Shown in pieces: positions 1 through 64,000 of a stretch of 64,000 nt of DNA. The position numbers were made by a program, and so were the translations under genes. Location of the stretch: the NCBI RefSeq assembly GCF_009931435.1, contig NZ_CP043414.1; one strand, written 5' to 3'. Positions within the stretch are counted from its first letter, which is position 1; each line of letters starts with the position of its first letter. The DNA is from Escherichia coli. GTDB lineage: Bacteria > Pseudomonadota > Gammaproteobacteria > Enterobacterales > Enterobacteriaceae. The notes beneath the pieces are model-generated. The model ran no database searches and was not told where the DNA came from. It worked only from the letters and a program-made list of their open reading frames with translations.

Positions 1-3000
1 GCTGCTCCCAAAACGAACCCGTGGCGCACTGGCAGTAGTGTTGAACGCCCAGAGGGGGTCTTTGAATACCTCCATTCCATGCGCCGTGTTTTTACATAAC
101 GTAATGGCAGCAGATGCACTCTCTCCACGTCGACCCGCGCGGCCTGCACGCTGCAAATAATTTGCCGGAGCTGGAGGAACGTTGTTCATTGCCACCAAAC
201 TCATACCACCAATGTCCACCCCCATCTCCATGGTCGTGGAGCAGTTCAGCACATTAACTTTGCCTGACTTAAATTGTTTTTCATTAAACTGGTTCTGCTC
301 AGGCGTTCTCTGCGCAGAGTGTTCCTCCAGACGATACCAGCTATCTTTCAGGGCCAGTCGGTCGCTGCGAGTAGACCATAATCCTTCCTCGCGGGCATGT
401 TGAATCAGCGCATTACTTTCCAGCCACTCCAGACGTTCTTCTCGGGCGATTTCTCCACCACCAGACAAACGCCAGTGACGTACAGGAAGCTCAGGCATTT
501 CAATCAACACTGCTTTTTCAGGTGCAATTTCTTTGCTACCCGGCAAATACGGAGAGTATCCCAGTAACGTGACGTCTAACGCACGTCGAGTATAGGGGCA
601 ACGCCACACTTGCTTTGGACTGTAAAATTCAGCTTGTTGTTTAATATCCAGCTGATAACCCGACTCAAACTGACGTAAGCAGGGTCGAATTGCATCCCAG
701 ACCTCAATCATTAAGTGGTTAACTAACGATTTCCAGTGAGCCTGCTCAGGTTGTATTGCCGGAAAGACTGCAATTAATAGCTTAATGACCCGGTTATAAT
801 GGCGATCGCGTATTTGTGGCCAAAGTTGATCACGTTTCTGCCCTTTGTTTTTTTTATCTGGACCCTGCAGCATTTTTACCGGGAAACGAGCCCCCATCCA
901 GCGAGGGTATTGCTCGTTTTCGTAAAAAACGGCACTGTTTTCACGTATAAAGAAATCAAGAGTAATCTTCAATAAATTACGCCATTCCGCTAATTGCTTA
1001 TCGGGATCGGGTAATAATGTCTTCCAGTCCTGCGGGCAGGTTGTAACTTTATCAATAAATGGATAGTGAATGGCTACCAGACCCAGACTTTCGAGGGTCC
1101 AGGCATTTTTAGGGCGGCGACCAAACTCACTGTATAAACAAAAATCTGCAAACTGTTGTTTAGTAAGATCAAGCCCAGACAATTCTTTAAAACTGCCTCT
1201 CATTCTATCGGCAAGGTCCACACTGCCAACCAGCTGTTCAGACAGTGTTTGCCATGACATGGTTTTCTTCTGCTGATTGCCAGAGTTAGCCTGGAGTATT
1301 TGCATCGCTTCAGCATGATCCGGGCTTAAGGAACTCACCATCGGCTCGATAATTTTAAGTGCCTGAATGTCCGCCGGGCTAAGCTCTTCATTAGCAACCA
1401 TCGCTTTTTTCAGCGCGTCAATAGAGTTTTTTAAAGGAAGGATAGAAAACTGGGCAATAAAACTCTCTAACAATGCGCAGTGTGCCGGGCTGAGCTTTGC
1501 TGATGGCTCATTAATATTGGCCAGCTCCTGGTAGCAAAGAGCTCGCAACGTCGCTTTATCGGCATCCTGCTGTAAGCGGGCAGAAATGCGGGCAGTGCCC
1601 TGACGTGAATCCGTAAAGGTGAGCAGACGTCGACCATTAAACGGTCCTAACTGCTCTTCTCTTGTCTGCGGTAATGGTGAAAACTCCAGCAGAGTAGGAA
1701 TAATTTCATTTAAAAAAAAGGGCGCGCCAAGTCGAAGCGGACGGAATAAAGGATTATTTTTTCGTTGGGTGTCACCACAGCAAACACAAGCAAAGGAATT
1801 ATTACGTCCCTCACCTCGAGATTCCGGTCTTAACAGGTTTATTTCATAGTGCTTTTGCGCTTCACTATCAATTTTCCCCGCCGTCGTTTCTTCCAGTGAA
1901 ATGATATATTTTTCACCATCGCTCGCAATCAGACGATCAAATTGAGAGTTATTGTCTAATTCGTCGTTGTCTTCATCTTCAGAATAAACATCTACATCAA
2001 GAGCAAACTCATCCACTTCGGCAGCGGCGGGTTGCGCTACCAACCAGTTCGTTCCATCACCGCGCATCTCCTCTTTGGCAGACAAATAAGCTGAACCACA
2101 CCCGGAGCAACGTAAAACTTCAAATACCGGCGCACCACAGTCACAATATTGGCGCTGCTCAAACCATACCTGACCAAATGGCCAGTCACTCTGATTTAAT
2201 TCATGTGCTTTATGTGAGCATTGTTTGTTTGAACATGCCCATAGACCCGCCAGTGTTCTGATAAATCCATGCATACGTAATGGCGTAAAAGCCAGTTCAC
2301 CTTCTCGCGATCTTGCCATTAGATCGAGGAGTTGCAGTAGCTCACGGTGATTAATATCTGGCCAGGTTCTTCTGGCAACATTGAGCAACTCACTCAAACG
2401 TACTGCCTGCCGTCCGGGATGAGTTAACGCCTGACGCAATTGCTGGGCCACACGGTAATGACAAAGCTGTTGGTAAAGATCCTGAGGGCTCAGAGATTTA
2501 AGAGAAGTTAAAGATGTGGGGTATTCATGACGAATCAGCGACTCCGATACCCGCGGTATTTGTCGATAACCGCGAACCACTTTGACATCACGTTCTGTAA
2601 CGCCCGCGAGATCAGCGACAAATTTAGCAAGCTCCTTATTACCTTCAGGAGAGTCTTCACCAATAGTGGCAGAGGTCGCGATAATCTGCACAGGTTTATC
2701 TGTGCCGGGTCCAACATTGAAAGCCTGCATAACACGACGTAAAAGCAGCGCTAACTCAGCAGCCTGAGAACCAATATAACTATGGGCTTCATCCAGGACG
2801 ATATACTTTAACATCCCCTGAGACTTTTCGATGATTGGGGCATCTTTACGACGAATCAGCATATATTCCAGCATGGTGGTATTCGTCACCATGATGGAAG
2901 GTGGTGCTTCGTAAATGGCTTCCCGACTCAAAGCTTGTTCAGGTACTTTCAACTGATCTTCCTGAATTTCGTATTTGGTATGCCGGGTTTCGCCATTATA

Positions 3001-3543
3001 TAGCGCGAAGCGTATTTTCCCCTTAAATCCGCGCGTCCATTCGCGAAGCCGCTCCTGTTGACTGTTAATTAATGCATTTAACGGATACAAGAAAATAGCT
3101 TGTGTCCCTGTTAGTGACTGGCGGGTCGATTTTTGCTGACGAATAAGATCTTCCAGAACCGGTACCATAAAGCATTCTGTTTTCCCGGATCCCGTACCGC
3201 TGCTCACTAACAAGGATTTTTTGTCTTCCAGAATTGTTCGCCACGCAGTGAGTTGATGACGAAATGGCACTGGCGCTTTGCTCAATGCATCAACCAGCGG
3301 GCTGGAGATCAGCTTGTCCCGCAAATCCTCCATTGTTTCATCCGCAGGCATCCAGCCGAATGTACTTTCGAATACCGGGTCTGCAAGCAGTGACCCCTCC
3401 TGACCGGGAGGCTGAAAATATTGTGATTCCAGATAATGAGTCAACGACTTGCTCCGCAATGCCAACTGACTTACCACCGACCTCACCGCACGCTGATGAA
3501 GCTGATTTAGAAGTGGCGCATAATGCAGTTGCTGAACGTCCAT
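1..3543 (-). CDS. Large superfamily-2 DEAH helicase, C-terminus runs off the window (at least 1181 codons visible); candidate Druantia DruE-like
   Basis: Minus-strand frame appears uninterrupted from ATG at 3541-3543 to position 1 (checked by hand at several points; not in ORF track because no stop in window). Walker A SSGTGSGKT near 3179-3205, DEAH box VLDEAH at 2782-2799, motif V MEMGVDIGG near 205-231, motif VI QRAGRAGRRGE near 121-153. Cys clusters (FACVCCGD, CSNKQCSH, CDCGAPVFEVLRCSGCG) lie between about 1770 and 2260. Confidence 0.75.
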   Translation of the reverse strand, partial: MDVQQLHYAPLLNQLHQRAVRSVVSQLALRSKSLTHYLESQYFQPPGQEGSLLADPVFESTFGWMPADETMEDLRDKLISSPLVDALSKAPVPFRHQLTAWRTILEDKKSLLVSSGTGSGKTECFMVPVLEDLIRQQKSTRQSLTGTQAIFLYPLNALINSQQERLREWTRGFKGKIRFALYNGETRHTKYEIQEDQLKVPEQALSREAIYEAPPSIMVTNTTMLEYMLIRRKDAPIIEKSQGMLKYIVLDEAHSYIGSQAAELALLLRRVMQAFNVGPGTDKPVQIIATSATIGEDSPEGNKELAKFVADLAGVTERDVKVVRGYRQIPRVSESLIRHEYPTSLTSLKSLSPQDLYQQLCHYRVAQQLRQALTHPGRQAVRLSELLNVARRTWPDINHRELLQLLDLMARSREGELAFTPLRMHGFIRTLAGLWACSNKQCSHKAHELNQSDWPFGQVWFEQRQYCDCGAPVFEVLRCSGCGSAYLSAKEEMRGDGTNWLVAQPAAAEVDEFALDVDVYSEDEDNDELDNNSQFDRLIASDGEKYIISLEETTAGKIDSEAQKHYEINLLRPESRGEGRNNSFACVCCGDTQRKNNPLFRPLRLGAPFFLNEIIPTLLEFSPLPQTREEQLGPFNGRRLLTFTDSRQGTARISARLQQDADKATLRALCYQELANINEPSAKLSPAHCALLESFIAQFSILPLKNSIDALKKAMVANEELSPADIQALKIIEPMVSSLSPDHAEAMQILQANSGNQQKKTMSWQTLSEQLVGSVDLADRMRGSFKELSGLDLTKQQFADFCLYSEFGRRPKNAWTLESLGLVAIHYPFIDKVTTCPQDWKTLLPDPDKQLAEWRNLLKITLDFFIRENSAVFYENEQYPRWMGARFPVKMLQGPDKKNKGQKRDQLWPQIRDRHYNRVIKLLIAVFPAIQPEQAHWKSLVNHLMIEVWDAIRPCLRQFESGYQLDIKQQAEFYSPKQVWRCPYTRRALDVTLLGYSPYLPGSKEIAPEKAVLIEMPELPVRHWRLSGGGEIAREERLEWLESNALIQHAREEGLWSTRSDRLALKDSWYRLEEHSAQRTPEQNQFNEKQFKSGKVNVLNCSTTMEMGVDIGGMSLVAMNNVPPAPANYLQRAGRAGRRGESASAAITLCKNTAHGMEVFKDPLWAFNTTASAPRVRFGSS

Positions 3544-6500
3544 CAATGACATACTCCTGCTTGTTCAAAATAATATTGATAGATTACCCCTAATTGCTGT
3601 GGGGCTTGCTGATAGTGAAATTCAAAAAGCGCAGACAGTTGATGTATCAGGTTATTATCTTTTTGGGTTAACAGCGCTGCGACTAACATCAAATTAAAAC
3701 GTTTTTCAAGCCGTGAGTGATATTTATCTTCAATCCAAAGCTTATTAAAAACAGATTTTAACTCTGGAGTAATAGCACTAGACCAAAGTTCTTTAGGGAA
3801 GATACTGATACGCCCAAAGCTGTCGGGGTTCCTTAATAGCATCTGTTTAGCTTCATTAAACTGCTCACGACTAACAGTTGGCAATACATCACAACCGGTT
3901 GGTAGGCTCTCACTATATGTAAGTAACATATTCGCAATGGGAGCCAGCCGACGATCGATATGTGCACGATGGTTCATAAAAGCAATAAAGGGTTGCAATA
4001 TATGTAATGCTAATGTTTTATCGTTAATCTGTTTTTCCAGATAAGTCCAACATTTTTGGAAAACATCTTTCCAGATTGAAACGGGAATCCATCCCCATGA
4101 AAAGGGTAATTCTTCCTGTATATCATAAATCGTATCGCTATCACCAGAAAGACATGATGATATTAACAATTGAACAACCACGCGGTAATTACTCGAAATA
4201 CCTCTGAACAAGTCCAGATCCAGCAAGGATAAGCCATTATTCATTTTGTACTTCTTAATATACTCTGTTAATAAACAGCAATAATTTTGCAATGGGTTGT
4301 TATCTATTTCAAAAATTAGCTCATTAAAATTTTTTTTGCGCTGTTCTGGGTCTGCTTCGCATAGAGCATTTAGTAATAAATCATTTGTCTGCAATACAGG
4401 TAGCATCCATTTAATTACTGGTGCAATGCGAGCTGTACCATCAAGTTTTCCCACAATTAACCATGGACTATCCTGAACATTCAGAGCTGAAAGATCATAA
4501 GCAAATTCATCTTTTTTTAGCAATGATTTGTGTAAGCCAGGATCCTTAAGAGAAATAGCATCAACAACCAGTTCGTCTATTCTATTTGCAGGAAAAACAA
4601 CAGAATTTTTTATATCAACCAGCAACCCTTGATCGTGTTCAATAAAACTACCATCGTAGCGTTTAATATTGAGTGTTGCTTTATCCTTTCCAAATCTGTC
4701 AGAGTAAAAATCAACACATAATGTACTATTGCTGTTCCATGCACATGCCAGCATAGCATTTAGCAAATTATAGTTCTCATAAAGTGAAATTTGTTGTAAT
4801 TTGTCATTGCGTCCTGATAAAAGAGGAAGGTCGGCATGTAAATAACGGAATTTTTCAGCTACTGGATTTTCATCCAATAACTCGATATTAAGATATCCTC
4901 TTCCAGCACATGATATGGTTAATAACTCAGCATCTATTCCATGCAAATGTGCTATAGATGCCACACCATCAAAATGAACAGAACCATCATTAGTTACAAA
5001 TCGGCCACCGCTAACCGGCTTAGGTAATAATAGTTTAAGATTAGAACCATCTTTCCAGGAGACCCGTAAATCAACGGTATTTTCCAGCATCTGCGATGAA
5101 TTATAATAAATAGCACACTCGTTTTGTGAATAATCGGACTTAAGTGTTACTTTTTCATTGTTTGAATATTTATCAATTCTAGTATCCGTTATACCAGAAA
5201 GCATAATAATGCCTTGCTGAGCACTCTCAGGTATAATATTAATATCGAAGTCTGCTGGTAAAACTACAACTTTACCGCTAAATAAAACCTCATCATTAAC
5301 TATTCGCCGGACTTCTATCTGTCCTTTTGGCATTTCTGATGCGACAGAATACCAGGCATTGTTACCTGAACGAATGGAACGCCAAAAAAGTTCTTTCTCC
5401 GGTACAATGCCATATTGCAGATCCTTTTTCCAACCGATCTTCGGCCAGGCTCGATGGACAGGATAATCCGATTTAACCAGTTCAACTTCTGTCGATTTAA
5501 TATAATATTCAATCGCAGAATCATAAAGTTGCTGGGTGCGAATTGTACAAACAGCACCATCATGTAAAACAACGCTAAATACTCCACTTATTTTAGTTAA
5601 GCTGCGTTCACTGTTTTTCAGCAACCTTGGGATATCAAACTCACCTTCTCCACTAATATCTAAATGGCTATTTTTCGGTAGCGAAATAAACAGAGCATTT
5701 AGCCTGGAACTCACAGACCCCATACCGACAAGTTTTAGCTGCGATTCACTCTCATTCATCGCTTCAAAAACCCAGGGGAGTTCTTCAGTAAGTTCATAAC
5801 CGCCTTTTGGAATTGTGTGGCCTAACAGAATTGGACCTTCATGAAGCGACAACGAGATTTCGGCCATTGCATCTGCACCAGAGAGCTTTTGCATCGCAAT
5901 AGGTAATAACTCGACCCGCCAATCTTGCTGCTCATAACGGCTTAGCATTGCCAACCTTGCCCCGCCATTTCTCCATTTTCCTGAAATGATGAGTCGGGTC
6001 TGCTCCGGCTGAATATGGCATTCAAACAAAGAGGTTAACTGTTCTGTACGCATTGTGGCCGGGAATCGGAACCGGGCATCACAATACCAACTGTCATCAA
6101 CATCGACCCAGATTCTTTCAACCTGAAGACTACTTGCACTGCGTATTTCAGAAGATTGAGAAAGTAATCGCCTTACAATCTCTGCAGCATTCGCTTCGGG
6201 GAGAACGAGTGGAAGTTGAAGATGCCAGTCTGGAGAGAGCTTACGTAATGCAGAAACGGGATCACTGCTTTGAGGTGGATGCTCACTAAGTAATCGGCAG
6301 AGAGTCTCGCAGAATTCACCGGCTATTTCATAGACCAGTTCGTTTTGCATTGTGACAGGAATCGTATCGCCTAATTCTTGTGCAATTTTAGCGGCAGGAT
6401 ATTGAGATGCTTGCCCACGAAGCGCCTGATATATCCTTCTGAAATAGGTAATCAAATAACCGCTCTCATTTTCAATCATGCGGATAGGTAAACCACCTTC

Positions 6501-6902
6501 ACAAGCCAGTGTATGCAGATAACCCGAAGCTTGCCCCAGGTTTCTTATCTTTCTTTTCCAGTAGCGAATGCCATCATTAACCAGCTTCTGTCGATGAACA
6601 TACGGAACTTTCCAGTCAATAGAATCTAAAATTGTGTCCCATTTAGGGTGTCCGACCGTATGAGTCCGGCGGATAAACTCTGCGGCATATATGCTAAATA
6701 GAACATCGCTATAGGAAATGAATATCGTTCTTGGATAACTACGAGGGGCATATGTACGCAGTAGTTCTGCCAAACTTTCGTACTCTGTATCAGTACAACG
6801 GTAAGCATATAACGCCCGTCCATCAGCTCCGGATAATGAACGGCGACTAAAAAACATGTTAAGCCATTGCAAAAGTGGGTTAACTGGAGTTTTCACAAGC
6901 AA
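3543..6902 (-). CDS. Hypothetical 1119-aa protein, no recognisable motifs; upstream partner of the helicase (candidate DruH-like)
   Basis: Single long ORF in track; AT-rich; its TGA stop overlaps the helicase ATG (ATGA at 3541-3545), implying translational coupling. Confidence 0.6.
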   Translation of the reverse strand: MLVKTPVNPLLQWLNMFFSRRSLSGADGRALYAYRCTDTEYESLAELLRTYAPRSYPRTIFISYSDVLFSIYAAEFIRRTHTVGHPKWDTILDSIDWKVPYVHRQKLVNDGIRYWKRKIRNLGQASGYLHTLACEGGLPIRMIENESGYLITYFRRIYQALRGQASQYPAAKIAQELGDTIPVTMQNELVYEIAGEFCETLCRLLSEHPPQSSDPVSALRKLSPDWHLQLPLVLPEANAAEIVRRLLSQSSEIRSASSLQVERIWVDVDDSWYCDARFRFPATMRTEQLTSLFECHIQPEQTRLIISGKWRNGGARLAMLSRYEQQDWRVELLPIAMQKLSGADAMAEISLSLHEGPILLGHTIPKGGYELTEELPWVFEAMNESESQLKLVGMGSVSSRLNALFISLPKNSHLDISGEGEFDIPRLLKNSERSLTKISGVFSVVLHDGAVCTIRTQQLYDSAIEYYIKSTEVELVKSDYPVHRAWPKIGWKKDLQYGIVPEKELFWRSIRSGNNAWYSVASEMPKGQIEVRRIVNDEVLFSGKVVVLPADFDINIIPESAQQGIIMLSGITDTRIDKYSNNEKVTLKSDYSQNECAIYYNSSQMLENTVDLRVSWKDGSNLKLLLPKPVSGGRFVTNDGSVHFDGVASIAHLHGIDAELLTISCAGRGYLNIELLDENPVAEKFRYLHADLPLLSGRNDKLQQISLYENYNLLNAMLACAWNSNSTLCVDFYSDRFGKDKATLNIKRYDGSFIEHDQGLLVDIKNSVVFPANRIDELVVDAISLKDPGLHKSLLKKDEFAYDLSALNVQDSPWLIVGKLDGTARIAPVIKWMLPVLQTNDLLLNALCEADPEQRKKNFNELIFEIDNNPLQNYCCLLTEYIKKYKMNNGLSLLDLDLFRGISSNYRVVVQLLISSCLSGDSDTIYDIQEELPFSWGWIPVSIWKDVFQKCWTYLEKQINDKTLALHILQPFIAFMNHRAHIDRRLAPIANMLLTYSESLPTGCDVLPTVSREQFNEAKQMLLRNPDSFGRISIFPKELWSSAITPELKSVFNKLWIEDKYHSRLEKRFNLMLVAALLTQKDNNLIHQLSALFEFHYQQAPQQLGVIYQYYFEQAGVCH

Positions 6903-7113
6903 CCTGCCTTCCTTTGATACAATTCGTAACAGGTTACTATCATCATAAAAAAGCTCAACCCGATGAACTCGCTAAAAATGAGACAAATCATTTATATCTC
7001 GAAAAAACTTGTTACAATCATGAGCGCTACACCGAACTTAACCATATAAATTATGTGCGTTTTGTTTATTTTTTAAACAATTACAACTATCCATTATTTA
7101 CACAGGTATCAAA

Positions 7114-8766
7114 ATGTTAGCGCAGCTTTTTGAGCAGTTGTTTCAATCGATAGACTCTACACTGATCACCAATATTTTCATCTGGGCTGTTATATTCGTA
7201 TTTTTATCAGCGTGGTGGTGTGACAAAAAAAATATACATAGTAAGTTTAGAGAATATGCTCCAACCTTAATGGGGGCATTAGGTATTCTGGGTACTTTCA
7301 TTGGTATTATTATTGGGTTACTCAATTTTAATACTGAAAGTATTGATACCAGCATCCCCGTATTATTAGGCGGCCTAAAAACAGCATTCATTACAAGCAT
7401 TGTAGGTATGTTTTTTGCCATTTTATTTAATGGAATGGATGCTTTCTTTTTTGCCAATAAACGAAGTGCGTTAGCAGAAAATAACCCTGAATCTGTTACA
7501 CCTGAACATATCTATCATGAATTAAAAGAGCAGAACCAGACTCTGACTAAATTAGTCTTGGGTATTAACGGTGATAGTGAAGGTTCTCTTATTGCTCAAA
7601 TAAAATTACTACGTACTGAGATTAGCGATTCCTCGCAGGCACAATTAGCTAATCACACTCATTTCAGTAATAAGCTTTGGGAACAACTTGAACAATTTGC
7701 AGATCTAATGGCAAAAGGTGCTACAGAACAAATTATTGATGCTTTACGACAAGTCATTATTGATTTTAATGAAAATTTAACTGAACAGTTTGGTGAAAAC
7801 TTTAAAGCACTTGATGCCTCTGTAAAAAAACTTGTTGAGTGGCAGGAAAATTATAAAACGCAAGTTGAGCTGATGTCAGAACAATATCAACAAAGTGTCG
7901 AGTCTCTGGTTGAAACAAAAACTGCGGTTGCCGGGATTTGGGAAGAATGTAAAGAAATTCCTCTGGCTATGTCTGAACTGCGTGAAGTGCTTCAGGTGAA
8001 CCAACATCAAATCAGCGAACTCTCCCGCCATTTAGAAACCTTTGTCGCTATCCGCGATAAAGCTACAACCGTATTACCTGAAATACAGAACAAAATGGCT
8101 GAAGTGGGTGAACTGCTGAAATCCGGAGCTGCAAATGTTAGTGCATCTCTTGAGCAAACCAGCCAGCAAATACTTCTTAATGCAGATTCAATGCGCGTGG
8201 CCCTGGATGAAGGTACCGAAGGATTCAGACAATCGGTTACCCAAACACAACAAGCATTTGCCTCGATGGCACATGATGTCAGCAATTCCTCCGAAACTCT
8301 AACCAGCACGTTAGGTGAAACAATTACTGAAATGAAACAAAGTGGTGAAGAATTCCTGAAGTCACTAGAGTCGCACTCGAAAGAATTGCATAGAAATATG
8401 GAACAAAATACGACTAATGTAATTGATATGTTCAGTAAGACTGGTGAAAAGATTAACCATCAACTATCCAGTAATGCCGATAATATGTTTGATTCAATCC
8501 AGACATCATTTGATAAGGCAAGTGCAGGGCTGACTTCTCAAGTCAGAGAATCAATTGAAAAATTTGCTCTATCCATCAACGAGCAGTTACATGCTTTTGA
8601 GCAAGCAACTGAACGTGAGATGAACCGTGAAATGCAATCATTAGGTAATGCTCTGCTTTCAATCAGCAAAGGTTTTGTCGGTAACTATGAAAAACTTATT
8701 AAAGATTACCAAATAATTATGGGACAGTTACAAGCATTAATTTCTGCTAATAAACATCGAGGGTAA
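7114..8766 (+). CDS. zorA: MotA/ExbB/TolQ-like membrane protein with long coiled-coil tail; ZorA-like (Zorya)
   Basis: Three N-terminal hydrophobic helices (LITNIFIWAVIFVFLSAWW, LMGALGILGTFIGIIIGLL, IPVLLGGLKTAFITSIVGMFFAILF) followed by about 440 aa of Q/E/L-rich heptad-like sequence; first gene of a three-gene operon. Confidence 0.65.
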   Translation: MLAQLFEQLFQSIDSTLITNIFIWAVIFVFLSAWWCDKKNIHSKFREYAPTLMGALGILGTFIGIIIGLLNFNTESIDTSIPVLLGGLKTAFITSIVGMFFAILFNGMDAFFFANKRSALAENNPESVTPEHIYHELKEQNQTLTKLVLGINGDSEGSLIAQIKLLRTEISDSSQAQLANHTHFSNKLWEQLEQFADLMAKGATEQIIDALRQVIIDFNENLTEQFGENFKALDASVKKLVEWQENYKTQVELMSEQYQQSVESLVETKTAVAGIWEECKEIPLAMSELREVLQVNQHQISELSRHLETFVAIRDKATTVLPEIQNKMAEVGELLKSGAANVSASLEQTSQQILLNADSMRVALDEGTEGFRQSVTQTQQAFASMAHDVSNSSETLTSTLGETITEMKQSGEEFLKSLESHSKELHRNMEQNTTNVIDMFSKTGEKINHQLSSNADNMFDSIQTSFDKASAGLTSQVRESIEKFALSINEQLHAFEQATEREMNREMQSLGNALLSISKGFVGNYEKLIKDYQIIMGQLQALISANKHRG

Positions 8767-8772
8767 TCGATC

Positions 8773-9480
8773 ATGGATAAGATTATAGGGAAACAATTAC
8801 CTAAAAAAGATCAAGATAATGAACACTGGGTATCCATGTCAGACCTAATGGCAGGGCTGATGATGGTTTTTATGTTCATATCTATTGCTTATATGCACTA
8901 CGTACGTATTGAAAAAGAAAAAATTAAAGAAGTTGCCGTAGCCTACGAGAATGCTCAGTTACAGCTTTATAATGCTCTGGATATTGAGTTTGCAAAGGAT
9001 TTACAAGACTGGGATGCAGAGATCGATAAACAGACTCTGGAGGTTCGATTTAAATCACCGGATGTTTTATTTGGCTTAGGAAGCACAGAGCTAAAACCAA
9101 AGTTTAAACTCATTCTTGACGACTTCTTTCCTCGCTACCTAAAAGTTCTAGATAATTATCAGGACCATATTACTGAAGTCCGCATTGAAGGTCACACAAG
9201 TACTGACTGGACAGGAACAACGAATCCTGATATTGCTTATTTTAATAATATGGCACTATCACAAGGTCGTACACGTGCAGTATTACAATACGTTTATGAC
9301 ATAAAAAATATCGCGACACACCAACAATGGGTTAAAAGTAAATTTGCCGCAGTAGGTTATTCATCTGCACATCCCATTCTTGATAAAACCGGCAAGGAGG
9401 ATCCTAATCGCTCTCGTCGTGTCACCTTCAAAGTTGTAACAAATGCCGAATTGCAGATTAGAAAGATTATTCAGGAGTAA
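8773..9480 (+). CDS. zorB: MotB/OmpA-like peptidoglycan-anchoring protein; ZorB-like
   Basis: N-terminal TM segment (LMAGLMMVFMFISIAYM) and C-terminal OmpA/MotB-like region (NMALSQGRTRAVLQYV, NRSRRVTF); starts 6 nt after zorA stop. Confidence 0.65.
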   Translation: MDKIIGKQLPKKDQDNEHWVSMSDLMAGLMMVFMFISIAYMHYVRIEKEKIKEVAVAYENAQLQLYNALDIEFAKDLQDWDAEIDKQTLEVRFKSPDVLFGLGSTELKPKFKLILDDFFPRYLKVLDNYQDHITEVRIEGHTSTDWTGTTNPDIAYFNNMALSQGRTRAVLQYVYDIKNIATHQQWVKSKFAAVGYSSAHPILDKTGKEDPNRSRRVTFKVVTNAELQIRKIIQE

Positions 9481-9483
9481 GAG

Positions 9484-10587
9484 ATGAAATTATCTATCGA
9501 CATTTCAGAACTTATTCAATTAGGGAAGAAAATGTTACCAGAAGGAGTCGATTTTTTTCTGGATGAATCCCCTATTGACTTTGATCCTATAGATATTGAG
9601 TTATCCACGGGTAAAGAAGTTAGTATCGAAGATCTTGACCCTGGTAGCGGGCTTATCTCTTATCATGGCCGCCAGGTTCTTTTATATATTCGGGACCATT
9701 CAGGGCGTTATGATGCGGCTATCGTAGATGGCGAAAAAGGAAAACGTTTTCATATTGCCTGGTGCAGAACTCTTGATGAAATGCGCCATAAAAATCGATT
9801 TGAAAGGTATCATGCAACTAACCGCATAGATGGTTTATTCGAAATTGATGATGGTTCAGGTCGGAGCCAGGATGTTGATTTACGGGTATGTATGAATTGC
9901 CTCGAACGACTTAATTATAAAGGAAGTATTGATAAACAACGAAAAAGAGAGATTTTTAAATCATTCTCATTAAATGAGTTTTTTTCAGATTATAGTACCT
10001 GTTTTCGTCATATGCCTAAGGGTATCTATGACAAAACAAATAGTGGGTATGTCGAAAACTGGAAAGATATATCTAAATCAATACGAGAAAAGGCAAATTA
10101 TGTTTGTAATGATTGTGGCGTGAATTTATCAACCGCCAAAAACTTGTGCCATGTCCATCATAAAAATGGCATCAAATATGATAATCACCATGAAAACCTT
10201 CTTGTTCTGTGCAAGGATTGCCATCGAAAACAGCCCCTCCACGAAGGTATATTCGTTACCCAAGCTGAGATGGCTATCATTCAACGTTTACGTTCCCAAC
10301 AAGGGTTATTAAAAGCAGAATCCTGGAATGAAATATATGACCTGACTGATCCATCAGTGCATGGTGATATTAATATGATGCAACATAAAGGCTTTCAACC
10401 TCCTGTTCCTGGGTTAGATCTTCAAAACTCAGAACATGAAATTATTGCAACCGTAGAAGCTGCATGGCCAGGCCTTAAAATTGCAGTTAACCTTACTCCC
10501 GCCGAAGTCGAAGGATGGAGAATATATACCGTGGGTGAGCTGGTTAAAGAAATACAAACAGGAGCCTTTACGTCAGCAACGTTGTAA
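9484..10587 (+). CDS. zorE: HNH endonuclease-domain protein; ZorE-like (Zorya type II effector)
   Basis: C-terminal HNH signature CNDCGVNLSTAKNLCHVHHKNG...NHHENLLVLCKDCH; starts 3 nt after zorB stop. Confidence 0.6.
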   Translation: MKLSIDISELIQLGKKMLPEGVDFFLDESPIDFDPIDIELSTGKEVSIEDLDPGSGLISYHGRQVLLYIRDHSGRYDAAIVDGEKGKRFHIAWCRTLDEMRHKNRFERYHATNRIDGLFEIDDGSGRSQDVDLRVCMNCLERLNYKGSIDKQRKREIFKSFSLNEFFSDYSTCFRHMPKGIYDKTNSGYVENWKDISKSIREKANYVCNDCGVNLSTAKNLCHVHHKNGIKYDNHHENLLVLCKDCHRKQPLHEGIFVTQAEMAIIQRLRSQQGLLKAESWNEIYDLTDPSVHGDINMMQHKGFQPPVPGLDLQNSEHEIIATVEAAWPGLKIAVNLTPAEVEGWRIYTVGELVKEIQTGAFTSATL

Positions 10588-10597
10588 ATTCCGAAAC

Positions 10598-10623
10598 TCC
10601 GTGAAAGTTAAGACTTTCACGGA
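10598..10623 (+). other. 11-bp stem hairpin just after zorE stop (terminator-like, no U-tract)
   Basis: tccgtgaaagt-taag-actttcacgga. Confidence 0.35.
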
Positions 10624-10796
10624 AGATAAATAAAATTCTCCTGATTTGTGACTCAAATTATAAAAGTCGTTTATGGCATAACTTGTCTGTTTTTTTGGTG
10701 TAATAGGTATAAAGGCATATGCTATGGTTAGCCTTATATTTAAAACTTTCCTCATACGGGTGAAGGTTAAAGCTTGGTAGATAGGTTACAGTCACA

Positions 10797-11406
10797 ATGA
10801 ATAAAGCAATAACGGTGCTTGCTATAATGATGGCTTCATTTTCCGTAAATGCGTATGTATTACCGGAAACGCCTGTGCCATTTAAAAGTGGTACCGGAGC
10901 AATTGATAACAACACTGTCTACATTGGTTTAGGTAGCGCAGGTACGGCATGGTACAAGCTGGAGAAACAGACCAAAGATAAAAAAATGGACAGCGTTAGC
11001 TGCATTTCCTGGTGGACCGAGAGATCAAGCAACTTCTGCATTTATTGATGGCAATCTGTATGTGTTTGACGGCATTGGCAAAAACAGTGAGGGCTTGACT
11101 CAGGTATTTAATGACGTTCACAAATACAACCTCAAAACCAATAGCTGGGTTAAATTGATGTCGCACGCGCCGATGGGCATGGCGGGTCATGTGACATTTG
11201 TACACAACGGCAAGGCTTATGTTACTGGCGGTGTTAACCAGAATATCTTCAATGGCTATTTTGAAGATCTTAACGAAGCTGGAAAAGATTCAGCGTACCG
11301 GTCACCGGAGAACTGGATGACGGTACTGCGAAGCAGTCATTTCAGTCGGGGGATGATTGTAGACAAATTTGTTGACGCTATTTTGCGGTTTTGGCGTGAA
11401 GGGTGA
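10797..11406 (+). pseudogene. nanM: N-acetylneuraminate epimerase (nanM/yjhT) N-terminal fragment, frameshifted and truncated
   Basis: ORFs 10797-11048 and 11062-11406 together carry the NanM signal peptide and first Kelch-like repeats (MNKAITVLAIMMASFSVNAYVLPETPVPFKSGTGAIDNNTVYIGLGSAGTAWYKL; FDGIGKNSEGLTQVFNDVHKYNLKTNSWVKLMSHAPMGMAGHVTFVHNGKAYVTGGVNQNIFNGYFEDLNEAGKD) but are split by a frameshift and end far short of the full-length protein. Confidence 0.6.
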
Positions 11407-11413
11407 GCGTTCA

Positions 11414-12064
11414 TTAATTTGATTTATTTGCATCCATCAACGCTTTTAACTGCTCCGGCGAAAACGGTGGTTTGCGTCGGTGCAACATCGCATGGCAATT
11501 AGGGCACACAGGAAGCAAATCATTAACTGGATCCAGCTGGTAATTCTCTTTAATGGCTGAAAGCGGCACCAGGTGATGCACATGGATAAAGCCTTCAGCG
11601 ATATCACCATAGATCTTCACCAGATCAACGCCGCATACGTTGCACTGGCATCCATGATGTTCGACCGCTTTATCTCGGGCCTTTTTATCGCGTTCATAGC
11701 GGTTTACTGTCACCTTTATCGCCGCACCTTCAACGTATGTCTCCTGCGACGGCAACTCATCCGGGAACAGAACGTCGGCTATGGGAGCCGCAGCGGCTTT
11801 ATCCTGATGAATATGAAATCCCTGCTCTATGAGTAGTTTGACGCATTTAGATTTTATTCCGCCGGTGAAATCCGCAGGGGTAAATTGCGTCCCCGTCATC
11901 AATGTCGCTGCGATGCCAGCAATCGCCTTCGAGGGGTAACGTCGGCCATGATATTCAATCTCATACAACCGCGCAGGCTGGAACTGATGAGTTTCTCCCG
12001 CATCCCATAAATGGATAGCTTCGATGATATACCGCCGCGGAAGATGATCAGGGAGTTTATTCAT
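11414..12064 (-). CDS. HNH endonuclease with about 140-aa N-terminal domain of unknown function
   Basis: C-terminal HHGCQCNVCG...HVHHLVPLS...NDLLPVCPNCHAMLH (zinc-finger HNH); N-terminal region has no motif I recognise. Confidence 0.7.
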   Translation of the reverse strand: MNKLPDHLPRRYIIEAIHLWDAGETHQFQPARLYEIEYHGRRYPSKAIAGIAATLMTGTQFTPADFTGGIKSKCVKLLIEQGFHIHQDKAAAAPIADVLFPDELPSQETYVEGAAIKVTVNRYERDKKARDKAVEHHGCQCNVCGVDLVKIYGDIAEGFIHVHHLVPLSAIKENYQLDPVNDLLPVCPNCHAMLHRRKPPFSPEQLKALMDANKSN

Positions 12065-12143
12065 GGAGAATGTCCTTATACGTTCTCAGAACAGGCAGCA
12101 AAAAAACAAATGAGATCAAGGTAATATATCTTCACTTGCAGGC

Positions 12144-13073
12144 TTGAACAGCAGAAAATTTGCGAGCATGATCGCAATTATTTCACTGCCAGGGATATCA
12201 ATGGCTTCCAGTAAATCGCTACAGCAGGCAATTGCCAATATAAAAATCTGGCACAAGGGTGAACAGCGCGCGCCGCATAAGCCATTGTTATTGCTATACG
12301 TATTAGCGGGATACCTGAATGGACATCCGCGCCTTTTCGATTATGGCTCGGAAATCTACGAACCTCTGCACAGTTTACTGGAACGTTTTGGGCCACAGCG
12401 TTCACAGTACCGACCTGATATGCCGTTCTGGCGATTACAAGGCGACGGATTCTGGCAATTACACAATGCCGAACTTTGCTCAACAGCAGGGAGTAGCCGA
12501 CAACCGCCAGTGAAGGAACTGACCGAACACCGCGTTGCAGGCGGTTTCGATGAACAGCACTATGCCCTGGTAATCGGCAATAAAAAACTCATCAATACCC
12601 TGGCGCAACAGATACTCGAAGCGCACTTCACCGAGAGCATTCAGGAAGAAATTGCTGACGAGCTGGGTTTTGATCTCCAGCAAATCCGTAAACAGCGCGA
12701 CCCGTTATTTCGCAAACTTGTATTGCGCGCATATAACTACCAGTGCGCGATATGTGGCTTTAATATGCGCCACGATGACACCACCGTCGCACTGGAAGCA
12801 GCGCATATAAAATGGAAACAGCACGGCGGTCCTTGTGAAATTCCTAATGGCCTGGCGCTTTGTGCAATACACCATAAAGCCTTTGATAAAGGATCGATTG
12901 GCCTGGATGAAAATATGCGGGTACTGGTCTCGGATGCGGTAAACGGCGGAGGGATCGTTGAGAAACTATTCTGGGATTTTGACGGGAAAACTATTGCGTT
13001 ACCACAGGTGCGTAAAAATTACCCTTTTGAGGGGTTTGTGGAGTGGCATCGAAAAGAGGTTTTTAGGGGGTGA
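12144..13073 (+). CDS. HNH endonuclease with about 190-aa N-terminal domain of unknown function (start may be a downstream Met, e.g. 12201)
   Basis: HNH signature CAICGF...AAHIKWKQHGGP...NGLALCAIHHKAFDKG; divergent from the 216-aa HNH gene across a 79-bp spacer. Confidence 0.7.
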   Translation: MNSRKFASMIAIISLPGISMASSKSLQQAIANIKIWHKGEQRAPHKPLLLLYVLAGYLNGHPRLFDYGSEIYEPLHSLLERFGPQRSQYRPDMPFWRLQGDGFWQLHNAELCSTAGSSRQPPVKELTEHRVAGGFDEQHYALVIGNKKLINTLAQQILEAHFTESIQEEIADELGFDLQQIRKQRDPLFRKLVLRAYNYQCAICGFNMRHDDTTVALEAAHIKWKQHGGPCEIPNGLALCAIHHKAFDKGSIGLDENMRVLVSDAVNGGGIVEKLFWDFDGKTIALPQVRKNYPFEGFVEWHRKEVFRG

Positions 13074-13114
13074 GGTTGATAACTATCGCAGTATGTTCAA
13101 TATTGCTGACATAA

Positions 13115-13297
13115 TCAGTGCAGGATCTTGCCGCTAGTTTACAACTCGCCTTCGATAGCGGCGCAAAACGAGTTCTGTTGCCGATATCCTCGGCTATGGA
13201 TATTCCAACAGTTCCGGCAGAGTTGTTTACCAAGTTTCAGGTAAGTTTTTACTCAGAACCGGTTGATGCGGTTTATAAGGCGCTGGATGTGAATTAA
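13115..13297 (+). pseudogene. C-terminal remnant of a Lon-like protease gene (possibly BrxL-like), no start codon
   Basis: Open frame with no Met translates to SVQDLAASLQLAFDSGAKRVLLPISSAMDIPTVPAELFTKFQVSFYSEPVDAVYKALDVN, resembling the extreme C-terminus of Lon-family proteases (compare Lon AAHRGGIKTVLIPFENKRDLEEIP...). Confidence 0.4.
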
Positions 13298-13628
13298 CAC
13301 ATTCCTCAGCTTATTTACAAAAGGATTATTCCCATTTGATATAATATCAGTGCCAATTTACTTTTTTCAATGGAATATATCTCGGCTAAATAACAATAAA
13401 ACTTATCGCTAATGGATTAAATAAACAATTTTCTAATTTATTTCACCACCTTTGATATAGAAATTGATGGTGTTGTCGCTGCCATTGCTTATGGTGATGA
13501 TAAAATCCACGTTTCTGGATCGGTGCGTAGAAAATCATCACTTCCTTGATATTTTGATGCGATATGATCATACCGTTCCGTAGTACCAATTTCAACTTCA
13601 GGCTAAACCCCAACATTAAAAAAATTAG

Positions 13629-13672
13629 AGTTATTCACTGATTATATTATCAATAATATAATCAGTGAATAA
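13629..13672 (-). terminator. Perfect 20-bp inverted repeat immediately downstream of the 682-aa gene, followed on the minus strand by a T-run; likely intrinsic terminator
   Basis: gttattcactgattatatta / tcaa / taatataatcagtgaataac; minus-strand downstream sequence ctctaatttttttaatg. Confidence 0.5.
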
Positions 13673-13695
13673 CATGGACTATATAATAAATTGCT

Positions 13696-15744
13696 CTAAT
13701 CATTTCCCTTACGAATATATGGGCCAAAAGCCCAAGAATCATAATAAGGGTGATGGACTAATTTTTCATTAAATCGAACACTATAAGTTAATTTTTTTAT
13801 ATTTTTACGTACAGCATTAATACTGGGCAAAGAGGAAAGATAATCTATAAACTTATCGATAGTGATTTTCCCTTCGCAACACTCAAACCCATCAATGATA
13901 TTTTTCGCCATTTTTCCATTTTCATTTGTTTGATATATCACTCCAGGTATTCGTTGAAAAAAACTAGATAATGCATATTTGTCCGCTACATATGTATCAT
14001 CCACATGATATTTCCCACCGAGCATAGTTGTAGTAACAATAAGCTTATACACACCTTTGGGTTGCCATGTTGATGGTAGTTCGAATTCTTTAATGATCAC
14101 ATCAAGATGATTAAGATAATGTTCAGAAATTCGATTTATTTGTTGAAAATAAGAACGCATAAATTTATTATTATGATCATGTATTAATGAGCTATCTCCA
14201 ACGATGTTACACACTTGCTGATAGTACTTACCATAATATATTGGTTGACCATTTGATTTTAGTTCTGTAAAAATCAAACAATCATCCAGGAGAATCACGC
14301 AATCGCACTGATAATTAGCATGAGCATCAATTGGAGAAGCTTTAATCCCCGCATCACGAACTTGTTTTATAAATTGTTGCTCATGAAATCGCCCTTTACT
14401 TGCTTGAGAAATTTTTTTGGAACCAAATAATGACATTAGAGAGCGAGTCACTGAGCTATTTGCTATTAATGCAGGCATTAAGCATAAACCGTCCATACAG
14501 GGAATAAATGGGCAATCATTAAGATCATGTGATTTTGAATTGAAGGTAAAATAATCTATCAGTTTTTTTGCTGCATCTGCTGCAATCCCCTTACGTTGAA
14601 AGAATGATAACCAACTCTCACGGCTTTTTATGACCAGCCAGCGATCCAACTGTAGGGGTATAGGTTTTGTCGATGAAAATCTTTTGCTCATTTCTTCTTT
14701 AGATAACTCGACTAAACATTGATAAGCGTGCACCCAATTAAATAATGATATATTCCCATATTCTTCATGAAGGTCATCAGGAGACATATTTTCCAACTCG
14801 CTTAAATGAAATGAGCTAAAAACGCCATCAGAATTTAAGTAAGATGGCATATGATCCTTTACCCAACTATTTAGATGAAAATGTTTGTTACTAAATTCAT
14901 GAACTTCGCTATATAGATGTGACGCTCTCATCATTAGTCTATTTCTTGCAATCTCATAATCTCGGTATAAACAAAAACTATCAACCTCAAGAGAGTAAAT
15001 GTTATTATCCAATTTTGTAAATACTGCACTACTTAGTCTGAAAAAGTCTCTTACTCTGCTTAATGAGTCAAAAACATTCCACTCATTAAGGTACCCTCCC
15101 ATTGAAAGCAAGGTTTGTTTATTCACACAAGAAGTTAGTTTCAATGGCCCATGAGTCCGTAAATAAGAAAATATTCTTCCGGTGTAATTGGCTACCTCAT
15201 CAAATGCCCTATCGATAACTCGAAAATATTCGATATCAGGTTCAGCATGAATATTAATATTTTCAGAAACGATAAATAATGGAAAAATCCTCTTCATTTT
15301 TTTAGGATCATTGACCACAACCAAGGATGATAATGATGATAAAAACATCTCACAAAACATGATGAGATTAAGTATTAATGCATGTGATTTTTTTGTATTT
15401 TTACGCCAAATACCAGCACATTTTGCAGCCCCAAAGAAAGAATTATTTATATCATGCATAATTTTACATTGACTCTCGAACTCAGAGATTAGTTCAATGT
15501 TATCAGGAAATGAGTTTACTAGCTCATTAATACATTTTTTGAATGTATTGTTATACTCAACTTCAGTCTGAACTGAAAATCTATTATAATAGATGGAAGA
15601 TATTCTCAGCACATCCAAGGCGATATCTATACTAATATCATCTCTTTTTATGTACTCACAAAAAAAAGAACAAAACTGTTTCGGGTCGTTAGCAAGATTA
15701 CTAATTCTAGTGGTATCATAAACTTTTTCCATTTTTCCATACAT
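13696..15744 (-). CDS. Hypothetical 682-aa protein, very AT-rich, no confident domain assignment
   Basis: Single long ORF flanked by more than 600 bp of AT-rich non-coding DNA on each side; possible PD-(D/E)xK-like motif CDCVILLDDCLIFTELK in the C-terminal third (weak). Confidence 0.6.
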   Translation of the reverse strand: MYGKMEKVYDTTRISNLANDPKQFCSFFCEYIKRDDISIDIALDVLRISSIYYNRFSVQTEVEYNNTFKKCINELVNSFPDNIELISEFESQCKIMHDINNSFFGAAKCAGIWRKNTKKSHALILNLIMFCEMFLSSLSSLVVVNDPKKMKRIFPLFIVSENINIHAEPDIEYFRVIDRAFDEVANYTGRIFSYLRTHGPLKLTSCVNKQTLLSMGGYLNEWNVFDSLSRVRDFFRLSSAVFTKLDNNIYSLEVDSFCLYRDYEIARNRLMMRASHLYSEVHEFSNKHFHLNSWVKDHMPSYLNSDGVFSSFHLSELENMSPDDLHEEYGNISLFNWVHAYQCLVELSKEEMSKRFSSTKPIPLQLDRWLVIKSRESWLSFFQRKGIAADAAKKLIDYFTFNSKSHDLNDCPFIPCMDGLCLMPALIANSSVTRSLMSLFGSKKISQASKGRFHEQQFIKQVRDAGIKASPIDAHANYQCDCVILLDDCLIFTELKSNGQPIYYGKYYQQVCNIVGDSSLIHDHNNKFMRSYFQQINRISEHYLNHLDVIIKEFELPSTWQPKGVYKLIVTTTMLGGKYHVDDTYVADKYALSSFFQRIPGVIYQTNENGKMAKNIIDGFECCEGKITIDKFIDYLSSLPSINAVRKNIKKLTYSVRFNEKLVHHPYYDSWAFGPYIRKGND

Positions 15745-16421
15745 CCTATTGTCTAAATTACTATAAAATTAGCCACTTAACTAATAATTATAAATTTCAT
15801 CTTTTGCACCTTGCATTTTTATAACCAATGAAATCTACAACAAGCAACTGATGGATAATCCGATATTGGTCGCATTTAATGGCATGGTAGCAAAGTTTTC
15901 ATCACATACCTCCTTTGCACCAGAATAAACGCCAGAGACCTGAAATTGCGAGTACACTACAGAAATTGTACTGCCGGTCCCATCAGCATAAAACCATAGT
16001 TACACAGGTAATCATCATTATTCACCAAGATAATAAATATTATTCGGTAGAATAGCGTTCTCAGGTGGTCAGTAAAATTGTCTTCAACAAGATGTCTGCG
16101 CATCTCGTCTGCTAGCCCTACATAACTGCTCTCGACCGAAACTATTTATTGAATGTTCACCAAGGTGGGCGTGGAGACAAAATGACGTCTTTTGATATTA
16201 GCTACCTGAGCCACATGGTCAAAACGTTCAAGTAGCATAGCGAAACCACCCTGCCCACGTAATGTGGACGATGCAGCTTCCAGCCAGAGCAAACTTGGGA
16301 CCATCGACTACCAAATGAAGAATACTGAACTGCTTTTCTGGCAGGCCTATATACTGCACGGATATGGGTGATTTCAGACACAAAAAAAGCCGCTCTTGAG
16401 CGACTCGATTTGCATACGGTG

Positions 16422-16506
16422 TGGTGCCGAAGGCCGGACTCGAACCGGCACGTATTTCTACGGTTGATTTTGAATCAACTGCGTCTACCGATTTCGCCAC
16501 TTCGGC
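16422..16506 (-). tRNA. leuX: tRNA-Leu (anticodon CAA), leuX
   Basis: Minus-strand sequence GCCGAAGTGGCGAAATCGGTAGACGCAGTTGATTCAAAATCAACCGTAGAAATACGTGCCGGTTCGAGTCCGGCCTTCGGCACCA, with T-loop GGTTCGAGTCC and 3' CCA; matches recalled leuX. Confidence 0.9.
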
Positions 16507-16701
16507 ACTGAAGAGGTATGCGGAAAACGTTGTGGATTATACCTGTCACGCGCCACCATGCAAGCGCCAGCTTGCTCGCACCTCGCTAAGTGCTGAAATT
16601 TTCAGCATTGCATTCCGCGATGTGTAACCTTTGTCACACTCCAGGCACCCCGCCCTACCATGCTCTACACTTCCCAGACAACACCAGAGAAGGACAAAAA
16701 T

Positions 16702-17721
16702 ATGTCGATGATAAAAAGCTATGCCGCAAAAGAGGCTGGCGGCAAACTGGAAGTTTATGAGTACGATCCCGGTGAACTGAAACCACAAGATGTCGAAGTG
16801 CAGGTGGATTACTGCGGGATCTGCCATTCCGATCTGTCGATGATCGACAACGAATGGGGATTTTCACAGTATCCGCTGGTTGCCGGGCATGAGGTGATTG
16901 GGCGCGTGGTGGCGCTCGGGAGCGCCGCGCAGGATAAAGGTTTGCAGGTCGGTCAGCGTGTCGGGATTGGCTGGACGGCGCGTAGCTGTGGTCACTGCGA
17001 CGCCTGTATTAGCGGTAATCAGATCAACTGTGAGCAAGGTGCGGTGCCGACGATTATGAATCGTGGCGGCTTTGCTGAGAAGTTGCGTGCGGACTGGCAA
17101 TGGGTGATTCCACTGCCAGAAAATATCGACATTGAATCTGCCGGGCCACTGTTGTGCGGCGGTATCACGGTCTTTAAACCACTGTTGATGCACCATATCA
17201 CTGCCACCAGCCGCGTTGGGGTAATTGGTATTGGCGGGCTGGGGCATATCGCTATAAAACTTCTGCACGCAATGGGATGCGAGGTGACGGCCTTTAGTTC
17301 GAATCCGGCGAAAGAGCAGGAGGTGCTGGCGATGGGTGCCGATAAAGTGGTGAATAGCCGCGATCCGCAGGCACTGAAAGCACTGGTGGGGCAGTTTGAT
17401 CTCATTATCAACACCGTCAACGTCAGCCTCGACTGGCAGCCTTATTTTGAGGCGCTGACGTATGGCGGTAATTTCCATACAGTCGGCGCGGTCCTCACGC
17501 CGCTGTCTGTTCCGGCCTTTACGTTAATTGCGGGCGACCGCAGCGTCTCTGGTTCAGCAACAGGTACACCTTATGAGCTGCGTAAGCTGATGCGCTTTGC
17601 CGCCCGCAGCAAGGTTGCACCGACTACCGAACTGTTCCCAATGTCGAAAATTAACGACGCCATTCAGCATGTACGCGATGGTAAAGCGCGCTACCGAGTG
17701 GTCCTGAAAGCAGATTTTTGA
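16702..17721 (+). CDS. ahr: NADPH-dependent aldehyde reductase (zinc alcohol dehydrogenase family)
   Basis: Protein starts [14 protein letters not shown], contains GHEVIG and CGICHSDL; adjacent to leuX as in K-12. Confidence 0.9.
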
Positions 17722-17724
17722 AAA

Positions 17725-18288
17725 TCATTCGCAGCGCTGATCTGAGGCGCTGCCCTCTTTCGCACATATTCTGTTTTGTCTTATCGCCAGCACAGCCTGC
17801 CGACATTGTTCGGTGACATTGGCAATATCATGGTTGATATCAATGCGCACAATATCCTGTTCATCTGCTTGTGGACGCTCCAGCGCCTCAAACTGACTTT
17901 TTAGTAACGCTACCGGCATAAAATGCCCAGCCCGACGCTGCATTCTCGCGAGAATAGTTTCATAATCGCCATCTAACCAGAGGAAATGAACATGGGGGCT
18001 ACCCTTGCGTAAAATATCACGATACTGTTTTTTTAATGATGAACAGACAATAAATCCTGTTTCATTCTTTTTATAAAGACTGTATGAAGCATCATTTAAG
18101 CGTTCCAGCCAGGGAAGTCGATCTTCATCAGATAATGGAATGCCTTGCGACATTTTATCTATATTTTTGGCTGGATGAAGATCGTCACCATCAATAAATT
18201 TCGCAGACAATAACGCGGCAACCTTGCTACCAATTAATGTTTTACCACTCCCTGATACGCCCATCAAAATAAAGCTTTCACCCGCCAT
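17725..18288 (-). CDS. idnK: Gluconokinase (thermosensitive)
   Basis: P-loop GVSGSGKT; synteny with idnDOTR. Confidence 0.9.
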   Translation of the reverse strand: MAGESFILMGVSGSGKTLIGSKVAALLSAKFIDGDDLHPAKNIDKMSQGIPLSDEDRLPWLERLNDASYSLYKKNETGFIVCSSLKKQYRDILRKGSPHVHFLWLDGDYETILARMQRRAGHFMPVALLKSQFEALERPQADEQDIVRIDINHDIANVTEQCRQAVLAIRQNRICAKEGSASDQRCE

Positions 18289-18504
18289 TTAAAATCTCCT
18301 GAATCATCTTACCTGCGGCGATACTACGCCTGGCGGCATAATAATTTCACGTTTTTTTATTTCTGTTGATAAGAATTACAAGGCACATCACGTTATGCGT
18401 AACATAGTAATGTAACAATTTTCTGACGTGATCTTCATCACAAATAATGACAATTAAAACCGCTTAAATGCTTCCGAGGTGTCTACCTGACCAGTGAGGA
18501 ATTT

Positions 18505-19536
18505 ATGCAAGTGAAAACACAGTCCTGCGTTGTTGCGGGCAAGAAAACTGTTGCCGTTACCGAGCAGACGATAGATTGGAATAATAATGGAACATTAGTA
18601 CAAATAACCCGAGGTGGAATTTGCGGTTCCGATTTACATTATTATCAGGAAGGAAAAGTAGGTAATTTCATGATAAAGGCACCGATGGTGTTAGGTCATG
18701 AAGTTATCGGTAAAGTTATTCATAGCGACTCATCAGAATTACATGAAGGGCAAACGGTAGCCATTAATCCGTCTAAACCTTGCGGTCACTGCAAATACTG
18801 CATTGAACATAACGAGAATCAGTGTACAGAGATGCGTTTTTTTGGCAGTGCCATGTATTTCCCTCATGTTGATGGTGGCTTTACCCGTTATAAAATGGTC
18901 GAAACGTCGCAATGTGTCCCTTATCCGGCCAAAGCTGACGAAAAGGTTATGGCTTTTGCCGAACCTTTAGCCGTCGCGATTCATGCCGCACATCAGGCCG
19001 GCGAGTTACAGGGCAAGCGAGTATTTATTTCCGGTGTTGGGCCCATTGGCTGCCTGATTGTCAGTGCTGTGAAAACACTGGGGGCCTCGGAAATTGTCTG
19101 TGCCGATGTGAGTCCCCGTTCCCTTTTGCTGGCCAAAGAGATGGGGGCGGATGTGCTCGTAAACCCACAAAACGACGACATGGATCACTGGAAAGCGGAA
19201 AAAGGCTATTTCGATGTCAGCTTTGAAGTGTCCGGTCATCCTTCATCAGTGAATACCTGTCTGGAGGTCACTCGTGCACGCGGCGTAATGGTGCAGGTAG
19301 GTATGGGAGGCGCGATGGCAGAATTCCCAATGATGACGTTGATTGGTAAGGAGATTTCACTCAAAGGCTCTTTCCGTTTTACCAGCGAATTTAATACCGC
19401 AGTGTCATGGCTGGCGAATGGCGTTATCAATCCACTGCCTTTACTGAGTGCTGAATATCCCTTCACTGACCTGGAAGAGGCGCTACGTTTCGCCGGTGAT
19501 AAAACCCAGGCAGCAAAAGTCCAGCTTGTTTTCTAA
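18505..19536 (+). CDS. idnD: L-idonate 5-dehydrogenase
   Basis: Zinc-ADH motifs (GHEVIG, CGHCKYC); synteny. Confidence 0.9.
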   Translation: MQVKTQSCVVAGKKTVAVTEQTIDWNNNGTLVQITRGGICGSDLHYYQEGKVGNFMIKAPMVLGHEVIGKVIHSDSSELHEGQTVAINPSKPCGHCKYCIEHNENQCTEMRFFGSAMYFPHVDGGFTRYKMVETSQCVPYPAKADEKVMAFAEPLAVAIHAAHQAGELQGKRVFISGVGPIGCLIVSAVKTLGASEIVCADVSPRSLLLAKEMGADVLVNPQNDDMDHWKAEKGYFDVSFEVSGHPSSVNTCLEVTRARGVMVQVGMGGAMAEFPMMTLIGKEISLKGSFRFTSEFNTAVSWLANGVINPLPLLSAEYPFTDLEEALRFAGDKTQAAKVQLVF

Positions 19537-19559
19537 GAGATAAATAAAGGAATAATACA

Positions 19560-20324
19560 ATGAACGATCTATTTTCACTGGCAGGAAAAAATATCTTGAT
19601 TACCGGTTCAGCACAGGGCATTGGCTTTTTACTGGCAACCGGCCTGGGTAAATATGGCGCACAAATAATTATTAATGATATTACTGCCGAACGCGCAGAA
19701 CTTGCTGTAAAAAAACTCCACCAGGAGGGTATTCAGGCCGTTGCCGCACCTTTTAATGTTACTCATAAACATGAAATTGATGCCGCCGTTGAACATATCG
19801 AAAAGGACATCGGCCCCATTGATGTGCTGGTGAATAACGCCGGTATCCAGCGCCGTCATCCTTTTACTGAGTTCCCTGAACAAGAGTGGAATGATGTGAT
19901 CGCAGTAAACCAGACCGCCGTGTTCCTGGTGTCGCAAGCGGTAACTCGTCACATGGTTGAACGCAAGGCAGGTAAAGTTATTAATATTTGCTCGATGCAA
20001 AGCGAACTGGGACGTGACACCATCACCCCTTATGCCGCATCGAAAGGGGCGGTAAAAATGCTCACCCGCGGCATGTGCGTCGAGCTGGCGCGCCACAATA
20101 TTCAGGTCAACGGTATTGCGCCGGGCTATTTCAAAACAGAAATGACTAAAGCACTGGTTGAGGACGAAGCCTTCACCGCCTGGTTGTGCAAACGGACCCC
20201 CGCCGCACGCTGGGGAGATCCGCAGGAACTGATTGGTGCTGCGGTGTTCCTTTCTTCAAAAGCCTCTGATTTCGTAAACGGCCACCTGTTGTTTGTTGAT
20301 GGCGGCATGTTAGTGGCTGTTTAA
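19560..20324 (+). CDS. idnO: 5-keto-D-gluconate 5-reductase (SDR family)
   Basis: SDR motif TGSAQGIG, YAASKGA; synteny. Confidence 0.9.
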   Translation: MNDLFSLAGKNILITGSAQGIGFLLATGLGKYGAQIIINDITAERAELAVKKLHQEGIQAVAAPFNVTHKHEIDAAVEHIEKDIGPIDVLVNNAGIQRRHPFTEFPEQEWNDVIAVNQTAVFLVSQAVTRHMVERKAGKVINICSMQSELGRDTITPYAASKGAVKMLTRGMCVELARHNIQVNGIAPGYFKTEMTKALVEDEAFTAWLCKRTPAARWGDPQELIGAAVFLSSKASDFVNGHLLFVDGGMLVAV

Positions 20325-20388
20325 CACCTACTACCCTACGTGCAGCGCGAAAGCGCTGCTTTTCTGGCACTAATAAGAGATAAAGACT

Positions 20389-21708
20389 ATGCCATTAATC
20401 ATTATTGCGGCAGGCGTCGCGCTGCTTCTTATCCTGATGATCGGCTTTAAAGTTAACGGCTTTATTGCCCTCGTTCTGGTAGCTGCCGTCGTCGGATTTG
20501 CCGAAGGGATGGATGCACAGGCCGTCCTGCACTCTATACAAAATGGTATCGGCAGCACGCTCGGCGGGCTGGCAATGATCCTCGGTTTCGGGGCCATGTT
20601 AGGCAAGCTGATTTCTGATACGGGTGCGGCACAACGTATCGCCACTACGCTGATTGCTACTTTTGGTAAAAAACGCGTGCAATGGGCGCTAGTGATCACC
20701 GGTCTGGTTGTGGGCCTCGCCATGTTTTTTGAAGTGGGTTTTGTCCTGCTGTTGCCGTTGGTATTTACCATCGTAGCATCATCAGGATTACCCCTGTTGT
20801 ATGTTGGCGTACCAATGGTAGCAGCGCTCTCTGTAACCCACTGTTTTCTGCCGCCACATCCAGGGCCTACTGCCATCGCGACTATCTTTGAGGCTAATCT
20901 CGGAACGACTTTACTGTATGGATTTATCATTACCATTCCGACAGTTATTGTCGCAGGACCGCTGTTTTCTAAACTGCTAACTCGCTTTGAGAAAGCACCA
21001 CCGGAAGGCTTATTTAATCCTCATCTGTTTAGCGAAGAGGAGATGCCCTCCTTCTGGAACAGTATTTTCGCTGCCGTGATCCCGGTCATCCTGATGGCTA
21101 TCGCCGCCGTTTGTGAAATTACGTTACCGAAAACTAACACCGCGCGCCTCTTCTTTGAATTTGTCGGTAACCCTGCCGTTGCGCTGTTTATTGCCATTGT
21201 TATTGCGATTTTCACACTGGGCCGACGTAATGGACGCACCATCGAGCAAATCATGGATATCATTGGGGATTCTATAGGCGCTATCGCGATGATTGTGTTT
21301 ATTATCGCTGGCGGCGGCGCGTTTAAGCAGGTATTAGTAGATAGCGGTGTCGGGCAGTATATTTCACACTTAATGACCGGAACTACACTTTCGCCGTTAT
21401 TGATGTGCTGGACTGTTGCGGCGCTGTTGCGTATCGCTCTGGGCTCTGCCACCGTCGCGGCCATTACCACCGCGGGTGTGGTGTTGCCGATTATCAACGT
21501 TACCCATGCCGATCCCGCTTTAATGGTACTGGCAACCGGTGCGGGCAGCGTGATCGCGTCACACGTAAACGACCCTGGCTTCTGGCTATTTAAAGGGTAT
21601 TTTAATCTGACGGTTGGTGAAACGTTGCGTGCCTGGACGGTGATGGAAACCCTTATTTCTATTATGGGTTTGCTGGGCGTGTTAGCCATTAACGCCGTAT
21701 TGCACTGA
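20389..21708 (+). CDS. idnT: Gluconate/idonate transporter (GntP family)
   Basis: Polytopic membrane protein of 439 aa; synteny. Confidence 0.9.
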   Translation: MPLIIIAAGVALLLILMIGFKVNGFIALVLVAAVVGFAEGMDAQAVLHSIQNGIGSTLGGLAMILGFGAMLGKLISDTGAAQRIATTLIATFGKKRVQWALVITGLVVGLAMFFEVGFVLLLPLVFTIVASSGLPLLYVGVPMVAALSVTHCFLPPHPGPTAIATIFEANLGTTLLYGFIITIPTVIVAGPLFSKLLTRFEKAPPEGLFNPHLFSEEEMPSFWNSIFAAVIPVILMAIAAVCEITLPKTNTARLFFEFVGNPAVALFIAIVIAIFTLGRRNGRTIEQIMDIIGDSIGAIAMIVFIIAGGGAFKQVLVDSGVGQYISHLMTGTTLSPLLMCWTVAALLRIALGSATVAAITTAGVVLPIINVTHADPALMVLATGAGSVIASHVNDPGFWLFKGYFNLTVGETLRAWTVMETLISIMGLLGVLAINAVLH

Positions 21709-21774
21709 AAGAATAAAATATTGTGATGTAGTTTCGGGGGAAGATTGAAGATTCCCCCGACGTTGGGAGAAGTT

Positions 21775-22773
21775 ATGCGCAATCACAGAATTTCTTTACA
21801 GGATATCGCTACGCTGGCTGGCGTAACAAAAATGACCGTGAGTCGTTATATCCGCTCGCCGAAAAAGGTGGCAAAGGAAACAGGCGAGCGCATCGCCAAA
21901 ATTATGGAAGAGATCAATTATATCCCTAATCGCGCTCCCGGCATGTTGTTGAATGCACAAAGTTATACCCTCGGTATCTTGATTCCGTCATTTCAAAATC
22001 AACTCTTCGCTGACATTCTCGCGGGAATAGAATCCGTCACCTCTGAGCATAATTATCAGACCCTTATTGCTAATTACAATTACGATCGCGATTCCGAAGA
22101 AGAGTCGGTGATTAACCTGCTCTCTTATAACATTGACGGGATTATTCTTTCGGAAAAATATCACACCATCAGGACGGTGAAATTTCTGCGTTCAGCCACC
22201 ATTCCGGTCGTGGAATTGATGGATGTACAGGGAGAACGGCTGGATATGGAGGTCGGTTTTGATAATCGGCAGGCCGCTTTTGACATGGTGTGTACCATGC
22301 TGGATAAGCGAGTCAGGCGCAAAATTCTGTATCTCGGTTCCAAAGATGACACCCGCGATGAACAGCGTTATCAGGGGTATTGCGATGCGATGATGCTGCA
22401 TAATCTTTCCCCGTTACGCATGAATCCACGCGCCATCTCATCCATTCATTTAGGAATGCAATTAATGCGTGATGCCCTTAGCGCAACCCCGGATTTAGAC
22501 GGTGTATTTTGCACCAATGACGATATTGCGATGGGTGCGCTTCTGCTGTGCCGCGAGCGAAACCTCGCCGTGCCAGAACAAATTTCCATTGCGGGTTTTC
22601 ATGGGCTGGAGATTGGCAGGCAAATGATCCCAAGCCTCGCCAGCGTAATTACTCCCCGTTTTGATATTGGTCGGATGGCCGCCCAAATGTTGCTGAGCAA
22701 AATTAAAAATAACGATCACAACCACAACACTGTTGACCTCGGGTATCAGATTTATCACGGTAACACGCTTTAG
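21775..22773 (+). CDS. idnR: LacI-family transcriptional regulator of the idn operon
   Basis: N-terminal [24 protein letters not shown]; start placed at MRNHRIS internal Met. Confidence 0.85.
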
Positions 22774-22850
22774 GTTATTTTCTCTTCATTACACGTATTC
22801 TCTTTGCCGGACGTTGCCTATACTCCAGGCAGGAAACTGGAGGATATCTC

Positions 22851-24353
22851 ATGAGCGAACCCCTGTTAATTGCCCGCACGCCGGACACAGAACTGTTTTT
22901 ACTGCCGGGAATGGCTAACCGTCACGGGCTGATTACTGGCGCAACGGGGACGGGTAAAACCGTTACGCTGCAAAAACTGGCAGAGTCATTGTCGGAAATC
23001 GGTGTTCCGGTGTTTATGGCCGATGTGAAAGGTGATTTAACGGGAGTAGCGGAGGAAGGTACATCTTCGGAAAAACTGCTCGCAAGGCTTAAAAATATCG
23101 GCGTCAATGACTGGCAACCACATGCTAATCCGGTGGTGGTGTGGGATATCTTTGGCGAGAAAGGCCATCCGGTGCGGGCGACGGTTTCAGACCTGGGGCC
23201 GCTGTTGCTGGCGCGACTGTTGAATCTCAACGATGTGCAATCTGGCGTGCTGAATATTATCTTCCGCATTGCTGACGATCAGGGGCTGTTGCTGCTCGAC
23301 TTTAAAGATTTGCGGGCGATTACCCAGTACATCGGCGATAACGCCAAATCCTTCCAGAATCAGTACGGTAATATCAGTAGCGCATCGGTTGGTGCCATCC
23401 AGCGCGGGCTGTTATCGCTGGAACAGCAAGGCGCAGCACACTTCTTTGGTGAGCCGATGCTGGATATCAAAGACTGGATGCGTAGCGATACCAACGGTAA
23501 AGGCGTTATCAATATCCTCAGCGCCGAGAAGCTTTATCAGATGCCGAAACTGTACTCCGCCAGCCTGCTGTGGATGCTTTCAGAGTTATATGAACAATTG
23601 CCTGAAGCGGGCGATCTGGAGAAACCAAAACTGGTGTTTTTCTTCGACGAAGCACATCTGCTGTTTAACGATGCACCGCAGGTACTGCTGGATAAGATTG
23701 AGCAGGTGATAAGGCTTATTCGCTCAAAAGGCGTGGGCGTCTGGTTCGTTTCGCAAAACCCGTCAGATATTCCGGATAATGTGCTCGGGCAGCTCGGTAA
23801 TCGCGTTCAACACGCTTTGCGGGCTTTTACGCCCAAAGATCAGAAAGCAGTAAAAGCTGCGGCGCAAACCATGCGGGCCAATCCGGCGTTTGATACCGAA
23901 AAGGCGATTCAGGAACTGGGGACCGGCGAGGCGTTAATCTCGTTTCTCGATGCGAAAGGAAGCCCTTCAGTGGTGGAACGGGCGATGGTGATTGCCCCCT
24001 GTTCACGAATGGGGCCGGTGACGGAAGATGAGCGTAACGGCCTGATTAATCACTCCCCGGTGTATGGCAAGTACGAGGATGACGTGGACCGGGAATCCGC
24101 CTATGAAATGTTGCAAAAAGGCTTTCAGGCCAGTACCGAGCAGCAAAATAATCCTCCCGCGAAAGGGAAAGAGGTGGCGGTGGATGACGGTATTCTTGGT
24201 GGATTGAAGGATATTTTGTTTGGCACTACCGGACCACGCGGCGGGAAGAAAGATGGTGTGGTGCAAACAATGGCGAAAAGCGCCGCCCGCCAGGTGACGA
24301 ATCAGATTGTGCGTGGTGTGCTGGGGAGTTTGCTGGGGGGGAGAAGAAGGTAA
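22851..24353 (+). CDS. yjgR: P-loop ATPase of unknown function (DUF853 family)
   Basis: Walker A GATGTGKT; 500 aa; synteny. Confidence 0.85.
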
Positions 24354-24513
24354 GTCAGGTGCGATTTGTCTTTGCCTGATGCGACGCTGGCGCGCCTTAT
24401 CATGCCTACACTACTGCAATATATTGAATTTTCATGATTTTTCAGGCATGAACGAAGCACACTTTGCTAACAATAATAAAGGGAGCTTTCGCTCCCTTTA
24501 TTCGTTCATCAGG

Positions 24514-25599
24514 TTACGATTTTCTCATTAACAGCCACAGGCTGATTAAGAAGAAGCTGGCGCTTGGCAGCAACGCGCCGATAATCGGCGGGATGCCGTA
24601 AACCAACGTCAGCGGGCCGAAGATCTGGTCCAGTACGTAGAAGACAAAACCGAAGCTGATACCGGTGACCACACGCACGCCCATCGGTACGCTACGCAGT
24701 GGGCCAAAGATAAACGACAGCGCCATCAGCATCATCACCGCCACGGATAGCGGCTGGAAGATTTTGCTCCACATGTTGAGCTGATAACGTCCGGCATCCT
24801 GACCGCTCGACTTCAGATACTTCACATAGTTGTGCAAACCACTGATGGAGAGGGCATCCGGGTCCAGTGCCACCACGCCCAGTTTGTCCGGCGTGAGGTT
24901 GGTTTTCCAGGTACCGCTCACCGTCTGTGAACCAGTGATCTGTTTCGGATTGGTCAGATCAGATTCATCAACCTGCGACAGACGCCAGACTTTATGTTCC
25001 GGGTCAAACTTCGCGGTAGCGGCATAGCGTACAGATTGCAGACGACGATTCTCATTAAAGGCATAGATACTGATGCCACCTAACTCTTCGTCACCTTTAA
25101 CCCGCTCAATGTAGACGAAGTTGTTGCCATCTTTTGCCCATAAGCCTTGCTGGGTAGAGAGCAACGAGCCACCGTACATCGCCTGCGCACGGTAGTTACG
25201 CGCCATCTGCTCGCCCTGCGGTGCGACCCATTCGCCAATCGCCATCGTCAACAAGACCAGCGGAATGGCGGTTTTCATCACCGACAGCGCCACCTGCATA
25301 CGGGTAAAACCAGAAGCCTGCATGACCACCAGTTCGCTGCGCTGTGCCAGCATCCCCAACCCAAGTAATGCACCCAGCAGGGCCGCCATCGGGAAGAAGA
25401 TTTGCACATCTTTCGGCACGCTCAGCAAGGTATACATTCCTGCGCCTAACGCGTCGTAACTCCCCTGCCCGGCTTTTTTCAGCTGATCGACAAACTTGAT
25501 AATGCCCGACAGCGACACCAGCATGAACAGCGTCATCATGATGGTGGTGAAAATAGTTTTACCGATATAGCGGTCAAGTACGCCAAAAGGTTGCATCAC
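24514..25599 (-). CDS. lptG: LPS export ABC transporter permease LptG
   Basis: Membrane permease; 4-nt overlap with lptF; synteny. Confidence 0.9.
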   Translation of the reverse strand: MMQPFGVLDRYIGKTIFTTIMMTLFMLVSLSGIIKFVDQLKKAGQGSYDALGAGMYTLLSVPKDVQIFFPMAALLGALLGLGMLAQRSELVVMQASGFTRMQVALSVMKTAIPLVLLTMAIGEWVAPQGEQMARNYRAQAMYGGSLLSTQQGLWAKDGNNFVYIERVKGDEELGGISIYAFNENRRLQSVRYAATAKFDPEHKVWRLSQVDESDLTNPKQITGSQTVSGTWKTNLTPDKLGVVALDPDALSISGLHNYVKYLKSSGQDAGRYQLNMWSKIFQPLSVAVMMLMALSFIFGPLRSVPMGVRVVTGISFGFVFYVLDQIFGPLTLVYGIPPIIGALLPSASFFLISLWLLMRKS

Positions 25600-26696
25600 A
25601 CCGCTCCTTTACGCGAAAAACTGGCGCGCAGGCGGCGGACCGGCACGGTGTCCCAAAGGTTGAGAACAATCGCCAAAGCCAGATAAATCAGGTTTACGGT
25701 CCACATCCACAGCGTCGGGTCCAGCTTACCTTTACCGCCGTTCGATTTCAGGGAGGTCTGGATCAGGAAGAACAACAGATACAGCAGCATGGCTGGCAGC
25801 ATCGACAGTACGCGCCCCTGACGCGGGTTAACCACGCTCAGCGGAACGACCATAAGCGCCATCATAAACACGGTGAATACCAACGTGATACGCCAGTTCA
25901 GTTCTGCGCGGGCACGATCGGTGTCAGTGTTCCACAATGTGCGCATGTCCATCTGGTCGGTATCGTTCGGGTCGAGCGCCACCGCCTGGTGACCAATGAT
26001 CGCCTGATAATCCTGGAAGTCCGTAATGCGGAAATCGCGTAACAGTGCAGTGCCTTCGAAGCGCGTTCCCTGGTTGAGAGTGACGACCTGGGAGCCGTCG
26101 CGCAGCTGGGTTAAATGTCCGGAATCGGCCACCACCACAGAAGGACGTGCATTACCTTTTGGTCGAATTTGCGCGAGGAACACATCTTTGAAATCGCTGC
26201 CGTCAACGCTTTCGATGAACAGCACCGAGCTGCCATTAGTCGCTTGCTGGAATTGCCCTTGCGCCAGCGCCGCCATGCCAGGGTTCGCTTTCGCTTCTGC
26301 TAACACTTCATCCTGATGTCGCGATGACCACGGTCCCGCCCACATCACGTTAACCGCCGCGACGATTGCCGTGAATACCGCAAGGATCATTGCCGCTTTC
26401 ACCAGAACCGCTTTGCTCAAGCCGCAGGCATGCATTACCGTAATTTCACTTTCGGTATACAGTTTGCCCAGCGTCATCAGCAGCCCGAGGAACAGGCTTA
26501 ATGGCAGGATAAGCTGCGCCATTTCCGGCACGCCCAACCCGAGAAGGGAGAGCACCAGATTCGCCGGAATATCGCCGTCAACCGCTGCGCCGAGGATCCT
26601 CACTAACTTTTGACAGAAGAAGATCAAAAGCAAGATGAAGAGTATCGCCAGCTGGCTTTTGAGCGTCTCCCGCACCAGATATCTTATGATTATCAC
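25596..26696 (-). CDS. lptF: LPS export ABC transporter permease LptF
   Basis: Membrane permease; synteny with pepA divergent. Confidence 0.9.
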   Translation of the reverse strand: MIIIRYLVRETLKSQLAILFILLLIFFCQKLVRILGAAVDGDIPANLVLSLLGLGVPEMAQLILPLSLFLGLLMTLGKLYTESEITVMHACGLSKAVLVKAAMILAVFTAIVAAVNVMWAGPWSSRHQDEVLAEAKANPGMAALAQGQFQQATNGSSVLFIESVDGSDFKDVFLAQIRPKGNARPSVVVADSGHLTQLRDGSQVVTLNQGTRFEGTALLRDFRITDFQDYQAIIGHQAVALDPNDTDQMDMRTLWNTDTDRARAELNWRITLVFTVFMMALMVVPLSVVNPRQGRVLSMLPAMLLYLLFFLIQTSLKSNGGKGKLDPTLWMWTVNLIYLALAIVLNLWDTVPVRRLRASFSRKGAV

Positions 26697-26959
26697 TTTA
26701 AATACGCCCGTAAAAACTCGTCTTTTGCAGGATTTTAGCTTGTTTCATGGCTTAAACGTCATTTATTCTCTTGAGTCGTCGAAATCGTCGCTAAGATAAT
26801 TATACTCAACGGATTCACCTCTCAGATTTTGTTCTGACGTGCCAATGCCGTAATAACGTTAAGATTAACACGAAGTCATCGCAACAGCGGACATGAGTTA
26901 CGAAAGCTTGCAATTCTATCTGTAGCCACCGCCGTTGTCTTTAAGATTCAGGAGCGTAG

Positions 26960-28474
<1,515 letters not shown>

Positions 28475-28475
28475 T

Positions 28476-28595
28476 TGCATCAGGCTGTGTTGTTATTGTC
28501 GGATGCGGCGTGAATGCCTTATCCGACCTACACAGAGTACCGGACCCGTAGGCCTGATAAGACGCGACAGCGTCGCATCAGGCAATTCGGCGTTT
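28476..28595. repeat. REP/BIME-type repetitive extragenic palindromes between pepA and holC
   Basis: gccggatgcggcgtgaatgccttatccgacctaca and gtaggcctgataagacgcgacagcgtcgcatcaggc units. Confidence 0.6.
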
Positions 28596-28635
28596 ATCTG
28601 ATGTGTATTTAAATCCACCACAAGAAGCCCCATTT

Positions 28636-29079
28636 ATGAAAAACGCGACGTTCTATCTTCTGGACAATGACACCACCGTCGATGGCTTAAGCGCCGTTGA
28701 GCAACTGGTGTGTGAAATTGCCGCAGAACGTTGGCGCAGCGGTAAGCGCGTGCTCATCGCTTGTGAAGATGAAAAGCAGGCTTACCGACTGGATGAAGCC
28801 CTGTGGGCGCGTCCGGCAGAAAGCTTTGTTCCGCATAATTTAGCGGGAGAAGGACCGCGCGGCGGTGCGCCGGTGGAGATCGCCTGGCCACAAAAGCGTA
28901 GCAGCAGCCCGCGCGATATATTGATTAGTCTGCGAACAAGCTTTGCAGATTTTGCCACCGCTTTCACAGAAGTGGTAGACTTCGTTCCTTATGAAGATTC
29001 TCTGAAACAACTGGCGCGCGAACGCTATAAAGCCTACCGCGTGGCTGGTTTCAACCTGAATACGGCAACCTGGAAATAA
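28636..29079 (+). CDS. holC: DNA polymerase III chi subunit
   Basis: Starts MKNATFYLL; stop overlaps valS start (TAATG). Confidence 0.85.
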
Positions 29080-31934
29080 TGGAAAAGACATACAACCCAC
29101 AAGATATCGAACAGCCGCTTTACGAGCACTGGGAAAAGCAGGGCTACTTTAAGCCTAATGGCGATGAAAGCCAGGAAAGTTTCTGCATCATGATCCCGCC
29201 GCCGAACGTCACCGGCAGTTTGCATATGGGTCACGCCTTCCAGCAAACCATCATGGATACCATGATCCGCTATCAGCGTATGCAGGGTAAAAATACCCTG
29301 TGGCAGGTCGGTACTGACCACGCCGGGATCGCTACCCAGATGGTAGTTGAGCGCAAGATTGCCGCAGAAGAAGGTAAAACCCGTCACGACTACGGCCGCG
29401 AAGCTTTCATCGACAAAATCTGGGAATGGAAAGCGGAATCCGGCGGCACCATTACCCGTCAGATGCGTCGTCTCGGTAACTCCGTCGACTGGGAGCGCGA
29501 ACGCTTCACGATGGACGAAGGCCTGTCCAATGCGGTGAAAGAAGTTTTCGTTCGTCTGTATAAAGAAGACCTGATTTACCGTGGTAAACGCCTGGTAAAC
29601 TGGGACCCGAAACTGCGTACCGCAATCTCTGACCTGGAAGTGGAAAACCGCGAATCGAAAGGTTCGATGTGGCACATCCGCTATCCGCTGGCTGACGGCG
29701 CGAAAACCGCAGACGGTAAAGATTATCTGGTGGTTGCGACTACCCGTCCGGAAACCCTGCTGGGCGATACCGGCGTGGCCGTTAACCCGGAAGATCCGCG
29801 TTACAAAGATCTGATTGGCAAATATGTCATTCTGCCGCTGGTTAACCGTCGTATTCCGATTGTTGGCGACGAACACGCCGATATGGAAAAAGGCACTGGC
29901 TGCGTGAAGATCACCCCGGCGCACGACTTTAACGACTATGAAGTCGGTAAACGTCACGCCCTGCCGATGATCAACATCCTGACCTTTGACGGTGATATCC
30001 GTGAAAGCGCCCAGGTGTTCGATACCAAAGGTAACGAATCTGACGTTTATTCCAGCGAAATCCCGGCAGAGTTCCAGAAACTCGAGCGTTTTGCTGCGCG
30101 TAAAGCGGTCGTTGCCGCGGTTGACGCACTCGGCCTGCTGGAAGAAATTAAACCGCACGACCTGACCGTTCCTTACGGCGACCGTGGCGGCGTGGTTATC
30201 GAACCGATGCTGACCGACCAGTGGTACGTACGTGCCGACGTGCTGGCGAAACCGGCGGTTGAAGCGGTTGAGAACGGCGACATTCAGTTCGTACCGAAGC
30301 AGTACGAAAACATGTACTTCTCCTGGATGCGCGATATTCAGGACTGGTGTATCTCTCGTCAGCTGTGGTGGGGTCACCGTATCCCGGCATGGTACGACGA
30401 CGCGGGTAACGTTTATGTTGGCCGCAACGAAGACGAAGTGCGTAAAGAAAATAACCTCGGTGCTGATGTTGCCCTGCGTCAGGACGAAGACGTTCTCGAC
30501 ACCTGGTTCTCCTCCGCACTGTGGACCTTCTCTACCCTTGGCTGGCCGGAAAACACCGACGCACTGCGCCAGTTCCACCCAACCAGCGTGATGGTATCTG
30601 GTTTCGACATCATCTTCTTCTGGATTGCCCGCATGATCATGATGACCATGCACTTCATCAAAGATGAAAATGGCAAACCGCAGGTGCCGTTCCACACCGT
30701 TTACATGACCGGCCTGATTCGTGATGACGAAGGCCAGAAGATGTCCAAATCCAAGGGTAACGTGATTGACCCGCTGGATATGGTTGACGGTATTTCGCTG
30801 CCGGAACTGCTGGAAAAACGTACCGGCAATATGATGCAGCCGCAGCTGGCGGACAAAATCCGTAAGCGCACCGAGAAGCAGTTCCCGAACGGCATTGAGC
30901 CGCACGGTACTGACGCGCTGCGCTTCACCCTGGCGGCGCTGGCTTCTACCGGTCGTGACATCAACTGGGATATGAAGCGTCTGGAAGGCTACCGTAACTT
31001 CTGTAACAAGCTGTGGAACGCCAGCCGCTTTGTGCTGATGAACACAGAAGGTCAGGATTGCGGCTTCAACGGCGGCGAAATGACGCTGTCGCTGGCGGAC
31101 CGCTGGATTCTGGCGGAGTTCAACCAGACTATCAAAGCGTACCGCGAAGCGCTGGACAGCTTCCGCTTCGATATCGCCGCCGGCATTCTGTATGAATTCA
31201 CCTGGAACCAGTTCTGTGACTGGTATCTGGAGCTGACCAAGCCGGTAATGAACGGTGGAACAGAAGCCGAACTGCGCGGTACTCGCCATACGCTGGTGAC
31301 TGTACTGGAAGGTCTGCTGCGCCTCGCGCATCCGATCATTCCGTTCATCACCGAAACCATCTGGCAGCGTGTGAAAGTACTTTGCGGAATCACTGCCGAC
31401 ACCATCATGCTGCAGCCGTTCCCGCAGTACGATGCGTCTCAGGTCGATGAAGCCGCACTGGCCGACACCGAGTGGCTGAAGCAGGCGATCGTTGCGGTAC
31501 GTAACATCCGTGCAGAAATGAACATCGCACCGGGTAAACCGCTGGAGCTGCTGCTGCGTGGTTGCAGCGCGGATGCAGAACGTCGCGTAAATGAAAACCG
31601 TGGCTTCCTGCAAACGCTGGCGCGTCTGGAAAGCATCACCGTGCTGCCTGCCGATGACAAAGGTCCGGTTTCTGTTACTAAGATCGTCGATGGTGCAGAA
31701 CTGCTGATCCCGATGGCAGGCCTCATTAACAAAGAAGATGAGCTGGCGCGTCTGGCAAAAGAAGTGGCGAAGATCGAAGGCGAAATTAGCCGTATCGAGA
31801 ACAAACTGGCGAATGAAGGCTTTGTAGCGCGCGCACCAGAAGCGGTCATCGCGAAAGAGCGTGAGAAGCTGGAAGGTTATGCGGAAGCGAAAGCGAAACT
31901 GATTGAACAGCAGGCTGTTATCGCCGCGCTGTAA
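29079..31934 (+). CDS. valS: Valyl-tRNA synthetase
   Basis: 951 aa; HIGH-type motif [14 protein letters not shown] and KMSKS. Confidence 0.95.
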
Positions 31935-31954
31935 TCAACACCGTGATGAAAACG

Positions 31955-31984
31955 AAGGCCGGAGCATGCTCCGGCCTTTTTTAT
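31955..31984 (+). terminator. Rho-independent terminator after valS
   Basis: GC-rich hairpin ggccggagc-at-gctccggcc followed by ttttttatc. Confidence 0.8.
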
Positions 31985-31987
31985 CTC

Positions 31988-42886: not shown

Positions 42887-45583
42887 TTACTGCCAGCCGT
42901 AACGACGGCTATAGAACCCTTTCACCAACTGGGTTAACGTCATATACCCTGCCAGAATCGCAACCAGCCACGGGAAATAGCTTAACGGCAGCGCCTGCAG
43001 TTGCAGATAACTGGCCAACGGCGAAAACGGCAATGCGATCCCGACTATCATCACAATCACGGTCATGATCATTAACGGCCACGATGCACAGCTCTGAATA
43101 AACGGTACACGACGGGTACGGATCATATGCACAATCAGCGTTTGCGACAGTAATCCCACCACAAACCAGCCCGACTGGAACAGCGTTTGCGTTTCCGGCG
43201 TGTTGGCATGGAATACCCACCACATCAGGCAAAACGTCAGAATATCGAAGATCGAACTGATCGGTCCGAAGAAGATCATAAAGCGCCCCAAATCCGCCGG
43301 ATTCCAACGCTGAGGCTTTTGAATTTGCTCGTCGTCGACGTTATCAAACGGGATCGCCACCTGTGACACATCGTACAGCAGGTTCTGGATCAGTAAGTGT
43401 AAAGGCAGCATCGGCAGGAAGGGCAAGAAAGCACTCGCCACCAGCACGCTGAACACATTACCGAAGTTAGAACTCGCCGTCATTTTTATGTATTTCAGCA
43501 TGTTGGCGAAAGTCCGGCGTCCTTCAATAACCCCCTCCTCCAGCACCATCAGGCTTTTTTCCAGCAGGATGATATCAGCCGCTTCACGGGCAATATCTAC
43601 CGCACCGTCCACAGAAATGCCGATATCCGCAGCGCGTAAGGCGGGCGCATCATTAATACCATCGCCCATAAAGCCAACCACATGCCCTTCGCGCTTTAGC
43701 AAGGTCACGATGCGTTCTTTATGCATCGGCGTCAGGCGAGCAAACAGCGTGGTGCGCTGTGCAAGATTTGCCAGTTCGTCGTCAGATAGCGTTTCAATAT
43801 CACTACCAATGACCACCTCTCCCGCGTCCAGTCCCACTTCATGGCACACTTTCGCCGCCACTAACTCGCTGTCGCCAGTAAGGATTTTCACGGTAATGCC
43901 ACTCGCTTTTAATGCCTTCAGTGCCGGAGCTGTTGTCTCTTTCGGCGGATCAAGGAAAGCAATATATCCTTCGAGGATCAGGTCGGATTCATCCGCCCGC
44001 TGGTAATCCCCTTCACGTGCTGGCAGGTATTTCGTCGCCACCGCAACCACGCGCAGCCCCTGACGATTCAGCGTATCAGTAACGCGCTTAATCTTACGCA
44101 GTATGATGTCATCAAGCGGCACAATCTCACCATTGTGACGCACCTGCGAACACACATTGAGGATTTCCTGCAATGCGCCTTTGCAAACCAGTTGATGATG
44201 TTCGGTATTCTCTGCCACTACCACCGACATCCGGCGACGCTCGAAATCAAACGGAATCTCATCAATTTTTTGCCAACGACTGGCCAGCGAGCGCGCTGAC
44301 TCTTCATCCGTACCTTCGAGCACCGCTGTATCAAGCAGGTTTTTAAGTCCGGTCTGATAATGACTGTTCAACCACGCGCTATGCAGCACGCGTTCGCTGG
44401 TTTTACCGGAGATATCGGTATGATTCTCCAGCACAATTTTATCCTGCGTCAGGGTGCCGGTTTTATCAGTGCACAGAATATCCATAGCGCCAAAGTTCTG
44501 AATGGCATCCAGATGTTTGACGATCACTTTCTGTTTCGACAGCTTTACGGCACCACGCGCCAGCGTCGAAGTGACAATCATCGGCAACATTTCTGGCGTT
44601 AAGCCTACCGCGACCGAAAGTGCGAACAGTGCCGCTTCCCACCAGTCACCTTTGGTGTAACCGTTGATCAGCAACACCACCGGAGCCATCACCAGCATAA
44701 AGCGAATCAGCAGCATACTGACGCGGCTAATCCCTTGCTGAAAGGCATTCGGCTCGCTTTCCTGCTCACTAACACGCCCCGCCAGTTGACCAAACCAGGT
44801 GTTGGCTCCTGTAGCAATCACCATTGCTTGTGCCGTGCCGCTCACCACGGTGGTGCCCATAAAACACAGGGTGTCGCACTCCAGCGGATTGCTGTGCTCC
44901 GGCTGGCGAGTGGTAGCAGCTTTTTCCACGGGCAGAGACTCACCGGTTAACGACGCCTGAGCGACAAACAGATCCCGCGCCTGCAAGATACGTAAATCTG
45001 CCGGGATCATATCCCCCGCCGCCAGTTTTATAATATCGCCGGGCACTAGTTGGTCTATCGGAATTTCCAGCCAGCCATTTTCACCTTTATCGTTAATTAC
45101 GCGCAGTACCGTCGCGGTATTACTGACCATCGCTTTCAGGGCATCTGCCGCTTTGGTGGAACGAGCTTCCTGAATAAAGTTCAGCAACGTAGAAATAGCG
45201 ACCATTAGCGCGATAACACCTGCGGCAAATAAATCTTCCGTGGCGTAAGAAATAGCACCGAGAATGGTGAGCAAAATATTAAAGGGGTTGCGATAGCAGA
45301 CCCATAAATGTACCCACCACGGCGACGGTTGTTGCGCGGGTAATTTATTTTCACCATGTTGTTCGCGGGCAGATTCCACTTCCGCCTGATTTAACCCTTC
45401 CGGATGGGTATTGAACGTTTTCCATAATTCCTGTTCTGGCATCACCGCCATTTTCAGGCAATGCGCACTTAAGGACGGCGGGACCGCCGTATTCACTGTC
45501 TGCTGCGCGCCAGGCAATGGATCGCGATGAACCAGACGGGAAGGTAAATGGCGAATGAGCCGGGTAAAAATTTCTTTAAACAT
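42887..45583 (-). CDS. mgtA: Mg2+-importing P-type ATPase
   Basis: 898 aa; P-type motifs DKTGTLT and GDGINDAPAL. Confidence 0.95.
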   Translation of the reverse strand: MFKEIFTRLIRHLPSRLVHRDPLPGAQQTVNTAVPPSLSAHCLKMAVMPEQELWKTFNTHPEGLNQAEVESAREQHGENKLPAQQPSPWWVHLWVCYRNPFNILLTILGAISYATEDLFAAGVIALMVAISTLLNFIQEARSTKAADALKAMVSNTATVLRVINDKGENGWLEIPIDQLVPGDIIKLAAGDMIPADLRILQARDLFVAQASLTGESLPVEKAATTRQPEHSNPLECDTLCFMGTTVVSGTAQAMVIATGANTWFGQLAGRVSEQESEPNAFQQGISRVSMLLIRFMLVMAPVVLLINGYTKGDWWEAALFALSVAVGLTPEMLPMIVTSTLARGAVKLSKQKVIVKHLDAIQNFGAMDILCTDKTGTLTQDKIVLENHTDISGKTSERVLHSAWLNSHYQTGLKNLLDTAVLEGTDEESARSLASRWQKIDEIPFDFERRRMSVVVAENTEHHQLVCKGALQEILNVCSQVRHNGEIVPLDDIILRKIKRVTDTLNRQGLRVVAVATKYLPAREGDYQRADESDLILEGYIAFLDPPKETTAPALKALKASGITVKILTGDSELVAAKVCHEVGLDAGEVVIGSDIETLSDDELANLAQRTTLFARLTPMHKERIVTLLKREGHVVGFMGDGINDAPALRAADIGISVDGAVDIAREAADIILLEKSLMVLEEGVIEGRRTFANMLKYIKMTASSNFGNVFSVLVASAFLPFLPMLPLHLLIQNLLYDVSQVAIPFDNVDDEQIQKPQRWNPADLGRFMIFFGPISSIFDILTFCLMWWVFHANTPETQTLFQSGWFVVGLLSQTLIVHMIRTRRVPFIQSCASWPLMIMTVIVMIVGIALPFSPLASYLQLQALPLSYFPWLVAILAGYMTLTQLVKGFYSRRYGWQ

Positions 45584-45850
45584 AAGGAGTCCCTCCGCAC
45601 TGTCTGAAACAGTGCAGAAATGTCTTCAGGCGTGGCGAAGCCTTACCTGAAGGTAATAAAGCTGAGCTGGGACGTTAAAACGTCACGGCCTTACGCATCC
45701 GGTAACGCCGTGAAAAGACGGGCTTACCGGAAAAGTTTTAATCTCCGTCGAGGGAGAGGCGTGGGATCAGGTTCCATATAACCTCCGGTAAGTGAAAAAA
45801 GCGCCGCAAATAATAAGGAGAATCCAATAATATTCGTGGCATTTATGGCG
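45584..45850 (-). promoter_or_regulatory. mgtA 5' leader (Mg2+/proline-sensing riboswitch-attenuator region)
   Basis: Long untranslated leader between the presumed promoter and mgtA start, containing mgtL; assignment by established knowledge of the mgtA leader, boundaries approximate. Confidence 0.55.
45724..45777 (-). CDS. mgtL: mgtA leader peptide
   Basis: 17-aa proline-rich peptide [17 protein letters not shown] (C-terminal end of track ORF 45724-45930) upstream of mgtA. Confidence 0.8.
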
Positions 45851-45959
45851 ATATAATACCTACTGGCAACTAAACCAACGATAAACCAGACTTTACCCAT
45901 TGCTGAATGCACGGGTAAAGTTAGGCTCAAATAATGAAACGCAATTACGGGACAACAGG

Positions 45960-46907
45960 ATGCAAAATCGGCTGACCATCAAAGACATCGCGCGCTTAAG
46001 CGGCGTGGGGAAATCTACGGTTTCCCGAGTGCTGAATAACGAAAGCGGCGTGAGTCAGCGCACGCGCGAGCGCGTGGAAGCAGTGATGAATCAGCATGGA
46101 TTTTCCCCTTCCCGCTCTGCGCGCGCTATGCGTGGGCAAAGCGATAAAGTGGTCGCCATCATTGTTACCCGTCTGGATTCGTTGTCAGAAAATCTCGCCG
46201 TCCAAACCATGCTGCCAGCGTTCTATGAACAAGGTTACGACCCGATCATGATGGAAAGTCAGTTTTCTCCGCAATTAGTTGCCGAACATTTGGGGGTGCT
46301 GAAACGGCGTAATATCGACGGCGTAGTGCTGTTCGGTTTTACCGGCATAACCGAAGACATGTTAGCCCACTGGCAGTCATCGCTGGTTCTGCTGGCACGT
46401 GACGCGAAAGGCTTTGCTTCGGTCTGTTATGACGACGAAGGGGCAATCAAAATCCTGATGCAACGGCTGTATGATCAGGGACATCGTAATATCAGTTATC
46501 TCGGCGTACCGCACAGTGACGTGACGACCGGTAAGCGACGTCACGAAGCCTACCTGGCGTTCTGCAAAGCGCATAAACTGCATCCCGTCGCCGCCCTGCC
46601 AGGCCTTGCGATGAAGCAAGGCTATGAGAACGTAGCAAAAGTGATTACCCCTGAAACTACCGCGTTACTGTGCGCAACCGACACGCTGGCACTTGGCGCA
46701 AGTAAATACTTGCAAGAGCAACGCATCGACACCTTGCAACTGGCGAGCGTCGGTAATACACCGTTAATGAAATTCCTCCATCCGGAGATCGTCACCGTTG
46801 ACCCAGGTTACGCCGAAGCCGGACGCCAGGCGGCCAGCCAGTTAATTGCGCAGGTAACCGGGCGCAGCGAACCGCAACAAATCATCATCCCTGCCACCCT
46901 ATCCTGA
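45960..46907 (+). CDS. treR: Trehalose operon repressor (LacI family)
   Basis: HTH IKDIARLSGVGKSTVSRVLN; start placed at MQNRLTIKD. Confidence 0.9.
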   Translation: MQNRLTIKDIARLSGVGKSTVSRVLNNESGVSQRTRERVEAVMNQHGFSPSRSARAMRGQSDKVVAIIVTRLDSLSENLAVQTMLPAFYEQGYDPIMMESQFSPQLVAEHLGVLKRRNIDGVVLFGFTGITEDMLAHWQSSLVLLARDAKGFASVCYDDEGAIKILMQRLYDQGHRNISYLGVPHSDVTTGKRRHEAYLAFCKAHKLHPVAALPGLAMKQGYENVAKVITPETTALLCATDTLALGASKYLQEQRIDTLQLASVGNTPLMKFLHPEIVTVDPGYAEAGRQAASQLIAQVTGRSEPQQIIIPATLS

Positions 46908-47026
46908 TCGTTTCCTGAACGATAAATTGTGATCTTCGCTGCGTTTCGGGAACGTTCCCGTTTTTTAAATTTTTCCGCGCACTATATTCTGCAGCCAACC
47001 AAAAATGTCATCTGCCATGGGGCTTT

Positions 47027-48448
47027 ATGATGAGCAAAATAAACCAAACGGATCTCGATCGGCTGATTGAACTGGTCGGCGGGCGCGGCAATATTGCGAC
47101 GGTGAGCCACTGTATTACTCGTCTGCGCTTTGTCCTCAACCAACCGGCCAATGCCAGACCGAAAGAAATTGAGCAACTCCCCATGGTGAAAGGCTGTTTC
47201 ACCAATGCCGGGCAATTTCAGGTGGTAATTGGCACCAACGTGGGTGATTACTATCAAGCGTTGATAGCGACGACCGGACAGGCGCAGGTTGATAAAGAGC
47301 AGGTGAAAAAAGCTGCCCGGCAGAATATGAAATGGCATGAGCAGTTGATCTCTCATTTCGCGGAGATCTTCTTCCCGCTGCTGCCCGCGTTGATTAGTGG
47401 TGGTTTGATCCTCGGTTTTCGCAATGTGATCGGCGATTTGCCCATGAGCAACGGTCAAACGCTGGCGCAAATGTACCCTTCCCTGCAAACGATCTACGAT
47501 TTTCTATGGTTGATCGGTGAAGCGATCTTCTTCTACCTGCCGGTCGGAATTTGCTGGTCAGCGGTGAAAAAAATGGGCGGCACGCCGATCCTCGGTATCG
47601 TGCTTGGCGTGACGCTGGTTTCCCCACAGTTGATGAACGCTTATCTGCTCGGGCAGCAGCTACCGGAAGTATGGAACTTTGGCATGTTCAGCATCGCCAA
47701 AGTGGGCTATCAGGCACAAGTTATTCCGGCACTGTTAGCCGGGCTGGCTCTGGGCGTTATAGAAACTCGCCTTAAGCGTATCGTGCCGGATTACCTCTAT
47801 CTGGTGGTGGTGCCGGTCTGTTCGCTGATCCTCGCGGTGTTCCTCGCCCATGCGCTGATTGGTCCGTTTGGTCGCATGATTGGCGATGGCGTTGCCTTTG
47901 CGGTGCGTCACCTGATGACCGGCAGCTTTGCCCCCATTGGTGCGGCATTGTTTGGCTTCCTTTACGCACCGCTGGTGATCACCGGCGTACACCAGACCAC
48001 GCTTGCTATAGATTTGCAGATGATTCAAAGCATGGGTGGCACGCCAGTGTGGCCGCTTATTGCGCTGTCGAATATCGCTCAGGGCTCCGCCGTGATAGGC
48101 ATTATCATTTCCAGCCGCAAGAACAATGAACGCGAGATCTCCGTGCCTGCCGCTATCTCCGCCTGGCTTGGGGTCACTGAGCCTGCAATGTACGGCATCA
48201 ACCTGAAATATCGCTTCCCGATGCTGTGCGCGATGATTGGTTCTGGTCTGGCAGGATTACTATGCGGTCTGAACGGCGTTATGGCGAATGGCATCGGCGT
48301 AGGCGGCCTGCCGGGAATTCTCTCTATTCAACCGAGCTACTGGCAAGTGTTTGCGCTGGCAATGGCTATCGCCATCATCATCCCGATTGTACTCACCTCA
48401 TTTATCTACCAGCGGAAATACCGCCTGGGTACGCTGGACATTGTTTAA
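47027..48448 (+). CDS. treB: PTS trehalose-specific EIIBC component
   Basis: 473 aa; EIIB cysteine motif in N-terminus (VSHCITRLRF); polytopic. Confidence 0.9.
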   Translation: MMSKINQTDLDRLIELVGGRGNIATVSHCITRLRFVLNQPANARPKEIEQLPMVKGCFTNAGQFQVVIGTNVGDYYQALIATTGQAQVDKEQVKKAARQNMKWHEQLISHFAEIFFPLLPALISGGLILGFRNVIGDLPMSNGQTLAQMYPSLQTIYDFLWLIGEAIFFYLPVGICWSAVKKMGGTPILGIVLGVTLVSPQLMNAYLLGQQLPEVWNFGMFSIAKVGYQAQVIPALLAGLALGVIETRLKRIVPDYLYLVVVPVCSLILAVFLAHALIGPFGRMIGDGVAFAVRHLMTGSFAPIGAALFGFLYAPLVITGVHQTTLAIDLQMIQSMGGTPVWPLIALSNIAQGSAVIGIIISSRKNNEREISVPAAISAWLGVTEPAMYGINLKYRFPMLCAMIGSGLAGLLCGLNGVMANGIGVGGLPGILSIQPSYWQVFALAMAIAIIIPIVLTSFIYQRKYRLGTLDIV

Positions 48449-48497
48449 TTTTCTTCGGGGCGCAATTGCGCCCCCTCGCATTTGCAGGAATAACGTA

Positions 48498-50153
48498 ATG
48501 ACGAATCTTCCCCACTGGTGGCAAAACGGCGTTATCTACCAGATTTATCCCAAGAGTTTTCAGGACACCACGGGTAGCGGCACCGGTGATTTAGGTGGCG
48601 TTATCCAACGCCTGGACTATCTGCATAAACTGGGCGTCGATGCTATCTGGCTAACCCCCTTTTATGTCTCTCCCCAGGTCGATAACGGATACGACGTAGC
48701 GAACTATACGGCGATAGATCCCACTTACGGTACGCTGGACGATTTTGACGAAATGGTGACGCAGGCGAAATCACGCGGCATTCGTATCATTCTCGATATG
48801 GTGTTTAACCATACCTCTACCCAACATGCCTGGTTTCGCGAGGCGCTGAGCAAAGAAAGCCCTTACCGCCAGTTTTATATCTGGCGCGATGGTGAACCAG
48901 AAACGCCACCGAATAACTGGCGTTCAAAATTTGGCGGTAGTGCGTGGCGCTGGCATGCAGAAAGCGAACAGTACTATTTGCATCTCTTTGCACCAGAACA
49001 GGCGGATCTCAACTGGGAGAATCCGGCGGTACGCGCAGAACTGAAAAAAGTCTGTGAGTTCTGGGCCGATCGCGGGGTCGACGGGTTACGCCTGGATGTA
49101 GTGAATTTGATCTCTAAAGATCCGCGTTTTCCTAATGACCTGGATGGCGACGGGCGTCGCTTCTACACCGACGGGCCACGAGCACACGAGTTTTTGCACG
49201 AGATGAACCGCGATGTGTTTACGCCTCGCGGTTTAATGACCGTGGGTGAAATGTCCTCCACCAGCCTTGAGCATTGCCAGCGATACGCGGCACTAACAGG
49301 CAGTGAATTGTCGATGACCTTTAATTTTCATCACCTGAAGGTCGATTATCCCGGTGGTGAAAAATGGACGCTGGCTAAACCTGACTTTGTGGCGTTGAAA
49401 GCATTGTTCCGCCACTGGCAACAAGGAATGCACAACGTGGCATGGAATGCCTTGTTCTGGTGTAACCACGATCAGCCGCGCATTGTTTCTCGTTTTGGTG
49501 ATGAAGGGGACTACCGCGAACCTGCGGCAAAAATGCTGGCGATGGTGCTGCATGGCATGCAGGGAACGCCATATATCTATCAGGGCGAAGAGATTGGCAT
49601 GACCAATCCACATTTCACGCGCATTACTGACTATCGCGACGTGGAGAGCCTCAATATGTTTGCCGAACTGCGCAACGATGGGCGTGACGCCGAGGAGTTA
49701 TTGGCAATCCTCGCCAGTAAATCCCGTGACAATAGTCGCACGCCAATGCAATGGAGCAACGGCGATAATGCCGGGTTTACAACGGGTGAACCGTGGATTG
49801 GCCTGGGCGATAACTATCAAGAAATCAACGTAGAAGCTGCGCTGGCCGATGAGTCCTCGGTGTTTTATACCTACCAAAAGTTAATCGCACTGCGTAAGCA
49901 AGAAGCCGTCCTGACATGGGGCAATTACCAGGATCTGCTGCCAGACAGCCCTGTATTGTGGTGCTATCGCCGTGAATGGAAGGGGCAAACCTTGCTGGTC
50001 ATTGCCAACCTTAGCCGTGAGATCCAACCCTGGCAGCCAGGGCAAATGCGAGGAAACTGGCAGCTTGTGATGCATAACTACGAAGAAGCCTCAGCACAAC
50101 CCTGTGCCATGACTTTACGGCCTTTTGAGGCCGTCTGGTGGTTACAGAAGTAA
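48498..50153 (+). CDS. treC: Trehalose-6-phosphate hydrolase
   Basis: GH13 motifs (GVDGLRLDV, FNHTS); start placed at MTNLPHWWQNG. Confidence 0.9.
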   Translation: MTNLPHWWQNGVIYQIYPKSFQDTTGSGTGDLGGVIQRLDYLHKLGVDAIWLTPFYVSPQVDNGYDVANYTAIDPTYGTLDDFDEMVTQAKSRGIRIILDMVFNHTSTQHAWFREALSKESPYRQFYIWRDGEPETPPNNWRSKFGGSAWRWHAESEQYYLHLFAPEQADLNWENPAVRAELKKVCEFWADRGVDGLRLDVVNLISKDPRFPNDLDGDGRRFYTDGPRAHEFLHEMNRDVFTPRGLMTVGEMSSTSLEHCQRYAALTGSELSMTFNFHHLKVDYPGGEKWTLAKPDFVALKALFRHWQQGMHNVAWNALFWCNHDQPRIVSRFGDEGDYREPAAKMLAMVLHGMQGTPYIYQGEEIGMTNPHFTRITDYRDVESLNMFAELRNDGRDAEELLAILASKSRDNSRTPMQWSNGDNAGFTTGEPWIGLGDNYQEINVEAALADESSVFYTYQKLIALRKQEAVLTWGNYQDLLPDSPVLWCYRREWKGQTLLVIANLSREIQPWQPGQMRGNWQLVMHNYEEASAQPCAMTLRPFEAVWWLQK

Positions 50154-50546
50154 GTATCCGCTAAGCCCCGGTAATACTGGTCATTCCGGGGTTTTGCCTT
50201 TCAGTATGTTGTTTTTGTTGATTTTATAATCAACAAATTCATTAAAAAATTTACATAACGCTGTAGCGCCCGTCATCCGTACGCTCTGCTTTTTACTTTG
50301 AGCTACATCAAAAAAAGTTCAAACATCCTTGATGCAAAGCACTATATATAGACTTTAAAATGCGTCCCGACCCAATATGTTGTATTAATCGACTATAATT
50401 GCTACTACAGCTCCCCACGAAAAAGGTGCGGCGTTGTGGATAAGCGGATGGCGATTGCGGAAAGCACCGGAAAACGAAACGAAAAAACCGGAAAACGCCT
50501 TTCCCAATTTCTGTGGATAACCTGTTCTTAAAAATATGGAGCGATC

Positions 50547-52685
50547 ATGACACCGCATGTGATGAAACGAGACGGCTGCAAAGTGCCGTTTAAATCAGAG
50601 CGCATCAAAGAAGCGATTCTGCGTGCAGCTAAAGCAGCGGAAGTCGATGATGCAGATTATTGCGCCACTGTTGCCGCGGTTGTCAGCGAGCAGATGCAGG
50701 GCCGCAGCCAGGTGGATATCAACGAGATCCAGACCGCCGTTGAAAACCAGCTGATGTCGGGTCCATACAAACAACTGGCTCGTGCTTACATCGAGTACCG
50801 TCACGATCGCGATATTGAACGTGAAAAACGCGGTCGCCTGAATCAGGAGATCCGTGGTCTGGTTGAGCAGACCAACGCCTCGTTGCTCAACGAAAACGCC
50901 AACAAAGACAGCAAGGTGATTCCAACCCAGCGCGACCTGCTGGCCGGGATTGTGGCTAAACACTATGCACGTCAGCACCTGCTGCCGCGTGACGTGGTGC
51001 AGGCGCATGAGCGTGGCGATATTCACTATCACGATCTCGATTACTCGCCGTTCTTCCCGATGTTCAACTGCATGTTGATCGACCTGAAAGGTATGCTGAC
51101 CCAGGGCTTTAAGATGGGTAACGCCGAGATTGAACCACCGAAGTCGATCTCTACGGCAACCGCGGTAACAGCGCAGATTATTGCTCAGGTCGCCAGTCAT
51201 ATTTATGGCGGCACCACCATTAACCGTATCGATGAAGTGCTGGCACCGTTTGTCACCGCCAGCTACAACAAACACCGCAAGACCGCAGAAGAGTGGAACA
51301 TCCCGGACGCCGAAGGTTACGCTAACTCTCGTACCATCAAAGAGTGCTACGATGCCTTCCAGTCGCTGGAGTACGAAGTAAACACCCTGCACACCGCCAA
51401 CGGTCAAACACCGTTTGTGACCTTTGGTTTTGGTCTGGGCACCAGCTGGGAGTCTCGCCTGATTCAGGAGTCTATCCTGCGTAACCGTATCGCGGGCCTC
51501 GGTAAAAACCGCAAAACTGCGGTGTTCCCGAAACTGGTGTTTGCGATTCGCGATGGCCTGAACCATAAAAAAGGCGATCCGAACTACGACATCAAACAGC
51601 TGGCGCTGGAGTGCGCAAGCAAGCGCATGTATCCGGATATCCTGAACTACGATCAGGTAGTGAAAGTCACCGGTTCGTTTAAAACCCCGATGGGCTGCCG
51701 TAGCTTCCTCGGCGTGTGGGAAAATGAAAACGGCGAACAGATCCACGATGGTCGTAACAACCTCGGCGTGATCAGCCTGAACCTGCCGCGCATTGCGCTG
51801 GAAGCGAAAGGCGATGAAGCCACCTTCTGGAAGCTGCTGGATGAACGTCTGGTGCTGGCACGTAAGGCGCTGATGACCCGTATCGCTCGTCTCGAAGGCG
51901 TTAAAGCGCGCGTGGCCCCGATCCTCTATATGGAAGGTGCTTGTGGCGTTCGTCTGAATGCTGACGACGACGTTTCTGAAATCTTCAAAAACGGTCGTGC
52001 GTCTATTTCGCTGGGTTACATCGGCATCCACGAAACCATTAACGCGCTGTTTGGCGGCGAGCATGTGTATGACAACGAGCAGCTGCGCGCGAAAGGTATC
52101 GCCATTGTTGAACGTCTGCGTCAGGCGGTGGATCAGTGGAAAGAAGAAACGGGTTACGGTTTTAGCCTTTACAGCACGCCAAGTGAAAACCTGTGCGACC
52201 GCTTCTGCCGTCTCGATACCGCGGAGTTTGGCGTGGTGCCGGGCGTGACTGATAAAGGTTACTACACCAACAGTTTCCACCTCGATGTCGAGAAGAAGGT
52301 GAACCCGTACGACAAGATCGACTTTGAAGCGCCTTACCCGCCGCTGGCGAACGGTGGCTTCATTTGCTACGGCGAATATCCAAACATTCAGCACAACCTG
52401 AAGGCGCTGGAAGATGTCTGGGATTACAGCTATCAGCATGTACCGTATTACGGCACCAATACGCCGATTGATGAGTGTTACGAGTGTGGTTTTACCGGTG
52501 AGTTTGAGTGCACCAGTAAAGGCTTCACCTGCCCGAAATGCGGTAACCATGACGCCTCCCGTGTGTCGGTGACTCGCCGCGTGTGCGGATATTTAGGTAG
52601 CCCGGATGCGCGTCCGTTTAACGCTGGTAAGCAGGAAGAAGTTAAGCGCCGCGTTAAACATTTGGGAAATGGGCAGATCGGTTAA
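50547..52685 (+). CDS. nrdD: Anaerobic ribonucleoside-triphosphate reductase
   Basis: 712 aa; C-terminal glycyl-radical motif RVCGYLG and zinc-ribbon CxxC...CPKCG. Confidence 0.95.
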   Translation: MTPHVMKRDGCKVPFKSERIKEAILRAAKAAEVDDADYCATVAAVVSEQMQGRSQVDINEIQTAVENQLMSGPYKQLARAYIEYRHDRDIEREKRGRLNQEIRGLVEQTNASLLNENANKDSKVIPTQRDLLAGIVAKHYARQHLLPRDVVQAHERGDIHYHDLDYSPFFPMFNCMLIDLKGMLTQGFKMGNAEIEPPKSISTATAVTAQIIAQVASHIYGGTTINRIDEVLAPFVTASYNKHRKTAEEWNIPDAEGYANSRTIKECYDAFQSLEYEVNTLHTANGQTPFVTFGFGLGTSWESRLIQESILRNRIAGLGKNRKTAVFPKLVFAIRDGLNHKKGDPNYDIKQLALECASKRMYPDILNYDQVVKVTGSFKTPMGCRSFLGVWENENGEQIHDGRNNLGVISLNLPRIALEAKGDEATFWKLLDERLVLARKALMTRIARLEGVKARVAPILYMEGACGVRLNADDDVSEIFKNGRASISLGYIGIHETINALFGGEHVYDNEQLRAKGIAIVERLRQAVDQWKEETGYGFSLYSTPSENLCDRFCRLDTAEFGVVPGVTDKGYYTNSFHLDVEKKVNPYDKIDFEAPYPPLANGGFICYGEYPNIQHNLKALEDVWDYSYQHVPYYGTNTPIDECYECGFTGEFECTSKGFTCPKCGNHDASRVSVTRRVCGYLGSPDARPFNAGKQEEVKRRVKHLGNGQIG

Positions 52686-52704
52686 TCTTCACTCTGCGCT
52701 AAGC

Positions 52705-52790
<86 letters not shown>

Positions 52791-52819
52791 ACACGCGGAC
52801 TGATAAGCCAGGCGAAATA

Positions 52820-53284
52820 ATGAATTATCATCAGTACTATCCTGTCGACATCGTCAACGGCCCCGGCACTCGCTGCACCCTGTTTGTCTCCGGGTGTGTT
52901 CATGAATGCCCCGGTTGCTATAACAAAAGCACCTGGCGGGTAAATTCCGGTCAGCCATTTACCAAAGCAATGGAAGACCAGATCATTAACGATCTGAATG
53001 ACACCCGCATCAAACGCCAGGGTATTTCCCTCTCCGGCGGCGATCCGCTGCATCCGCAAAACGTGCCGGATATTCTGAAACTGGTACAACGCATCCGCGC
53101 CGAATGTCCTAGTAAAGACATCTGGGTGTGGACAGGCTATAAACTCGACGAACTCAACGCTACGCAAATGCAGGTTGTTGATTTGATTAACGTGCTGGTC
53201 GACGGCAAATTTATGCAGGATCTAAAAGACCCTTCCCTGATCTGGCGCGGCAGCAGCAATCAGGTGGTGCATCATTTGCGTTAG
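52820..53284 (+). CDS. nrdG: Anaerobic ribonucleotide reductase activating protein (radical SAM)
   Basis: CxxxCxxC radical-SAM cluster motif CVHECPGCYN; start placed at MNYHQYYP. Confidence 0.9.
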   Translation: MNYHQYYPVDIVNGPGTRCTLFVSGCVHECPGCYNKSTWRVNSGQPFTKAMEDQIINDLNDTRIKRQGISLSGGDPLHPQNVPDILKLVQRIRAECPSKDIWVWTGYKLDELNATQMQVVDLINVLVDGKFMQDLKDPSLIWRGSSNQVVHHLR

Positions 53285-53524
53285 TCACTCACCCAGTCGG
53301 ACCTTAATGGCCTCCTGTGGGTTGGCCAGTCGTTCCCTGACAGTGCGTAACAAGGCTTCTTCACTATCACTGACAGTGAGCGTTTTTACCGGCATTCGTC
53401 CATTTTCCGCAACGTACTGAAACAGCAGCCGCACTGCTTCAGTAGGCGTGATGTTTAATTTTTCCAGCACCGCATAAGCCTCATTTTTCAGTTTGTCATC
53501 CAGGCGGACGTTAAGTGTGGCCAT
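53285..53524 (-). CDS. Ribbon-helix-helix protein resembling RelB/DinJ-family antitoxins; no toxin partner in view
   Basis: 79 aa, MATLNVRLDDKLKNEAYAVLEKLNITPTEAVRLL resembles DinJ N-terminus (ARIDEDLKNQAADVL...); downstream is convergent nrdG. Confidence 0.5.
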   Translation of the reverse strand: MATLNVRLDDKLKNEAYAVLEKLNITPTEAVRLLFQYVAENGRMPVKTLTVSDSEEALLRTVRERLANPQEAIKVRLGE

Positions 53525-53714
53525 TATGCCTCCGGTAATTATGAAAAGTGTAATGCATTATAGCAGTACATATGCATTACATTCATTTCTGGAAAACGCC
53601 TCGCAAAAATGAGGATGACACGCAGGATTATGTCGTGGTGAAGATAGATATTGCGGTGATTTTTCGAAGGGTAAGAAAGCGTTGGGCGGTAACGTTTCAC
53701 CGCCCAATAAGGAA

Positions 53715-54104
<390 letters not shown>

Positions 54105-54284
54105 TCACTTCCTTTTTTATTTACACTTCATCCTTCACACTGCCTCATCGACGGCTACGCTCATTCGACCGGGTCACGTACTACGAGTACGCTCCCCGGC
54201 TCTCATTCACTTTCCGTCTCGATGCAGCGCGAATGATTTTGTGTAATTTTTTAGTTTATGGCGCGGCAGGTCGCGCCAGCTTTT

Positions 54285-55637
54285 TTACTGCCCGGCGATT
54301 TTCATCTCCGGCAACAGCACAGAACCACACTGTATATTGCTGCGTGTTTCAATATCGTTACCGACGGTGACAATATTGCGCCACATATCTTTTAAATTAC
54401 CTGCGATGGTGATTTCGCTAACCGGATACTGAATTTCGCCATTCTCTACCCAGAAGCCCGCAGCACCACGGGAATAATCACCGGTAATGGCACTCACGCC
54501 CTGGCCCATCAGCTCCGTCACCACCAGCCCGGTGCCCATCTCTTTGAGCATTTGTTCGAAGCTTAGCCCTTGCCCGGCAATCCGCCAGTTGTGAATACCG
54601 CCCGCATGTCCGGTGCTTTTCAGCCCCAGTTTCCGCGCCGAATAGCTGGTCAGCAGCCACTGAGTCAGGATACCATCTTTGACGATATCGCGGCGCTCGG
54701 TGCGCACACCTTCGCTGTCGAATGGTGTAGATGCCAGCCCTTTCAGCAAATGCGGATGCTCTTCAATGGTCAGCCAATCCGGCAGAATTTGTTTACCCAG
54801 CGAATCCAGCAGGAAGGTGGATTTACGGTAAACCGATCCACCCGCTATCGCCCCCACCAGATGCCCAAAAAGTCCGGTTGCCACTTCATTGGCAAAAATT
54901 ACCGGCGCTTTCATGGTGGAAAGTTTACGCGGTGACAGGCGCGATAAAGTACGACGAGCACAATCGGCCCCGACCCACTCTGGCGTCTGCAGATCGCTCA
55001 TCGCGCGACCAATGGTGTAGGCGTAATCACGCTCCATATCGCCATTTTCTTCGGCAATTACGCAGCTTGAGAGTGAATGACGCGTTGAGCAATAACCCTG
55101 CAACATGCCGTGGCTGTTGCCAAAAACTTTTACGCCGTAGTGGCTGTTAAAACTGCCACCTTCGGTATTGGTAATACGCTTGTCCGCCTGTAATGCTGCC
55201 TGTTCTGCGCGAGCCGCCAGTTCAATAGCTTCATCCGGGGAAACTTCCGCAGGGTGAAACAAGTCGAGATCCGGCGCGTCAAAGGCCAGCAGCTCTTTGT
55301 CTGCCACGCCGGCACAGGGATCTGGCGAGGTATAACGGGCAATATCCAGCGCTGCCTGTACGGTGCGGGCAATGGCCTGCGGACTTAAATCGGTAGACGA
55401 TGCGCTGCCTTTGCGGTTCTGGTGATAAACAGTGATCCCCAGCGCGCCATCGCTATTGAATTCGACATTCTCCACTTCGCCATATCGCGTGCTAACGCTA
55501 ATGCCGGTGGTCTTGCTGACGGCAACTTCCGCACCGTCCGATTTGCCTGAGGCCAACTCCAGCGCAGTGGAAACTGCTTCTTCCAGAATCTTGCGCTGCG
55601 CTTCAACTTGAGAGATTACTTTCATTGCAAGTGCCAT
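54285..55637 (-). CDS. pmbA: Metalloprotease PmbA/TldE
   Basis: 450 aa; synteny with yjgA divergent. Confidence 0.9.
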
Positions 55638-55730
55638 AATGTAGAGAGTTTCTCTGAAGTCTAACAGAGAACCGTTTTTCAGTGCGCATCTTAACTGGTA
55701 ACATTAGCCTCTTTTTTTAAGGAGCCTGAG

Positions 55731-56282
55731 ATGACTAAGCAGCCCGAAGACTGGCTCGACGACGTTCCCGGTGATGACATCGAAGACGAAGACGATGAAA
55801 TTATCTGGGTCAGTAAAAGTGAAATTAAACGTGATGCCGAGGAGCTAAAACGCCTTGGCGCAGAAATTGTTGATCTGGGGAAAAACGCACTGGATAAGAT
55901 CCCGTTAGACGCGGATCTGCGTGCGGCTATTGAGCTCGCCCAGCGTATTAAGATGGAAGGTCGCCGCCGCCAGTTGCAGCTCATCGGTAAGATGCTGCGC
56001 CAGCGCGACGTAGAACCGATCCGTCAGGCGCTGGATAAGCTGAAAAACCGCCACAACCAGCAAGTGGTGTTGTTCCATAAACTGGAAAACCTGCGCGATC
56101 GTCTGATCGAGCAAGGTGATGACGCCATCGCTGAAGTATTGAATCTGTGGCCCGATGCCGATCGTCAGCAACTGCGTACTCTGATCCGCAACGCGAAGAA
56201 AGAGAAAGAAGGGAATAAGCCGCCGAAATCCGCGCGCCAGATTTTCCAGTATCTGCGTGAGTTAGCGGAAAACGAAGGGTAA
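55731..56282 (+). CDS. yjgA: Ribosome-associated protein YjgA (DUF615)
   Basis: 183 aa highly charged protein; synteny. Confidence 0.85.
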
Positions 56283-56304
56283 TTTTCGTTGTTGATGTGA
56301 GTAT

Positions 56305-56420
56305 GGTTTGCCGGATGCGGTGCACCTGTAGGCCTGATAAGACGCATCAAGCGTCGCATCAGGCACTATGCTCAAATGCCGGATGCGGCGTGAACGCCTT
56401 ATCCGGCCTACACACACTAT
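56305..56420. repeat. REP/BIME cluster between yjgA and mpl
   Basis: Three REP-like units (gccggatgcggtgcacctgtaggcctgataagacgc..., gcgtcgcatcaggc, gccggatgcggcgtgaacgccttatccggcctaca). Confidence 0.6.
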
Positions 56421-56437
56421 ATCAGGCTGAGGCAGAA

Positions 56438-57811
56438 TTACTGCGCGGCTTCCGCTTTCTTCGCTAGCCCATCCAGCAGTTTCTGATGAATTCCACCAAA
56501 ACCGCCGTTGCTCATCACCAGAATATGGTCGCCAGGCTGAGCGGTTTTCACCACCATATCTGCCAGCGTATCAACATCGCCACTCCAGTGTGCAGGCTGA
56601 ACGCAGGCTTCTGCCACTTCTGCGACCTGCCACGGAATATGCGCCGGTTGCAGCAGGAAGACTTCATCGGCACGACCTAATGAAGGTGCCAAATCGTCTT
56701 TGCAGATCCCCATTTTCATGGTGTTTGAGCGCGGTTCCAGCACGGCAATAATGCGCGCCGTACCGCCAACTTTGCCGCGCAGCGCAGCCAGCGTTGCCAG
56801 AATCGCCGTCGGGTGATGGGCAAAATCGTCATACACCGTCACGCCATTTGCTTCTCCGCGCAACTCCAGACGACGACGAGCGTTAATAAACGAACCCAGC
56901 GCGTTAGCAGCATCTGCCGGCGCTACGCCAACATGACGGGCCGCCGCAATCGCCATCAGGCCGTTGTGCATATTATGTTCGCCCACCAGCGACCATTTCA
57001 CTTCGCCCACTTTTTCGCCATCCAGCAAGACTTCCCATTCGGAAGCGTCAGTGGTCAGCTTTTTCGCCTGCCAGTGCCCCTGCTCGCCCACCAGCTCCTG
57101 CTCGCTCCAGCAGCCCATCGCCATGGTTTGTTTCAGGTTGATGTCGTTTTCCGGCCAGATAATACGCCCCTGCCCCGGAACGATACGCACCAGATGGTGG
57201 AACTGTTTCTGGATCGCTTTCAGGTCGTCAAAGATATCGGCATGATCGAACTCAAGGTTGTTGAGGATCAGCGTACGCGGGCAGTAATGGACAAATTTAG
57301 AGCGTTTGTCGAAGAAGGCGCAGTCATACTCATCCGCTTCGATAACAAAGAAGTCGCTTTCGCCTAAACGTGCCGAAACGTCAAAGTTCCCCGGAACACC
57401 GCCGATCACAAAACCCGGTTTATAGCCACACTGTTCCAGAATCCAGGTCGCCATTCCCGCCGTGGTGGTTTTGCCGTGTGTACCGGCAACGGCCAACACC
57501 CAGCGGTCACGCAGCACAAAATCGTGCAGCCACTGCGGGCCAGACATATAAGGGATGTTTTTTTCCAGTACCGCTTCCACACACGGATTTCCACGGGTCA
57601 TGGCGTTGCCAATGATCACCAGATCCGGCTGCGGGTCGAGCTGGCTGGCATCGTAACCCTGAATCAGTTCAATGCCTTGCTTCTCAAGTAAGGTGCTCAT
57701 CGGCGGATACACATTGGCGTCCGAACCCGTTACTTCATGGCCTAACTGGCGCGCCAGCATCGCCAGACCGCCCATAAACGTGCCACAAATTCCTAAAATA
57801 TGAATGCGCAT
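56438..57811 (-). CDS. mpl: UDP-N-acetylmuramate:L-alanyl-gamma-D-glutamyl-meso-diaminopimelate ligase
   Basis: Mur-ligase motifs (GTHGKTTT); 457 aa. Confidence 0.9.
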   Translation of the reverse strand: MRIHILGICGTFMGGLAMLARQLGHEVTGSDANVYPPMSTLLEKQGIELIQGYDASQLDPQPDLVIIGNAMTRGNPCVEAVLEKNIPYMSGPQWLHDFVLRDRWVLAVAGTHGKTTTAGMATWILEQCGYKPGFVIGGVPGNFDVSARLGESDFFVIEADEYDCAFFDKRSKFVHYCPRTLILNNLEFDHADIFDDLKAIQKQFHHLVRIVPGQGRIIWPENDINLKQTMAMGCWSEQELVGEQGHWQAKKLTTDASEWEVLLDGEKVGEVKWSLVGEHNMHNGLMAIAAARHVGVAPADAANALGSFINARRRLELRGEANGVTVYDDFAHHPTAILATLAALRGKVGGTARIIAVLEPRSNTMKMGICKDDLAPSLGRADEVFLLQPAHIPWQVAEVAEACVQPAHWSGDVDTLADMVVKTAQPGDHILVMSNGGFGGIHQKLLDGLAKKAEAAQ

Positions 57812-57986
57812 ACGTCACTATCCTTTTTTAATCTGGCGCTCATTTTACGCATATGTCGGGCAAGTGAGAAACGCATTTCAGGATAATCCGTAATTTGCTG
57901 GCGCGATTCACCTGAGCGCAACATTGAGATTATTTGTTAAGATTGTTGCGGTCGCTTTACTCCATAAACATTGCAGGGAAAGTTTT

Positions 57987-58985
57987 ATGAAAACGTTAGG
58001 TGAATTTATTGTCGAAAAGCAGCACGAGTTTTCTCATGCTACCGGTGAGCTCACTGCTTTGCTGTCGGCAATAAAACTGGGCGCCAAGATTATCCATCGC
58101 GATATCAACAAAGCAGGACTGGTTGATATCCTGGGTGCCAGCGGTGCTGAGAACGTGCAGGGCGAGGTTCAGCAGAAACTCGACTTGTTCGCTAATGAAA
58201 AACTGAAAGCCGCACTGAAAGCACGCGATATCGTTGCGGGCATTGCCTCTGAAGAAGAAGATGAGATTGTCGTCTTTGAAGGCTGTGAACACGCAAAATA
58301 CGTGGTGCTGATGGACCCACTGGATGGCTCGTCCAACATCGATGTTAACGTCTCTGTCGGTACCATTTTCTCCATCTACCGCCGCGTTACGCCTGTTGGC
58401 ACGCCGGTAACGGAAGAAGATTTCCTCCAGCCTGGTAACAAACAGGTTGCGGCAGGTTACGTGGTATACGGCTCCTCTACCATGCTGGTTTACACCACCG
58501 GATGCGGTGTTCATGCCTTTACTTACGATCCTTCGCTTGGCGTTTTCTGCCTGTGCCAGGAACGGATGCGCTTCCCGGAGAAAGGCAAAACCTACTCCAT
58601 CAACGAAGGAAACTACATTAAGTTTCCGAACGGGGTGAAGAAGTACATTAAATTCTGCCAGGAAGAAGATAAGTCTACCAACCGCCCGTATACCTCACGT
58701 TATATCGGTTCACTGGTCGCGGATTTCCACCGTAACCTGCTGAAAGGTGGGATTTATCTCTACCCAAGCACCGCCAGCCACCCGGACGGCAAACTGCGTT
58801 TGCTGTATGAGTGCAACCCGATGGCGTTCCTCGCGGAACAAGCGGGCGGTAAAGCGAGCGATGGCAAAGAGCGTATTCTGGATATCATCCCGGAAACCCT
58901 GCACCAGCGTCGTTCGTTCTTTGTCGGCAATGACCATATGGTTGAAGATGTCGAACGCTTTATCCGTGAGTTCCCGGACGCGTAA
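57987..58985 (+). CDS. fbp: Fructose-1,6-bisphosphatase class I
   Basis: Starts [15 protein letters not shown]; 332 aa. Confidence 0.9.
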
Positions 58986-59017
58986 TCTCCTGCGCCTCTC
59001 CATACGGAGAGGCGTTT

Positions 59018-60013
59018 TTATCGCTGCGCAATATTGACTCTTGTCACTGGCGAACTCTGGCGATTCTCCCACAGCACCGTTAATCCACGCTGTAAGGCAA
59101 TAAAAATGAACAGCAAAATGCCGATGGCGATTTTCGTCCACCAGGAACTCAGCGTACCGTCAAAGTTGATATATGTCTGAATCAGTCCCTGAATCGCCAC
59201 GCCAAAAAGCGTCCCAAGTACTGTTCCAACGCCACCGCTCAAAAGTGTACCGCCAATCACCACTGAGGCGATAGCGTCCAGTTCCACACCTACGCCCGCC
59301 AGCGCATATCCGGCTTGGGTATAAATCGAGAAAACAATCCCCGCCAGTGTTGCCAGCCCGGTGGAGAGCATATAAATGCGAATAGTGGTGCTGCGAGTGG
59401 AAATGCCCATCAGGTTCGCCGACGTCGCGTTGCCACCAATGGCGTATACCTGATTACCAAAACGGGTACGATGCGCGAGGAATATGCCGATAACTACCAC
59501 CGCCAGCATCAGTAGCCCCATCGCACTTAAGCGACCGCCACCAGGGATTTTCCATGCAAGGCTTGAGAGCGTGTCATAAACAGGATGGTTTATCGGGATC
59601 GATTCTTCCGAAACGAGATAGCTGACGCCGCGCAAAAAGAACATTCCTGCCAGGGTAATGATAAACGCCGGGATCTTCAGGGCGTCGATCAAAAGCCCCA
59701 TAAATGCGCCGAAGGCACAGCCCATCACCAGCACCAGTGGAAACGCCAGCAGCGGCGAGAGGCCGAAATCGCCAATCACCTTTGCCAGAAACACCCCAGT
59801 AAAGGCGATCACCGAACCGACGGAGAGATCGATCCCTCCGGAGAGGATCACAAAGGTCATGCCGACGGCAATAATCCCCAGAAAGGCGTTATCGGTCAGG
59901 ATATTGCAGATCACTCTTGTGGAAGCAAAACCGGGGAACTGCGTCAGGCAGTAGAGATAGCCCAACACAAAGACGCCGATGGTGATCATCAGTGGCAAGT
60001 TACGTTTTATCAC
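59018..60013 (-). CDS. yjfF: Galactofuranose ABC transporter permease
   Basis: 331-aa ABC permease; overlaps ytfT by 14 nt. Confidence 0.85.
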   Translation of the reverse strand: MIKRNLPLMITIGVFVLGYLYCLTQFPGFASTRVICNILTDNAFLGIIAVGMTFVILSGGIDLSVGSVIAFTGVFLAKVIGDFGLSPLLAFPLVLVMGCAFGAFMGLLIDALKIPAFIITLAGMFFLRGVSYLVSEESIPINHPVYDTLSSLAWKIPGGGRLSAMGLLMLAVVVIGIFLAHRTRFGNQVYAIGGNATSANLMGISTRSTTIRIYMLSTGLATLAGIVFSIYTQAGYALAGVGVELDAIASVVIGGTLLSGGVGTVLGTLFGVAIQGLIQTYINFDGTLSSWWTKIAIGILLFIFIALQRGLTVLWENRQSSPVTRVNIAQR

Positions 60014-61022
60014 GGCTACGCACTCCTTTAATCAGACTGATAAAGCGTTGCGACTGAACAATCAGCACGCAAAGCACCACCACCGCTTTCACCACCTGGT
60101 TCATCTCCGGCGGAAAGCCAGAAAGCAAGATCCCGGTGTTCATCCCCTGAATAATCAGCGCCCCTACCACTGAGAGCAGCAGGTTAAAGCGCCCGCCCAT
60201 CAGCGATCCACCGCCAATCACCACCGCAAGAATGGCGTCCAGTTCCAGCCATAACCCGGCGTTATTGGCATCGGCACCGCGAATATCCGCCGCCACGATA
60301 ATGCCCGCAATCGCCGCACATAGCCCGCTCAACACGTAGGTGAGCATGACGATGATCCGCGTGTTGACTCCGGCATTTTTTGCCGCCCGAATGTTGATAC
60401 CAACAGCTTCGATAAACATCCCCAGTGCCGTTTTGCGGGTCAACAGCCAGAACAGAAGAAGCGTCAGCACCGCAATAATGACTGGCGTTGGCAGGAACAA
60501 CAGCGATCCGCTGCCAAACCATGAGAGATCCGGCGAGTTAAACGTGACGATCTGCCCGGAGGTGATCAGTTGCGCCACGCCGCGCCCGGCGACCATCAGG
60601 ATCAGGGTGGCGACAAACGGCTGAATTTTGAGGATCGCTACCAGTATGCCGTTCCACAATCCCGCCAGGATGCCGGTGCCCAGGGCGCTTAACAAAACAA
60701 TCGGCAGGCTGAATCCCGCGACCGTCATCGCAGCCGTTGTGGCTCCGGCGATAGCCATCACCGCCCCTACGGAGAGATCGATACCACCGGTGGCGATAAC
60801 CAGCGTCATGCCAATCGCCAGTAGCGCAACCGGGGCGGCGCGATTAAGAATGTCGATGGGGCTACCGAACAAACGCCCATCCTGAAGCACCACCTGCCAG
60901 AAATGCGGGGCCACCAGGCTATCGACCAGCAGCACCAGCAATAGCGCCGCCAGCTGCGGCATTCCCGTTGGCCAGCGAAAGCGCCTTTTCGACGGCGTAG
61001 TGTCCGGGAGAGATTGAGGCAT
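60000..61022 (-). CDS. ytfT: Galactofuranose ABC transporter permease
   Basis: ABC permease; start placed at MPQSLPDTTPSKRR. Confidence 0.85.
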   Translation of the reverse strand: MPQSLPDTTPSKRRFRWPTGMPQLAALLLVLLVDSLVAPHFWQVVLQDGRLFGSPIDILNRAAPVALLAIGMTLVIATGGIDLSVGAVMAIAGATTAAMTVAGFSLPIVLLSALGTGILAGLWNGILVAILKIQPFVATLILMVAGRGVAQLITSGQIVTFNSPDLSWFGSGSLLFLPTPVIIAVLTLLLFWLLTRKTALGMFIEAVGINIRAAKNAGVNTRIIVMLTYVLSGLCAAIAGIIVAADIRGADANNAGLWLELDAILAVVIGGGSLMGGRFNLLLSVVGALIIQGMNTGILLSGFPPEMNQVVKAVVVLCVLIVQSQRFISLIKGVRSRDKT

Positions 61023-61035
61023 CACACAGTTCTCC

Positions 61036-62538
61036 TTACGCCGCAATGGCGTTCATGATCGCCGGAACGGAAAGCTCTGCCAGCGGGATCTCCGCAACCT
61101 GTTTGCGATCGCGCATGATAATCACCCGGTCGGCATAGCCCACCAGCTCTTCCAGTTCGGAGGAGATCACCAGCAGCGCCAGACCATCGGCGCATAGCGT
61201 TTCAATCAGGCGGATGATCTCAGCGTGGGCACCAACATCAATGCCGCGCGTTGGCTCGTCGAGGATCAGAAATTGTGGACGAGTCAGCAGCCAGCGAGAG
61301 AGCAGCACTTTTTGCTGATTGCCACCGGAGAGAAACTCAATCGGCTGTTCGGTGGAAGGTGTGCGAATGCCAAGCTGGCGGATAAAGCGTTCGGCAATCT
61401 CTTGCTGTTCTTTGCGCGAAATCGGCCGTAACCAGCCGCGCTGGGCCTGGAGAGCGAGGATGATATTTTCCCGCACCGAGGCGGCGGCGATGATGCCATC
61501 GGTTTTCCTGTCTTCCGGGCAGAAGCCGATACCCAGTACCGAAGCCTGATGTGGCGATCGCAGGATTTGCTGTTTGCCTTTGATCAACGCCGTGCCGCTG
61601 TCAGCAGGTTTGATCCCGAAGATCACTTCGGCGGTTTCGGTACGTCCTGATCCCAGCAAGCCTGCCAGGCCAACGATCTCGCCGGGGCGTACTTCGAGAT
61701 CAAACGGTGCGATCGTTCCTTTTTTGCCGTAATTTTTGAACGCGGCAACGGGTTTGTCGCTTAACAATGTTCGCCCGGCACGCTGTAGCGTGTGGGTGTC
61801 CAGCTCGCGCCCCAGCATCATTTTTACCAGTTCGATCTGCGGTAGCTCGCGGGTTTCCCGACAGCCTACGAAACTGCCGTTGCGTAAGACGGTGATCCGA
61901 TCGCTGACCTGATAGACCTGATCGAGAAAGTGAGTAACGAAGATCAGGCTGACGCCGCGATCGCGCAACTGACGCATCAGGCCAAACAGTAACTCTACTT
62001 CCTGAGTATCGAGGCTGGCGGTGGGTTCATCGAGGATCAGCACTTTGGCGGAGAGATCGATGGCCCGGCAAATGGCGACGATTTGCTGCATCGCGACTGA
62101 AAAGCGGTTGAGCGGTTCCCGCACGTCGAGGGAGAAACCGTAAGATGCCATCAGTTCGGTGGCGCGCTTTTCCATCTCTTTACGGCGTAGAAGGCCGAAA
62201 CGTTTGGGTTCGCGACCTATGAATAGATTATCAGCGACCGACATATTGGGTAGCAGGTTGACTTCCTGATAGACGGTGCCGATGCCGAGTTGTTGTGCGT
62301 GGGCGGTATTTTTCGGTGAGATAGTCTGGCCTTCCAGCCAGATGGTGCCACGATCGGCGTGGTAGACACCGGTTAATGCTTTGATTAGCGTTGATTTTCC
62401 CGCCCCGTTTTCACCGAGCAGCGCCATGATTTCACCACGGCGCAGGCTGAAATCAACGTTGTCTAACGCTTTGACGCCGGGGAAAAATTTACTTAATCCT
62501 TCGGTGCGGAGGATTTCCTGGTGTTGGTTAGTATTCAT
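61036..62538 (-). CDS. ytfR: Galactofuranose ABC transporter ATP-binding protein (tandem ABC domains)
   Basis: Two Walker A motifs (GENGAGKST, GLLGSGRTE) and LSGG signatures. Confidence 0.9.
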   Translation of the reverse strand: MNTNQHQEILRTEGLSKFFPGVKALDNVDFSLRRGEIMALLGENGAGKSTLIKALTGVYHADRGTIWLEGQTISPKNTAHAQQLGIGTVYQEVNLLPNMSVADNLFIGREPKRFGLLRRKEMEKRATELMASYGFSLDVREPLNRFSVAMQQIVAICRAIDLSAKVLILDEPTASLDTQEVELLFGLMRQLRDRGVSLIFVTHFLDQVYQVSDRITVLRNGSFVGCRETRELPQIELVKMMLGRELDTHTLQRAGRTLLSDKPVAAFKNYGKKGTIAPFDLEVRPGEIVGLAGLLGSGRTETAEVIFGIKPADSGTALIKGKQQILRSPHQASVLGIGFCPEDRKTDGIIAAASVRENIILALQAQRGWLRPISRKEQQEIAERFIRQLGIRTPSTEQPIEFLSGGNQQKVLLSRWLLTRPQFLILDEPTRGIDVGAHAEIIRLIETLCADGLALLVISSELEELVGYADRVIIMRDRKQVAEIPLAELSVPAIMNAIAA

Positions 62539-62557
62539 AGTTTCCCCCGTTGTAAAG

Positions 62558-62670
62558 CGTGCGCCAGATAAGACACAACAGCGTCGCATCAGGCATCTCG
62601 CACAACCGCCGGATGCGGCGTGAATGCCTTATCCGGCGGCCCACAAGTCGGCATCAGGCATTGATGCCCC
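62558..62670. repeat. REP/BIME cluster between ytfR and ytfQ
   Basis: gcgtcgcatcaggc and gccggatgcggcgtgaatgccttatccggc units. Confidence 0.6.
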
Positions 62671-63627
62671 TCAATACCCCATGTTTTTCTTCTTCTCTAA
62701 CTCTTCTTTTGCAGTATCAGGCAGGTAAAGGGTGGACTTGGTCAGGGTCAGCTTTTCAGGCATGGTGCCGTCTTTTTTATATTTCTCCAGCGCATCAAAA
62801 GCGGGGCCTGCCATGTTCGGCGTCAGTTCAACGCTGGCGTTCGCTTCGCCATCAATCATCGCTTTGTAGATGTCCGGCACGCCGTCGATAGAGCCTGTCA
62901 GGATATCTTTGCCCGGTTTCAGGCCCGCTTCTTTAATTGCCTGAATTGCACCAATCACCATGTCATCGTTATGGGCGTAAACCATGCAGATGTTTTTGCC
63001 GTTGTTTTCCGCTTTGATAAAGCTCTCCATCACTTCTTTGCCTTTACTACGGGTAAAGTCACCTGACTGCGAGCGGATAATTTTGATATTTGGCGCATTC
63101 TTAATGGCTTCGGCAAAGCCTTTCTTACGGTCAATGGCGACACTGGCCCCAACGGTGCCCTGCAGCTCCACCACGTTACACGGTTTGCCATTCACTTCTT
63201 TTACCAGCCAGTCACCGATCAACTTGCCTTCCAGAATGTTGTCGGCAGTGACGGTGGTCATATAGAGAGATTTGTCTTTCACATCGATGGAACGGTCAAG
63301 CAAGAAGACCGGGATTTCGGCATCTTTCGCCTCTTTTAATACCGGCTCCCAACCGGTCGCTACCACCGGAGCGATAAAGATCGCATCCACCCCTTGCGCG
63401 ACGAAGGAACGTACCGCTTTAATCTGGTTTTCCTGCTTTTGCTGACCATCGGCAATTTTCAACGTAATTCCGCGCTTTTCGGCTTCACTTTTCGCCACAT
63501 TGGTTTCTGCGGCGCGCCAGCCGGATTCCGATCCGACCTGCGAAAATCCAACGGTTAATGGAGCAGCCAACGCCATAGACGACATGGCTGCCGAGACTGC
63601 AGAGACTACAAGTAAGCGTTTCCACAT
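62671..63627 (-). CDS. ytfQ: Galactofuranose-binding periplasmic protein
   Basis: 318 aa with signal peptide; periplasmic sugar-binding fold family by similarity to K-12 YtfQ. Confidence 0.9.
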   Translation of the reverse strand: MWKRLLVVSAVSAAMSSMALAAPLTVGFSQVGSESGWRAAETNVAKSEAEKRGITLKIADGQQKQENQIKAVRSFVAQGVDAIFIAPVVATGWEPVLKEAKDAEIPVFLLDRSIDVKDKSLYMTTVTADNILEGKLIGDWLVKEVNGKPCNVVELQGTVGASVAIDRKKGFAEAIKNAPNIKIIRSQSGDFTRSKGKEVMESFIKAENNGKNICMVYAHNDDMVIGAIQAIKEAGLKPGKDILTGSIDGVPDIYKAMIDGEANASVELTPNMAGPAFDALEKYKKDGTMPEKLTLTKSTLYLPDTAKEELEKKKNMGY

Positions 63628-63937
63628 AGGGTTGTCCTCGTCGGGGTAATTATTATTGGTGAAAAGATGTTCGCGAAAAAACTATAGACAATTCGTTATG
63701 TAACGGATTGCGTTACATCACACTTCAAAAAAGTAAATAAAACGTTAATCACAAGTTTGTAATCGCTTTCATCTCACTATGAAAAATGCGGCTACGGTTA
63801 TGGATTTTCCTGCTCTGTAAACCTTCTTAAAACTGGCGAAAAAGGAAAATGAAGACGAAAACAAGCGAAGACATTCGGCGCGAGTTGGCTATAATACTCG
63901 GCACTTGTTTGCCACATATTTTTAAAGGAAACAGACA

Positions 63938-64000
63938 TGAGCTTACTCAACGTCCCTGCGGGTAAAGATCTGCCGGAAGACATCTACGTTGTTATTGAGA
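63938..64000 (+). CDS. ppa: Inorganic pyrophosphatase, 5' end only (runs off window)
   Basis: Begins MSLLNVPAGKDLPEDIYVVIE. Confidence 0.85.

Follow-up and report, generated by a model that had tools for sequence, protein, structure and literature searches.

ScoMcrA of Streptomyces coelicolor is organised as head-SBD-SRA-HNH, SBD being a sulfur-binding domain (PDB 5ZMM; Liu et al. 2018, PMC6224610). In that study pocket roles were assigned to residues H116, R117, Y164 and P165; the R117 position was reported to be lysine in most homologues, Y164 was reported to vary across the family, and the Y164M substitution gave stronger binding. The head domain was described there as flexibly attached and of unknown function, which is the sole published statement on it (PMC6224610), and a search of a full-text collection turned up no paper that names the ScoMcrA_N domain family. 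EcoWI acts by itself, cutting GpsAAC/GpsTTC DNA at N7/N6 as a homodimer (Lutz et al. 2020, PMC7461809). It cuts both strands in vitro and leaves many single-strand nicks beside double-strand breaks, EcoWI alone blocks transformation by a dnd+ plasmid in vivo, and phosphorothioate (PT)-dependent restriction or cleavage has been demonstrated for EcoWI and four homologues (PMC7461809).

The window analysed here, a stretch of 64,000 nucleotides of Escherichia coli (contig NZ_CP043414.1), carries two divergent HNH genes on opposite strands, gene A and gene B (Table 1). An earlier, sequence-only reading had proposed such a pair, and both open reading frames were recovered with an HNH domain in each. 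Its length for gene A (216 aa) stands, whereas its 309 aa for gene B corresponds to a longer reading frame (12144-13073, +) that opens with TTG. The true start is almost certainly the ATG at 12201, giving 290 aa. RefSeq gives 290 aa for gene B in a 98.6%-identical locus, and its homologues are 289-291 aa long with the N-terminus M-x-S-S-K. In E. coli W the putative upstream extension is not in frame with the gene, in Klebsiella it is interrupted by an in-frame TAG, and the TTG at 12144 sits within a conserved -35-like TTGAxx hexamer. With this start the spacer is 136 bp and not the 79 bp given originally.

Together with zorE (9484-10587; NF041791, 694 bits), the third HNH gene of the region, genes A and B fall inside 3.6 kb, in agreement with the earlier count of three HNH nucleases within about 4 kb. 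The cassette adjoins Zorya II and Druantia III in an E. coli defence island and is ~3.3 kb away from the tRNA gene leuX; nanM fragments separate it from Zorya, and a BrxL 3' remnant lies directly downstream of gene B. Type II Zorya (ZorA2, ZorB2, ZorE) is complete in the window without A and B, and the pair is not part of the Zorya operon; the neighbours of the Citrobacter and Klebsiella cassettes described below are likewise not Zorya-related.

Table 1 Features of the divergent HNH gene pair and its spacer, in window coordinates
Feature	Position	Strand	Description
Gene A	11414..12064	-	ATG ORF, 216 aa; ScoMcrA_N (head)-linker-HNH, candidate type IV restriction endonuclease
Gene A residues 1-90	11795..12064	-	ScoMcrA N-terminal 'head' domain (PF26345)
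Gene A residues 141-197	11474..11644	-	HNH core and CxxC...CxxC zinc ribbon
25-codon ORF	11337..11414	-	ATG overlapping gene A stop (TAATG)
Divergent intergenic region	12065..12200		136 bp, predicted to contain both promoters; five-species alignment
-35-like hexamer TTGAAC for gene B	12144..12149	+	Includes the TTG once read as start
Perfect palindrome TTGCGA-GCATGA-TCGCAA	12160..12177		Candidate operator; overlaps -10-like hexamer, 23 bp upstream of the gene B ATG
Gene B	12201..13073	+	290 aa, 33.1 kDa; SBD-HNH phosphorothioated-DNA-dependent restriction endonuclease, EcoWI family
Gene B residues 1-165	12201..12695	+	DNA sulfur-binding domain (PF26340)
Gene B residues 182-236	12744..12908	+	HNH_2 catalytic core

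The N-terminal domains, which the first reading had been unable to assign, were identified through PDB sequence search and precomputed Pfam labels as the ScoMcrA head (PF26345) in gene A and the sulfur-binding domain (PF26340) in gene B. A Pfam-A scan gave no N-terminal assignment for either gene, the scanned release predating PF26345 and PF26340. The size originally estimated for both domains, 140-190 aa, is appropriate for gene B (~165 aa) but not for gene A, which consists of a folded N-terminal domain of ~90 aa, a low-confidence linker of ~30 aa and an HNH domain of the McrA type. These assignments support the idea that both products are restriction-like HNH nucleases carrying a type IV kind of targeting domain at the N-terminus, and the SBD-like fold suggested among the candidates proved correct for gene B, as indicated by NF045808 and the ScoMcrA SBD match.

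Gene B matched the NCBIfam model NF045808 over its full length with 435.9 bits (cut-off 180), residues 25-308 in the 309-aa numbering covering profile positions 2-284 of 284, and its product is named an SBD-HNH PT-dependent enzyme by the NCBI annotation pipeline and RefSeq. Analysis by phmmer matched the N-terminus to the ScoMcrA SBD structures 5zmo, 5zmm and 5zmn (E 1.5e-6), the SBD corresponding by alignment to ScoMcrA residues 95-230, with H26, K27, M74 and P75 aligned to H116, R117, Y164 and P165. The catalytic domain was detected as Pfam HNH_2 (E 1.3e-9). A protein of E. coli W is 76% identical and has the same HNH and zinc residues (C182, C185, H202, N216, C221, H224 and H225). This protein is probably EcoWI, judging from the name of the strain and from the protein's calculated mass, 33.41 kDa against the 33.4 kDa published for EcoWI (PMC7461809); no accession or sequence is given in the EcoWI papers, supplement included. 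At 76% identity, the gene B allele of the window is expected to share the PT specificity. Gene B is an allele of an already known, characterised and commercially used enzyme family (EcoWI), and is nothing new in kind. The E. coli SBD homologue of Liu et al. 2018 was excluded as gene B, since its critical proline at residue 482 indicates a longer, different protein.

For gene A, the PDB sequence search matched the N-terminus to ScoMcrA residues 29-93, and the HNH region, detected by Pfam HNH with E 1.2e-4, aligned to EcoKMcrA (6ghc residues 199-269). The HNH residues C141, C144, H163/H164, C187, C190, H191 and H195 are invariant in an alignment of 36 homologues, and gene A holds all 38 family-invariant residues, with F28, Y34, Y43, K46 and F66 as invariant positions in the head; the invariance of the catalytic and zinc residues across the family argues for a working nuclease. 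A test of EcoKMcrA family membership found no McrA-type N-terminal 5mC-binding domain in gene A. Searching the PDB by Foldseek with the full-length gene A model returned no match at E <= 0.001, the best being ScoMcrA and EcoKMcrA. RefSeq annotation of a 99.4%-identical locus places an 'HNH endonuclease' at this position. Against PADLOC, gene A gave weak matches to type IV enzymes that fall precisely into two parts, head (profile positions 29-92 in a 560-position model) and HNH. Because weak type IV matches were the only ones for both A and B, the 2023 release does not list either as a named defence system. Homologues of gene A amounted to 7056 matches at E<=1e-3, a number that includes, in a proportion not separated, proteins sharing the HNH domain only. 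Among the matches listed, PF26345 was present in all near-full-length relatives and PF01844 in most, and the N-terminal domains of 38 HNH-only relatives, one genome per species, were almost all without Pfam assignment.

The head-domain profile matched 2957 protein clusters. In a sample of 60, the head was partnered with HNH (23), EVE (13), NOV_C (7), AAA_5 (6) and nSTAND3 (5), and with SAD_SRA, AspBHI_N, MrcB_N and Mrr_N once each; this partner set, which includes AAA domains of the McrB-like sort, is typical of type IV restriction enzymes. No SBD was found in 150 best representatives of head-domain proteins, the SBD profile being narrow and mainly of enterobacterial sequences. The head of gene A is most likely a DNA-targeting or modified-DNA-reading module. 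It may alternatively serve not as a modification reader but as a general DNA-binding, oligomerisation or regulatory module, since it is frequent in proteins that already have an EVE, SRA or SBD reader. From its architecture and domain company, gene A is a candidate type IV restriction enzyme, with a predicted enzymatic activity.

The divergent A/B cassette was also found in four species of Citrobacter and three of Klebsiella, with a spacer of 140-180 bp and in at least six different flanking contexts, so that the conserved pairing raised earlier as a point to check extends to at least seven other species. The identity matrices of A and B co-vary (r = 0.87, Mantel p = 2e-4), which could result from both genes following the species tree. 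Another E. coli island holds a further, diverged A'/B' pair whose members are 4 kb apart, in Enterobacter and Klebsiella aerogenes an Mrr_N-HNH gene stands in tandem with gene B, and SymE toxin genes adjoin the cassette in several genomes. Among the matches listed, with one genome per species, A-B adjacency was not seen outside one enterobacterial clade. The constant co-occurrence expected of an obligate two-gene system was not observed, as both genes occur solo. Gene B is alone in Salmonella, Enterobacter hormaechei and E. coli W, in the last of these after leuX and an integrase, and gene A is alone in Pantoea, Shewanella, Escherichia sp. ESNIH1, UBA7338 and Pseudescherichia, where its neighbourhoods in Pantoea and Shewanella contain a GmrSD_N-domain gene, a NACHT/STAND NTPase gene and a SymE toxin gene. 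On two contigs of Citrobacter amalonaticus a frameshifted gene A lies beside an intact gene B.

Among 5426 E. coli genomes, window-type alleles were full-length for gene B in 1706 and for gene A in 1238. K-12-like genomes retain eight codons of A, annotated as ythB, and a frameshifted fragment of B, and other E. coli strains carry IS1-truncated copies of the locus. Comparison of translations identified the 25-codon ORF adjoining gene A, a hypothetical protein in the annotation of the 98.6%-identical locus, as kin of the 3' part of K-12 ythB. By this sequence evidence the K-12 small protein YthB is a deletion scar of gene A, showing that gene A expression signals are active in E. coli.

Phage homing endonucleases were considered and rejected as an identity for A and B. 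PHROG matches of gene A were limited to residues ~114-206, a generic HNH core (best E 1e-9), the neighbours are chromosomal or defence-related, and in the loci examined gene A was not in prophage or intron/intein contexts. The contrary outcome named in the sequence-only reading, in which the two genes would be confined to this strain and match prophage homing endonucleases, was not what we found: the genes co-occur outside the strain, and no phage homing-endonuclease family was matched beyond the HNH core.

Within the spacer, the TTGA of the -35-like hexamer is invariant in 10/10 regions upstream of gene B and is followed after 17 bp by a -10-like CATGAT (12167-12172), a putative gene B promoter. 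The palindrome that overlaps it occurs once in the window, against 0.01 occurrences expected by chance. It was found upstream of gene B in 16 loci, solo-B loci included, and the five-species alignment and the B-upstream regions show it nearly invariant where the remaining spacer diverges. E. coli W, Salmonella and Enterobacter MGH 24 retain it before a B gene that lacks a neighbouring A, and so it is not an A-specific operator; an operator shared between A and B is ruled out by the same retention at solo B genes. The palindrome may represent an operator that travels with gene B regardless of A. To our knowledge no E. coli regulator consensus fits it; its nearest likeness is presumably the CRP-like TGNGA-N6-TCNCA, to which we attach no evidential weight.

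These observations are probably best explained by two autonomous modification-dependent nucleases, co-inherited as a small defence cassette and not forming an obligate two-component system. By homology, the SBD of gene B would accommodate the Rp sulfur of phosphorothioated DNA in a hydrophobic pocket formed by H26, K27, M74 and P75, and the C-terminal HNH/zinc-ribbon domain of a homodimer would make a double-strand cut at a distance of a few base pairs, leading to destruction of incoming plasmid or phage DNA from dnd-type hosts. In gene A, an HNH/zinc ribbon joined by the flexible ~30-residue linker to the ~90-residue head would target a second class of foreign DNA. The two would be inherited together and transcribed divergently from the 136-bp spacer, each functional without the other. 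The occurrence of each gene solo and the ability of EcoWI to work alone favour this reading, so that of the two options left by the earlier proposal, a two-component module or two independent enzymes, the latter is preferred, with co-inheritance added.

Cooperation between the two products is unlikely in our estimate, although some of the evidence is compatible with a functional partnership too. In such a scheme B would detect PT-DNA, and A would be recruited or activated, through the head domain or HNH-HNH contacts, to complete or amplify cleavage, in the manner of a split ScoMcrA. The N-terminal domains of A and B correspond to adjacent ScoMcrA segments (29-93 and 95-230), fused there as head and SBD; the adjacency is conserved in Escherichia, Citrobacter and Klebsiella despite different flanks; A and B co-diverge; a paralogous A'/B' pair is found in the second E. 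coli island; and B is elsewhere in tandem with another small-domain gene carrying an A-type HNH, the Mrr_N-HNH gene. The many single-strand nicks in the EcoWI paper (PMC7461809) point in the same direction. However, EcoWI alone restricts dnd+ plasmids and cuts both strands as a homodimer (PMC7461809), B is solo in E. coli W, Salmonella and E. hormaechei and A in at least five taxa, some C. amalonaticus contigs have a pseudogene A next to an intact B, and among the matches listed the adjacency was not seen beyond one enterobacterial clade. The head domain is moreover partnered with many non-PT readers, so that a PT link is not specifically supported by the ScoMcrA fusion. The more specific proposal that A and B are partners as a split ScoMcrA, with the head needed for full PT-DNA restriction or extending restriction to a feature of dnd-carrying elements, is distinctly unlikely. 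If this partnership were true, B would have an alternative, exchangeable partner in the Mrr_N-HNH gene of Klebsiella aerogenes and Enterobacter, and SBD-HNH enzymes would form the core of a modular multi-HNH system.

The decay of the locus in many E. coli, with ythB and a frameshifted B in K-12-like genomes and IS1 truncations elsewhere, and the BrxL 3' remnant just downstream of B would be consistent with a functionally irrelevant relic, whose genes became neighbours through the build-up of defence genes at the leuX/nan hotspot. We consider this very unlikely: in the window both ORFs are full length with every invariant residue present, and three genera share this orientation and spacer amid different flanking genes, a pattern that random accumulation would not yield. 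Most improbable of all is that gene A is a DNA-binding regulator, for example of B via the palindrome, with the head as a sequence-specific DNA-binding module, or a selfish or toxic HNH element such as an abortive-infection toxin. The strongly conserved palindrome in the shared spacer and the SymE toxin genes beside the cassette in several genomes are compatible with such roles, but the palindrome persists upstream of B without an adjacent A, none of the HNH catalytic or zinc residues varies within the family, and the setting is neither prophage nor intron/intein, with PHROG matches to the generic HNH core only.

Current views of restriction systems would not be overturned by these findings. 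Gene A encodes an uncharacterised protein of a kind already known; its family of small head-HNH proteins is widespread, with thousands of homologue matches. Its targeting domain recurs in ~3000 protein clusters with classic type IV reader and motor domains, and the conservation of the A-B cassette and the fusion seen in ScoMcrA offer a handle for assigning the function of the head.

Compared with known systems, gene B has the same two-domain architecture as EcoWI (290 and 291 aa, respectively; Lutz et al. 2020, PMC7461809). The candidate EcoWI protein of E. coli W has an identical HKP...MPFW pocket and identical CxxC/CxxH HNH motifs, and its gene has the same upstream palindrome. The two proteins differ, however, at 24% of residues, so that the context preference and cleavage distance of EcoWI cannot be transferred to gene B as established, and the E. 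coli W gene is without an A partner whereas gene B is paired. ScoMcrA is a single 560-aa chain with an SRA domain, whereas here head and SBD are on two proteins, neither of which has a SAD_SRA hit, and each protein has its own HNH domain, of Pfam type HNH in A and HNH_2 in B. EcoKMcrA (E. coli e14 McrA, PDB 6GHC) and gene A are both small two-domain proteins that combine a reader with an HNH domain. As is seen in type IV clusters, several modification-dependent nucleases with different readers adjoin in a variable chromosomal region, with type I R-M genes and symE nearby. Such clusters resemble the E. coli 'immigration control region' (McrBC and Mrr, with hsd), from which the A/B pair differs in being a fixed divergent unit that moves between contexts and genera.

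The divergent HNH ORFs described in the sequence-only reading, of 216 and 309 aa around a 79-bp spacer, are both present, but the length of the right-hand ORF and the spacer required correction. The right-hand ORF, gene B, can be read from TTG 12144 as 309 aa, but its true start is almost certainly the ATG at 12201, giving 290 aa and therefore a spacer of 136 bp to the left-hand gene, gene A. The RefSeq annotation of a locus with 98.6% identity also gives gene B 290 aa, and homologues from nine species are 289-291 aa long and begin M-x-S-S-K. The sequence upstream of this ATG is a conserved non-coding element; in E. coli W it does not share the reading frame of the start, and in Klebsiella it contains an in-frame TAG.

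Coordinates of the HNH gene pair and surrounding features in the window
Feature	Position	Strand	Remarks
DruE fragment and DruH (Druantia III)	within 1-10587		DruE runs off left window end
zorA2, zorB2, zorE	within 1-10587		complete Zorya II
nanM 5' fragments	10797-11406		directly downstream of Druantia III/Zorya II genes
25-codon ORF	11337-11414	-	overlaps gene A stop codon (TAATG)
Gene A	11414-12064	-	ATG start, 216 aa
Palindrome TTGCGA-N6-TCGCAA	12160-12177		perfect; upstream of gene B
Gene B	12201-13073	+	ATG start, 290 aa
BrxL gene piece	13120-13296	+	last 58 codons; just downstream of gene B
Inverted repeat	13630-13673		AT-rich, 44 bp
682-aa ORF	13696-15744	-	between cassette and leuX; low-GC DNA (~33%)
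leuX tRNA-Leu(CAA)	16422-16506		
GC dip	32001-33000		GC 0.38
GC dip	36001-37000		GC 0.32

Both N-terminal domains, which the sequence-only reading had left unassigned, align with parts of ScoMcrA. Residues 1 to ~165 of gene B align with crystal structures of the ScoMcrA sulfur-binding domain (E 1.5e-6), and the sulfur-pocket residues H116, R117, Y164 and P165 correspond in the alignment to H26, K27, M74 and P75. Lys is the usual state among homologues at the R117 position, while the Y164 position is variable and a Y164M mutant binds better (PMC6224610). The C-terminus is an HNH_2 domain with a CxxC/CxxH zinc site. The protein matches NCBIfam NF045808 ('phosphorothioated DNA-binding restriction endonuclease', also its RefSeq product name) from end to end with 435.9 bits, against a cut-off of 180 bits. 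In E. coli W, a 291-aa homologue directly follows leuX and an integrase; its computed mass of 33.41 kDa matches the 33.4 kDa stated for EcoWI, which makes it the probable EcoWI protein. It shares 76% identity with gene B. EcoWI is a dimer that cleaves GpsAAC/GpsTTC DNA at N7/N6, and on its own blocks transformation by dnd+ plasmids (PMC7461809). Gene B is thus predicted, with high confidence, to encode a phosphorothioate-dependent enzyme of the EcoWI family.

Residues 24-87 of gene A align to ScoMcrA residues 29-93 (5zmm, E 3.5e-5), identifying this segment as the ScoMcrA 'head' domain. The corresponding newer Pfam family, PF26345 (ScoMcrA_N), is present in every near-full-length gene A homologue listed. 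A full-length structure model contains two folded domains joined by a low-confidence linker of ~30 residues; the C-terminal one is a McrA-type HNH domain with a four-cysteine zinc ribbon, which aligns with residues 199-269 of EcoKMcrA. The catalytic and zinc ligands are invariant across 36 homologues, down to 43% identity. The ScoMcrA paper says of the head only that it is small and flexibly tethered and that its function is not known (PMC6224610), and a full-text literature search found no paper naming the ScoMcrA_N family. A head-domain profile search yielded 2957 clusters (50% identity), whose proteins range from 100 to >1500 aa. Pfam analysis of 60 of these clusters revealed HNH (23), EVE (13), HNH_2 (10), NOV_C (7), McrB-like AAA_5 (6), nSTAND3 (5) and DUF3427 (2) as partners, with SAD_SRA, AspBHI_N, MrcB_N, Mrr_N and NUDIX once each. 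Such partners are typical of modification-dependent restriction and support classing gene A among candidate type IV enzymes; with moderate confidence, we predict it to be a restriction enzyme of ScoMcrA_N-HNH architecture. In the same 60 proteins the head often occurs beside a recognised reader rather than in its place, so that it could act as an additional reader, bind DNA in general, or have a role in oligomerisation or regulation. Among the matches listed from other phyla, the A-type HNH module is joined to many N-terminal domains without a Pfam name.

The sequence-only reading had asked whether the two genes co-occur elsewhere, and had left open a two-component module or two independent enzymes. 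The genes are likewise arranged divergently, around a spacer of 140-180 bp, in at least seven other species with differing flanking genes: Citrobacter farmeri (type VI secretion genes), C. amalonaticus (a PrpR-like regulator), Citrobacter sp. Cu233 and FP75, Klebsiella sp. R445 (Wadjet-type genes), K. quasipneumoniae (a GH43 gene) and K. aerogenes (a type I R-M system, with a third gene, Mrr_N-HNH, after B). Among the matches listed, the A homologue in adjacent pairs always has at least 64% identity; this suggests that the two genes came together once, in an ancestor, and were not assembled repeatedly. Over nine pairs, the pairwise identities of A co-vary with those of B (r = 0.87, Mantel p = 2e-4 for the eight adjacent ones), which shows that the genes are inherited together, although a common species history could by itself yield this pattern; A evolves faster, with 64-73% identity to the window gene versus 78-82% for B.

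A true partnership, in effect a 'split ScoMcrA' with the head on A and the sulfur-binding domain on B, would provide a first function for the head domain. We consider it unlikely, as each gene is found alone, which favours autonomy. B lacks A in E. coli W, Salmonella and E. hormaechei, and A lacks B in Pantoea stewartii, Shewanella algae, Escherichia sp. ESNIH1, an uncultured enterobacterium and Pseudescherichia vulneris. Two C. amalonaticus contigs carry a frameshifted A beside an intact B, and full-length window-type alleles occur in 1706 (B) and 1238 (A) of 5426 complete E. coli genomes. In Enterobacter sp. MGH 24 (L018, 2264-3908), A is absent and B is followed after 10 bp by a gene joining an Mrr_N-like winged helix to an A-type HNH domain; in K. 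aerogenes (L100, 4260-6636) such a gene follows B in tandem and, together with A, makes up a three-HNH cluster. Diverged copies of A (59% identity, in 565 contigs) and B (51%) lie 4 kb apart on a second, mobilisable E. coli island (integrase, AbiEi, TraI_2, ArdC), so some E. coli have two sets. On balance, the pair more plausibly represents two modification-dependent HNH nucleases that act autonomously and are inherited together as a cassette.

Within the spacer, strong conservation is confined to a stretch immediately before gene B, which comprises TTGAxx, a variable 17-bp gap and TTGCGAGCAT(G/C/T)ATCGCAA(T/A)TAT. The palindrome here occurs once in the window, versus 0.01 expected by chance, and overlaps CATGAT, a -10-like element 17 bp downstream of a -35-like hexamer. 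It was found upstream of B in 16 loci, including all sampled solo B genes except that of E. hormaechei (a one-base variant), and is near-invariant in Escherichia, Salmonella, Citrobacter, Klebsiella and Enterobacter, with or without A. From this conservation we infer a putative sigma-70 promoter with an overlapping candidate operator, which would belong to B and not to the pair.

In E. coli the cassette usually lies beside nanC-nanM-nanS, and in a K-12-like genome (L107) both genes are scars. Gene A has lost ~635 bp internally, fusing its first 8 codons (MNKLPAHL) to the 25-codon ORF at its 3' side. The product is the 33-codon K-12 small protein YthB (MNKLPAHLSRQNCKIAS...; L107 4820-4918), which is thus a deletion scar of gene A. 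Chromosomally tagged YthB has been seen on immunoblots (Weaver et al., bioRxiv 10.1101/511675), indicating that the promoter and ribosome-binding site of gene A are active in E. coli. Gene B is frameshifted, and a 75-bp deletion between two ACAGCAG repeats removed its -10 element, palindrome and first codons.

The window covers the variable side of leuX, followed by core genes (ahr, idnK, idnD, idnO...) as in E. coli W; two further GC dips lie within otherwise core chromosome. The window lacks nanS and the 3' portion of nanM, usually found ahead of gene A. The BrxL (BREX Lon-like protease) piece matches TIGR02653 positions 618-675 of 675 (E 8e-24) and is left over from a BREX system that has been lost. 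The 682-aa ORF had no NCBIfam or PHROG match and a marginal PADLOC match to PDC-M29B (E 1.4e-3); related genomes annotate it as 'hypothetical protein', and it may be an uncharacterised defence gene. Just past its 3' end lies the near-perfect inverted repeat (20 pairs, 4-nt loop, then a T-run), terminator-like on the minus strand and with promoter-like hexamers on both strands. The clustering of three HNH genes including zorE, also pointed out from sequence, was borne out (within 3.6 kb). It is a coincidence of defence-island packing: the Zorya II operon to which ZorE belongs is complete, and elsewhere the pair is found without Zorya.

Compared with known systems, gene B is a new allele of an already known enzyme, and gene A adds an uncharacterised protein to an architectural class that is itself known.

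Follow-up and report, generated by a model that had tools for sequence, protein, structure and literature searches.

The open frame at positions 13115-13297 of the 64-kb stretch of Escherichia coli DNA analysed here (hereafter the window) very probably belongs to a non-functional deletion scar, i.e. the 3' stub of a brxL gene left behind when a BREX type 1 system was lost at the leuX hotspot. The scar is real and precisely reconstructible but ordinary, and it is already marked as a RefSeq pseudogene in hundreds of genomes. The features discussed below are collected in Table 1.

Identity of the frame was assessed with protein family models and with direct alignments. The frame directly follows a TAA codon and its translation is SVQDLAASLQLAFDSGAKRVLLPISSAMDIPTVPAELFTKFQVSFYSEPVDAVYKALDVN, ended by a stop. 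NCBIfam model TIGR02653 (BrxL) matched it with E=1.2e-24 and 86.7 bits, over the last 59 model positions only (617-675 of 675), and the PADLOC BrxL model with E=8e-20 over positions 622-680 of 680. As the curated whole-protein cut-off of TIGR02653 (628.25 bits) is not reached, the frame is a fragment of a member of this family and not a member. At the DNA level, it shares 93.9% identity with the 3' end of intact brxL (181 nt aligned, E=5e-71). Residues 606-694 of intact BrxL, used as a tblastn query, matched 13085-13294 of the window (E=1e-28); when full-length BrxL was searched against the whole window, these residues alone aligned, the N-terminal region and the AAA+ ATPase core being absent. 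The original prediction had proposed a tblastn search with the BrxL C-terminus, which thus turned out positive, and had considered a chance open frame lacking similarity to BrxL as the opposite outcome, at odds with both the TIGR02653 match and the DNA identity.

Similarity to Lon in general is of another order. Pfam Lon_C matched the frame weakly (E=0.28, profile positions 158-200 of 205) with 11.1 bits, below the gathering score of 21.1, so that the frame does not qualify as a Lon protease (MEROPS S16). The catalytic serine of Lon sits in a part of the protease domain that is absent from this match. The C-terminal domain of intact BrxL matches many solved Lon protease structures, and the BrxL C-terminus has been described as a Lon C-terminus without catalytic residues (StySA paper, PMC9009780). 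The weak Lon_C match and the structural similarity are the points in favour of a fragment of housekeeping Lon or of another Lon-like protein (RadA/Sms, LonC, ComM), or of a chance open frame; such an origin is almost certainly wrong, because the scores of the BrxL-specific models (69-87 bits) exceed that of Lon_C (11 bits), and because DNA identity to annotated brxL genes is 92-94%, with homology running on into the spacer downstream of brxL. The frame therefore resembles BrxL specifically, and a generic Lon assignment was rejected: of the Lon-family C-terminus announced by the original prediction, the homology proved far beyond chance but the family had to be narrowed to BrxL, as its suggestion of a BrxL-type gene whose body was deleted had it.

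Table 1. Features of the brxL scar and of its surroundings (positions in the window)
Feature	Position	Strand	Basis and remarks
Phosphorothioate (PT)-DNA-dependent HNH restriction endonuclease gene, intact	12201..13073	+	NF045808 E=5.5e-131; Pfam HNH_2
brxL relic	13084..13297	+	214 nt; codons ~606-694 of the 694-codon BREX-1 brxL minus 19 internal codons; tblastn, DNA alignment to L001 and L003 brxL, TIGR02653/PADLOC
Deletion junction, 6-bp microhomology TATCGC	13084..13089	+	common to the left flank and brxL codons 605-607
Premature stop, Lys615 AAA to TAA	13112..13114	+	alignment to intact brxL; in 7/7 relic loci compared
Join of the 57-nt (19-codon) in-frame internal deletion	13114..13124	+	one remaining copy of the imperfect 11-nt repeat CCRGTRCAGGA; in 7/7 relic loci
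59-codon GTG-started ORF	13118..13297	+	ORF list; RefSeq pseudogene, N-terminus missing
Original brxL TAA stop, end of relic	13295-13297	+	
brxL-PLD intergenic spacer remnant	13298..13395	+	98 nt here vs 118 nt in 2015C-3108; blastn
Second relic, first 62 codons of a PLD-like (DrmC/ZacB-like) nuclease gene	13396..13580	+	tblastn of the L001 PLD protein
682-aa gene, uncharacterised, right flank	13696..15744	-	ORF list, synteny map
tRNA-Leu(CAA), leuX, island anchor	16422..16506	-	ARAGORN; only tRNA in the window; ahr, idn genes and yjgR next, as in other E. coli

According to tblastn and global alignment, the relic starts about 31 nt upstream of 13115. The frame first delimited is correct as given, but the relic to which it belongs is longer, and another one, derived from the 5' end of a PLD-like gene, had been missed. 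Positions 13085-13114 correspond to brxL codons 606-615 and read IAVCSILLT followed by a stop, where the intact gene reads IALCSILLAK; it is because of this premature TAA that the frame had seemed to begin at 13115. Homology detected by blastn ends at 13118, the upstream brxL piece being detected by tblastn and global alignment. The 35 nt that separate the HNH gene from position 13118 might be taken for filler DNA; this reading was rejected, as the same two methods identified these bases as brxL codons 606-616, beyond the 57-nt deletion. As to the latter, the repeat CCRGTRCAGGA encodes P-V-Q twice in intact brxL (CCAGTACAGGA ... CCGGTACAGGA), the two starts being 57 nt apart, and the window retains a single hybrid copy, TCAGTGCAGGA.

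Related strains carrying the intact gene at the same position, the second comparison proposed at the outset, were found: 2015C-3108 (locus L001) and MY1-8 (L003) carry brxA-brxB-brxC-pglX-pglZ-brxL there, and their order is nanM - nanS' - HNH' - PT-dependent HNH - PDC-S11 (minus strand) - brxABC - pglXZ - brxL - cargo - tRNA-Leu - ahr. In both strains brxL has 694 codons and variable cargo follows it. Using blastn, window 12091-13082 aligned to L001 at 96.7% identity, the match ending 9 nt beyond the stop codon of the HNH gene, and window 13118-13580 aligned to L001 20001-20484, which comprises the terminal 180 nt of brxL, the spacer and the initial 186 nt of the PLD-like gene, at 84.7% and with indels. 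No other BREX remains were detected in the 64-kb window by tblastn with all proteins of the intact block; brxA, brxB, brxC, pglX and pglZ gave no significant match, so that the window cannot be assigned a BREX type 1 system. The PDC-S11 gene, which lies on the opposite strand between the PT-dependent HNH gene and brxA, encodes a protein of 332 aa matching a PADLOC candidate defence family (E=7e-114). It was located at 5452-6450 in L003 and 9286-10284 in L012, also shows a weak NucS/Cas4-like nuclease match, accompanies BREX or Wadjet at the slot, and is lost from the window together with BREX.

After the PT-dependent HNH gene, the slot alternatively contains BREX, McrBC, PDC-S11 with Wadjet, or the relic, and in RMDEC364 a cytosine methyltransferase gene occurs at this slot next to an unnamed gene. 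Such a range of contents agrees with the turnover of defence cargo that the original prediction had proposed. Its idea that HNH genes replaced the lost body does not hold, since the PT-dependent HNH gene lies directly upstream of intact BREX in 2015C-3108 and MY1-8 (96.7% identical), and since the 216-aa HNH gene farther left varies independently of BREX presence; the main HNH gene coexisting with intact BREX elsewhere, the HNH genes did not replace it. This main gene had been described as 309 aa long: it does adjoin the relic, but its RefSeq homologues have 873 nt (290 aa), corresponding to window 12201-13073. The 309-aa frame is the maximal ORF, opened by a TTG, of which window 12144-12200 is extra; NF045808 aligns from its residue 25, and the first ~19 codons are probably untranslated. 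The N-terminal part of the protein is a sulfur-binding domain (matching the ScoMcrA domain, PDB 5zmo), followed by the HNH domain.

The exact parent allele of the relic was not found: among intact brxL of complete E. coli genomes none exceeded 93.9%, and plasmids reached 83.8% at best. Divergence from intact brxL at the slot is about 6% in the coding part and about 15%, with indels, in the spacer and PLD part. The deletion must therefore have taken place in a BREX variant not sampled intact here, or else the flank is heavily decayed. Differences between the relic and the intact alleles are mostly synonymous (8-9 vs 3), hence the parent allele was functional and differed by about 6% from the sampled ones.

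The left junction was resolved with MINF_1A, whose flank reads GATAAC-TATCGC-GTCCC, intact brxL reads GCGCT-TATCGC-TTTATG and the window reads GATAAC-TATCGC-AGTATG; as the hexamer is present in both parental sequences, two TATCGC copies were joined by a large deletion. After the junction two mismatches come at once (AG vs TT), and 7 of 34 positions of the short upstream piece differ from intact brxL. A junction without microhomology had been considered, L001 and L003 giving 1-2 nt at most, and was rejected once the MINF_1A flank allele showed the shared TATCGC. Measured on MY1-8, the deletion amounts to about 14.56 kb, in which PDC-S11, brxA to pglZ and brxL codons 1-605 were lost.

We propose the following history. 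In an ancestral E. coli chromosome, the interval from the PT-dependent HNH gene to leuX would have contained PDC-S11, the whole BREX type 1 operon (brxA-brxB-brxC-pglX-pglZ-brxL) and a gene for a PLD-like nuclease. Two copies of TATCGC, the first located 11 nt past the stop codon of the HNH gene and the second at codons 605-607 of brxL, would then have undergone illegitimate recombination, with the loss of some 14.56 kb. The remaining 3' stub would later have decayed by a nonsense codon and by a slippage deletion of 57 nt between the 11-nt direct repeats, while the PLD gene would have been truncated on its far side, where different cargo, i.e. the 682-aa gene, now adjoins. The relationship to brxL, the synteny, the sequences at the junction, a single origin and the relaxed constraint are shown by the data; we infer the order of these events and the loss of 14.56 kb in a single step, the end state fitting one step or several. 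As the junction uses E. coli-specific flank, it was at this slot of an E. coli chromosome that the deletion arose.

Downstream of the stub, the debris of the PLD gene is likewise recognisable. Intact PLD protein matches Pfam PLDc_2 and PADLOC DrmC/ZacB, and its gene follows brxL in some strains. In the relic the start codon is changed from ATG to ATA, the sequence is split into frames +1, +2 and +3 (three tblastn pieces, 69-75% identity), and it is truncated at 13580, where homology stops abruptly. A perfect AT-rich palindrome of 44 bp (13630-13673; 21-nt arms, 2-nt gap) lies 50 nt past this point and 23 nt downstream of the stop of the 682-aa gene; it looks like the terminator of that gene, because a T-run follows on the minus strand. 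A 10-nt repeat, ATAATCAGTG, common to the relic and the palindrome was judged to be due to chance.

What remains of brxL presents the marks of a pseudogene: it is truncated relative to syntenic intact orthologues, it bears disabling lesions, constraint on it is relaxed and RefSeq flags it. In BrxL structures (8emc, 8emh, and 8eil for the isolated domain), the Lon-like domain spans residues ~512-693, and the relic retains residues 606-618 and 638-694 only, interrupted by a stop, i.e. less than 40% of this domain. Across its seven copies, the 180-nt frame shows two synonymous, five nonsynonymous and one nonsense change, vs 45 synonymous and 18 nonsynonymous changes for the adjacent HNH gene in the same strains (Fisher p=0.015), and polymorphism of the relic thus looks unconstrained. 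Having neither an ATPase domain, nor a plausible ribosome-binding site, nor BREX partner genes, and less than 40% of the Lon-like domain, the stub does nothing for phage defence.

The 59-codon GTG-started ORF might yet be a living small gene, whose product, a BrxL-tail microprotein, would modulate an incoming BREX or host transcription. The frame, called start-less by the original prediction, does contain a GTG at 13118; no Shine-Dalgarno-like sequence precedes this GTG when the sequence is read. In all but one of the seven relic loci this ORF remains open, and it is conserved at 98.6-100%, but this high identity is explained by recent common descent, the RMDEC364 copy has an additional stop at codon 47, and the ratio of two synonymous to six nonsynonymous or nonsense changes is unlike that of the neighbouring gene. 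It is probably carried on the HNH transcript: no plus-strand terminator was predicted in 13074-13630, i.e. from the HNH stop codon to the palindrome, hence the stub is predicted to be transcribed passively as the 3' tail of the HNH mRNA. An over-expressed 807-nt 'brxL fragment in StySA had genome-wide transcriptional effects (PMC9009780), but that fragment has 269 codons and the whole Lon-like domain, when the peptide would cover ~57 of the ~183 residues of that domain. Taken together, we consider a functional microprotein highly improbable.

A role as terminator or structured RNA was also rejected, as there is no plus-strand terminator and no Rfam family, and as the RNA fold has an unremarkable z-score of -1.92, with 7 of 200 shuffles as stable; Rfam gave no family match in the region, apart from meaningless hairpin matches on the 13630-13673 palindrome. 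That the stub is not inert, acting as a regulatory or stabilising 3' tail of the PT-dependent HNH transcript, as a 59-aa BrxL-tail peptide, or as a homology anchor by which the conserved brxL 3' end would help to swap downstream cargo between strains, seems very improbable.

To follow this scar among strains, seven relic loci were compared, i.e. those of the window, GmM077, WEC, 536, O145 RM9872, Ecol_316 and RMDEC364. The junction, the TAA and the 57-nt deletion are common to all seven. With a 101-nt junction probe (window 13055-13155), 360 of 5,426 complete E. coli genomes (~6.6%) were found positive, always on the chromosome and in single copy, and this shared junction points to one ancestral event. 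RefSeq annotates the copies of GmM077, WEC, 536, RM9872 and Ecol_316 as a pseudogene with missing N-terminus, named 'peptidase' or 'hypothetical protein'. Species-representative genomes, scanned for exact 38-mer matches, yielded a single one outside E. coli, in a 'Lachnospiraceae' MAG contig. This contig (L013, SFGN01000178.1, 'Lachnospiraceae bacterium', 4180 nt) is 98-99% identical to window 12246-16436; such identity to the leuX island makes it almost certain that contaminating E. coli DNA was mis-binned here.

What surrounds the relic varies among carriers: some have Zorya II and others lack it, the 216-aa HNH gene may be complete or only a stub, and elements of P4-like or PAI type lie past the 682-aa gene. 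The RMDEC364 relic passes, exactly at the stop codon of brxL, into an MY1-8-type downstream flank, such as typifies another BREX locus, and the cytosine methyltransferase gene replaces the 682-aa gene. Divergence among the seven strains is 0-1.4% in the relic, vs 3.3-4.1% between the window's HNH gene and those of the other six, which suggests that the scar moved between backgrounds by homologous recombination. The truncated block (stub, PLD stub and 682-aa gene) may accordingly have been imported from another E. coli, no full BREX having ever existed in the lineage of the window. We give this scenario a little less than an even chance: besides the lower divergence of the relic, it has in its favour that the relic is found in different architectures, in which Zorya II and the full-length 216-aa HNH gene may each be present or missing, and with two different downstream flanks. 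It does not conflict with the loss of BREX proposed above, as it bears on where the deletion happened and not on what the sequence is.

The region as a whole is a defence island in the sense of variable defence cargo next to tRNA-Leu(CAA), between nan/fim genes and ahr. The leuX locus, well known to be hypervariable, corresponds to defence hotspot #37 of E. coli, at which BREX, AbiE, Wadjet and Zorya have been recorded (PMC10121019; PMC12707154). Left of leuX, the window carries, in order, the 682-aa gene, the relic, the PT-dependent HNH gene, the 216-aa HNH gene, a nanM stub, type II Zorya and a YjiT-family gene. No duplication of the leuX 3' end that could represent an att site was found in the window.

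Next to the relic, the 682-aa gene is present in six of the seven loci compared; in 2015C-3108 its place is taken by the remainder of the PLD gene together with an IS3 remnant and AbiE and integrase fragments. Its product matched no Pfam, NCBIfam or PDB profile, and its AlphaFold model (pLDDT 47.9) was too poor for a fold search. Relatives were found in Enterobacterales only, i.e. in E. coli, Salmonella (75%) and, at 41-52%, Izhakiella, Xenorhabdus, Pectobacterium and Pantoea. Weak hints of a PD-(D/E)XK/NERD-type nuclease were obtained, namely a D...ELK motif around residues 481-496 that is invariant in eight homologues, a Pfam NERD match in one relative (E=0.036) and a match to PADLOC PDC-M29B (E=0.0014). 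It is possible that this is an uncharacterised defence gene of the hotspot.

On the other side, the 216-aa HNH endonuclease gene (11414-12064, minus strand) is full length in the window, Ecol_316 and RMDEC364, and cut to a 3' stub of 105-114 nt in BREX-carrying strains and many relic carriers; its presence or absence is a second polymorphism, independent of BREX. Type II Zorya is complete at 7114-10587 (ZorA2, E=1e-301, ZorB2 and ZorE). Of the adjacent nanM, a frameshifted 5' stub is left (10797-11406), and no homology to nanC or nanS was found in the compared part of the window (6001-17000), strains without Zorya carrying both here. Upstream of Zorya lies a gene for a 1119-aa protein of the STY4851/ECs_5259 (YjiT) family (3543-6902, minus strand; NF038336, E=5e-297), in the same arrangement as in MINF_1A.

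On its own, the stub is of little importance. It nevertheless provides a clean, datable marker of one BREX-loss event, carried by about 6.6% of complete E. coli genomes, and could be used in phylogenetic work to trace recombination at the leuX hotspot; other strains have the intact gene at this slot. BREX was lost here through short-homology deletion (6 bp, and 11-bp repeats); neither IS activity nor excision by an integrase was the route. In RefSeq, 'brxL pseudogene (3' fragment)' could take the place of the labels 'peptidase' and 'hypothetical protein'.

Compared with BrxL of BREX type 1 (TIGR02653; 8emc, 8emh, 8eil), the relic has about 70 homologous last codons, the same stop codon and the same slot, but lacks about 605 N-terminal codons (N-terminal, ATPase and most Lon-like regions) and bears the 19-codon deletion and the nonsense codon. 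Comparable, too, are the brxL pseudogenes of LD27-1 and ATCC 8739 (annotated 'S16 family serine protease'), which are likewise 3'-terminal stubs left after loss of the remaining BREX operon; they differ in lying at other chromosomal loci and in being bounded by IS1 (LD27-1) or IS911 (ATCC 8739), whereas the window relic has no IS at its edge and a 6-bp microhomology. These two stubs were located at L006 7926-8180 and L007 7851-8078. The occurrence of IS-bounded, independent stubs at other loci means that BREX decay was repeated, and by different routes. The StySA 'brxL fragment of Salmonella (PMC9009780) is also a C-terminal brxL piece in a leuX-anchored island, but it is engineered, 807 nt long, contains the whole Lon-like domain and is driven by a cat promoter, whereas the window relic is natural, 214 nt long, interrupted and unlikely to be translated; this whole-domain, over-expressed construct is the sole report of an active C-terminal BrxL fragment. 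Finally, the window shares its location with hotspot #37 (leuX) of Hochhauser et al. 2023 (PMC10121019), and the BREX, AbiE, Wadjet, Zorya II and type IV restriction repertoire described there is seen here and in related strains. The words 'remnant' and 'pseudogene' are absent from that survey, and the scar can be seen as a by-product of the cargo turnover that it records.

Follow-up and report, generated by a model that had tools for sequence, protein, structure and literature searches.

Rho-independent terminators are stem-loops that stand soon after a stop codon and are followed by a T-run on one strand, the transcribed one. Each of them is polar and unique in sequence, and the sequence is not conserved between orthologues. 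Their stems are ~5–12 bp long and GC-rich, and the U-tract lies 0–2 nt off the stem. Long or palindromic elements 3' of genes are also known from other systems: sib/tI of phage lambda is a long, RNase III-sensitive 3'-UTR hairpin downstream of int, the attC site of integrons is a palindrome just 3' of a single, promoter-distal gene at a locus that swaps its cargo and bears GTT/AAC heptamers, and the REP/BIME, ERIC/IRU and MITE repeats are palindromic, intergenic and often located 3' of genes, where they stabilise mRNA.

The window studied here (the whole stretch of 64,000 nucleotides) is the part of the Escherichia coli chromosome around the tRNA-Leu(CAA) gene leuX, with a defence island to the left of leuX, and in this island a perfect palindrome adjoins a gene for a 682-aa protein. 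The palindrome shares with Rho-independent terminators the stem-loop soon after the stop codon, the T-run on the transcribed strand only, the single polarity, the unique sequence and the absence of conservation between orthologues, whereas its stem is 20–21 bp long with 19% GC, its U-tract is displaced by 5 nt and its tail score is 2.23 as against ~4 for bona fide terminators in the window. Like lambda sib/tI, it is a long 3'-UTR hairpin of a gene on horizontally acquired DNA, and by analogy it may, like sib/tI, act either as a terminator or as an RNase III site depending on the context; however, the two have no sequence similarity, and neither an antitermination system nor an alternative upstream promoter is known here. 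The location and the GTT/AAC heptamers are reminiscent of attC, but the order of the heptamers differs and the palindrome is without an unpaired central spacer, an IntI gene, an array or a second copy. Unlike REP/BIME, ERIC/IRU and MITE elements, which are multi-copy (REP being GC-rich), the palindrome is single-copy and AT-rich and has no match in Rfam. With moderate confidence, we take it to be a unidirectional and non-canonical intrinsic terminator, or a 3'-end hairpin, of the 682-aa gene, brought in together with this AT-rich gene.

Structure and position of the palindrome

The features around the 3' end of the 682-aa gene are as follows.

13618–13624, minus strand: T7 run (A7 on the plus strand), 5 nt past the stem, spacer TCTAA
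13630..13673, minus strand: perfect palindrome; in minus-strand RNA a 20-bp AU-rich stem with a 4-nt loop
13674..13695, minus strand: spacer of 22 nt between stop codon and hairpin, within which, at 13678, nucleotide homology to Salmonella ends
13696..15744, minus strand: 682-aa ORF, low GC (33%, or 33–35%), orphan; the gene that the hairpin would terminate

By a repeat search, two arms of 21 nt each (13630–13650 and 13653–13673) were found to be 100% complementary to each other and separated by the 2-nt sequence CA, so that the palindrome reads GTTATTCACTGATTATATTAT-CA-ATAATATAATCAGTGAATAAC. The preliminary description had placed a perfect 20-bp inverted repeat at 13629–13672; its perfection holds, while the coordinates were one base off and the arms one pair short. 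For RNA of either strand, the predicted fold is a stem of 20 bp closed by a 4-nt loop, with the isolated hairpin accounting for −23.2 kcal/mol; with DNA parameters the fold amounted to −16.3 kcal/mol per strand. When a context of 101 nt was folded and compared with shuffled sequences, z was −4.8 for the minus strand and −5.8 for the plus strand; all 200 shuffles folded less well. A search of the 64-kb window for the arm sequence with up to 3 mismatches returned the two arms only (0 expected from 100 shuffles), and the second-longest perfect hairpin arm in the window was 13 nt. The palindrome is therefore real, with a length far beyond chance. Its arms have a GC content of 19% (a fraction of 0.19), corresponding to 4 G-C pairs in the 20–21-pair stem.

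The palindrome lies 22 nt 3' of the stop codon (13696–13698) of the minus-strand ORF 13696–15744, downstream of the 682-aa gene as originally described. Past the palindrome the minus strand reads TCTAATTTTTTTAATG, and the tail of the hairpin is TCTAATTTTTTT, in which the T7 run (13618–13624) begins 5 nt after the stem; the T-run noted earlier on the minus strand is thus in place.

Terminator-like properties of the hairpin

Both the anatomy and the orientation of the hairpin can be observed directly. No intact gene other than the 682-aa ORF points at it, and the T7 run follows the stem on the strand of this gene and not on the other, so that the element is polar. Since a one-off AT-rich hairpin, 22 bases past the stop codon, is combined with a T-run, it is most likely the own terminator of the 682-aa gene. 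The hairpin passed a simple terminator scan with 20 pairs, 4 GC pairs, a 4-nt loop and a tail conforming to the 5-T-in-8 rule. A/T homopolymer runs of at least 7 nt occur in this segment at 2.65 per kb; from this density, we estimated that a correctly oriented run would fall no further than ~10 nt from the stem in ~1% of cases.

The hairpin is nevertheless non-canonical, as the preliminary description had rightly sensed in calling the stem unusually long and perfect for a terminator: the stem is roughly double the usual length, GC makes up 19% of the arms, and 5 nt lie between stem and U-tract. Intrinsic terminators have a G+C-rich stem of moderate length, which the palindrome does not have; they also have a stem-loop shortly past the stop codon on the coding strand, which the palindrome does have. 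The tail score of the d'Aubenton-Carafa type was 2.23 for the hairpin, as compared with 4.27 for the leuX terminator and 3.84 for the valS terminator of the same window, and the d-score, calculated by hand, was negative. The suggestion of an intrinsic terminator stands as the best reading with regard to placement, the side of the T-run and the result of the scan, but not with regard to tail strength, which is low.

From this arrangement we infer that the hairpin terminates transcription or stabilises the mRNA, and the following course of events would be expected. Transcripts of the minus strand would fold into the 20-bp AU-rich stem-loop 22 nt past the stop codon, and RNA polymerase would next meet UCUAAUUUUUUU. 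Because the spacer bases are UCUAA, the RNA:DNA hybrid 7–9 nt past the stem would still consist almost entirely of weak rU:dA and rA:dT pairs, and from such a weak hybrid partial termination and protection of the mRNA 3' end are expected. The outcome would be a unidirectional, probably partial, Rho-independent termination, and the 3' hairpin would shield the mRNA from 3' exonucleases. The hairpin would have arrived as a part of the AT-rich single-gene cargo that extends from 13582 to ~16374 in the leuX defence hotspot.

Distribution and variation of the palindrome

Among 5,426 complete E. coli genomes, 339 contained the palindrome, always at one chromosomal locus and adjoining the 682-aa gene (the second 'place' recorded in each genome is the self-match of the palindrome on the opposite strand). 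Carriers include UTI89, NU14 and the O145:H28 strain RM12581. At least 80% of the region 13100–15800 was present in 333 E. coli genomes; the agreement between the 339 carriers of the palindrome and the 333 carriers of the region shows that palindrome and gene travel together. A scan for the 20-nt arm in 100,044 species-representative genomes gave three loci, namely one contig with the E. coli locus and, in AT-rich MAGs, two solitary arms that lack a partner. The contig in question, SFGN01000178.1 (4.2 kb, from a 'Lachnospiraceae bacterium' MAG), is 99% identical to window positions 12246–16439 and almost certainly comes from E. coli through mis-binning. In IMG/VR, four contigs carried the palindrome, all of them representing the same E. 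coli locus (97.5–99% identity), and plasmid and phage collections yielded short chance matches only and no further copy. The largest group among these, 765 plasmid matches, is a chance identity of 20 nt inside tetC of Tn10. The preliminary description had suggested looking for the same palindrome at other island boundaries; a single locus was found throughout E. coli, species genomes, IMG/VR, plasmids and phages. Searching 13000–16600 against Rfam 15 (E ≤ 1) gave the leuX tRNA as the sole match and none for the palindrome, with the entries of REP and ERIC type included in the search.

The 48-nt core of the palindrome was identical in 317 of the 339 E. coli copies. The core variants examined were uncompensated single substitutions (G>T in 32F4 and A>T in PapRG-04-4). 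In addition, a 5-nt unit ATTAT in the left arm (13641–13650) was tandemly duplicated in a few genomes, with 6 of the 339 copies at 90–95% identity, and the T-run at 13618–13624 varied in length from 6 to 9 across E. coli genomes and was AATAAAA in one strain; the changes in T-run length and the ATTAT duplication look like slippage events. Because the locus is ~99% identical among carriers, it is too young and uniform for a covariation test to be informative. Population variation speaks neither for nor against selection on pairing, and there is no sign of such selection.

This uniformity bears on the possibility that the palindrome is functionless, having been made perfect by template switching, quasipalindrome correction or an inverted micro-duplication at the time of joining and having been kept simply as the locus is young. 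At ~99% identity among carriers no selection is needed to account for the perfection, the variants examined are uncompensated and include the slippage-type ATTAT duplications, a recombination junction is only 48 nt away, orthologues do without the palindrome and the quality of the hairpin as a terminator is marginal. Against this, a correctly oriented T7 next to the stem at the position of a terminator would have to be a coincidence (~1% by the above estimate), and no imperfect precursor or second copy of an arm was found in the window, the species genomes or IMG/VR. We consider a functionless palindrome to be unlikely, while giving it appreciable weight.

Orthologous loci in other genera

The family of the 682-aa protein is very small. 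It comprises the E. coli protein, a Salmonella protein of 75% identity and relatives of 41–56% identity in Izhakiella, Xenorhabdus, Pectobacterium, Pantoea and one metagenomic contig. Seven homologues from six genera were examined, and the palindrome was present in none of them; it was absent from the 3' flanks of the Salmonella, Pectobacterium, Xenorhabdus, Izhakiella and Pantoea homologues. Between E. coli and Salmonella, nucleotide homology runs from window position 15726 to 13678, i.e. over the ORF only, and stops 5 nt before the palindrome. The Pectobacterium homologue has an unrelated terminator-like hairpin on the same strand ~100 nt past its stop codon, with a similarly displaced T-run (AGATTTTTAG), and a simple scan of the Salmonella and Xenorhabdus orthologues detected no terminator-like site on the same strand in the equivalent place. 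The preliminary description had counted absence of the palindrome from homologous islands, together with read-through of transcripts, against its own proposal, and in other genera the palindrome is indeed missing. Unrelated 3' flanks on homologues are what is expected for fast-evolving terminators.

Several other features of these loci were seen. The Xenorhabdus and Pectobacterium homologues have a common conserved 3' flank, TAATATTCG... (L009 6044–6130 and L010 6056–6150), which contains an imperfect hairpin TTTAGTC...GACTAAA ~30 nt past the stop codon, unrelated to the E. coli palindrome. The Salmonella homologue sits inside an integrative conjugative element. In the protein cluster of 2,989 sequences, most Salmonella members are partial and located at contig ends, which means that draft assemblies often break inside the AT-rich gene.

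The 682-aa protein

The start of the ORF that is backed by homologues and by RefSeq is the ATG at 15732, which gives a probable length of 678 aa. No family was found for the 682-aa protein in Pfam or NCBIfam, and PADLOC returned a weak match to PDC-M29B (aa 466–515, E = 0.0014); neither a curated family nor a known defence-system model was matched. When seven homologues were compared, a C-D-C...D...E-L-K-S-N-G block was invariant in all seven, and single members of the family showed weak matches to DUF4143 and NERD. By its sequence, this block suggests a PD-(D/E)xK or NERD-like nuclease motif. The AlphaFold model of the protein was poor (pLDDT 56), a Foldseek search against the PDB gave nothing significant (best E = 0.23; the weak list includes McrC, Hjc and Can2-type nucleases), and a sequence-profile search of the PDB gave no match. 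The gene is a plausible, as yet unproven, candidate for a new single-gene defence nuclease of an Enterobacterales-only family. Nothing marks the protein as a recombinase needing a DNA site.

A nuclease-like motif in the adjoining gene raises the question of whether the hairpin limits the expression of a potentially toxic nuclease as an RNase III processing or retroregulation element in the style of lambda sib/int. Being a perfect stem of ~20 bp without G-C-rich antideterminants, it would be a substrate of RNase III in the 3' UTR. The 20-bp perfect dsRNA stem found here exceeds what terminators need and, going by established knowledge of lambda sib, may resemble the latter. On the other hand, the hairpin matches no Rfam family and is not conserved in orthologues, and processing by RNase III is compatible with termination and not exclusive of it. 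Such a role appears improbable. We regard it as more doubtful still that the palindrome is a dedicated cis element, be it an RNase III-dependent 3' retroregulator or a cruciform DNA site recognised by the nuclease; if it were true, a retroregulator would keep a toxic defence nuclease low until infection.

We give very little credence to a protein-binding DNA site (an operator or cruciform to which a host regulator or the nuclease-like protein would bind) or a symmetric divergent promoter. The dyad symmetry is perfect, a promoter-like TTCACT-17-TATAAT match is present inside the palindrome on both strands, the AT-rich centre would extrude easily at −16.3 kcal/mol per strand, and the Hjc, McrC and Can2-type nucleases appear in the weak fold-search list. 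However, the number of promoter-like matches in this AT-rich region is what chance would give (19 found vs 17.5 expected), and a promoter was dropped; the palindrome stands 3' of a gene and not at its promoter; no regulator gene is present in the cargo; arms of 21 bp are far longer than those of known operators; no match of the fold search is significant (E > 0.2), and the model used for it is poor (pLDDT 56); and the orthologues are without the palindrome. A LexA box (CTG-N10-CAA, with the wrong half-site) and a Fur box (with hexamers out of register) were dropped by eye.

Cargo and junctions of the leuX island

The locus anchored at leuX is named 'hotspot #37' of E. coli defence islands in a passage of PMC12707154 that cites PMC10121019. 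The hotspot takes up the left quarter of the window (1–16506), where the following features make up the island.

ends 6902, minus strand: Druantia-III DruE/DruH (DruH3)
7114–10587: Zorya-II ZorA2/B2/E
11414–12064: HNH endonuclease
12144–13073: restriction endonuclease (HNH), described as binding phosphorothioated DNA
13118..13297, plus strand: 3' remnant of brxL, matching TIGR02653 positions 617–675
13398..13581, plus strand: 5' fragment (~185 nt) of a phospholipase-D-like (PLD-like) gene that is intact after brxL in strain FT130
13582..13629, minus strand: remaining 3' flank brought with the 682-aa gene, from the end of the PLD-fragment homology to the palindrome
16422..16506, minus strand: tRNA-Leu(CAA) leuX, the anchor of the island, with a flank common to K-12-like strains from ~16370

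Window positions 13118–13581 are ~85% identical to strain FT130, which has an intact BREX system with brxL followed by the PLD-like gene, and after 13581 the homology is lost. By sequence comparison, the true cargo junction is at ~13581/13582, 48 nt from the palindrome and not at the palindrome. Strain VCSW7 matches the window up to the brxL stop codon (13298) and again from 16375, with a type II R-M system in between; these matches, together with the flank common to K-12-like strains, define the variable slot as 13299–16374. Within the slot, the AT-rich single-gene cargo occupies 13582–16374, and the palindrome is inside this cargo. No integrase or transposase was found in the cargo. A 57-aa ORF on the minus strand (13443–13616) is regarded as spurious: it has no family match, lies on the strand opposite the PLD fragment, extends across the junction and is unannotated in RefSeq.

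The earlier proposal of a protein-binding palindrome or recombination site at a boundary is not sustained, as the palindrome is single-copy, has no partner repeat, lies 48 nt from the junction and is absent in orthologues. That it is a recombination site or the end of a mobile element at the cargo boundary (attC, Xer/dif, att, collapsed TIRs or an IS circle junction) is extremely unlikely: although it lies in a hypervariable slot (13299–16374) whose cargo is swapped in other strains such as VCSW7 with its type II R-M system, is 48 nt from a junction and has outer heptamers GTTATTC/GAATAAC vaguely like integron core sites, it is single-copy across the 5,426 E. coli genomes, the 100,044 species genomes, IMG/VR, plasmids and phages, no copy of an arm with up to 3 mismatches exists elsewhere in the window, no common word of at least 10 nt is shared in either orientation by 13500–13700 and 15700–16560 as the att repeats of a tRNA island would be, the junction is not at the palindrome, nothing of the kind stands at the left junction of the VCSW7 cargo, and no recombinase is encoded, integrase and transposase being absent from the cargo.

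Particular site types were compared with the palindrome individually and rejected. For attC, the palindrome presents GTTATTC...GAATAAC on both strands as against RYYYAAC...GTTRRRY, so that the order is reversed and 2 of 7 positions fail in each heptamer; moreover, its stem pairs throughout, extrahelical bases being absent, and the island has no integrase and no second attC-like palindrome. For Xer/dif, a 2-nt centre with 21-nt arms stands against ~11-bp arms and a centre of 6–8 bp (11-6-11). For a terminal inverted repeat, MITE or IS end, there were no other arm copies and no distant partner arm.

These results fix the 3' end of a rare, uncharacterised candidate defence gene in leuX, the busiest defence hotspot of E. 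coli, as well as the cargo junctions at 13298/13299, ~13581/13582 and ~16374/16375, and they remove the recombination site at the cargo boundary as a tempting but wrong lead. The segment 13582–16374 covers the 682-aa gene with its native 3' hairpin and can be taken for anti-phage cloning. The palindrome itself is an ordinary feature, probably a further instance of the intrinsic-terminator kind, and matters little on its own.

Some minor observations were made in the same region. Downstream of zorE, 10 nt past its stop codon, a hairpin with perfect 11-nt arms, TCCGTGAAAGT-TAAG-ACTTTCACGGA (10598–10623), is present with no T-run after it. BREX is decayed here to the 3' remnant of brxL and the 5' fragment of the PLD-like gene, and no integrase is left beside the leuX tRNA. 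In VCSW7, the slot (L025 4200–7794) contains a C5-cytosine methyltransferase, an NmeDI-like restriction enzyme and a transposase pseudogene. At the Salmonella locus, an unrelated inverted repeat with perfect 20-nt arms around a 9-nt loop (L013 8237–8285) directly adjoins the stop codon of a YebC-like gene in convergent orientation, and on the plus strand a T-run stands before it; horizontally acquired DNA thus offers a second example of a very long, perfect and AT-rich palindrome 3' of a gene. Several genomes and 'viral' contigs of IMG/VR lose their homology to the window at 16445, so that it takes in the 24 nt at the leuX 3' end (16422–16445), which look like an att repeat; in the strains concerned, a further island is apparently integrated between the module and the intact tRNA.

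What the first reader, a model, noticed from the sequence alone, without database searches (positions are those of the whole stretch)
13696..15744. Orphan, very AT-rich 682-aa ORF flanked by long non-coding spacers
A single large gene with no recognisable catalytic domain sits between the HNH pair and leuX, with over 600 bp of AT-rich non-coding DNA on each side and a strong hairpin downstream. Its composition and location in a defence island suggest a horizontally acquired single-gene system. A weak PD-(D/E)xK-like pattern (LLDD...ELK) in the C-terminal third is the only hint of function.
Basis: partly seen in the sequence, partly recalled or inferred. Interest (0 to 1): 0.65.

Follow-up and report, generated by a model that had tools for sequence, protein, structure and literature searches.

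The report
Stand-alone nuclease, probable phage-defence gene
The AT-rich orphan gene next to the leuX tRNA in this E. coli window encodes a real, conserved 678/682-residue protein with an intact restriction-enzyme-type (PD-(D/E)xK, NERD-like) nuclease domain behind a large unknown helical domain; it is most likely a single-gene anti-phage nuclease, already flagged by a published machine-learning screen but never tested.

Summary
The ORF is real. It lies at 13696-15744 on the minus strand, has 32.8% GC against 48% for the window, and is followed by a terminator hairpin. It sits between two HNH restriction-type genes and leuX in an E. coli chromosome, and 332 of 5426 complete genomes carry it.

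The family is rare but widespread: 360 clusters at 50% identity, in Firmicutes, Proteobacteria and Planctomycetes. It has no conserved partner gene. It usually sits in mobile or defence contexts: a Tn7 cargo with Gabija, type I R-M with a Cap4 nuclease, Abi genes, prophage ends, and the edge of a conjugative element in Salmonella. dN/dS against Salmonella is 0.11.

DefensePredictor (Science 2026) lists this protein as a "predicted novel defense gene" (log-odds 9.73). I found no record of a test.

Verdict: a probable stand-alone defence nuclease, a new variant of a known kind, of moderate interest.

The parts
13696..15744 (-). ORF of 682 codons (probable true start at 15732, giving 678 aa; ~79 kDa). 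It is annotated 'hypothetical protein' in RefSeq (for example WP_001589581.1 and WP_000416998.1) and auto-named 'NERD domain-containing protein' in UniProt.
   Evidence: The alignment with homologues at 41-75% identity runs end to end. dN/dS against the Salmonella orthologue is 0.106.
14530..15744 (-). N-terminal domain, residues 1-405: all-helical, compact and the least conserved part. It is inferred to be a sensor or regulatory domain.
13951..14529 (-). PD-(D/E)xK (NERD-like) nuclease region, residues 406-598. It includes the conserved lead-in motif D407-x-x-D410-x-P412 and the alpha-beta-beta-beta-alpha-beta core.
14257..14382 (-). Predicted catalytic residues: E455 (14380-14382), D481 (14302-14304), E494 (14263-14265), K496 (14257-14259).
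   Evidence: Coordinates were checked by translation. The layout E...D...ExK matches the tetrad mutated in the NERD defence nuclease ZwsA (E535/D567/E580/K582; bioRxiv 10.64898/2026.04.06.716636).
13699..13950 (-). C-terminal subdomain, residues 599-682: two beta hairpins and two helices, with the family motif 'Y-E-G-x-I-T-x-x-K-L-L-x-F-L-x-x-P-P-Q-I'. Its role is unknown.
13630..13673 (-). Intrinsic-terminator-like hairpin: a 20-bp perfect stem and a 4-nt loop, followed by a U-run.
15660..15667 (-). T8 run (A8 on the plus strand) in codons ~26-29. The APEC O1 allele has 7 bases, so it is frameshifted and annotated as 587 aa.
13118..13297 (+). Relic of brxL (the last 59 codons of the BREX Lon-like protease). 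It shows earlier turnover of defence genes at this site.
   Evidence: TIGR02653, E 3.8e-24, profile positions 617-675 of 675. RefSeq annotates it as an incomplete 'peptidase'.
11414..13073 (.). Divergent pair of HNH nuclease genes (216 aa on the minus strand; 309/290 aa on the plus strand, the latter 'phosphorothioated DNA-binding restriction endonuclease'). These are context, not part of the ORF's unit.
   Evidence: PADLOC mREase_IV and HNH models.
16422..16506 (-). tRNA-Leu(CAA), leuX, anchor of the hotspot. In other strains homology to the window resumes at 16445, 24 nt inside the leuX 3' end, next to an integrated P4-like satellite.

Best explanation
The gene encodes a stand-alone, horizontally mobile immune nuclease.

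**Shown**
- It is a real protein under purifying selection.
- Its C-terminal half is a PD-(D/E)xK (NERD-like, restriction-endonuclease-fold) domain with a complete and invariant metal-binding and catalytic set: E455, D481, E494 and K496.
- It has no conserved partner gene.
- It and its relatives sit in defence and mobile-element hotspots.

**Inferred**
- The ~400-residue helical N-terminal domain packs tightly on the nuclease and evolves faster than it. I infer that it holds the nuclease inactive or confers specificity.
- A phage-derived cue (a protein or a nucleic-acid structure) releases or recruits the nuclease.
- The nuclease then cuts nucleic acid in a Mg2+-dependent way and stops phage replication, either directly or by killing the infected cell.
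- DNA is the more likely substrate, because the closest folds are DNA nucleases. RNA is not excluded.
- The AT-rich gene and promoter region are probably kept at low expression in E. coli.
For: **A real gene**
- The ORF cannot be chance.
- dN/dS is 0.106 against the 75%-identical Salmonella orthologue.
- Full-length homologues form 360 clusters at 50% identity, 47 of them at E <= 1e-30.

**A nuclease**
- D481, E494 and K496 are invariant and E455 is 97% conserved across 110 sequences at 15-25% identity.
- Pfam NERD is hit by 11 of 110 members, with weak Card1_endonuc and Mrr_cat hits.
- The profile aligns the GxxFE...D...ExK motifs with the Can2 nuclease.
- The AF2 model has pLDDT 93.5 and pTM 0.92, with alpha-beta-beta-beta-alpha-beta topology at residues 450-571.

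**A single-gene module**
- No neighbour is shared among the contexts.

**Defence or mobile context**
- E. coli: leuX hotspot #37, with two type IV-like HNH genes and a brxL relic.
- Salmonella: the edge of an integrative conjugative element, near an AbiJ-domain gene.
- A Tn7-like cargo directly after Gabija GajA/GajB.
- Next to a type I R-M system and a Cap4 nuclease.
- Among AbiU2, Abi_C and DUF3800 genes.
- An integrase element with KAP NTPase, Mrr and PIN genes.
- Prophage ends, one of them beside a pPIWI_RE gene.
- An integrase island in Pectobacterium.
- Plasmids of Bacillus, Priestia and Exiguobacterium.

**Independent prediction**
- The DefensePredictor table lists WP_000416998.1, this gene as annotated in strain ETEC6335, whose locus is 99.3% identical in DNA to the window. 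Its mean log-odds is 9.73 against a cutoff of 4, its label is 'Predicted novel defense gene', and its HHpred hit is UpxA at probability 99.1 over 39% of the protein.

**Precedents for the design**
- Upx is a single-protein PD-(D/E)xK defence with auto-inhibition relieved by a phage protein (PMC13099982).
- ZwsA is a stand-alone NERD endonuclease.
Against: - No experiment shows nuclease activity or phage protection for any member of this family.
- The query itself does not reach any Pfam, NCBIfam, PADLOC or PHROG family threshold.
- One context (Izhakiella) is a solo gene between housekeeping clusters.
- About half of comparable DefensePredictor candidates failed validation in E. coli; the overall validation rate was 45%.
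- Auto-inhibition by the N-terminal domain, the trigger and the substrate are all inference.
- Within E. coli the few differences seen are mostly non-synonymous (7 non-synonymous, 1 synonymous), and one lineage (APEC O1) carries a frameshift. The gene may therefore be dispensable or decaying in some strains.
Confidence: 0.6

Rival explanations
1. It is a constitutively active restriction endonuclease of the modification-dependent (type IV-like) or otherwise self-sparing kind. The N-terminal helical domain reads a DNA modification or sequence, and the PD-(D/E)xK domain cuts incoming DNA. No phage trigger is needed.
For: - No methyltransferase lies beside the gene in E. coli.
- Both neighbours are type IV-like HNH enzymes, one annotated as recognising phosphorothioated DNA.
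- A few family members have weak Mrr_cat hits.
Against: - It is all-helical and large, and it resembles generic helical bundles only.
- Several family members sit next to complete R-M systems rather than replacing them.
Confidence: 0.15
2. It serves mobile elements rather than the host. It is a nuclease used in competition or exclusion between mobile elements, or an addiction-type toxin, carried as cargo by conjugative elements, transposons, prophages and plasmids.
For: Homologues occur at the edge of a conjugative element, in a Tn7-like element, at prophage ends, in integrase islands and on plasmids.
Against: - These are also the standard locations of bona fide defence cargo.
- In E. coli the gene is fixed at a chromosomal site with no integrase or transfer genes.
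- It lies outside the P4-like satellite that integrates at leuX in some strains.
- No adjacent antitoxin-like small gene is conserved.
- No homologue was found in 50,697 phage genomes.
Confidence: 0.1
3. In this E. coli lineage it is a silent or decaying relic. The protein family is functional elsewhere, but here the gene is an unexpressed, xenogeneically silenced remnant of an old leuX island, like the brxL fragment beside it.
For: - The gene and the promoter-proximal spacer are very AT-rich, and no strong sigma-70 promoter match lies upstream.
- The flanking brxL relic shows that decay happens at this locus.
- The APEC O1 allele is frameshifted at a T8 run.
- Another strain has a 223-bp internal duplication.
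- There are 7 non-synonymous differences and 1 synonymous difference between two E. coli alleles.
Against: - The reading frame is intact in the window and in five of the six alleles compared at the T8 run; in the protein collection most E. coli entries are full-length 678/682-aa forms, and one 90%-identity cluster alone holds 3303 sequences.
- All catalytic residues are intact.
- A clean terminator follows the gene.
- Long-term dN/dS is 0.11.
- Silence under laboratory conditions would not exclude function.
Confidence: 0.1
4. It is a housekeeping DNA repair or recombination nuclease, or a surface or metabolic protein, that merely happens to lie near leuX.
Against: - Only 332 of 5426 complete E. 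coli genomes carry the gene, and its distribution across phyla is patchy.
- Its composition is foreign to the genome.
- There is no signal peptide or membrane-spanning pattern. A single hydrophobic helix lies inside a confidently folded globular domain.
- No metabolic domain was found.
Confidence: 0.03

Closest known systems
Upx (Gao_Upx, UpxA): single-protein PD-(D/E)xK anti-phage system (Gao et al. 2020; structure 9wuf, PMC13099982)
   Same: - Both are single-gene modules.
- Both have a C-terminal PD-(D/E)xK nuclease with an ExK motif essential for defence in Upx (E1176/K1178).
- The DefensePredictor table reports HHpred probability 99.1 to UpxA over 39% of this protein.
- In Upx, non-catalytic domains regulate the nuclease and a phage protein relieves the inhibition.
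   Different: - Upx has ~1270 residues (construct numbering; the deposited chain is 1212) with three domains, including a second, atypical N-terminal nuclease.
- This protein has 678/682 residues and an all-helical N-terminal domain with no nuclease core.
- No PADLOC family other than a weak PDC-M29B match reaches E <= 1, and the family profile does not reach Upx in the PDB at E <= 10.
- Similarity is limited to the nuclease region.
ZwsA (Zowangsin), Pseudomonas aeruginosa stand-alone NERD-domain RNA endonuclease against ssRNA phages (bioRxiv 10.64898/2026.04.06.716636)
   Same: - Both are stand-alone multidomain effectors of similar size (~80 kDa).
- Both have a helical N-terminal part, then a NERD-type site with the same E...D...E-x-K tetrad. 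The D-to-E spacing is 13 residues in both.
- Both are found in genomic islands and defence hotspots.
   Different: - ZwsA is described with VHS, DUF647 and S4 RNA-binding domains. None of these is detected here by Pfam, either in the query or in 110 relatives.
- The C-terminal subdomain shows no S4-like or any other fold match.
- The catalytic site sits ~85 residues further from the N-terminus in ZwsA.
Shedu (SduA, DUF4263) and other single-gene PD-(D/E)xK defences
   Different: There is no DUF4263 or PADLOC Shedu match. The similarity is at superfamily level only.
DS-26 ('NERD', WP_054626965.1), an E. coli single-gene system validated in the DefensePredictor study (PMC13092281)
   Same: It is an E. 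coli accessory single gene with a helical N-terminal part and a D...DxK nuclease motif. The same table reports a remote HHpred link to UpxA.
   Different: It has 532 aa. Profile comparison of this family with the first 399 residues of DS-26 found no relationship (hhalign probability 0.3).
Pfam NERD (PF08378) nuclease-related domain
   Same: The motif layout is the same (G-x-x-x-E helix, D in beta-2, ExK in beta-3). 11 of 110 family members match at E <= 1e-3. UniProt auto-names the family 'NERD domain-containing protein'.
   Different: The E. coli protein itself gives no NERD hit at E <= 10. hhalign against one bona fide NERD protein aligns only the D...ExK strands, at low probability.

Membership tests
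PD-(D/E)xK (restriction-endonuclease-like) superfamily | Alpha-beta-beta-beta-alpha-beta core fold | tested here: met
PD-(D/E)xK (restriction-endonuclease-like) superfamily | Conserved D...(D/E)xK catalytic motif on strands 2 and 3 | tested here: met
   D481, E494 and K496 are invariant and E455 is 97% conserved in 110 homologues.
PD-(D/E)xK (restriction-endonuclease-like) superfamily | Metal-dependent nuclease activity | not testable with these tools
   This needs purified protein and DNA or RNA substrates.
Pfam NERD (PF08378) | Match to the family HMM | tested here: inconclusive
   The query gives no hit at E <= 10. 11 of 110 relatives hit at E <= 1e-3, and 25 at E <= 0.1. hhalign against one NERD protein aligns only the catalytic strands.
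Upx (Gao_Upx) | Full-length match to the system's protein model | tested here: not met
   The PADLOC scan returns only a weak PDC-M29B hit (E 0.0014) and no Upx model. The PDB profile search does not return 9wuf.
Upx (Gao_Upx) | Three-domain, dual-nuclease architecture of ~1200-1270 aa | tested here: not met
   The protein has 682 aa, and its N-terminal domain is all-helical with no second beta-sheet core. The architecture of Upx is taken from PMC13099982.
Upx (Gao_Upx) | Homologous C-terminal nuclease domain | tested here: met
ZwsA / Zowangsin | NERD catalytic tetrad E, D, E-x-K | tested here: met
   E455/D481/E494/K496 here, against E535/D567/E580/K582 in ZwsA.
ZwsA / Zowangsin | C-terminal S4 RNA-binding domain; VHS and DUF647 regions | tested here: not met
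ZwsA / Zowangsin | Sequence homology to ZwsA | not testable with these tools
   The preprint gives no sequence or accession. None of the proteins held has E/D/E/K at ZwsA's positions.
Shedu (SduA) | DUF4263 nuclease domain | tested here: not met
Anti-phage defence system (functional class) | Located with defence genes or mobile elements across relatives | tested here: met
   8 of 11 contexts have known defence genes within ~10 kb, and 9 of 11 have mobile-element hallmarks. There is no formal enrichment statistic.
Anti-phage defence system (functional class) | Protection against phage on expression | not testable with these tools
   There is only a machine-learning prediction, log-odds 9.73. 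The five E. coli accessions I could search for do not appear in the tables of tested units.

The most novel reading that the evidence does not exclude
This protein founds an uncharacterised, phylum-spanning family of stand-alone immune nucleases. Its ~400-residue helical domain has no structural relative in the PDB and acts as a new kind of direct sensor of a phage component. A conserved acidic D-x-x-D-x-P element links that sensor to the nuclease and gates it. If so, it is a new single-gene defence system with a new sensing domain, sitting in the busiest E. coli defence hotspot.
Probability: 0.4. Interest if true: 0.6.

Novelty: new variant of a known kind. Interest (0 to 1): 0.42.

Why it matters
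If expression protects against phage, this adds one more single-protein nuclease system to the E. coli immune repertoire, with relatives in Bacillus, Listeria, Streptococcus, Legionella and Agrobacterium. It would also give a compact 79-kDa model for asking how a non-catalytic helical domain senses infection and unleashes a restriction-type nuclease.

It would turn a table-only machine-learning prediction into a defined target. The catalytic residues to mutate (E455, D481, E494, K496) and the domain boundaries are given here.

The locus also records defence-gene turnover at leuX: a BREX relic, type IV-like HNH enzymes and the P4 attachment site lie within 5 kb.

It would not overturn current ideas, because nucleases with variable sensor domains are a well-known design.

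Tried and rejected
1. **Paralogue of the nearby AT-rich YjgL-like ORF (35665-37410).** BLASTP found no similarity.
3. **Direct family assignment.** Pfam, NCBIfam, PHROGs, PADLOC and PDB sequence searches with the single protein gave nothing significant.
4. **A second word-indexed protein search with the 110-sequence alignment.** It returned only the same close relatives and added nothing.
5. **Identity with ZwsA.** No protein held has the published catalytic positions, and no sequence is available.
6. **Relationship to the validated DS-26 'NERD' system.** hhalign found none.
7. **A conserved partner gene (two-gene system).** All-against-all BLASTP of the neighbours from eight contexts gave no hits.
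8. **A leuX 3'-end direct repeat marking a far island boundary.** None occurs in the window.
9. **Conserved upstream regulatory element or leader peptide.** The E. coli and Salmonella upstream regions do not align.
10. **A phage-encoded origin.** No homologue was found in the phage genome collection. The four IMG/VR 'viral' contigs are P4-like satellites plus flanking host DNA, and the ORF lies outside the satellite.
Full report
**1.

The window is an E. coli chromosome segment. The order of features is fim, nanCMS, two HNH genes, the ORF, leuX, ahr, yjgR and so on.

The ORF runs from 15744 down to 13696 on the minus strand, 682 codons. At 32.8% GC, a stop-free run of that length has a chance probability of about 9e-24. 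Third codon positions are 25.8% GC. The window is 48% GC and the neighbouring core genes are about 53%.

RefSeq starts the protein at the fifth codon, giving 678 aa. All diverged homologues begin at the equivalent residue, so 15732 is the likelier start.

A perfect 20-bp hairpin followed by a U-run lies 22 nt after the stop codon (13630-13673; -26.5 kcal/mol, z = -4.9).

The two flanking 'spacers' are 622 and 677 bp long, as reported, but they are not empty:
- The downstream spacer contains the last 59 codons of the BREX gene brxL (13118-13297; E 3.8e-24).
- The upstream spacer contains the leuX terminator (16387-16406). Only its ORF-proximal half is AT-rich.

**2. It is a real gene with a narrow close family and a wide distant one**

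332 of 5426 complete E. coli genomes carry the ORF together with both flanks, always at this site.

Close relatives are few:
- Salmonella, 75% identity.
- Single entries from Izhakiella, Xenorhabdus, Pectobacterium and Pantoea, 41-56% identity.

Against the Salmonella orthologue dN is 0.153 and dS is 1.44, so dN/dS is 0.106. That is clear purifying selection.

A profile search of 1.84 billion representative proteins found 360 clusters at E <= 1e-3 and 47 at E <= 1e-30. Most are full-length proteins of 600-700 aa.

Foldseek against AFDB50 shows the whole architecture conserved, with TM-scores of 0.67-0.97. The organisms include Bacillus, Paenibacillus, Listeria, Streptococcus, Enterococcus, Legionella, Agrobacterium, Rhizobium, Paracidovorax and a planctomycete. 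All are auto-named 'NERD domain-containing protein'.

**3. What the protein is**

The single sequence hits nothing significant in Pfam, NCBIfam, PHROGs, PADLOC or the PDB.

The family tells a different story. In an alignment of 110 full-length homologues, mostly at 15-25% identity:
- The only invariant residues are P412, G451, D481, E494 and K496.
- D407, D410, E455, Q535, R538 and D588 are at least 90% conserved.

The pattern E455 ... D481 ... E494-x-K496 is the classic PD-(D/E)xK set. Further support:
- Eleven of the 110 members hit Pfam NERD at E <= 1e-3, with weak Card1_endonuc and Mrr_cat hits in others.
- The family profile aligns its 'KGxxFE ... ECD ... ExK' block with the nuclease motifs of Can2.

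AlphaFold2 with this alignment gives a very confident model, pLDDT 93.5 and pTM 0.92. It divides into three parts:
- Residues 1-~400 are all-helical.
- Residues ~406-598 form an alpha/beta domain with the alpha-beta-beta-beta-alpha-beta order expected of the fold.
- Residues ~599-670 form a small beta-hairpin/two-helix/beta-hairpin unit.

The catalytic aspartate, however, is D481 in 'QCDCVI', not 'LLDD'.

**4. Context**

No neighbour is shared between the contexts I could read, so the gene is a self-contained unit. The contexts are:

| Organism or protein | Context |
|---|---|
| E. coli (this window) | two HNH genes matching type IV restriction models, plus a BREX relic, at leuX |
| Salmonella | edge of an integrative conjugative element (coupling protein, TraC, lytic transglycosylase), with an AbiJ-domain gene and a YjhX toxin gene within ~5 kb on the chromosomal side |
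| P0093 | Tn7-like transposon cargo, directly after Gabija GajA/GajB and before a WYL regulator |
| P0092 | beside a type I R-M operon and a Cap4 nuclease |
| P0105 | among AbiU2, Abi_C and DUF3800 genes |
| P0094 | integrase element with KAP NTPase, Mrr and PIN genes |
| P0099 | prophage end, next to a pPIWI_RE Argonaute-like gene |
| P0100 | prophage end, among transposases |
| Pectobacterium | integrase island |
| Izhakiella | solo insertion between housekeeping clusters |
| P0096 | short contig of unknown genes |

Other points on distribution:
- A few homologues are on Bacillus, Priestia and Exiguobacterium plasmids.
- None is in the phage genome collection.
- leuX is 'hotspot #37', described as the most occupied of 41 E. 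coli defence islands, with BREX and phosphorothioate-related systems among its usual contents (PMC12707154).

Four IMG/VR 'viral' contigs carry a 98-99% identical copy of the ORF. The one I examined (L022) is a P4-like satellite, with psu, delta and alpha primase genes, integrated in leuX; all four diverge from the window at the same point. Their homology to the window resumes 24 nt inside the 3' end of leuX, so the ORF lies just outside the satellite.

**5. What is already known**

I found no paper that names or tests this protein.

The supplementary tables of DefensePredictor (Science 2026, PMC13092281) list WP_000416998.1. This is the 678-aa product of the same gene in other E. coli strains. 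The entry gives:
- mean log-odds 9.73, against the paper's stringent cutoff of 4;
- category 'Predicted novel defense gene';
- an HHpred link to Upx (UpxA) at probability 99.1 over 39% of the protein.

None of the five E. coli accessions I could search for occurs in the tables of cloned and validated units. The study's overall validation rate was 45%.

That study did validate a different E. coli single-gene 'NERD' system, DS-26 (532 aa). Its first 399 residues show no profile-level relationship to this family.

Two characterised systems have the same design:
- Upx is a single ~140-kDa protein. Its C-terminal PD-(D/E)xK core is needed for defence, and its activity is auto-inhibited until a phage protein relieves it (PMC13099982).
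- ZwsA is a stand-alone NERD endonuclease of P. aeruginosa that cuts ssRNA phage genomes. Its catalytic residues are E535, D567, E580 and K582 (bioRxiv 10.64898/2026.04.06.716636).

This protein shares only the nuclease domain with Upx. It lacks the S4, VHS and DUF647 features reported for ZwsA. Sequence homology to ZwsA could not be tested.

**6. Most likely mechanism**

Shown:
- An intact, conserved restriction-type active site.
- A single-gene unit.
- A mobile and defence-island lifestyle.
- Purifying selection.

Inferred:
- The large helical domain is the least conserved part: column conservation is 0.22-0.35, against 0.38-0.46 for most of the nuclease region. It is predicted to pack tightly against the nuclease (pTM 0.92). 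I infer that it senses a phage cue or keeps the nuclease in check.
- On infection the enzyme cuts nucleic acid in a metal-dependent way.
- DNA is the more probable substrate, because the closest folds are DNA enzymes. The ZwsA precedent keeps RNA open.

I put about 0.9 on 'active-site-competent PD-(D/E)xK nuclease', about 0.6 on 'defence system', and about 0.35 on the specific model of auto-inhibition followed by triggered DNA cleavage.

The rivals are:
- a constitutive type IV-like restriction enzyme;
- a weapon or addiction module serving mobile elements;
- a silenced relic in this lineage;
- a housekeeping role, which I consider unlikely.

**7. Unexplained points**

- The nearly invariant D407-x-x-D410-x-P412 element sits just before the nuclease core. 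Its role is unknown.
- The C-terminal subdomain has no structural relative.
- The excess of non-synonymous differences between two E. coli alleles (7 against 1) rests on too few sites to interpret.

**8. Verdict**

It is probably a single-gene defence system. It has been predicted computationally in the literature but not tested. It is a new variant of a well-known design, and interest is moderate.

Noticed in passing
window 13118-13297 (+): The last 59 codons of brxL (the BREX Lon-like protease) survive as a pseudogene fragment between the HNH gene and the ORF. A BREX system was probably once here and was deleted or replaced.
   Followed up: partly
window 15660-15667; L017 (APEC O1) 2656-2662: A T8 run lies in codons ~26-29 of the ORF (A8 on the plus strand). 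APEC O1 has 7 bases, which frameshifts the gene, and RefSeq then calls a 587-aa product. Five other alleles checked have 8.
   Followed up: partly
L021-L024; window 16422-16445: Four IMG/VR 'viral' contigs carry a 98-99% identical copy of the ORF. The one examined (L022) carries P4-like satellite genes (psu, delta, alpha primase). Homology to the window starts 24 nt inside the leuX 3' end, so this is probably the attachment core, and the ORF lies just outside the satellite.
   Followed up: partly
L024 7301-12690 (window 15051-15273): One strain has a 223-bp tandem duplication inside the ORF. That length is not a multiple of three, so it probably disrupts the reading frame.
   Followed up: no
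window 11414-12064 (-) and 12144-13073 (+): Two divergently transcribed HNH nuclease genes lie here. One is annotated as a phosphorothioated-DNA-binding restriction endonuclease. No dnd or other phosphorothioate modification genes are annotated between nanS and leuX, so it looks like a solitary type IV-like enzyme aimed at phosphorothioate-modified invaders.
   Followed up: partly
window 15875-15901 (-): An eight-codon mini-ORF (MKTLLPCH) with a strong Shine-Dalgarno sequence (AAGGAGG) lies ~130 nt upstream of the ORF. It is not conserved in the Salmonella upstream region, so it is probably chance.
   Followed up: partly
window 35665-37410 (-): This is a second large AT-rich orphan ORF (581 aa) between argF/argI and tabA, at the position of yjgL in E. 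coli K-12. It is unrelated to the ORF studied here (BLASTP E > 1).
   Followed up: partly
L016 1-3645: In one Salmonella conjugative-element variant a 267-aa NERD (PF08378) gene overlaps a 1399-aa helicase-like gene (UvrD/AAA_11/AAA_12, with a faint kinase hit). The pair lies a few kb from the orthologue and may be another defence pair.
   Followed up: no
one search hits P0130, P0131, P0166, P0180, P0183, P0201, P0207, P0138, P0154, P0173: Some representatives contain only the nuclease half (about 220-320 aa) or only the N-terminal half (about 300-420 aa). They may be split or stand-alone versions, or just fragments from contig ends.
   Followed up: no

Follow-up and report, generated by a model that had tools for sequence, protein, structure and literature searches.

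Does the stretch upstream of mgtA in this Escherichia coli DNA hold a complete copy of the mgtA leader with its proline-rich leader peptide MgtL, and does anything in it depart from what is known of that element? In the window, by which we mean the whole 64,000-nt stretch of DNA that was analysed, a first-pass annotation had placed such a leader at 45584..45850 without giving a strand; the leader lies on the minus strand. A whole-window scan with Rfam 15 returned a match to RF01056 (Magnesium-II / Mg sensor, 'magnesium responsive RNA element') at 45677..45792(-), with 125.8 bits against a gathering score of 40, an E-value of 5.5e-25 and coverage of positions 1-115 of the 115-position model. 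Directly downstream on the same strand lies the regulated gene mgtA (42887..45583(-), from the ORF list), whose 898-aa product matched TIGR01524, the magnesium-translocating P-type ATPase, at 1603 bits against a cut-off of 610.75, while the divergent ORF upstream encodes TreR (TIGR02405, 588 bits), an arrangement as in K-12. The assignment to the mgtA leader was thus confirmed by its RNA family and by both neighbours, and the span given for it proved essentially exact, reaching from the mgtA ATG to 3 nt upstream of the transcription start that we placed from homology at 45847. Five Rfam families in total reached the gathering score in the window, and the M-box (RF00380) was not among the matches of the whole-window cmscan at gathering thresholds. 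None of the sequence points considered contradicted the identification as an mgtA leader. We regard it as nearly certain that the stretch is the E. coli mgtA leader containing mgtL, working as a transcription-attenuation switch. The leader is already known, annotated and characterised by experiment, and the copy here is intact; as a textbook regulatory element it matters mainly as a negative result and a calibration point.

With transcription starting at 45847, the mgtA leader (5' UTR) comprises 264 nt (45584..45847(-)) and mgtL falls at leader nt 71-124, the same geometry as published for Salmonella enterica (mgtL MDPEPTPLPRWRIFLFR), for which PMC6460261 gives a leader 264 nt long with mgtL encoded by nt 71-124. 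The mgtL ORF spans 45724..45777(-), with its ATG at 45777, 17 codons and a TAA stop at 45726-45724. The peptide has proline at codons 3, 5, 7 and 9 and acidic residues at positions 2 and 4; its ORF is enclosed by stem-loop A and has its own Shine-Dalgarno sequence, GGAGG at 45782..45786(-), located 4 nt upstream of the ATG and inside the 5' arm of stem A. The mgtA Shine-Dalgarno sequence GGAGGG (45591..45596(-)), conserved across genera, precedes the mgtA ATG at 45583. The leader region from 45847 to 45581 (267 nt) had a minimum free energy (MFE) of -93.6 kcal/mol, compared with -66.1 +/- 4.7 kcal/mol in 200 dinucleotide shuffles (z = -5.8), and 0/200 shuffles folded as well.

Upstream of the leader we read a direct repeat, GGTTTA-TCGTT-GGTTTA (45871..45887(-)), which is identical to that of K-12; we take a GGTTTA-N5-GGTTTA repeat to be the PhoP-box consensus. 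A -10-like hexamer, TATTAT (45853..45858(-)), follows 12 nt downstream of the repeat, and the start at 45847 sits 6 nt past this hexamer. By pattern search, the repeat was present in 24 of the 31 related Enterobacteriaceae loci described below, 100-118 nt upstream of the mgtL ATG in 20 of them. A generic sigma-70 scan found no complete -35/-10 promoter in 45400..46100, so it is the PhoP box, with its conservation between species, that supports the promoter assignment; the missing full sigma-70 promoter would fit an activator-dependent promoter without a -35 element. The repeat is given here as a predicted PhoP site, as a PhoP-dependent promoter of mgtA would carry. The distance from the PhoP box down to the mgtL ATG is 110-112 nt in the other Escherichia sequences but 100 nt in two loci, L009 (E. 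coli E69) and L027 (E. whittamii), whose leaders would accordingly have lost about 10 nt from their 5' part.

The leader was then compared with other E. coli through a three-way alignment of the window, K-12 BW25113 and strain 2020CK-00188. The alignment to K-12, proposed at the outset as the check on the assignment, gave four substitutions in 264 nt (260/264 positions identical) and no indels. The substitutions are A for G at 45843 (leader nt 5), C for U at 45838 (nt 10), A for U at 45668 (nt 180) and C for U at 45614 (nt 234), in each case with the window base first and the K-12 base second. Between the second and third of these, the segment from 45837 to 45669 is identical to K-12, and both mgtL and the whole of stem-loops A, B and C lie within it; disruption of the mgtL ORF or of the stems, which would have spoken against the assignment, was thus looked for against K-12 and not seen. 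MgtL, described at first as intact, is nucleotide-identical to K-12 mgtL, annotated as WP_001387276.1, and in BW25113 the annotated mgtL and mgtA are spaced as in the window. In predicted folds, the changes at nt 5, 10 and 234 turn K-12 G.U pairs into A-U or C-G pairs, the change at nt 180 removes one predicted U-A pair, and the leader MFE is -93.6 kcal/mol here versus -87.4 kcal/mol in K-12. The K-12 mgtL-mgtA leader shares the locus, the neighbours and the 264-nt length with the window copy, and mgtL, the PhoP box and stems A, B and C have the same sequence in both. Outside the leader, the window copy differs in two more substitutions, located between the PhoP box and the -10 element, and in a 2-nt deletion further upstream, towards treR. 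Because the functional core is identical in sequence to that of K-12, Mg2+- and proline-dependent control of elongation into mgtA would very likely operate here as well.

Of 5426 complete E. coli genomes, 5425 were matched by a 501-nt query around the leader; wherever the match in a listed record covers mgtL, that record is annotated with 'mgtL: mgtA regulatory leader peptide MgtL'. Strain 2020CK-00188 was 100% identical over this query. Over 45500..46000, only 13 of the 5425 matching genomes were at least 99% identical, most being about 97.6% and K-12 97.0% identical; judged by these identities, the window is therefore from a less-sampled E. coli lineage. At the start of treR (45900..45960(+)), the 2-nt deletion relative to K-12 lets the frame run without a stop as far back as a TTG at 45900, giving a 335-aa ORF, and the RefSeq annotation of 2020CK-00188 has a correspondingly long TreR. 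The TreR equivalog model begins at residue 4 of the version that starts at ATG 45960 (315 aa, the K-12 length). The N-terminal extension, whose sequence would run into the promoter region of mgtA, is probably an artefact of annotation.

The first half of the leader can adopt two mutually exclusive folds, A plus B or C, and each of the three helices can pair in full in the window, in keeping with the earlier statement that the alternative stem-loops are undisrupted. Stem-loop A (45723..45792(-)), taken from the Rfam alignment and the MFE fold, is a three-way junction enclosing mgtL, in which CUUACCGGAGG (45792..45782) pairs with UUUCCGGUAAG (45733..45723); its 5' arm contains the mgtL Shine-Dalgarno sequence and its 3' arm the mgtL stop codon. 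Stem-loop B (45683..45713(-)), likewise supported by the Rfam alignment and the MFE fold, is the OFF-state structure of high Mg2+. The alternative ON-state structure of low Mg2+, stem-loop C (45699..45730(-)), was read from sequence complementarity: CCGGUAAGCC (45730..45721), from the 3' arm of A, and GGCGUUACCGG (45709..45699), from the 5' arm of B, form ten pairs with one bulged G. For leader nt 1-172, A plus B was the MFE structure at -51.8 kcal/mol, and forcing C cost 6.2 kcal/mol. A plus B was also the MFE structure of the full leader, with stem C taking over only when the transcript is 150-152 nt long and the 3' arm of B has yet to be made. When a 28-nt ribosome footprint was masked at Pro codon 3, 5, 7 or 9 or at the stop codon, stem C was not predicted, because the program allows stem A to close around the mask; these folds were weighed neither for nor against the switch.

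To collect relatives, a pattern of 20 specified bases from the start of mgtL was searched in GTDB r220 with one genome per species, which returned 33 loci. Two of these, L015 (Telmatospirillum) and L025 (Flavonifractor), were discarded as chance matches, having neither an ATG nor mgtA downstream. The other 31 are all Enterobacteriaceae, including Escherichia, Salmonella, Citrobacter, Klebsiella, Raoultella, Kosakonia, Leclercia, Yokenella, Phytobacter, Superficieibacter and others. Each carries an mgtL ORF of 16-17 aa with the form M(E/D)P(D/E)P(T/A)P(L/H)PR...(F/Y/V)R, and mgtA starts 189-313 nt downstream of mgtL in 30 of them, the 31st locus being too short to locate the start. A short DNA pattern from the uORF is enough to recover the whole family throughout Enterobacteriaceae, and the covariation within it is clear. 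In the 31-sequence alignment (A2), 95.1% of the cells of A plus B pair and eight pairs show double-sided changes; 0/500 shuffles reached the observed pairing, covariation score or double-change count, and all slid controls dropped to 36-46%. Taken singly, stem A pairs in 97.9% of cells among the 30 distinct sequences, with one compensatory change from C-G to U-A, and the part of stem A that holds the Shine-Dalgarno sequence is invariant or nearly so in the 31 sequences. Stem B pairs in 97.0% of cells, with 5 of its 11 pairs changed on both sides, and stem C in 96.3% of cells across species. In three Klebsiella species, a G-to-A change at column 75 is accompanied by C-to-U at column 6, its stem A partner, and by a change to U at column 92, its stem C partner. 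Most tellingly, one nucleotide here covaries with both of its alternative partners, the pattern that a switch predicts.

The Rfam model does not extend into the 3' half of the leader (45676..45584). The MFE fold contains two hairpins there, and both covary in a 26-sequence alignment (A3). The first, CUUCAGGU ... GCCUGAAG (45624..45652(-)), is conserved, with 89.6% of cells paired and four pairs with double-sided changes. The second is a terminal hairpin (45595..45617(-)) that abuts or overlaps the mgtA Shine-Dalgarno sequence; 94.6% of its cells pair, 6 of its 10 pairs have changed on both sides, and one of its G.U pairs in K-12 becomes G-C here through the substitution at 45614 (U in K-12, C in the window). 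Further upstream, a near-invariant GUCCC(U) motif (45668..45673(-), with A at 45668 here) is complementary to the segment AGGGAC (45594..45589) of the mgtA Shine-Dalgarno region. Within GUCCCUG, leader nt 180 (45668) is U in 28 of the 31 aligned sequences, from about 15 genera, and A in the window. The frequency of this A180 allele was determined with a 55-nt query centred on 45668, such that every 28-nt megablast seed must contain the position; it occurs in 198 of 5426 complete E. coli genomes (about 3.6%), and by this count it is a minority, lineage-associated allele and therefore not a private mutation. A minority allele in a conserved motif of the less-studied 3' half is the one unusual detail of the stretch, and a small one.

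The MFE folds join GUCCC(U) to (A)GGGAC in the ribosome-binding site of mgtA. This helix was pairable in 98% of cases across the 26 sequences, with changes that are one-sided and G.U-compatible; double-sided covariation was not found in the 26-sequence alignment, and the helix overlaps a small hairpin (45684..45671) that itself covaries, so the pairing stays speculative. It is conceivable, though unlikely, that it adds a translational or Rho-access layer to the known attenuator, which A180 would weaken by loosening the pairing, shifting basal mgtA expression in this lineage. The corresponding reading of the locus is an mgtA leader whose output is altered by U180A, through weaker anti-Shine-Dalgarno pairing or through a changed pyrimidine-rich Rho-loading region. 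In its favour, the position is near-invariant, the allele is confined to the E. coli minority given above, the K-12 MFE fold pairs U180 with A254 beside the Shine-Dalgarno sequence, and the window, in which this pair is lost, is one of only 2 of the 26 sequences where the 180-254 pair cannot form. However, since the allele is fixed in some 200 genomes that are otherwise normal, its effect can be mild at most, the long-range helix keeps five of its six pairs, and this helix, devoid of double-sided changes, competes with the covarying hairpin at 45684..45671. A literature search whose reach did not extend to the original structure papers (Cromie 2006, Hollands 2012), in which this region may already be described, gave nothing specific on Shine-Dalgarno sequestration in the mgtA leader and no description of the GUCCCU:AGGGAC pairing. 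We consider an output altered by U180A unlikely.

According to the published model of that switch, low Mg2+ would activate PhoQ/PhoP and start transcription of mgtA. With ample cytoplasmic Mg2+, mgtL would be translated to its stop, stems A and B would form, and most transcripts would end before mgtA. When Mg2+ is scarce or proline decoding is slow, the ribosome would destabilise or stall on the EPDP/Pro codons, and its failure on mgtL would let stem C replace B, so that RNA polymerase reads into mgtA. For the failure at low Mg2+, PMC11552253, PMC11282234 and PMC6460261 describe an intrinsic destabilisation of the ribosome at EPDP that EttA and bL31 oppose, and a need for EF-P and Pro-tRNA. 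The first-pass description of the leader as Mg2+/proline-sensing agrees with the published label, but whether the RNA senses Mg2+ directly or by way of mgtL translation is still debated (PMC11552253).

How transcription would end in this leader bears on a second reading, in which the locus is a classical trp-like attenuator and stem-loop B an intrinsic (Rho-independent) terminator. The combination of a leader peptide with alternative hairpins does resemble the attenuators of amino-acid operons, and Rho R66S ChIP in E. coli had no effect at mgtA (score 1.0; PMC5499598). A Term-seq data set from K-12 MG1655 (supplement of PMC7815308) lists two 3' ends in the mgtA leader, at -135 and -49 from the mgtA ATG. 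We placed both by their distance from the ATG, which is valid because the leader alignment contains no indels. The end at -135 corresponds to window position 45718 (leader nt 130), 5 nt past stem A and just before a UCUUUU run, a position that would suit such an attenuator. The end at -49 corresponds to 45632 (leader nt 216), inside the hairpin at 45624..45652, and the same supplement labels it 'riboswitch' and Rho-dependent 'Yes' with bicyclomycin. For the Salmonella mgtA leader, PMC11552253 reports Rho-dependent termination with 3' ends near leader nt 220, and the K-12 end at leader nt 216 would fit this 'position ~220'. These Rho-dependent ends stand against an intrinsic terminator. In addition, scanning 45400..46100 for terminators gave no site resembling an intrinsic one on the minus strand, which argues against a trp-type attenuator, and stem B is followed by GACGUUUUAACG, with no U-tract directly after the stem. 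We therefore judge an intrinsic terminator at stem-loop B to be very unlikely. The role of Rho itself, reported for Salmonella, is contested for E. coli mgtA termination: a review states that Rho dependence 'may not be conserved in E. coli' (PMC12360218), as the R66S result would also have it, while the model used in PMC11282234 counts on the Rho side for E. coli mgtA, together with the bicyclomycin-sensitive end in K-12.

Among related systems, the Salmonella mgtA leader, reportedly the subject of studies by Cromie 2006, Park 2010, Hollands 2012 and Gall 2016 (cited in PMC6460261 and PMC11552253), offers the same alternatives of A plus B or C, with proline at codons 3, 5, 7 and 9 and a PhoP box upstream. 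It differs in the acidic positions of mgtL, which read EPDP here versus DPEP in Salmonella, and in the C-terminal half of the peptide. The leader of corA in E. coli and Salmonella, with its uORF corL, is described with the same architecture, in which a three-way junction encloses the uORF, OFF stems A and B are opposed to an ON stem C, and Rho terminates near nt 220 (PMC11552253). In contrast to the mgtA leader, corA/corL belongs to another gene and locus, outside the window, and its uORF has a single conserved proline. The M-box (ykoK) riboswitch RF00380 is likewise a Mg2+-responsive leader upstream of Mg2+ transporter genes, but has an unrelated fold and no leader peptide.

As noted in the first-pass annotation, the mechanical ORF list shows mgtL only as the tail of a longer ORF, 68 aa from a TTG at 45930 (45724..45930(-)). 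That this frame, although uninterrupted in the window, is a real gene with 'mgtL' merely as its C-terminus is practically inconceivable and we rejected it as an artefact of ORF calls that open wherever a start codon first follows a stop: the PhoP box, the -10 element and the start at 45847 all lie downstream of its TTG, the frame runs antisense over the treR start region, it had no NCBIfam match, RefSeq has only the 17-aa mgtL in K-12 and in the 100%-identical strain 2020CK-00188, and the ORF from the mgtL ATG, with GGAGG 4 nt upstream, is 16-17 aa long with a conserved N-terminus in 31/31 loci. Mechanical ORF calling thus hides real leader peptides inside longer spurious ORFs.

Elsewhere in the window, an anti-phage defence island occupies 3..10587 beside the leuX tRNA gene (tRNA-Leu(CAA), 16422..16506(-)) and combines Druantia type III with Zorya type II. 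The Druantia genes encode DruE (3..3552(-), PDLC00037, 1359 bits, cut by the window edge) and DruH (3543..6902(-), PDLC00041, 2551 bits), and the Zorya genes encode ZorA (7114..8766(+), 999 bits), ZorB (8773..9480(+), 347 bits) and ZorE (9484..10587(+), 586 bits). Three further ORFs lie between the Zorya genes and leuX (11414..15744). The 682-aa ORF at 13696..15744(-) had no matches in Pfam, PADLOC or NCBIfam, the 216-aa ORF at 11414..12064(-) resembled a type IV restriction enzyme only faintly, and the 309-aa protein encoded at 12144..13073(+) matched NF045808, 'phosphorothioated DNA-binding restriction endonuclease', at 436 bits and Pfam HNH_2. An Rfam match to Ysr276 ('Yersinia sRNA 276', antisense) at 27521..27715(-), with 183 bits, lies wholly antisense within a 503-aa ORF (26963..28474(+)) and probably reflects coding-sequence conservation, not a separate RNA gene. 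Two matches to Rfam naRNA4, at 56331..56408(-) and 62562..62638(-) with 86 and 64 bits, are presumably REP-type repeat elements; the former lies between ORFs, and the latter overlaps the start of the ORF at 61036..62589 by 28 nt.

What the first reader, a model, noticed from the sequence alone, without database searches (positions are those of the whole stretch)
53285..53524. Solitary RelB/DinJ-like antitoxin gene wedged between cybC and nrdG
A 79-aa ribbon-helix-helix protein resembling DinJ/RelB antitoxins has no toxin partner visible. Its stop abuts the convergent nrdG stop, and only 190 bp of non-coding DNA separates it from cybC. Orphan antitoxins can act as regulators or as anti-addiction or anti-defence factors.
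Basis: partly seen in the sequence, partly recalled or inferred. Interest (0 to 1): 0.4.

Follow-up and report, generated by a model that had tools for sequence, protein, structure and literature searches.

The report
Orphan RelB antitoxin, toxin gene deleted
This is a real 79-residue RelB-type antitoxin gene that survives from an old relBE toxin-antitoxin pair next to nrdG, whose toxin gene was cut out cleanly between two 8-bp repeats; it is an ordinary, already annotated kind of relic.

Summary
Window 53285-53524 (-) encodes a 79-aa RelB-family ribbon-helix-helix antitoxin. Its stop codon abuts the nrdG stop, it lies 190 bp from cybC, and no toxin gene sits beside it.

It is the surviving half of a relBE operon. 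That operon lies convergent to nrdG in 31 species-representative genomes, nearly all Enterobacteriaceae, and appears to correspond to Salmonella STM4449-STM4450.

Of 5,426 complete E. coli genomes:
- about 393 carry the pair at this site;
- about 60 carry the antitoxin alone;
- about 4,970 carry neither.

The toxin was lost by a 283-bp deletion between two copies of CTGGATGA, the shared L-D-E codons at the ends of both genes. This leaves the antitoxin in frame (…RLDEL becomes …RLDE).

The same deletion occurs on many haplotype backgrounds and in two crossover variants (CGA or CGG at codon 76), so it has probably happened repeatedly. Frameshifts and an IS100 insertion also kill the toxin while the antitoxin stays intact.

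The window allele has further private changes: D78G at a nearly invariant residue and an A-to-C change in the central operator hexad.

Most likely it is an expressed, self-repressing leftover with nothing to neutralise in cis. An anti-addiction role is possible but untested. The kind is known; interest is low.

The parts
53285..53524 (-). relB-like antitoxin CDS, 79 aa including stop. N-terminal ribbon-helix-helix (beta 3-6, helices 10-23 and 27-41) and C-terminal toxin-binding part (helix 54-67, strand 74-77).
   Evidence: ORF list; Pfam and NCBIfam hits above their cut-offs; PDB RelB 4FXE and 2K29 by sequence; AlphaFold2 model whose best Foldseek matches are 4FXE_B and 2K29; dN/dS 0.065.
53289..53296 (-). 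Deletion scar: the single surviving copy of the 8-bp direct repeat. It reads CTGGATGA on the coding strand in other solo alleles and CTGGGTGA here. The 283-bp relE deletion took place across it. Position 53292 carries the window-lineage D78G change.
   Evidence: Alignment of the window with paired and solo alleles. Core-region lengths are 1282 bp in solo alleles and 1565 bp in paired alleles.
53529..53533 (-). Shine-Dalgarno GGAGG, 4 nt upstream of the ATG.
   Evidence: Read directly from the sequence; conserved across genera.
53549..53582 (-). Promoter and operator. On the coding strand: ATGTAATGCA - ATGTAcTGC - TATAAT - GCATTACA. The -10 box TATAAT (53557-53562) has an extended TG and is bracketed by TGTAAT/ATTACA hexads. 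Window-private SNP 53566 changes the central hexad from ATGTAA to ATGTAC.
   Evidence: Perfect 10-bp inverted repeat 53549-53558 / 53572-53581. The motif is conserved in nearly all of the 35 homologous loci, and the central TGTAAT is altered only in the window lineage. The hexad core [A/T]TGT[A/C]A of K-12 relO is described in PMC2812701.
53682..53707 (-). cybC terminator hairpin, which insulates the relB promoter from cybC read-through.
   Evidence: Terminator scan; inverted repeat I3.
52820..53284 (+). nrdG, the convergent neighbour. Its stop codon abuts the antitoxin stop, as it abuts the relE stop in paired alleles.
   Evidence: NCBIfam NF008335, 311 bits; synteny in 31 loci.
53715..54101 (-). 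cybC (cytochrome b562), the upstream neighbour on the same strand.
   Evidence: Pfam PF07361 and NCBIfam NF011632.

Best explanation
The gene is the antitoxin half of an old chromosomal relBE-family type II toxin-antitoxin operon that sits tail-to-tail with nrdG.

Origin (shown). In the ancestor of this allele, relE (96 aa) followed relB with an 11-nt overlap. Both genes end with the codons CTG GAT GA(A/G) for L-D-E, which creates an 8-bp direct repeat 283 bp apart (11 bp with one mismatch). A deletion between the repeats, most simply by replication slippage or microhomology-mediated recombination (inferred), removed relE exactly. It fused relB to the relE stop codon, giving a 79-aa protein ending …RLDE instead of …RLDEL.

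Why the antitoxin survives (inferred). Losing the toxin first is the route expected to be viable, so the antitoxin is what remains.

Present state (inferred). The promoter (extended -10), the TGTAAT/ATTACA operator hexads and the Shine-Dalgarno site are retained. The protein is therefore probably still made and probably binds its own operator as an RHH dimer. Repression would be weaker than in the intact system, because the RelE co-repressor is gone and one hexad is mutated. It has no cognate toxin to neutralise in cis.

The window lineage adds D78G at a nearly invariant residue, consistent with relaxed constraint on the toxin-binding tail.

Likelihoods. Origin as a relBE relic by repeat-mediated toxin deletion: about 0.95. 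Mostly functionless autorepressor today rather than a selected factor: about 0.6.
For: Identity
- RelB family by Pfam, NCBIfam and PDB sequence matches, and by predicted fold.

Allelic series at the same site in E. coli
- Paired allele L001/L013, with RelE 291 nt overlapping RelB 243 nt.
- Solo allele L003.
- Empty allele L002.
- Counts: 454 genomes carry the cassette and 393 of them include the toxin. 394 genomes have toxin DNA. 32 genomes match the exact solo junction under a strict search, including IAI39 and CE10.

Junction
- The toxin ends CGG CTG GAT GAG TGA and the antitoxin ends CGA CTG GAT GAA CTA TGA.
- Solo alleles read CG(A/G) CTG GAT GAG TGA.

The missing toxin is a true RelE
- It matches K-12 RelE structures (4V7K, 4FXE) at E 4e-34 over residues 1-94.
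- My reading of that alignment, using K-12 residue numbers recalled from memory, is that K52, K54, R61, R81 and Y87 are conserved.

Ancient synteny
- relB-relE lies convergent to nrdG in 31 of 35 species-representative genomes.

Asymmetric decay
- The antitoxin ORF is intact in 35 of 35 loci. The toxin is frameshifted or truncated in 7 and deleted in 2.
- In E. coli the toxin is also frameshifted or split by IS100, with the antitoxin intact in both cases.

Recurrence
- Solo alleles fall at 5 to 8 separate places in a local tree.
- All four allele combinations occur between the deletion and the sites at 53284 and 53315.
- Four solo alleles carry the toxin-derived CGG at codon 76, while all 9 alleles that retain relE carry CGA.
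- The 8-bp repeat exists in E. coli-type alleles (a comparable 8-bp repeat occurs in Trabulsiella) but not in the other genera examined, and solo alleles were seen only in Escherichia.

Regulatory region
- It is conserved across genera.
- It matches the K-12 relO hexad core (PMC2812701).
Against: - No expression data exist for this allele. The consensus promoter scan found nothing; the promoter call rests on my reading of an extended -10 with a poor -35.
- The antitoxin protein is identical across most solo haplotypes, and only synonymous differences accumulate in the RHH half. This could mean continued selection rather than neutrality.
- One genome (RM14516) keeps an intact toxin with a 124-bp frameshifting deletion inside the antitoxin. 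So the rule that the antitoxin cannot be lost first is not absolute, or this toxin is weak, or another antitoxin covers it.
- Recurrence could in principle be an old polymorphism shuffled by very short recombination tracts, or repeated synonymous mutation at codon 76.
- Only 64 kb of this genome is visible, so a related toxin elsewhere cannot be excluded.
Confidence: 0.8

Rival explanations
1. The orphan is kept by selection as an anti-addiction or immunity factor. Free RelB neutralises related RelE toxins that arrive on plasmids or prophages, or by recombination from strains with the paired allele. This would protect the cell from post-segregational killing.
For: - The ORF is intact and annotated as functional in all 32 strictly matched solo genomes. 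The …RLDE form is seen on at least 1000 contigs.
- Promoter, operator and Shine-Dalgarno site are retained.
- RelE homologues occur on 3,936 plasmid records, 1,678 of them from Escherichia, with the best at about 64-66% identity. One occurs on an E. coli phage at 64%.
- K-12 RelB lacking residues 70-79 still neutralises RelE (PMC12301738), so D78G and the loss of L80 need not abolish binding.
- The concept is established for ccd and has been proposed for orphan antitoxins (PMC7354431).
Against: - The antitoxins paired with those plasmid toxins are only about 50-53% identical to this one, and cross-talk between non-cognate pairs is rare (PMC12301738 abstract).
- In solo lineages the nonsynonymous changes cluster in the toxin-binding tail: D78G, D78N, A72T and E55D. 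That looks like relaxation rather than maintenance of binding.
- About 92% of E. coli genomes do without the gene.
Confidence: 0.25
2. The orphan has been domesticated as a transcription factor that controls other genes, for example cybC, nrdDG or another TA operon.
For: The RHH domain is unchanged in every solo allele examined. The gene lies between two regulated genes, and no terminator separates it from nrdG.
Against: - The paired operator arrangement occurs only once in the 64-kb window, at its own promoter. The scattered single half-site matches with one mismatch are unremarkable.
- The window allele has itself mutated one operator hexad.
- Most E. coli lack the gene, yet nrdG and cybC are present in essentially all of them.
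Confidence: 0.05
3. It is half of a split system: the cognate toxin is encoded elsewhere in the same genome.
For: Only 64 kb of the genome can be inspected. Split TA systems have been described (PMC10790755).
Against: - Toxin DNA was found only on chromosomes, with a median of one place per genome and at most two. It lay at the nrdG site in every locus examined.
- The count of genomes with the antitoxin but without toxin DNA, about 57-61, matches the solo class.
- No toxin-like sequence is present in the window.
Confidence: 0.04
4. It is a chance or unexpressed open frame.
For: The automatic sigma-70 scan found no promoter.
Against: dN/dS is 0.065. The protein is 80-91% identical across most of the other enterobacterial genera sampled. 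Family-model scores exceed the curated cut-offs. The Shine-Dalgarno site, -10 box and operator are conserved.
Confidence: 0.01

Closest known systems
E. coli K-12 RelB/RelE (relBE of the Qin prophage; PDB 4FXE, 2K29)
   Same: - Same fold and domain order: RHH, then helix alpha-3, then a C-terminal strand.
- About 45% identity to RelB over the full length.
- The deleted partner aligns to RelE at E 4e-34, with roughly 60% identical positions by my reading of the alignment.
- Same operator hexad core TGTAA with the -10 box embedded (PMC2812701).
- Same C-terminal LDEL motif in the paired allele.
   Different: - A different locus: beside nrdG rather than in a prophage, and no relF/hokD was annotated in the loci examined.
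- In the window the toxin is absent.
- The protein lacks the last Leu, carries D78G, and one operator hexad is altered.
Salmonella Typhimurium STM4449-STM4450 relBE
   Same: Listed as a relEB-type TA (PMC3868539, a retracted paper, used only for the gene list; PMC8708949). Salmonella arizonae and diarizonae carry the homologous pair next to nrdG at 89% antitoxin identity. That STM4451 is nrdG is from my memory of LT2 numbering and was not tested.
   Different: The Salmonella loci examined keep an intact 94-aa toxin that ends KRL and lacks the LDE repeat. No solo form was seen there.
Decay of the chromosomal ccdO157 system in E. coli (Mine et al. 2009, cited in PMC2654758)
   Same: A chromosomal TA that is polymorphic within E. 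coli and is degenerating. In the nrdG-linked relBE series described here, toxin-inactivating lesions predominate while the antitoxin persists.
   Different: A different family (CcdAB versus RelBE). Here a specific 8-bp repeat gives a precise, apparently recurrent, in-frame excision of the toxin gene.
Orphan antitoxins catalogued in E. coli and Klebsiella genome surveys (PMC10790755; Horesh et al. as summarised in PMC7354431)
   Same: An antitoxin gene without an adjacent toxin. Such genes are abundant and are mostly interpreted as remnants of degraded pairs or as possible anti-addiction factors.
   Different: Those surveys do not, in the passages I read, describe this locus or its deletion mechanism.

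Membership tests
RelB/DinJ antitoxin family (PF04221, TIGR02384, NF008412) | Sequence match to the family models above their curated thresholds | tested here: met
   PF04221: 58.1 bits against 22.4. TIGR02384: 71 against 45.65. NF008412 equivalog: 126 against 96.
RelB/DinJ antitoxin family (PF04221, TIGR02384, NF008412) | [quoted passage not shown] | tested here: met
   The AlphaFold2 model has strand 3-6 and helices 10-23 and 27-41, with mean pLDDT 69. The best Foldseek matches are 4FXE_B and the RelB DNA-binding domain 2K29, the latter at rmsd 2.0 Å over 49 columns and probability 1.00.
RelB/DinJ antitoxin family (PF04221, TIGR02384, NF008412) | C-terminal toxin-binding region (helix alpha-3 plus a terminal strand) | tested here: met
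   It aligns to RelB residues 1-76, with a predicted helix 54-67 and strand 74-77. However, the nearly invariant D78 is Gly and L80 is missing.
RelB/DinJ antitoxin family (PF04221, TIGR02384, NF008412) | Binds its own operator and represses its promoter | not testable with these tools
   The operator hexads are conserved and overlap the -10 box, but binding was not measured.
Complete type II RelBE toxin-antitoxin system | A RelE-family toxin gene adjacent to and co-transcribed with the antitoxin | tested here: not met
   The antitoxin stop abuts the nrdG stop, and no RelE-like sequence is present in the window. The toxin is present in allelic loci.
Complete type II RelBE toxin-antitoxin system | The antitoxin neutralises the toxin and is degraded faster (Lon) | not testable with these tools
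   Inferred only by homology with K-12 RelB (PMC2812701, PMC12301738).
Anti-addiction module | A related toxin exists on mobile elements that reach this host | tested here: met
   RelE homologues occur on 3,936 plasmid records, 1,678 of them from Escherichia, but at no more than about 66% identity.
Anti-addiction module | The chromosomal antitoxin neutralises that mobile toxin | not testable with these tools
   The plasmid toxins' own antitoxins are only about 50-53% identical to this protein. No interaction data exist.

The most novel reading that the evidence does not exclude
The identical L-D-E codons at the 3' ends of relB and relE act as a built-in hotspot that has repeatedly excised the toxin gene precisely and in frame in Escherichia. 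The resulting toxin-free relB alleles are then kept by selection as immunity against re-acquiring the paired allele, or related plasmid relBE modules, that circulate in the species.
Probability: 0.2. Interest if true: 0.45.

Novelty: already known. Interest (0 to 1): 0.25.

Why it matters
On its own the finding matters little. It is a correctly annotated RelB-family orphan (RefSeq WP_000212714.1 and variants), and orphan antitoxins are common in E. coli.

Its value is as a clean natural series at one chromosomal site:
- intact pair;
- frameshifted toxin;
- IS-disrupted toxin;
- precisely deleted toxin;
- empty site.

That series could be used to measure how chromosomal toxin-antitoxin systems decay. 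It could also test whether leftover antitoxins protect against related mobile toxins, and how often microhomology deletions recur.

Tried and rejected
- **Toxin upstream instead of downstream.** The three small ORFs in the 190-bp spacer (53, 49 and 48 aa) gave no significant Pfam hit and overlap the conserved promoter. Rejected.
- **Non-coding RNA in the spacer.** Rfam at E <= 1 returned no match for 53100-53900.
- **Toxin elsewhere in the window.** tblastn gave nothing better than E 0.038.
- **Automatic promoter scan.** It found no site because the -35 is poor. The promoter call therefore rests on a conserved extended -10 read by eye and on cross-genus conservation.
- **Phage origin.** Only 6 phage records carry a RelE homologue, the best at 64-68% identity. 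This gives no support for a recent prophage source.
- **Plasmid copy of this cassette.** The near-identical hits in 'plasmids' are chromosome-sized records of 4.9 and 5.4 Mb, evidently misfiled, not true plasmids.
- **Selection test on solo versus paired alleles.** There are too few substitutions for a formal dN/dS contrast. Only the pattern of changes is reported.
- **First strict junction count.** The figure of 32 genomes undercounts solo alleles with extra SNPs, such as the O145 strains.

Full report
**1. The observation**

The minus-strand ORF 53285-53524 encodes 79 residues: MATLNVRLDDKLKNEAYAVLEKLNITPTEAVRLLFQYVAENGRMPVKTLTVSDSEEALLRTVRERLANPQEAIKVRLGE. nrdG (52820-53284, +) ends with TAG at 53282-53284. 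The ORF's stop codon is the next three bases, so the two convergent genes touch. cybC (53715-54101, -) lies upstream on the same strand, 190 bp away. The neighbours are confirmed as nrdD, nrdG, cybC and pmbA.

**2. What the protein is**

- It scores above the curated cut-offs for Pfam RelB (PF04221), NCBIfam RelB_DinJ (TIGR02384) and the RelB equivalog model NF008412.
- It aligns to E. coli K-12 RelB (PDB 4FXE_A) over residues 1-77 at E 1.8e-19.
- An AlphaFold2 model built on 22 homologues gives strand, helix, helix (the ribbon-helix-helix), then a third helix and a terminal strand.
- The model's best structural matches are RelB 4FXE_B and the RelB DNA-binding domain 2K29 (rmsd 2.0 Å), followed by DinJ.
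- Across the enterobacterial homologues the gene evolves with dN/dS = 0.065, so it is a real, constrained gene.

**3. Where the toxin went**

In complete E. coli genomes the nrdG-cybC interval exists in three forms.

- Most genomes have a 44-bp spacer with a hairpin (L002).
- About 393 of 5,426 carry a RelE-family toxin gene (291 nt) followed upstream by the antitoxin (243 nt), with an 11-nt overlap. The toxin stop abuts the nrdG stop (L001/L013).
- About 60 carry the antitoxin alone, collinear with the window. Of these, 32 match the exact junction under a strict search, including the reference strains IAI39 and CE10.

The toxin in the paired alleles matches K-12 RelE at E 4e-34 across residues 1-94. 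By my reading of that alignment, the K-12 catalytic residues are retained.

The alignments show how the solo form arose. The toxin ends …CGG CTG GAT GAG TGA (RLDE*). The antitoxin ends …CGA CTG GAT GAA CTA TGA (RLDEL*). The two copies of CTGGATGA lie 283 bp apart. Solo alleles read …CG(A/G) CTG GAT GAG TGA, which is a deletion between the repeats that removes relE and leaves relB in frame, one residue shorter. In the window the surviving repeat is at 53289-53296 and carries a further change, GAT to GGT (D78G, position 53292).

**4. An old resident of the nrdG flank**

A scan of one genome per species with the antitoxin found 35 loci. In 31 of them the relB-relE pair lies convergent to nrdG. 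These include Escherichia, Citrobacter, Salmonella arizonae and diarizonae, Enterobacter, Klebsiella pneumoniae, Kluyvera, Kosakonia, Trabulsiella and Pluralibacter.

The pair is therefore old at this position, and the empty E. coli state is probably a loss. The homologous Salmonella Typhimurium genes appear in TA lists as STM4449-STM4450 relBE. The first of those sources is a retracted paper and was used only for the gene list.

**5. Decay is one-sided**

The antitoxin ORF is full length in all 35 loci. The toxin is frameshifted or truncated in seven (E. coli E69, E. whittamii, Citrobacter sp. NCU1, Enterobacter asburiae, Huaxiibacter, Kosakonia quasisacchari, Rosenbergiella). It is deleted in two (E. 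coli SCPM-O-B-8794 and Escherichia sp. E1V33).

Within E. coli, other routes to a dead toxin with an intact antitoxin also occur: a frameshift in 2020CK-00188 and an IS100 insertion in O158:H23 CFIAFB20140388. This pattern is expected if losing the antitoxin first is usually lethal. It parallels the published degeneration of ccdO157 in E. coli (PMC2654758).

One counter-example was seen. Strain RM14516 has an intact toxin and a 124-bp frameshifting deletion inside the antitoxin.

**6. The deletion has probably happened several times**

- In a local tree of nrdG through cybC, solo alleles fall at five to eight separate positions among paired alleles, including one in a different Escherichia species.
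- The deletion shows all four allele combinations with the nrdG stop-codon polymorphism (TAG/TAA at 53284, 4 bp from the repeat) and with 53315.
- All nine alleles that retain relE have CGA at antitoxin codon 76 and CGG at the matching toxin codon. Eleven solo alleles have CGA. Four have CGG (2013C-4282, WL297, O145 RM9873-C1, AST262), and these lie on two different backgrounds. This is as expected if the crossover fell on either side of the single mismatch in the 11-bp imperfect repeat.
- The 8-bp repeat is present in E. coli-type alleles, and a comparable 8-bp repeat occurs in Trabulsiella. It is absent from the other genera, whose toxins end KRL*. Solo alleles were found only in Escherichia.

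An old polymorphism reshuffled by very short recombination tracts cannot be fully excluded. I rate recurrence at about 0.75.

**7. Regulatory region and likely present state**

Upstream of the ATG the coding strand reads ATGTAATGCA-T-ATGTAcTGC-TATAAT-GCATTACA…GGAGG-CATA-ATG.

The TGTAAT/ATTACA hexads bracket a perfect -10 box with an extended TG. This arrangement is conserved in nearly all of the 35 homologous loci. It matches the hexad core [A/T]TGT[A/C]A of K-12 relO, which RelB dimers bind with RelE as co-repressor (PMC2812701).

By inference, the orphan is transcribed and represses itself, less tightly than the intact system because RelE is absent.

The window lineage has two private changes, shared with GCA_002965045.1:

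- A-to-C in the central hexad (53566). This hits the terminal A, which is the least critical base of the hexad in K-12.
- D78G at a residue that is nearly invariant in the family; the conserved final Leu is also lost.

In K-12, RelB lacking residues 70-79 still neutralises RelE (PMC12301738), so these tail changes need not abolish toxin binding.

Across solo lineages the few amino-acid changes all lie in the C-terminal part (D78G, D78N, A72T, E55D), while the RHH half is unchanged. This hints at relaxed constraint on the toxin-binding tail. The numbers are small.

**8. Possible functions**

- Anti-addiction is plausible in principle. RelE homologues are on 3,936 plasmid records, many from E. 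coli.
- However, those toxins are at most about 66% identical to the lost partner, and their own antitoxins are only about 50-53% identical to this one. Non-cognate cross-talk is reported to be rare.
- No evidence was seen for a role in regulating other genes: the paired operator occurs only at the gene's own promoter in the window.
- No evidence was seen for an anti-defence role.

**9. Comparison with what is known, and verdict**

This is a member of the RelB family at equivalog level. It is annotated as such in RefSeq in every genome inspected. It belongs to the well-described class of orphan antitoxins left by TA decay.

The one detail I did not find described, in the papers I searched and read, is the repeat-mediated, in-frame and apparently recurrent excision of relE at the shared LDE codons.

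Interest is 0.25 and the kind is already known.

Noticed in passing
L057 (E. coli RM14516, NZ_CP043937.1) 3047-3640: The reverse case: an intact RelE toxin gene (WP_001105433.1) next to an antitoxin gene with a 124-bp frameshifting internal deletion, with the promoter intact. Either this toxin is weak, or another antitoxin covers it, or its translation depends on coupling to relB, or the assembly is wrong.
   Followed up: partly
window 54118-54246: A 129-bp insertion/deletion polymorphism between cybC and pmbA. It is present in the window, E04 and AR_0067 and absent from most other strains. It is single-copy in the window, and its ends TTACAC…GTGTAA look like short terminal inverted repeats.
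   Followed up: partly
window 52686-52819: The nrdD-nrdG spacer holds REP/BIME-like repeats, with related copies near 28500, 56373 and 62608. It is hypervariable between strains, with several indels and a replaced segment in AR_0067.
   Followed up: partly
L002 1686-1729 (empty allele) versus window 53285-53714: The empty nrdG-cybC allele is not a simple deletion of the cassette. It carries a different hairpin (TTCCCTGTTACC…GGCAACAGGGAA) in place of the cybC terminator hairpin seen in cassette-bearing alleles.
   Followed up: no
window 53282-53287 and the homologous loci L014-L046: No intrinsic terminator separates nrdG from the convergent relB (or relE). The stops abut or lie within about 15 bp in about 30 species, so nrdDG transcripts would run antisense through the TA genes. 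Whether this long-conserved arrangement has regulatory meaning is unknown.
   Followed up: no
L053 (E. coli O158:H23 CFIAFB20140388) 902-3202: An IS100 (istA/istB) element is inserted in the relE gene, with the antitoxin intact.
   Followed up: yes
window 53566-53672: The window lineage has a cluster of private SNPs in the 190-bp relB-cybC spacer (53566, 53616, 53628, 53633, 53672). This is denser than in the flanking genes. It could be a recombination import or relaxed constraint.
   Followed up: partly
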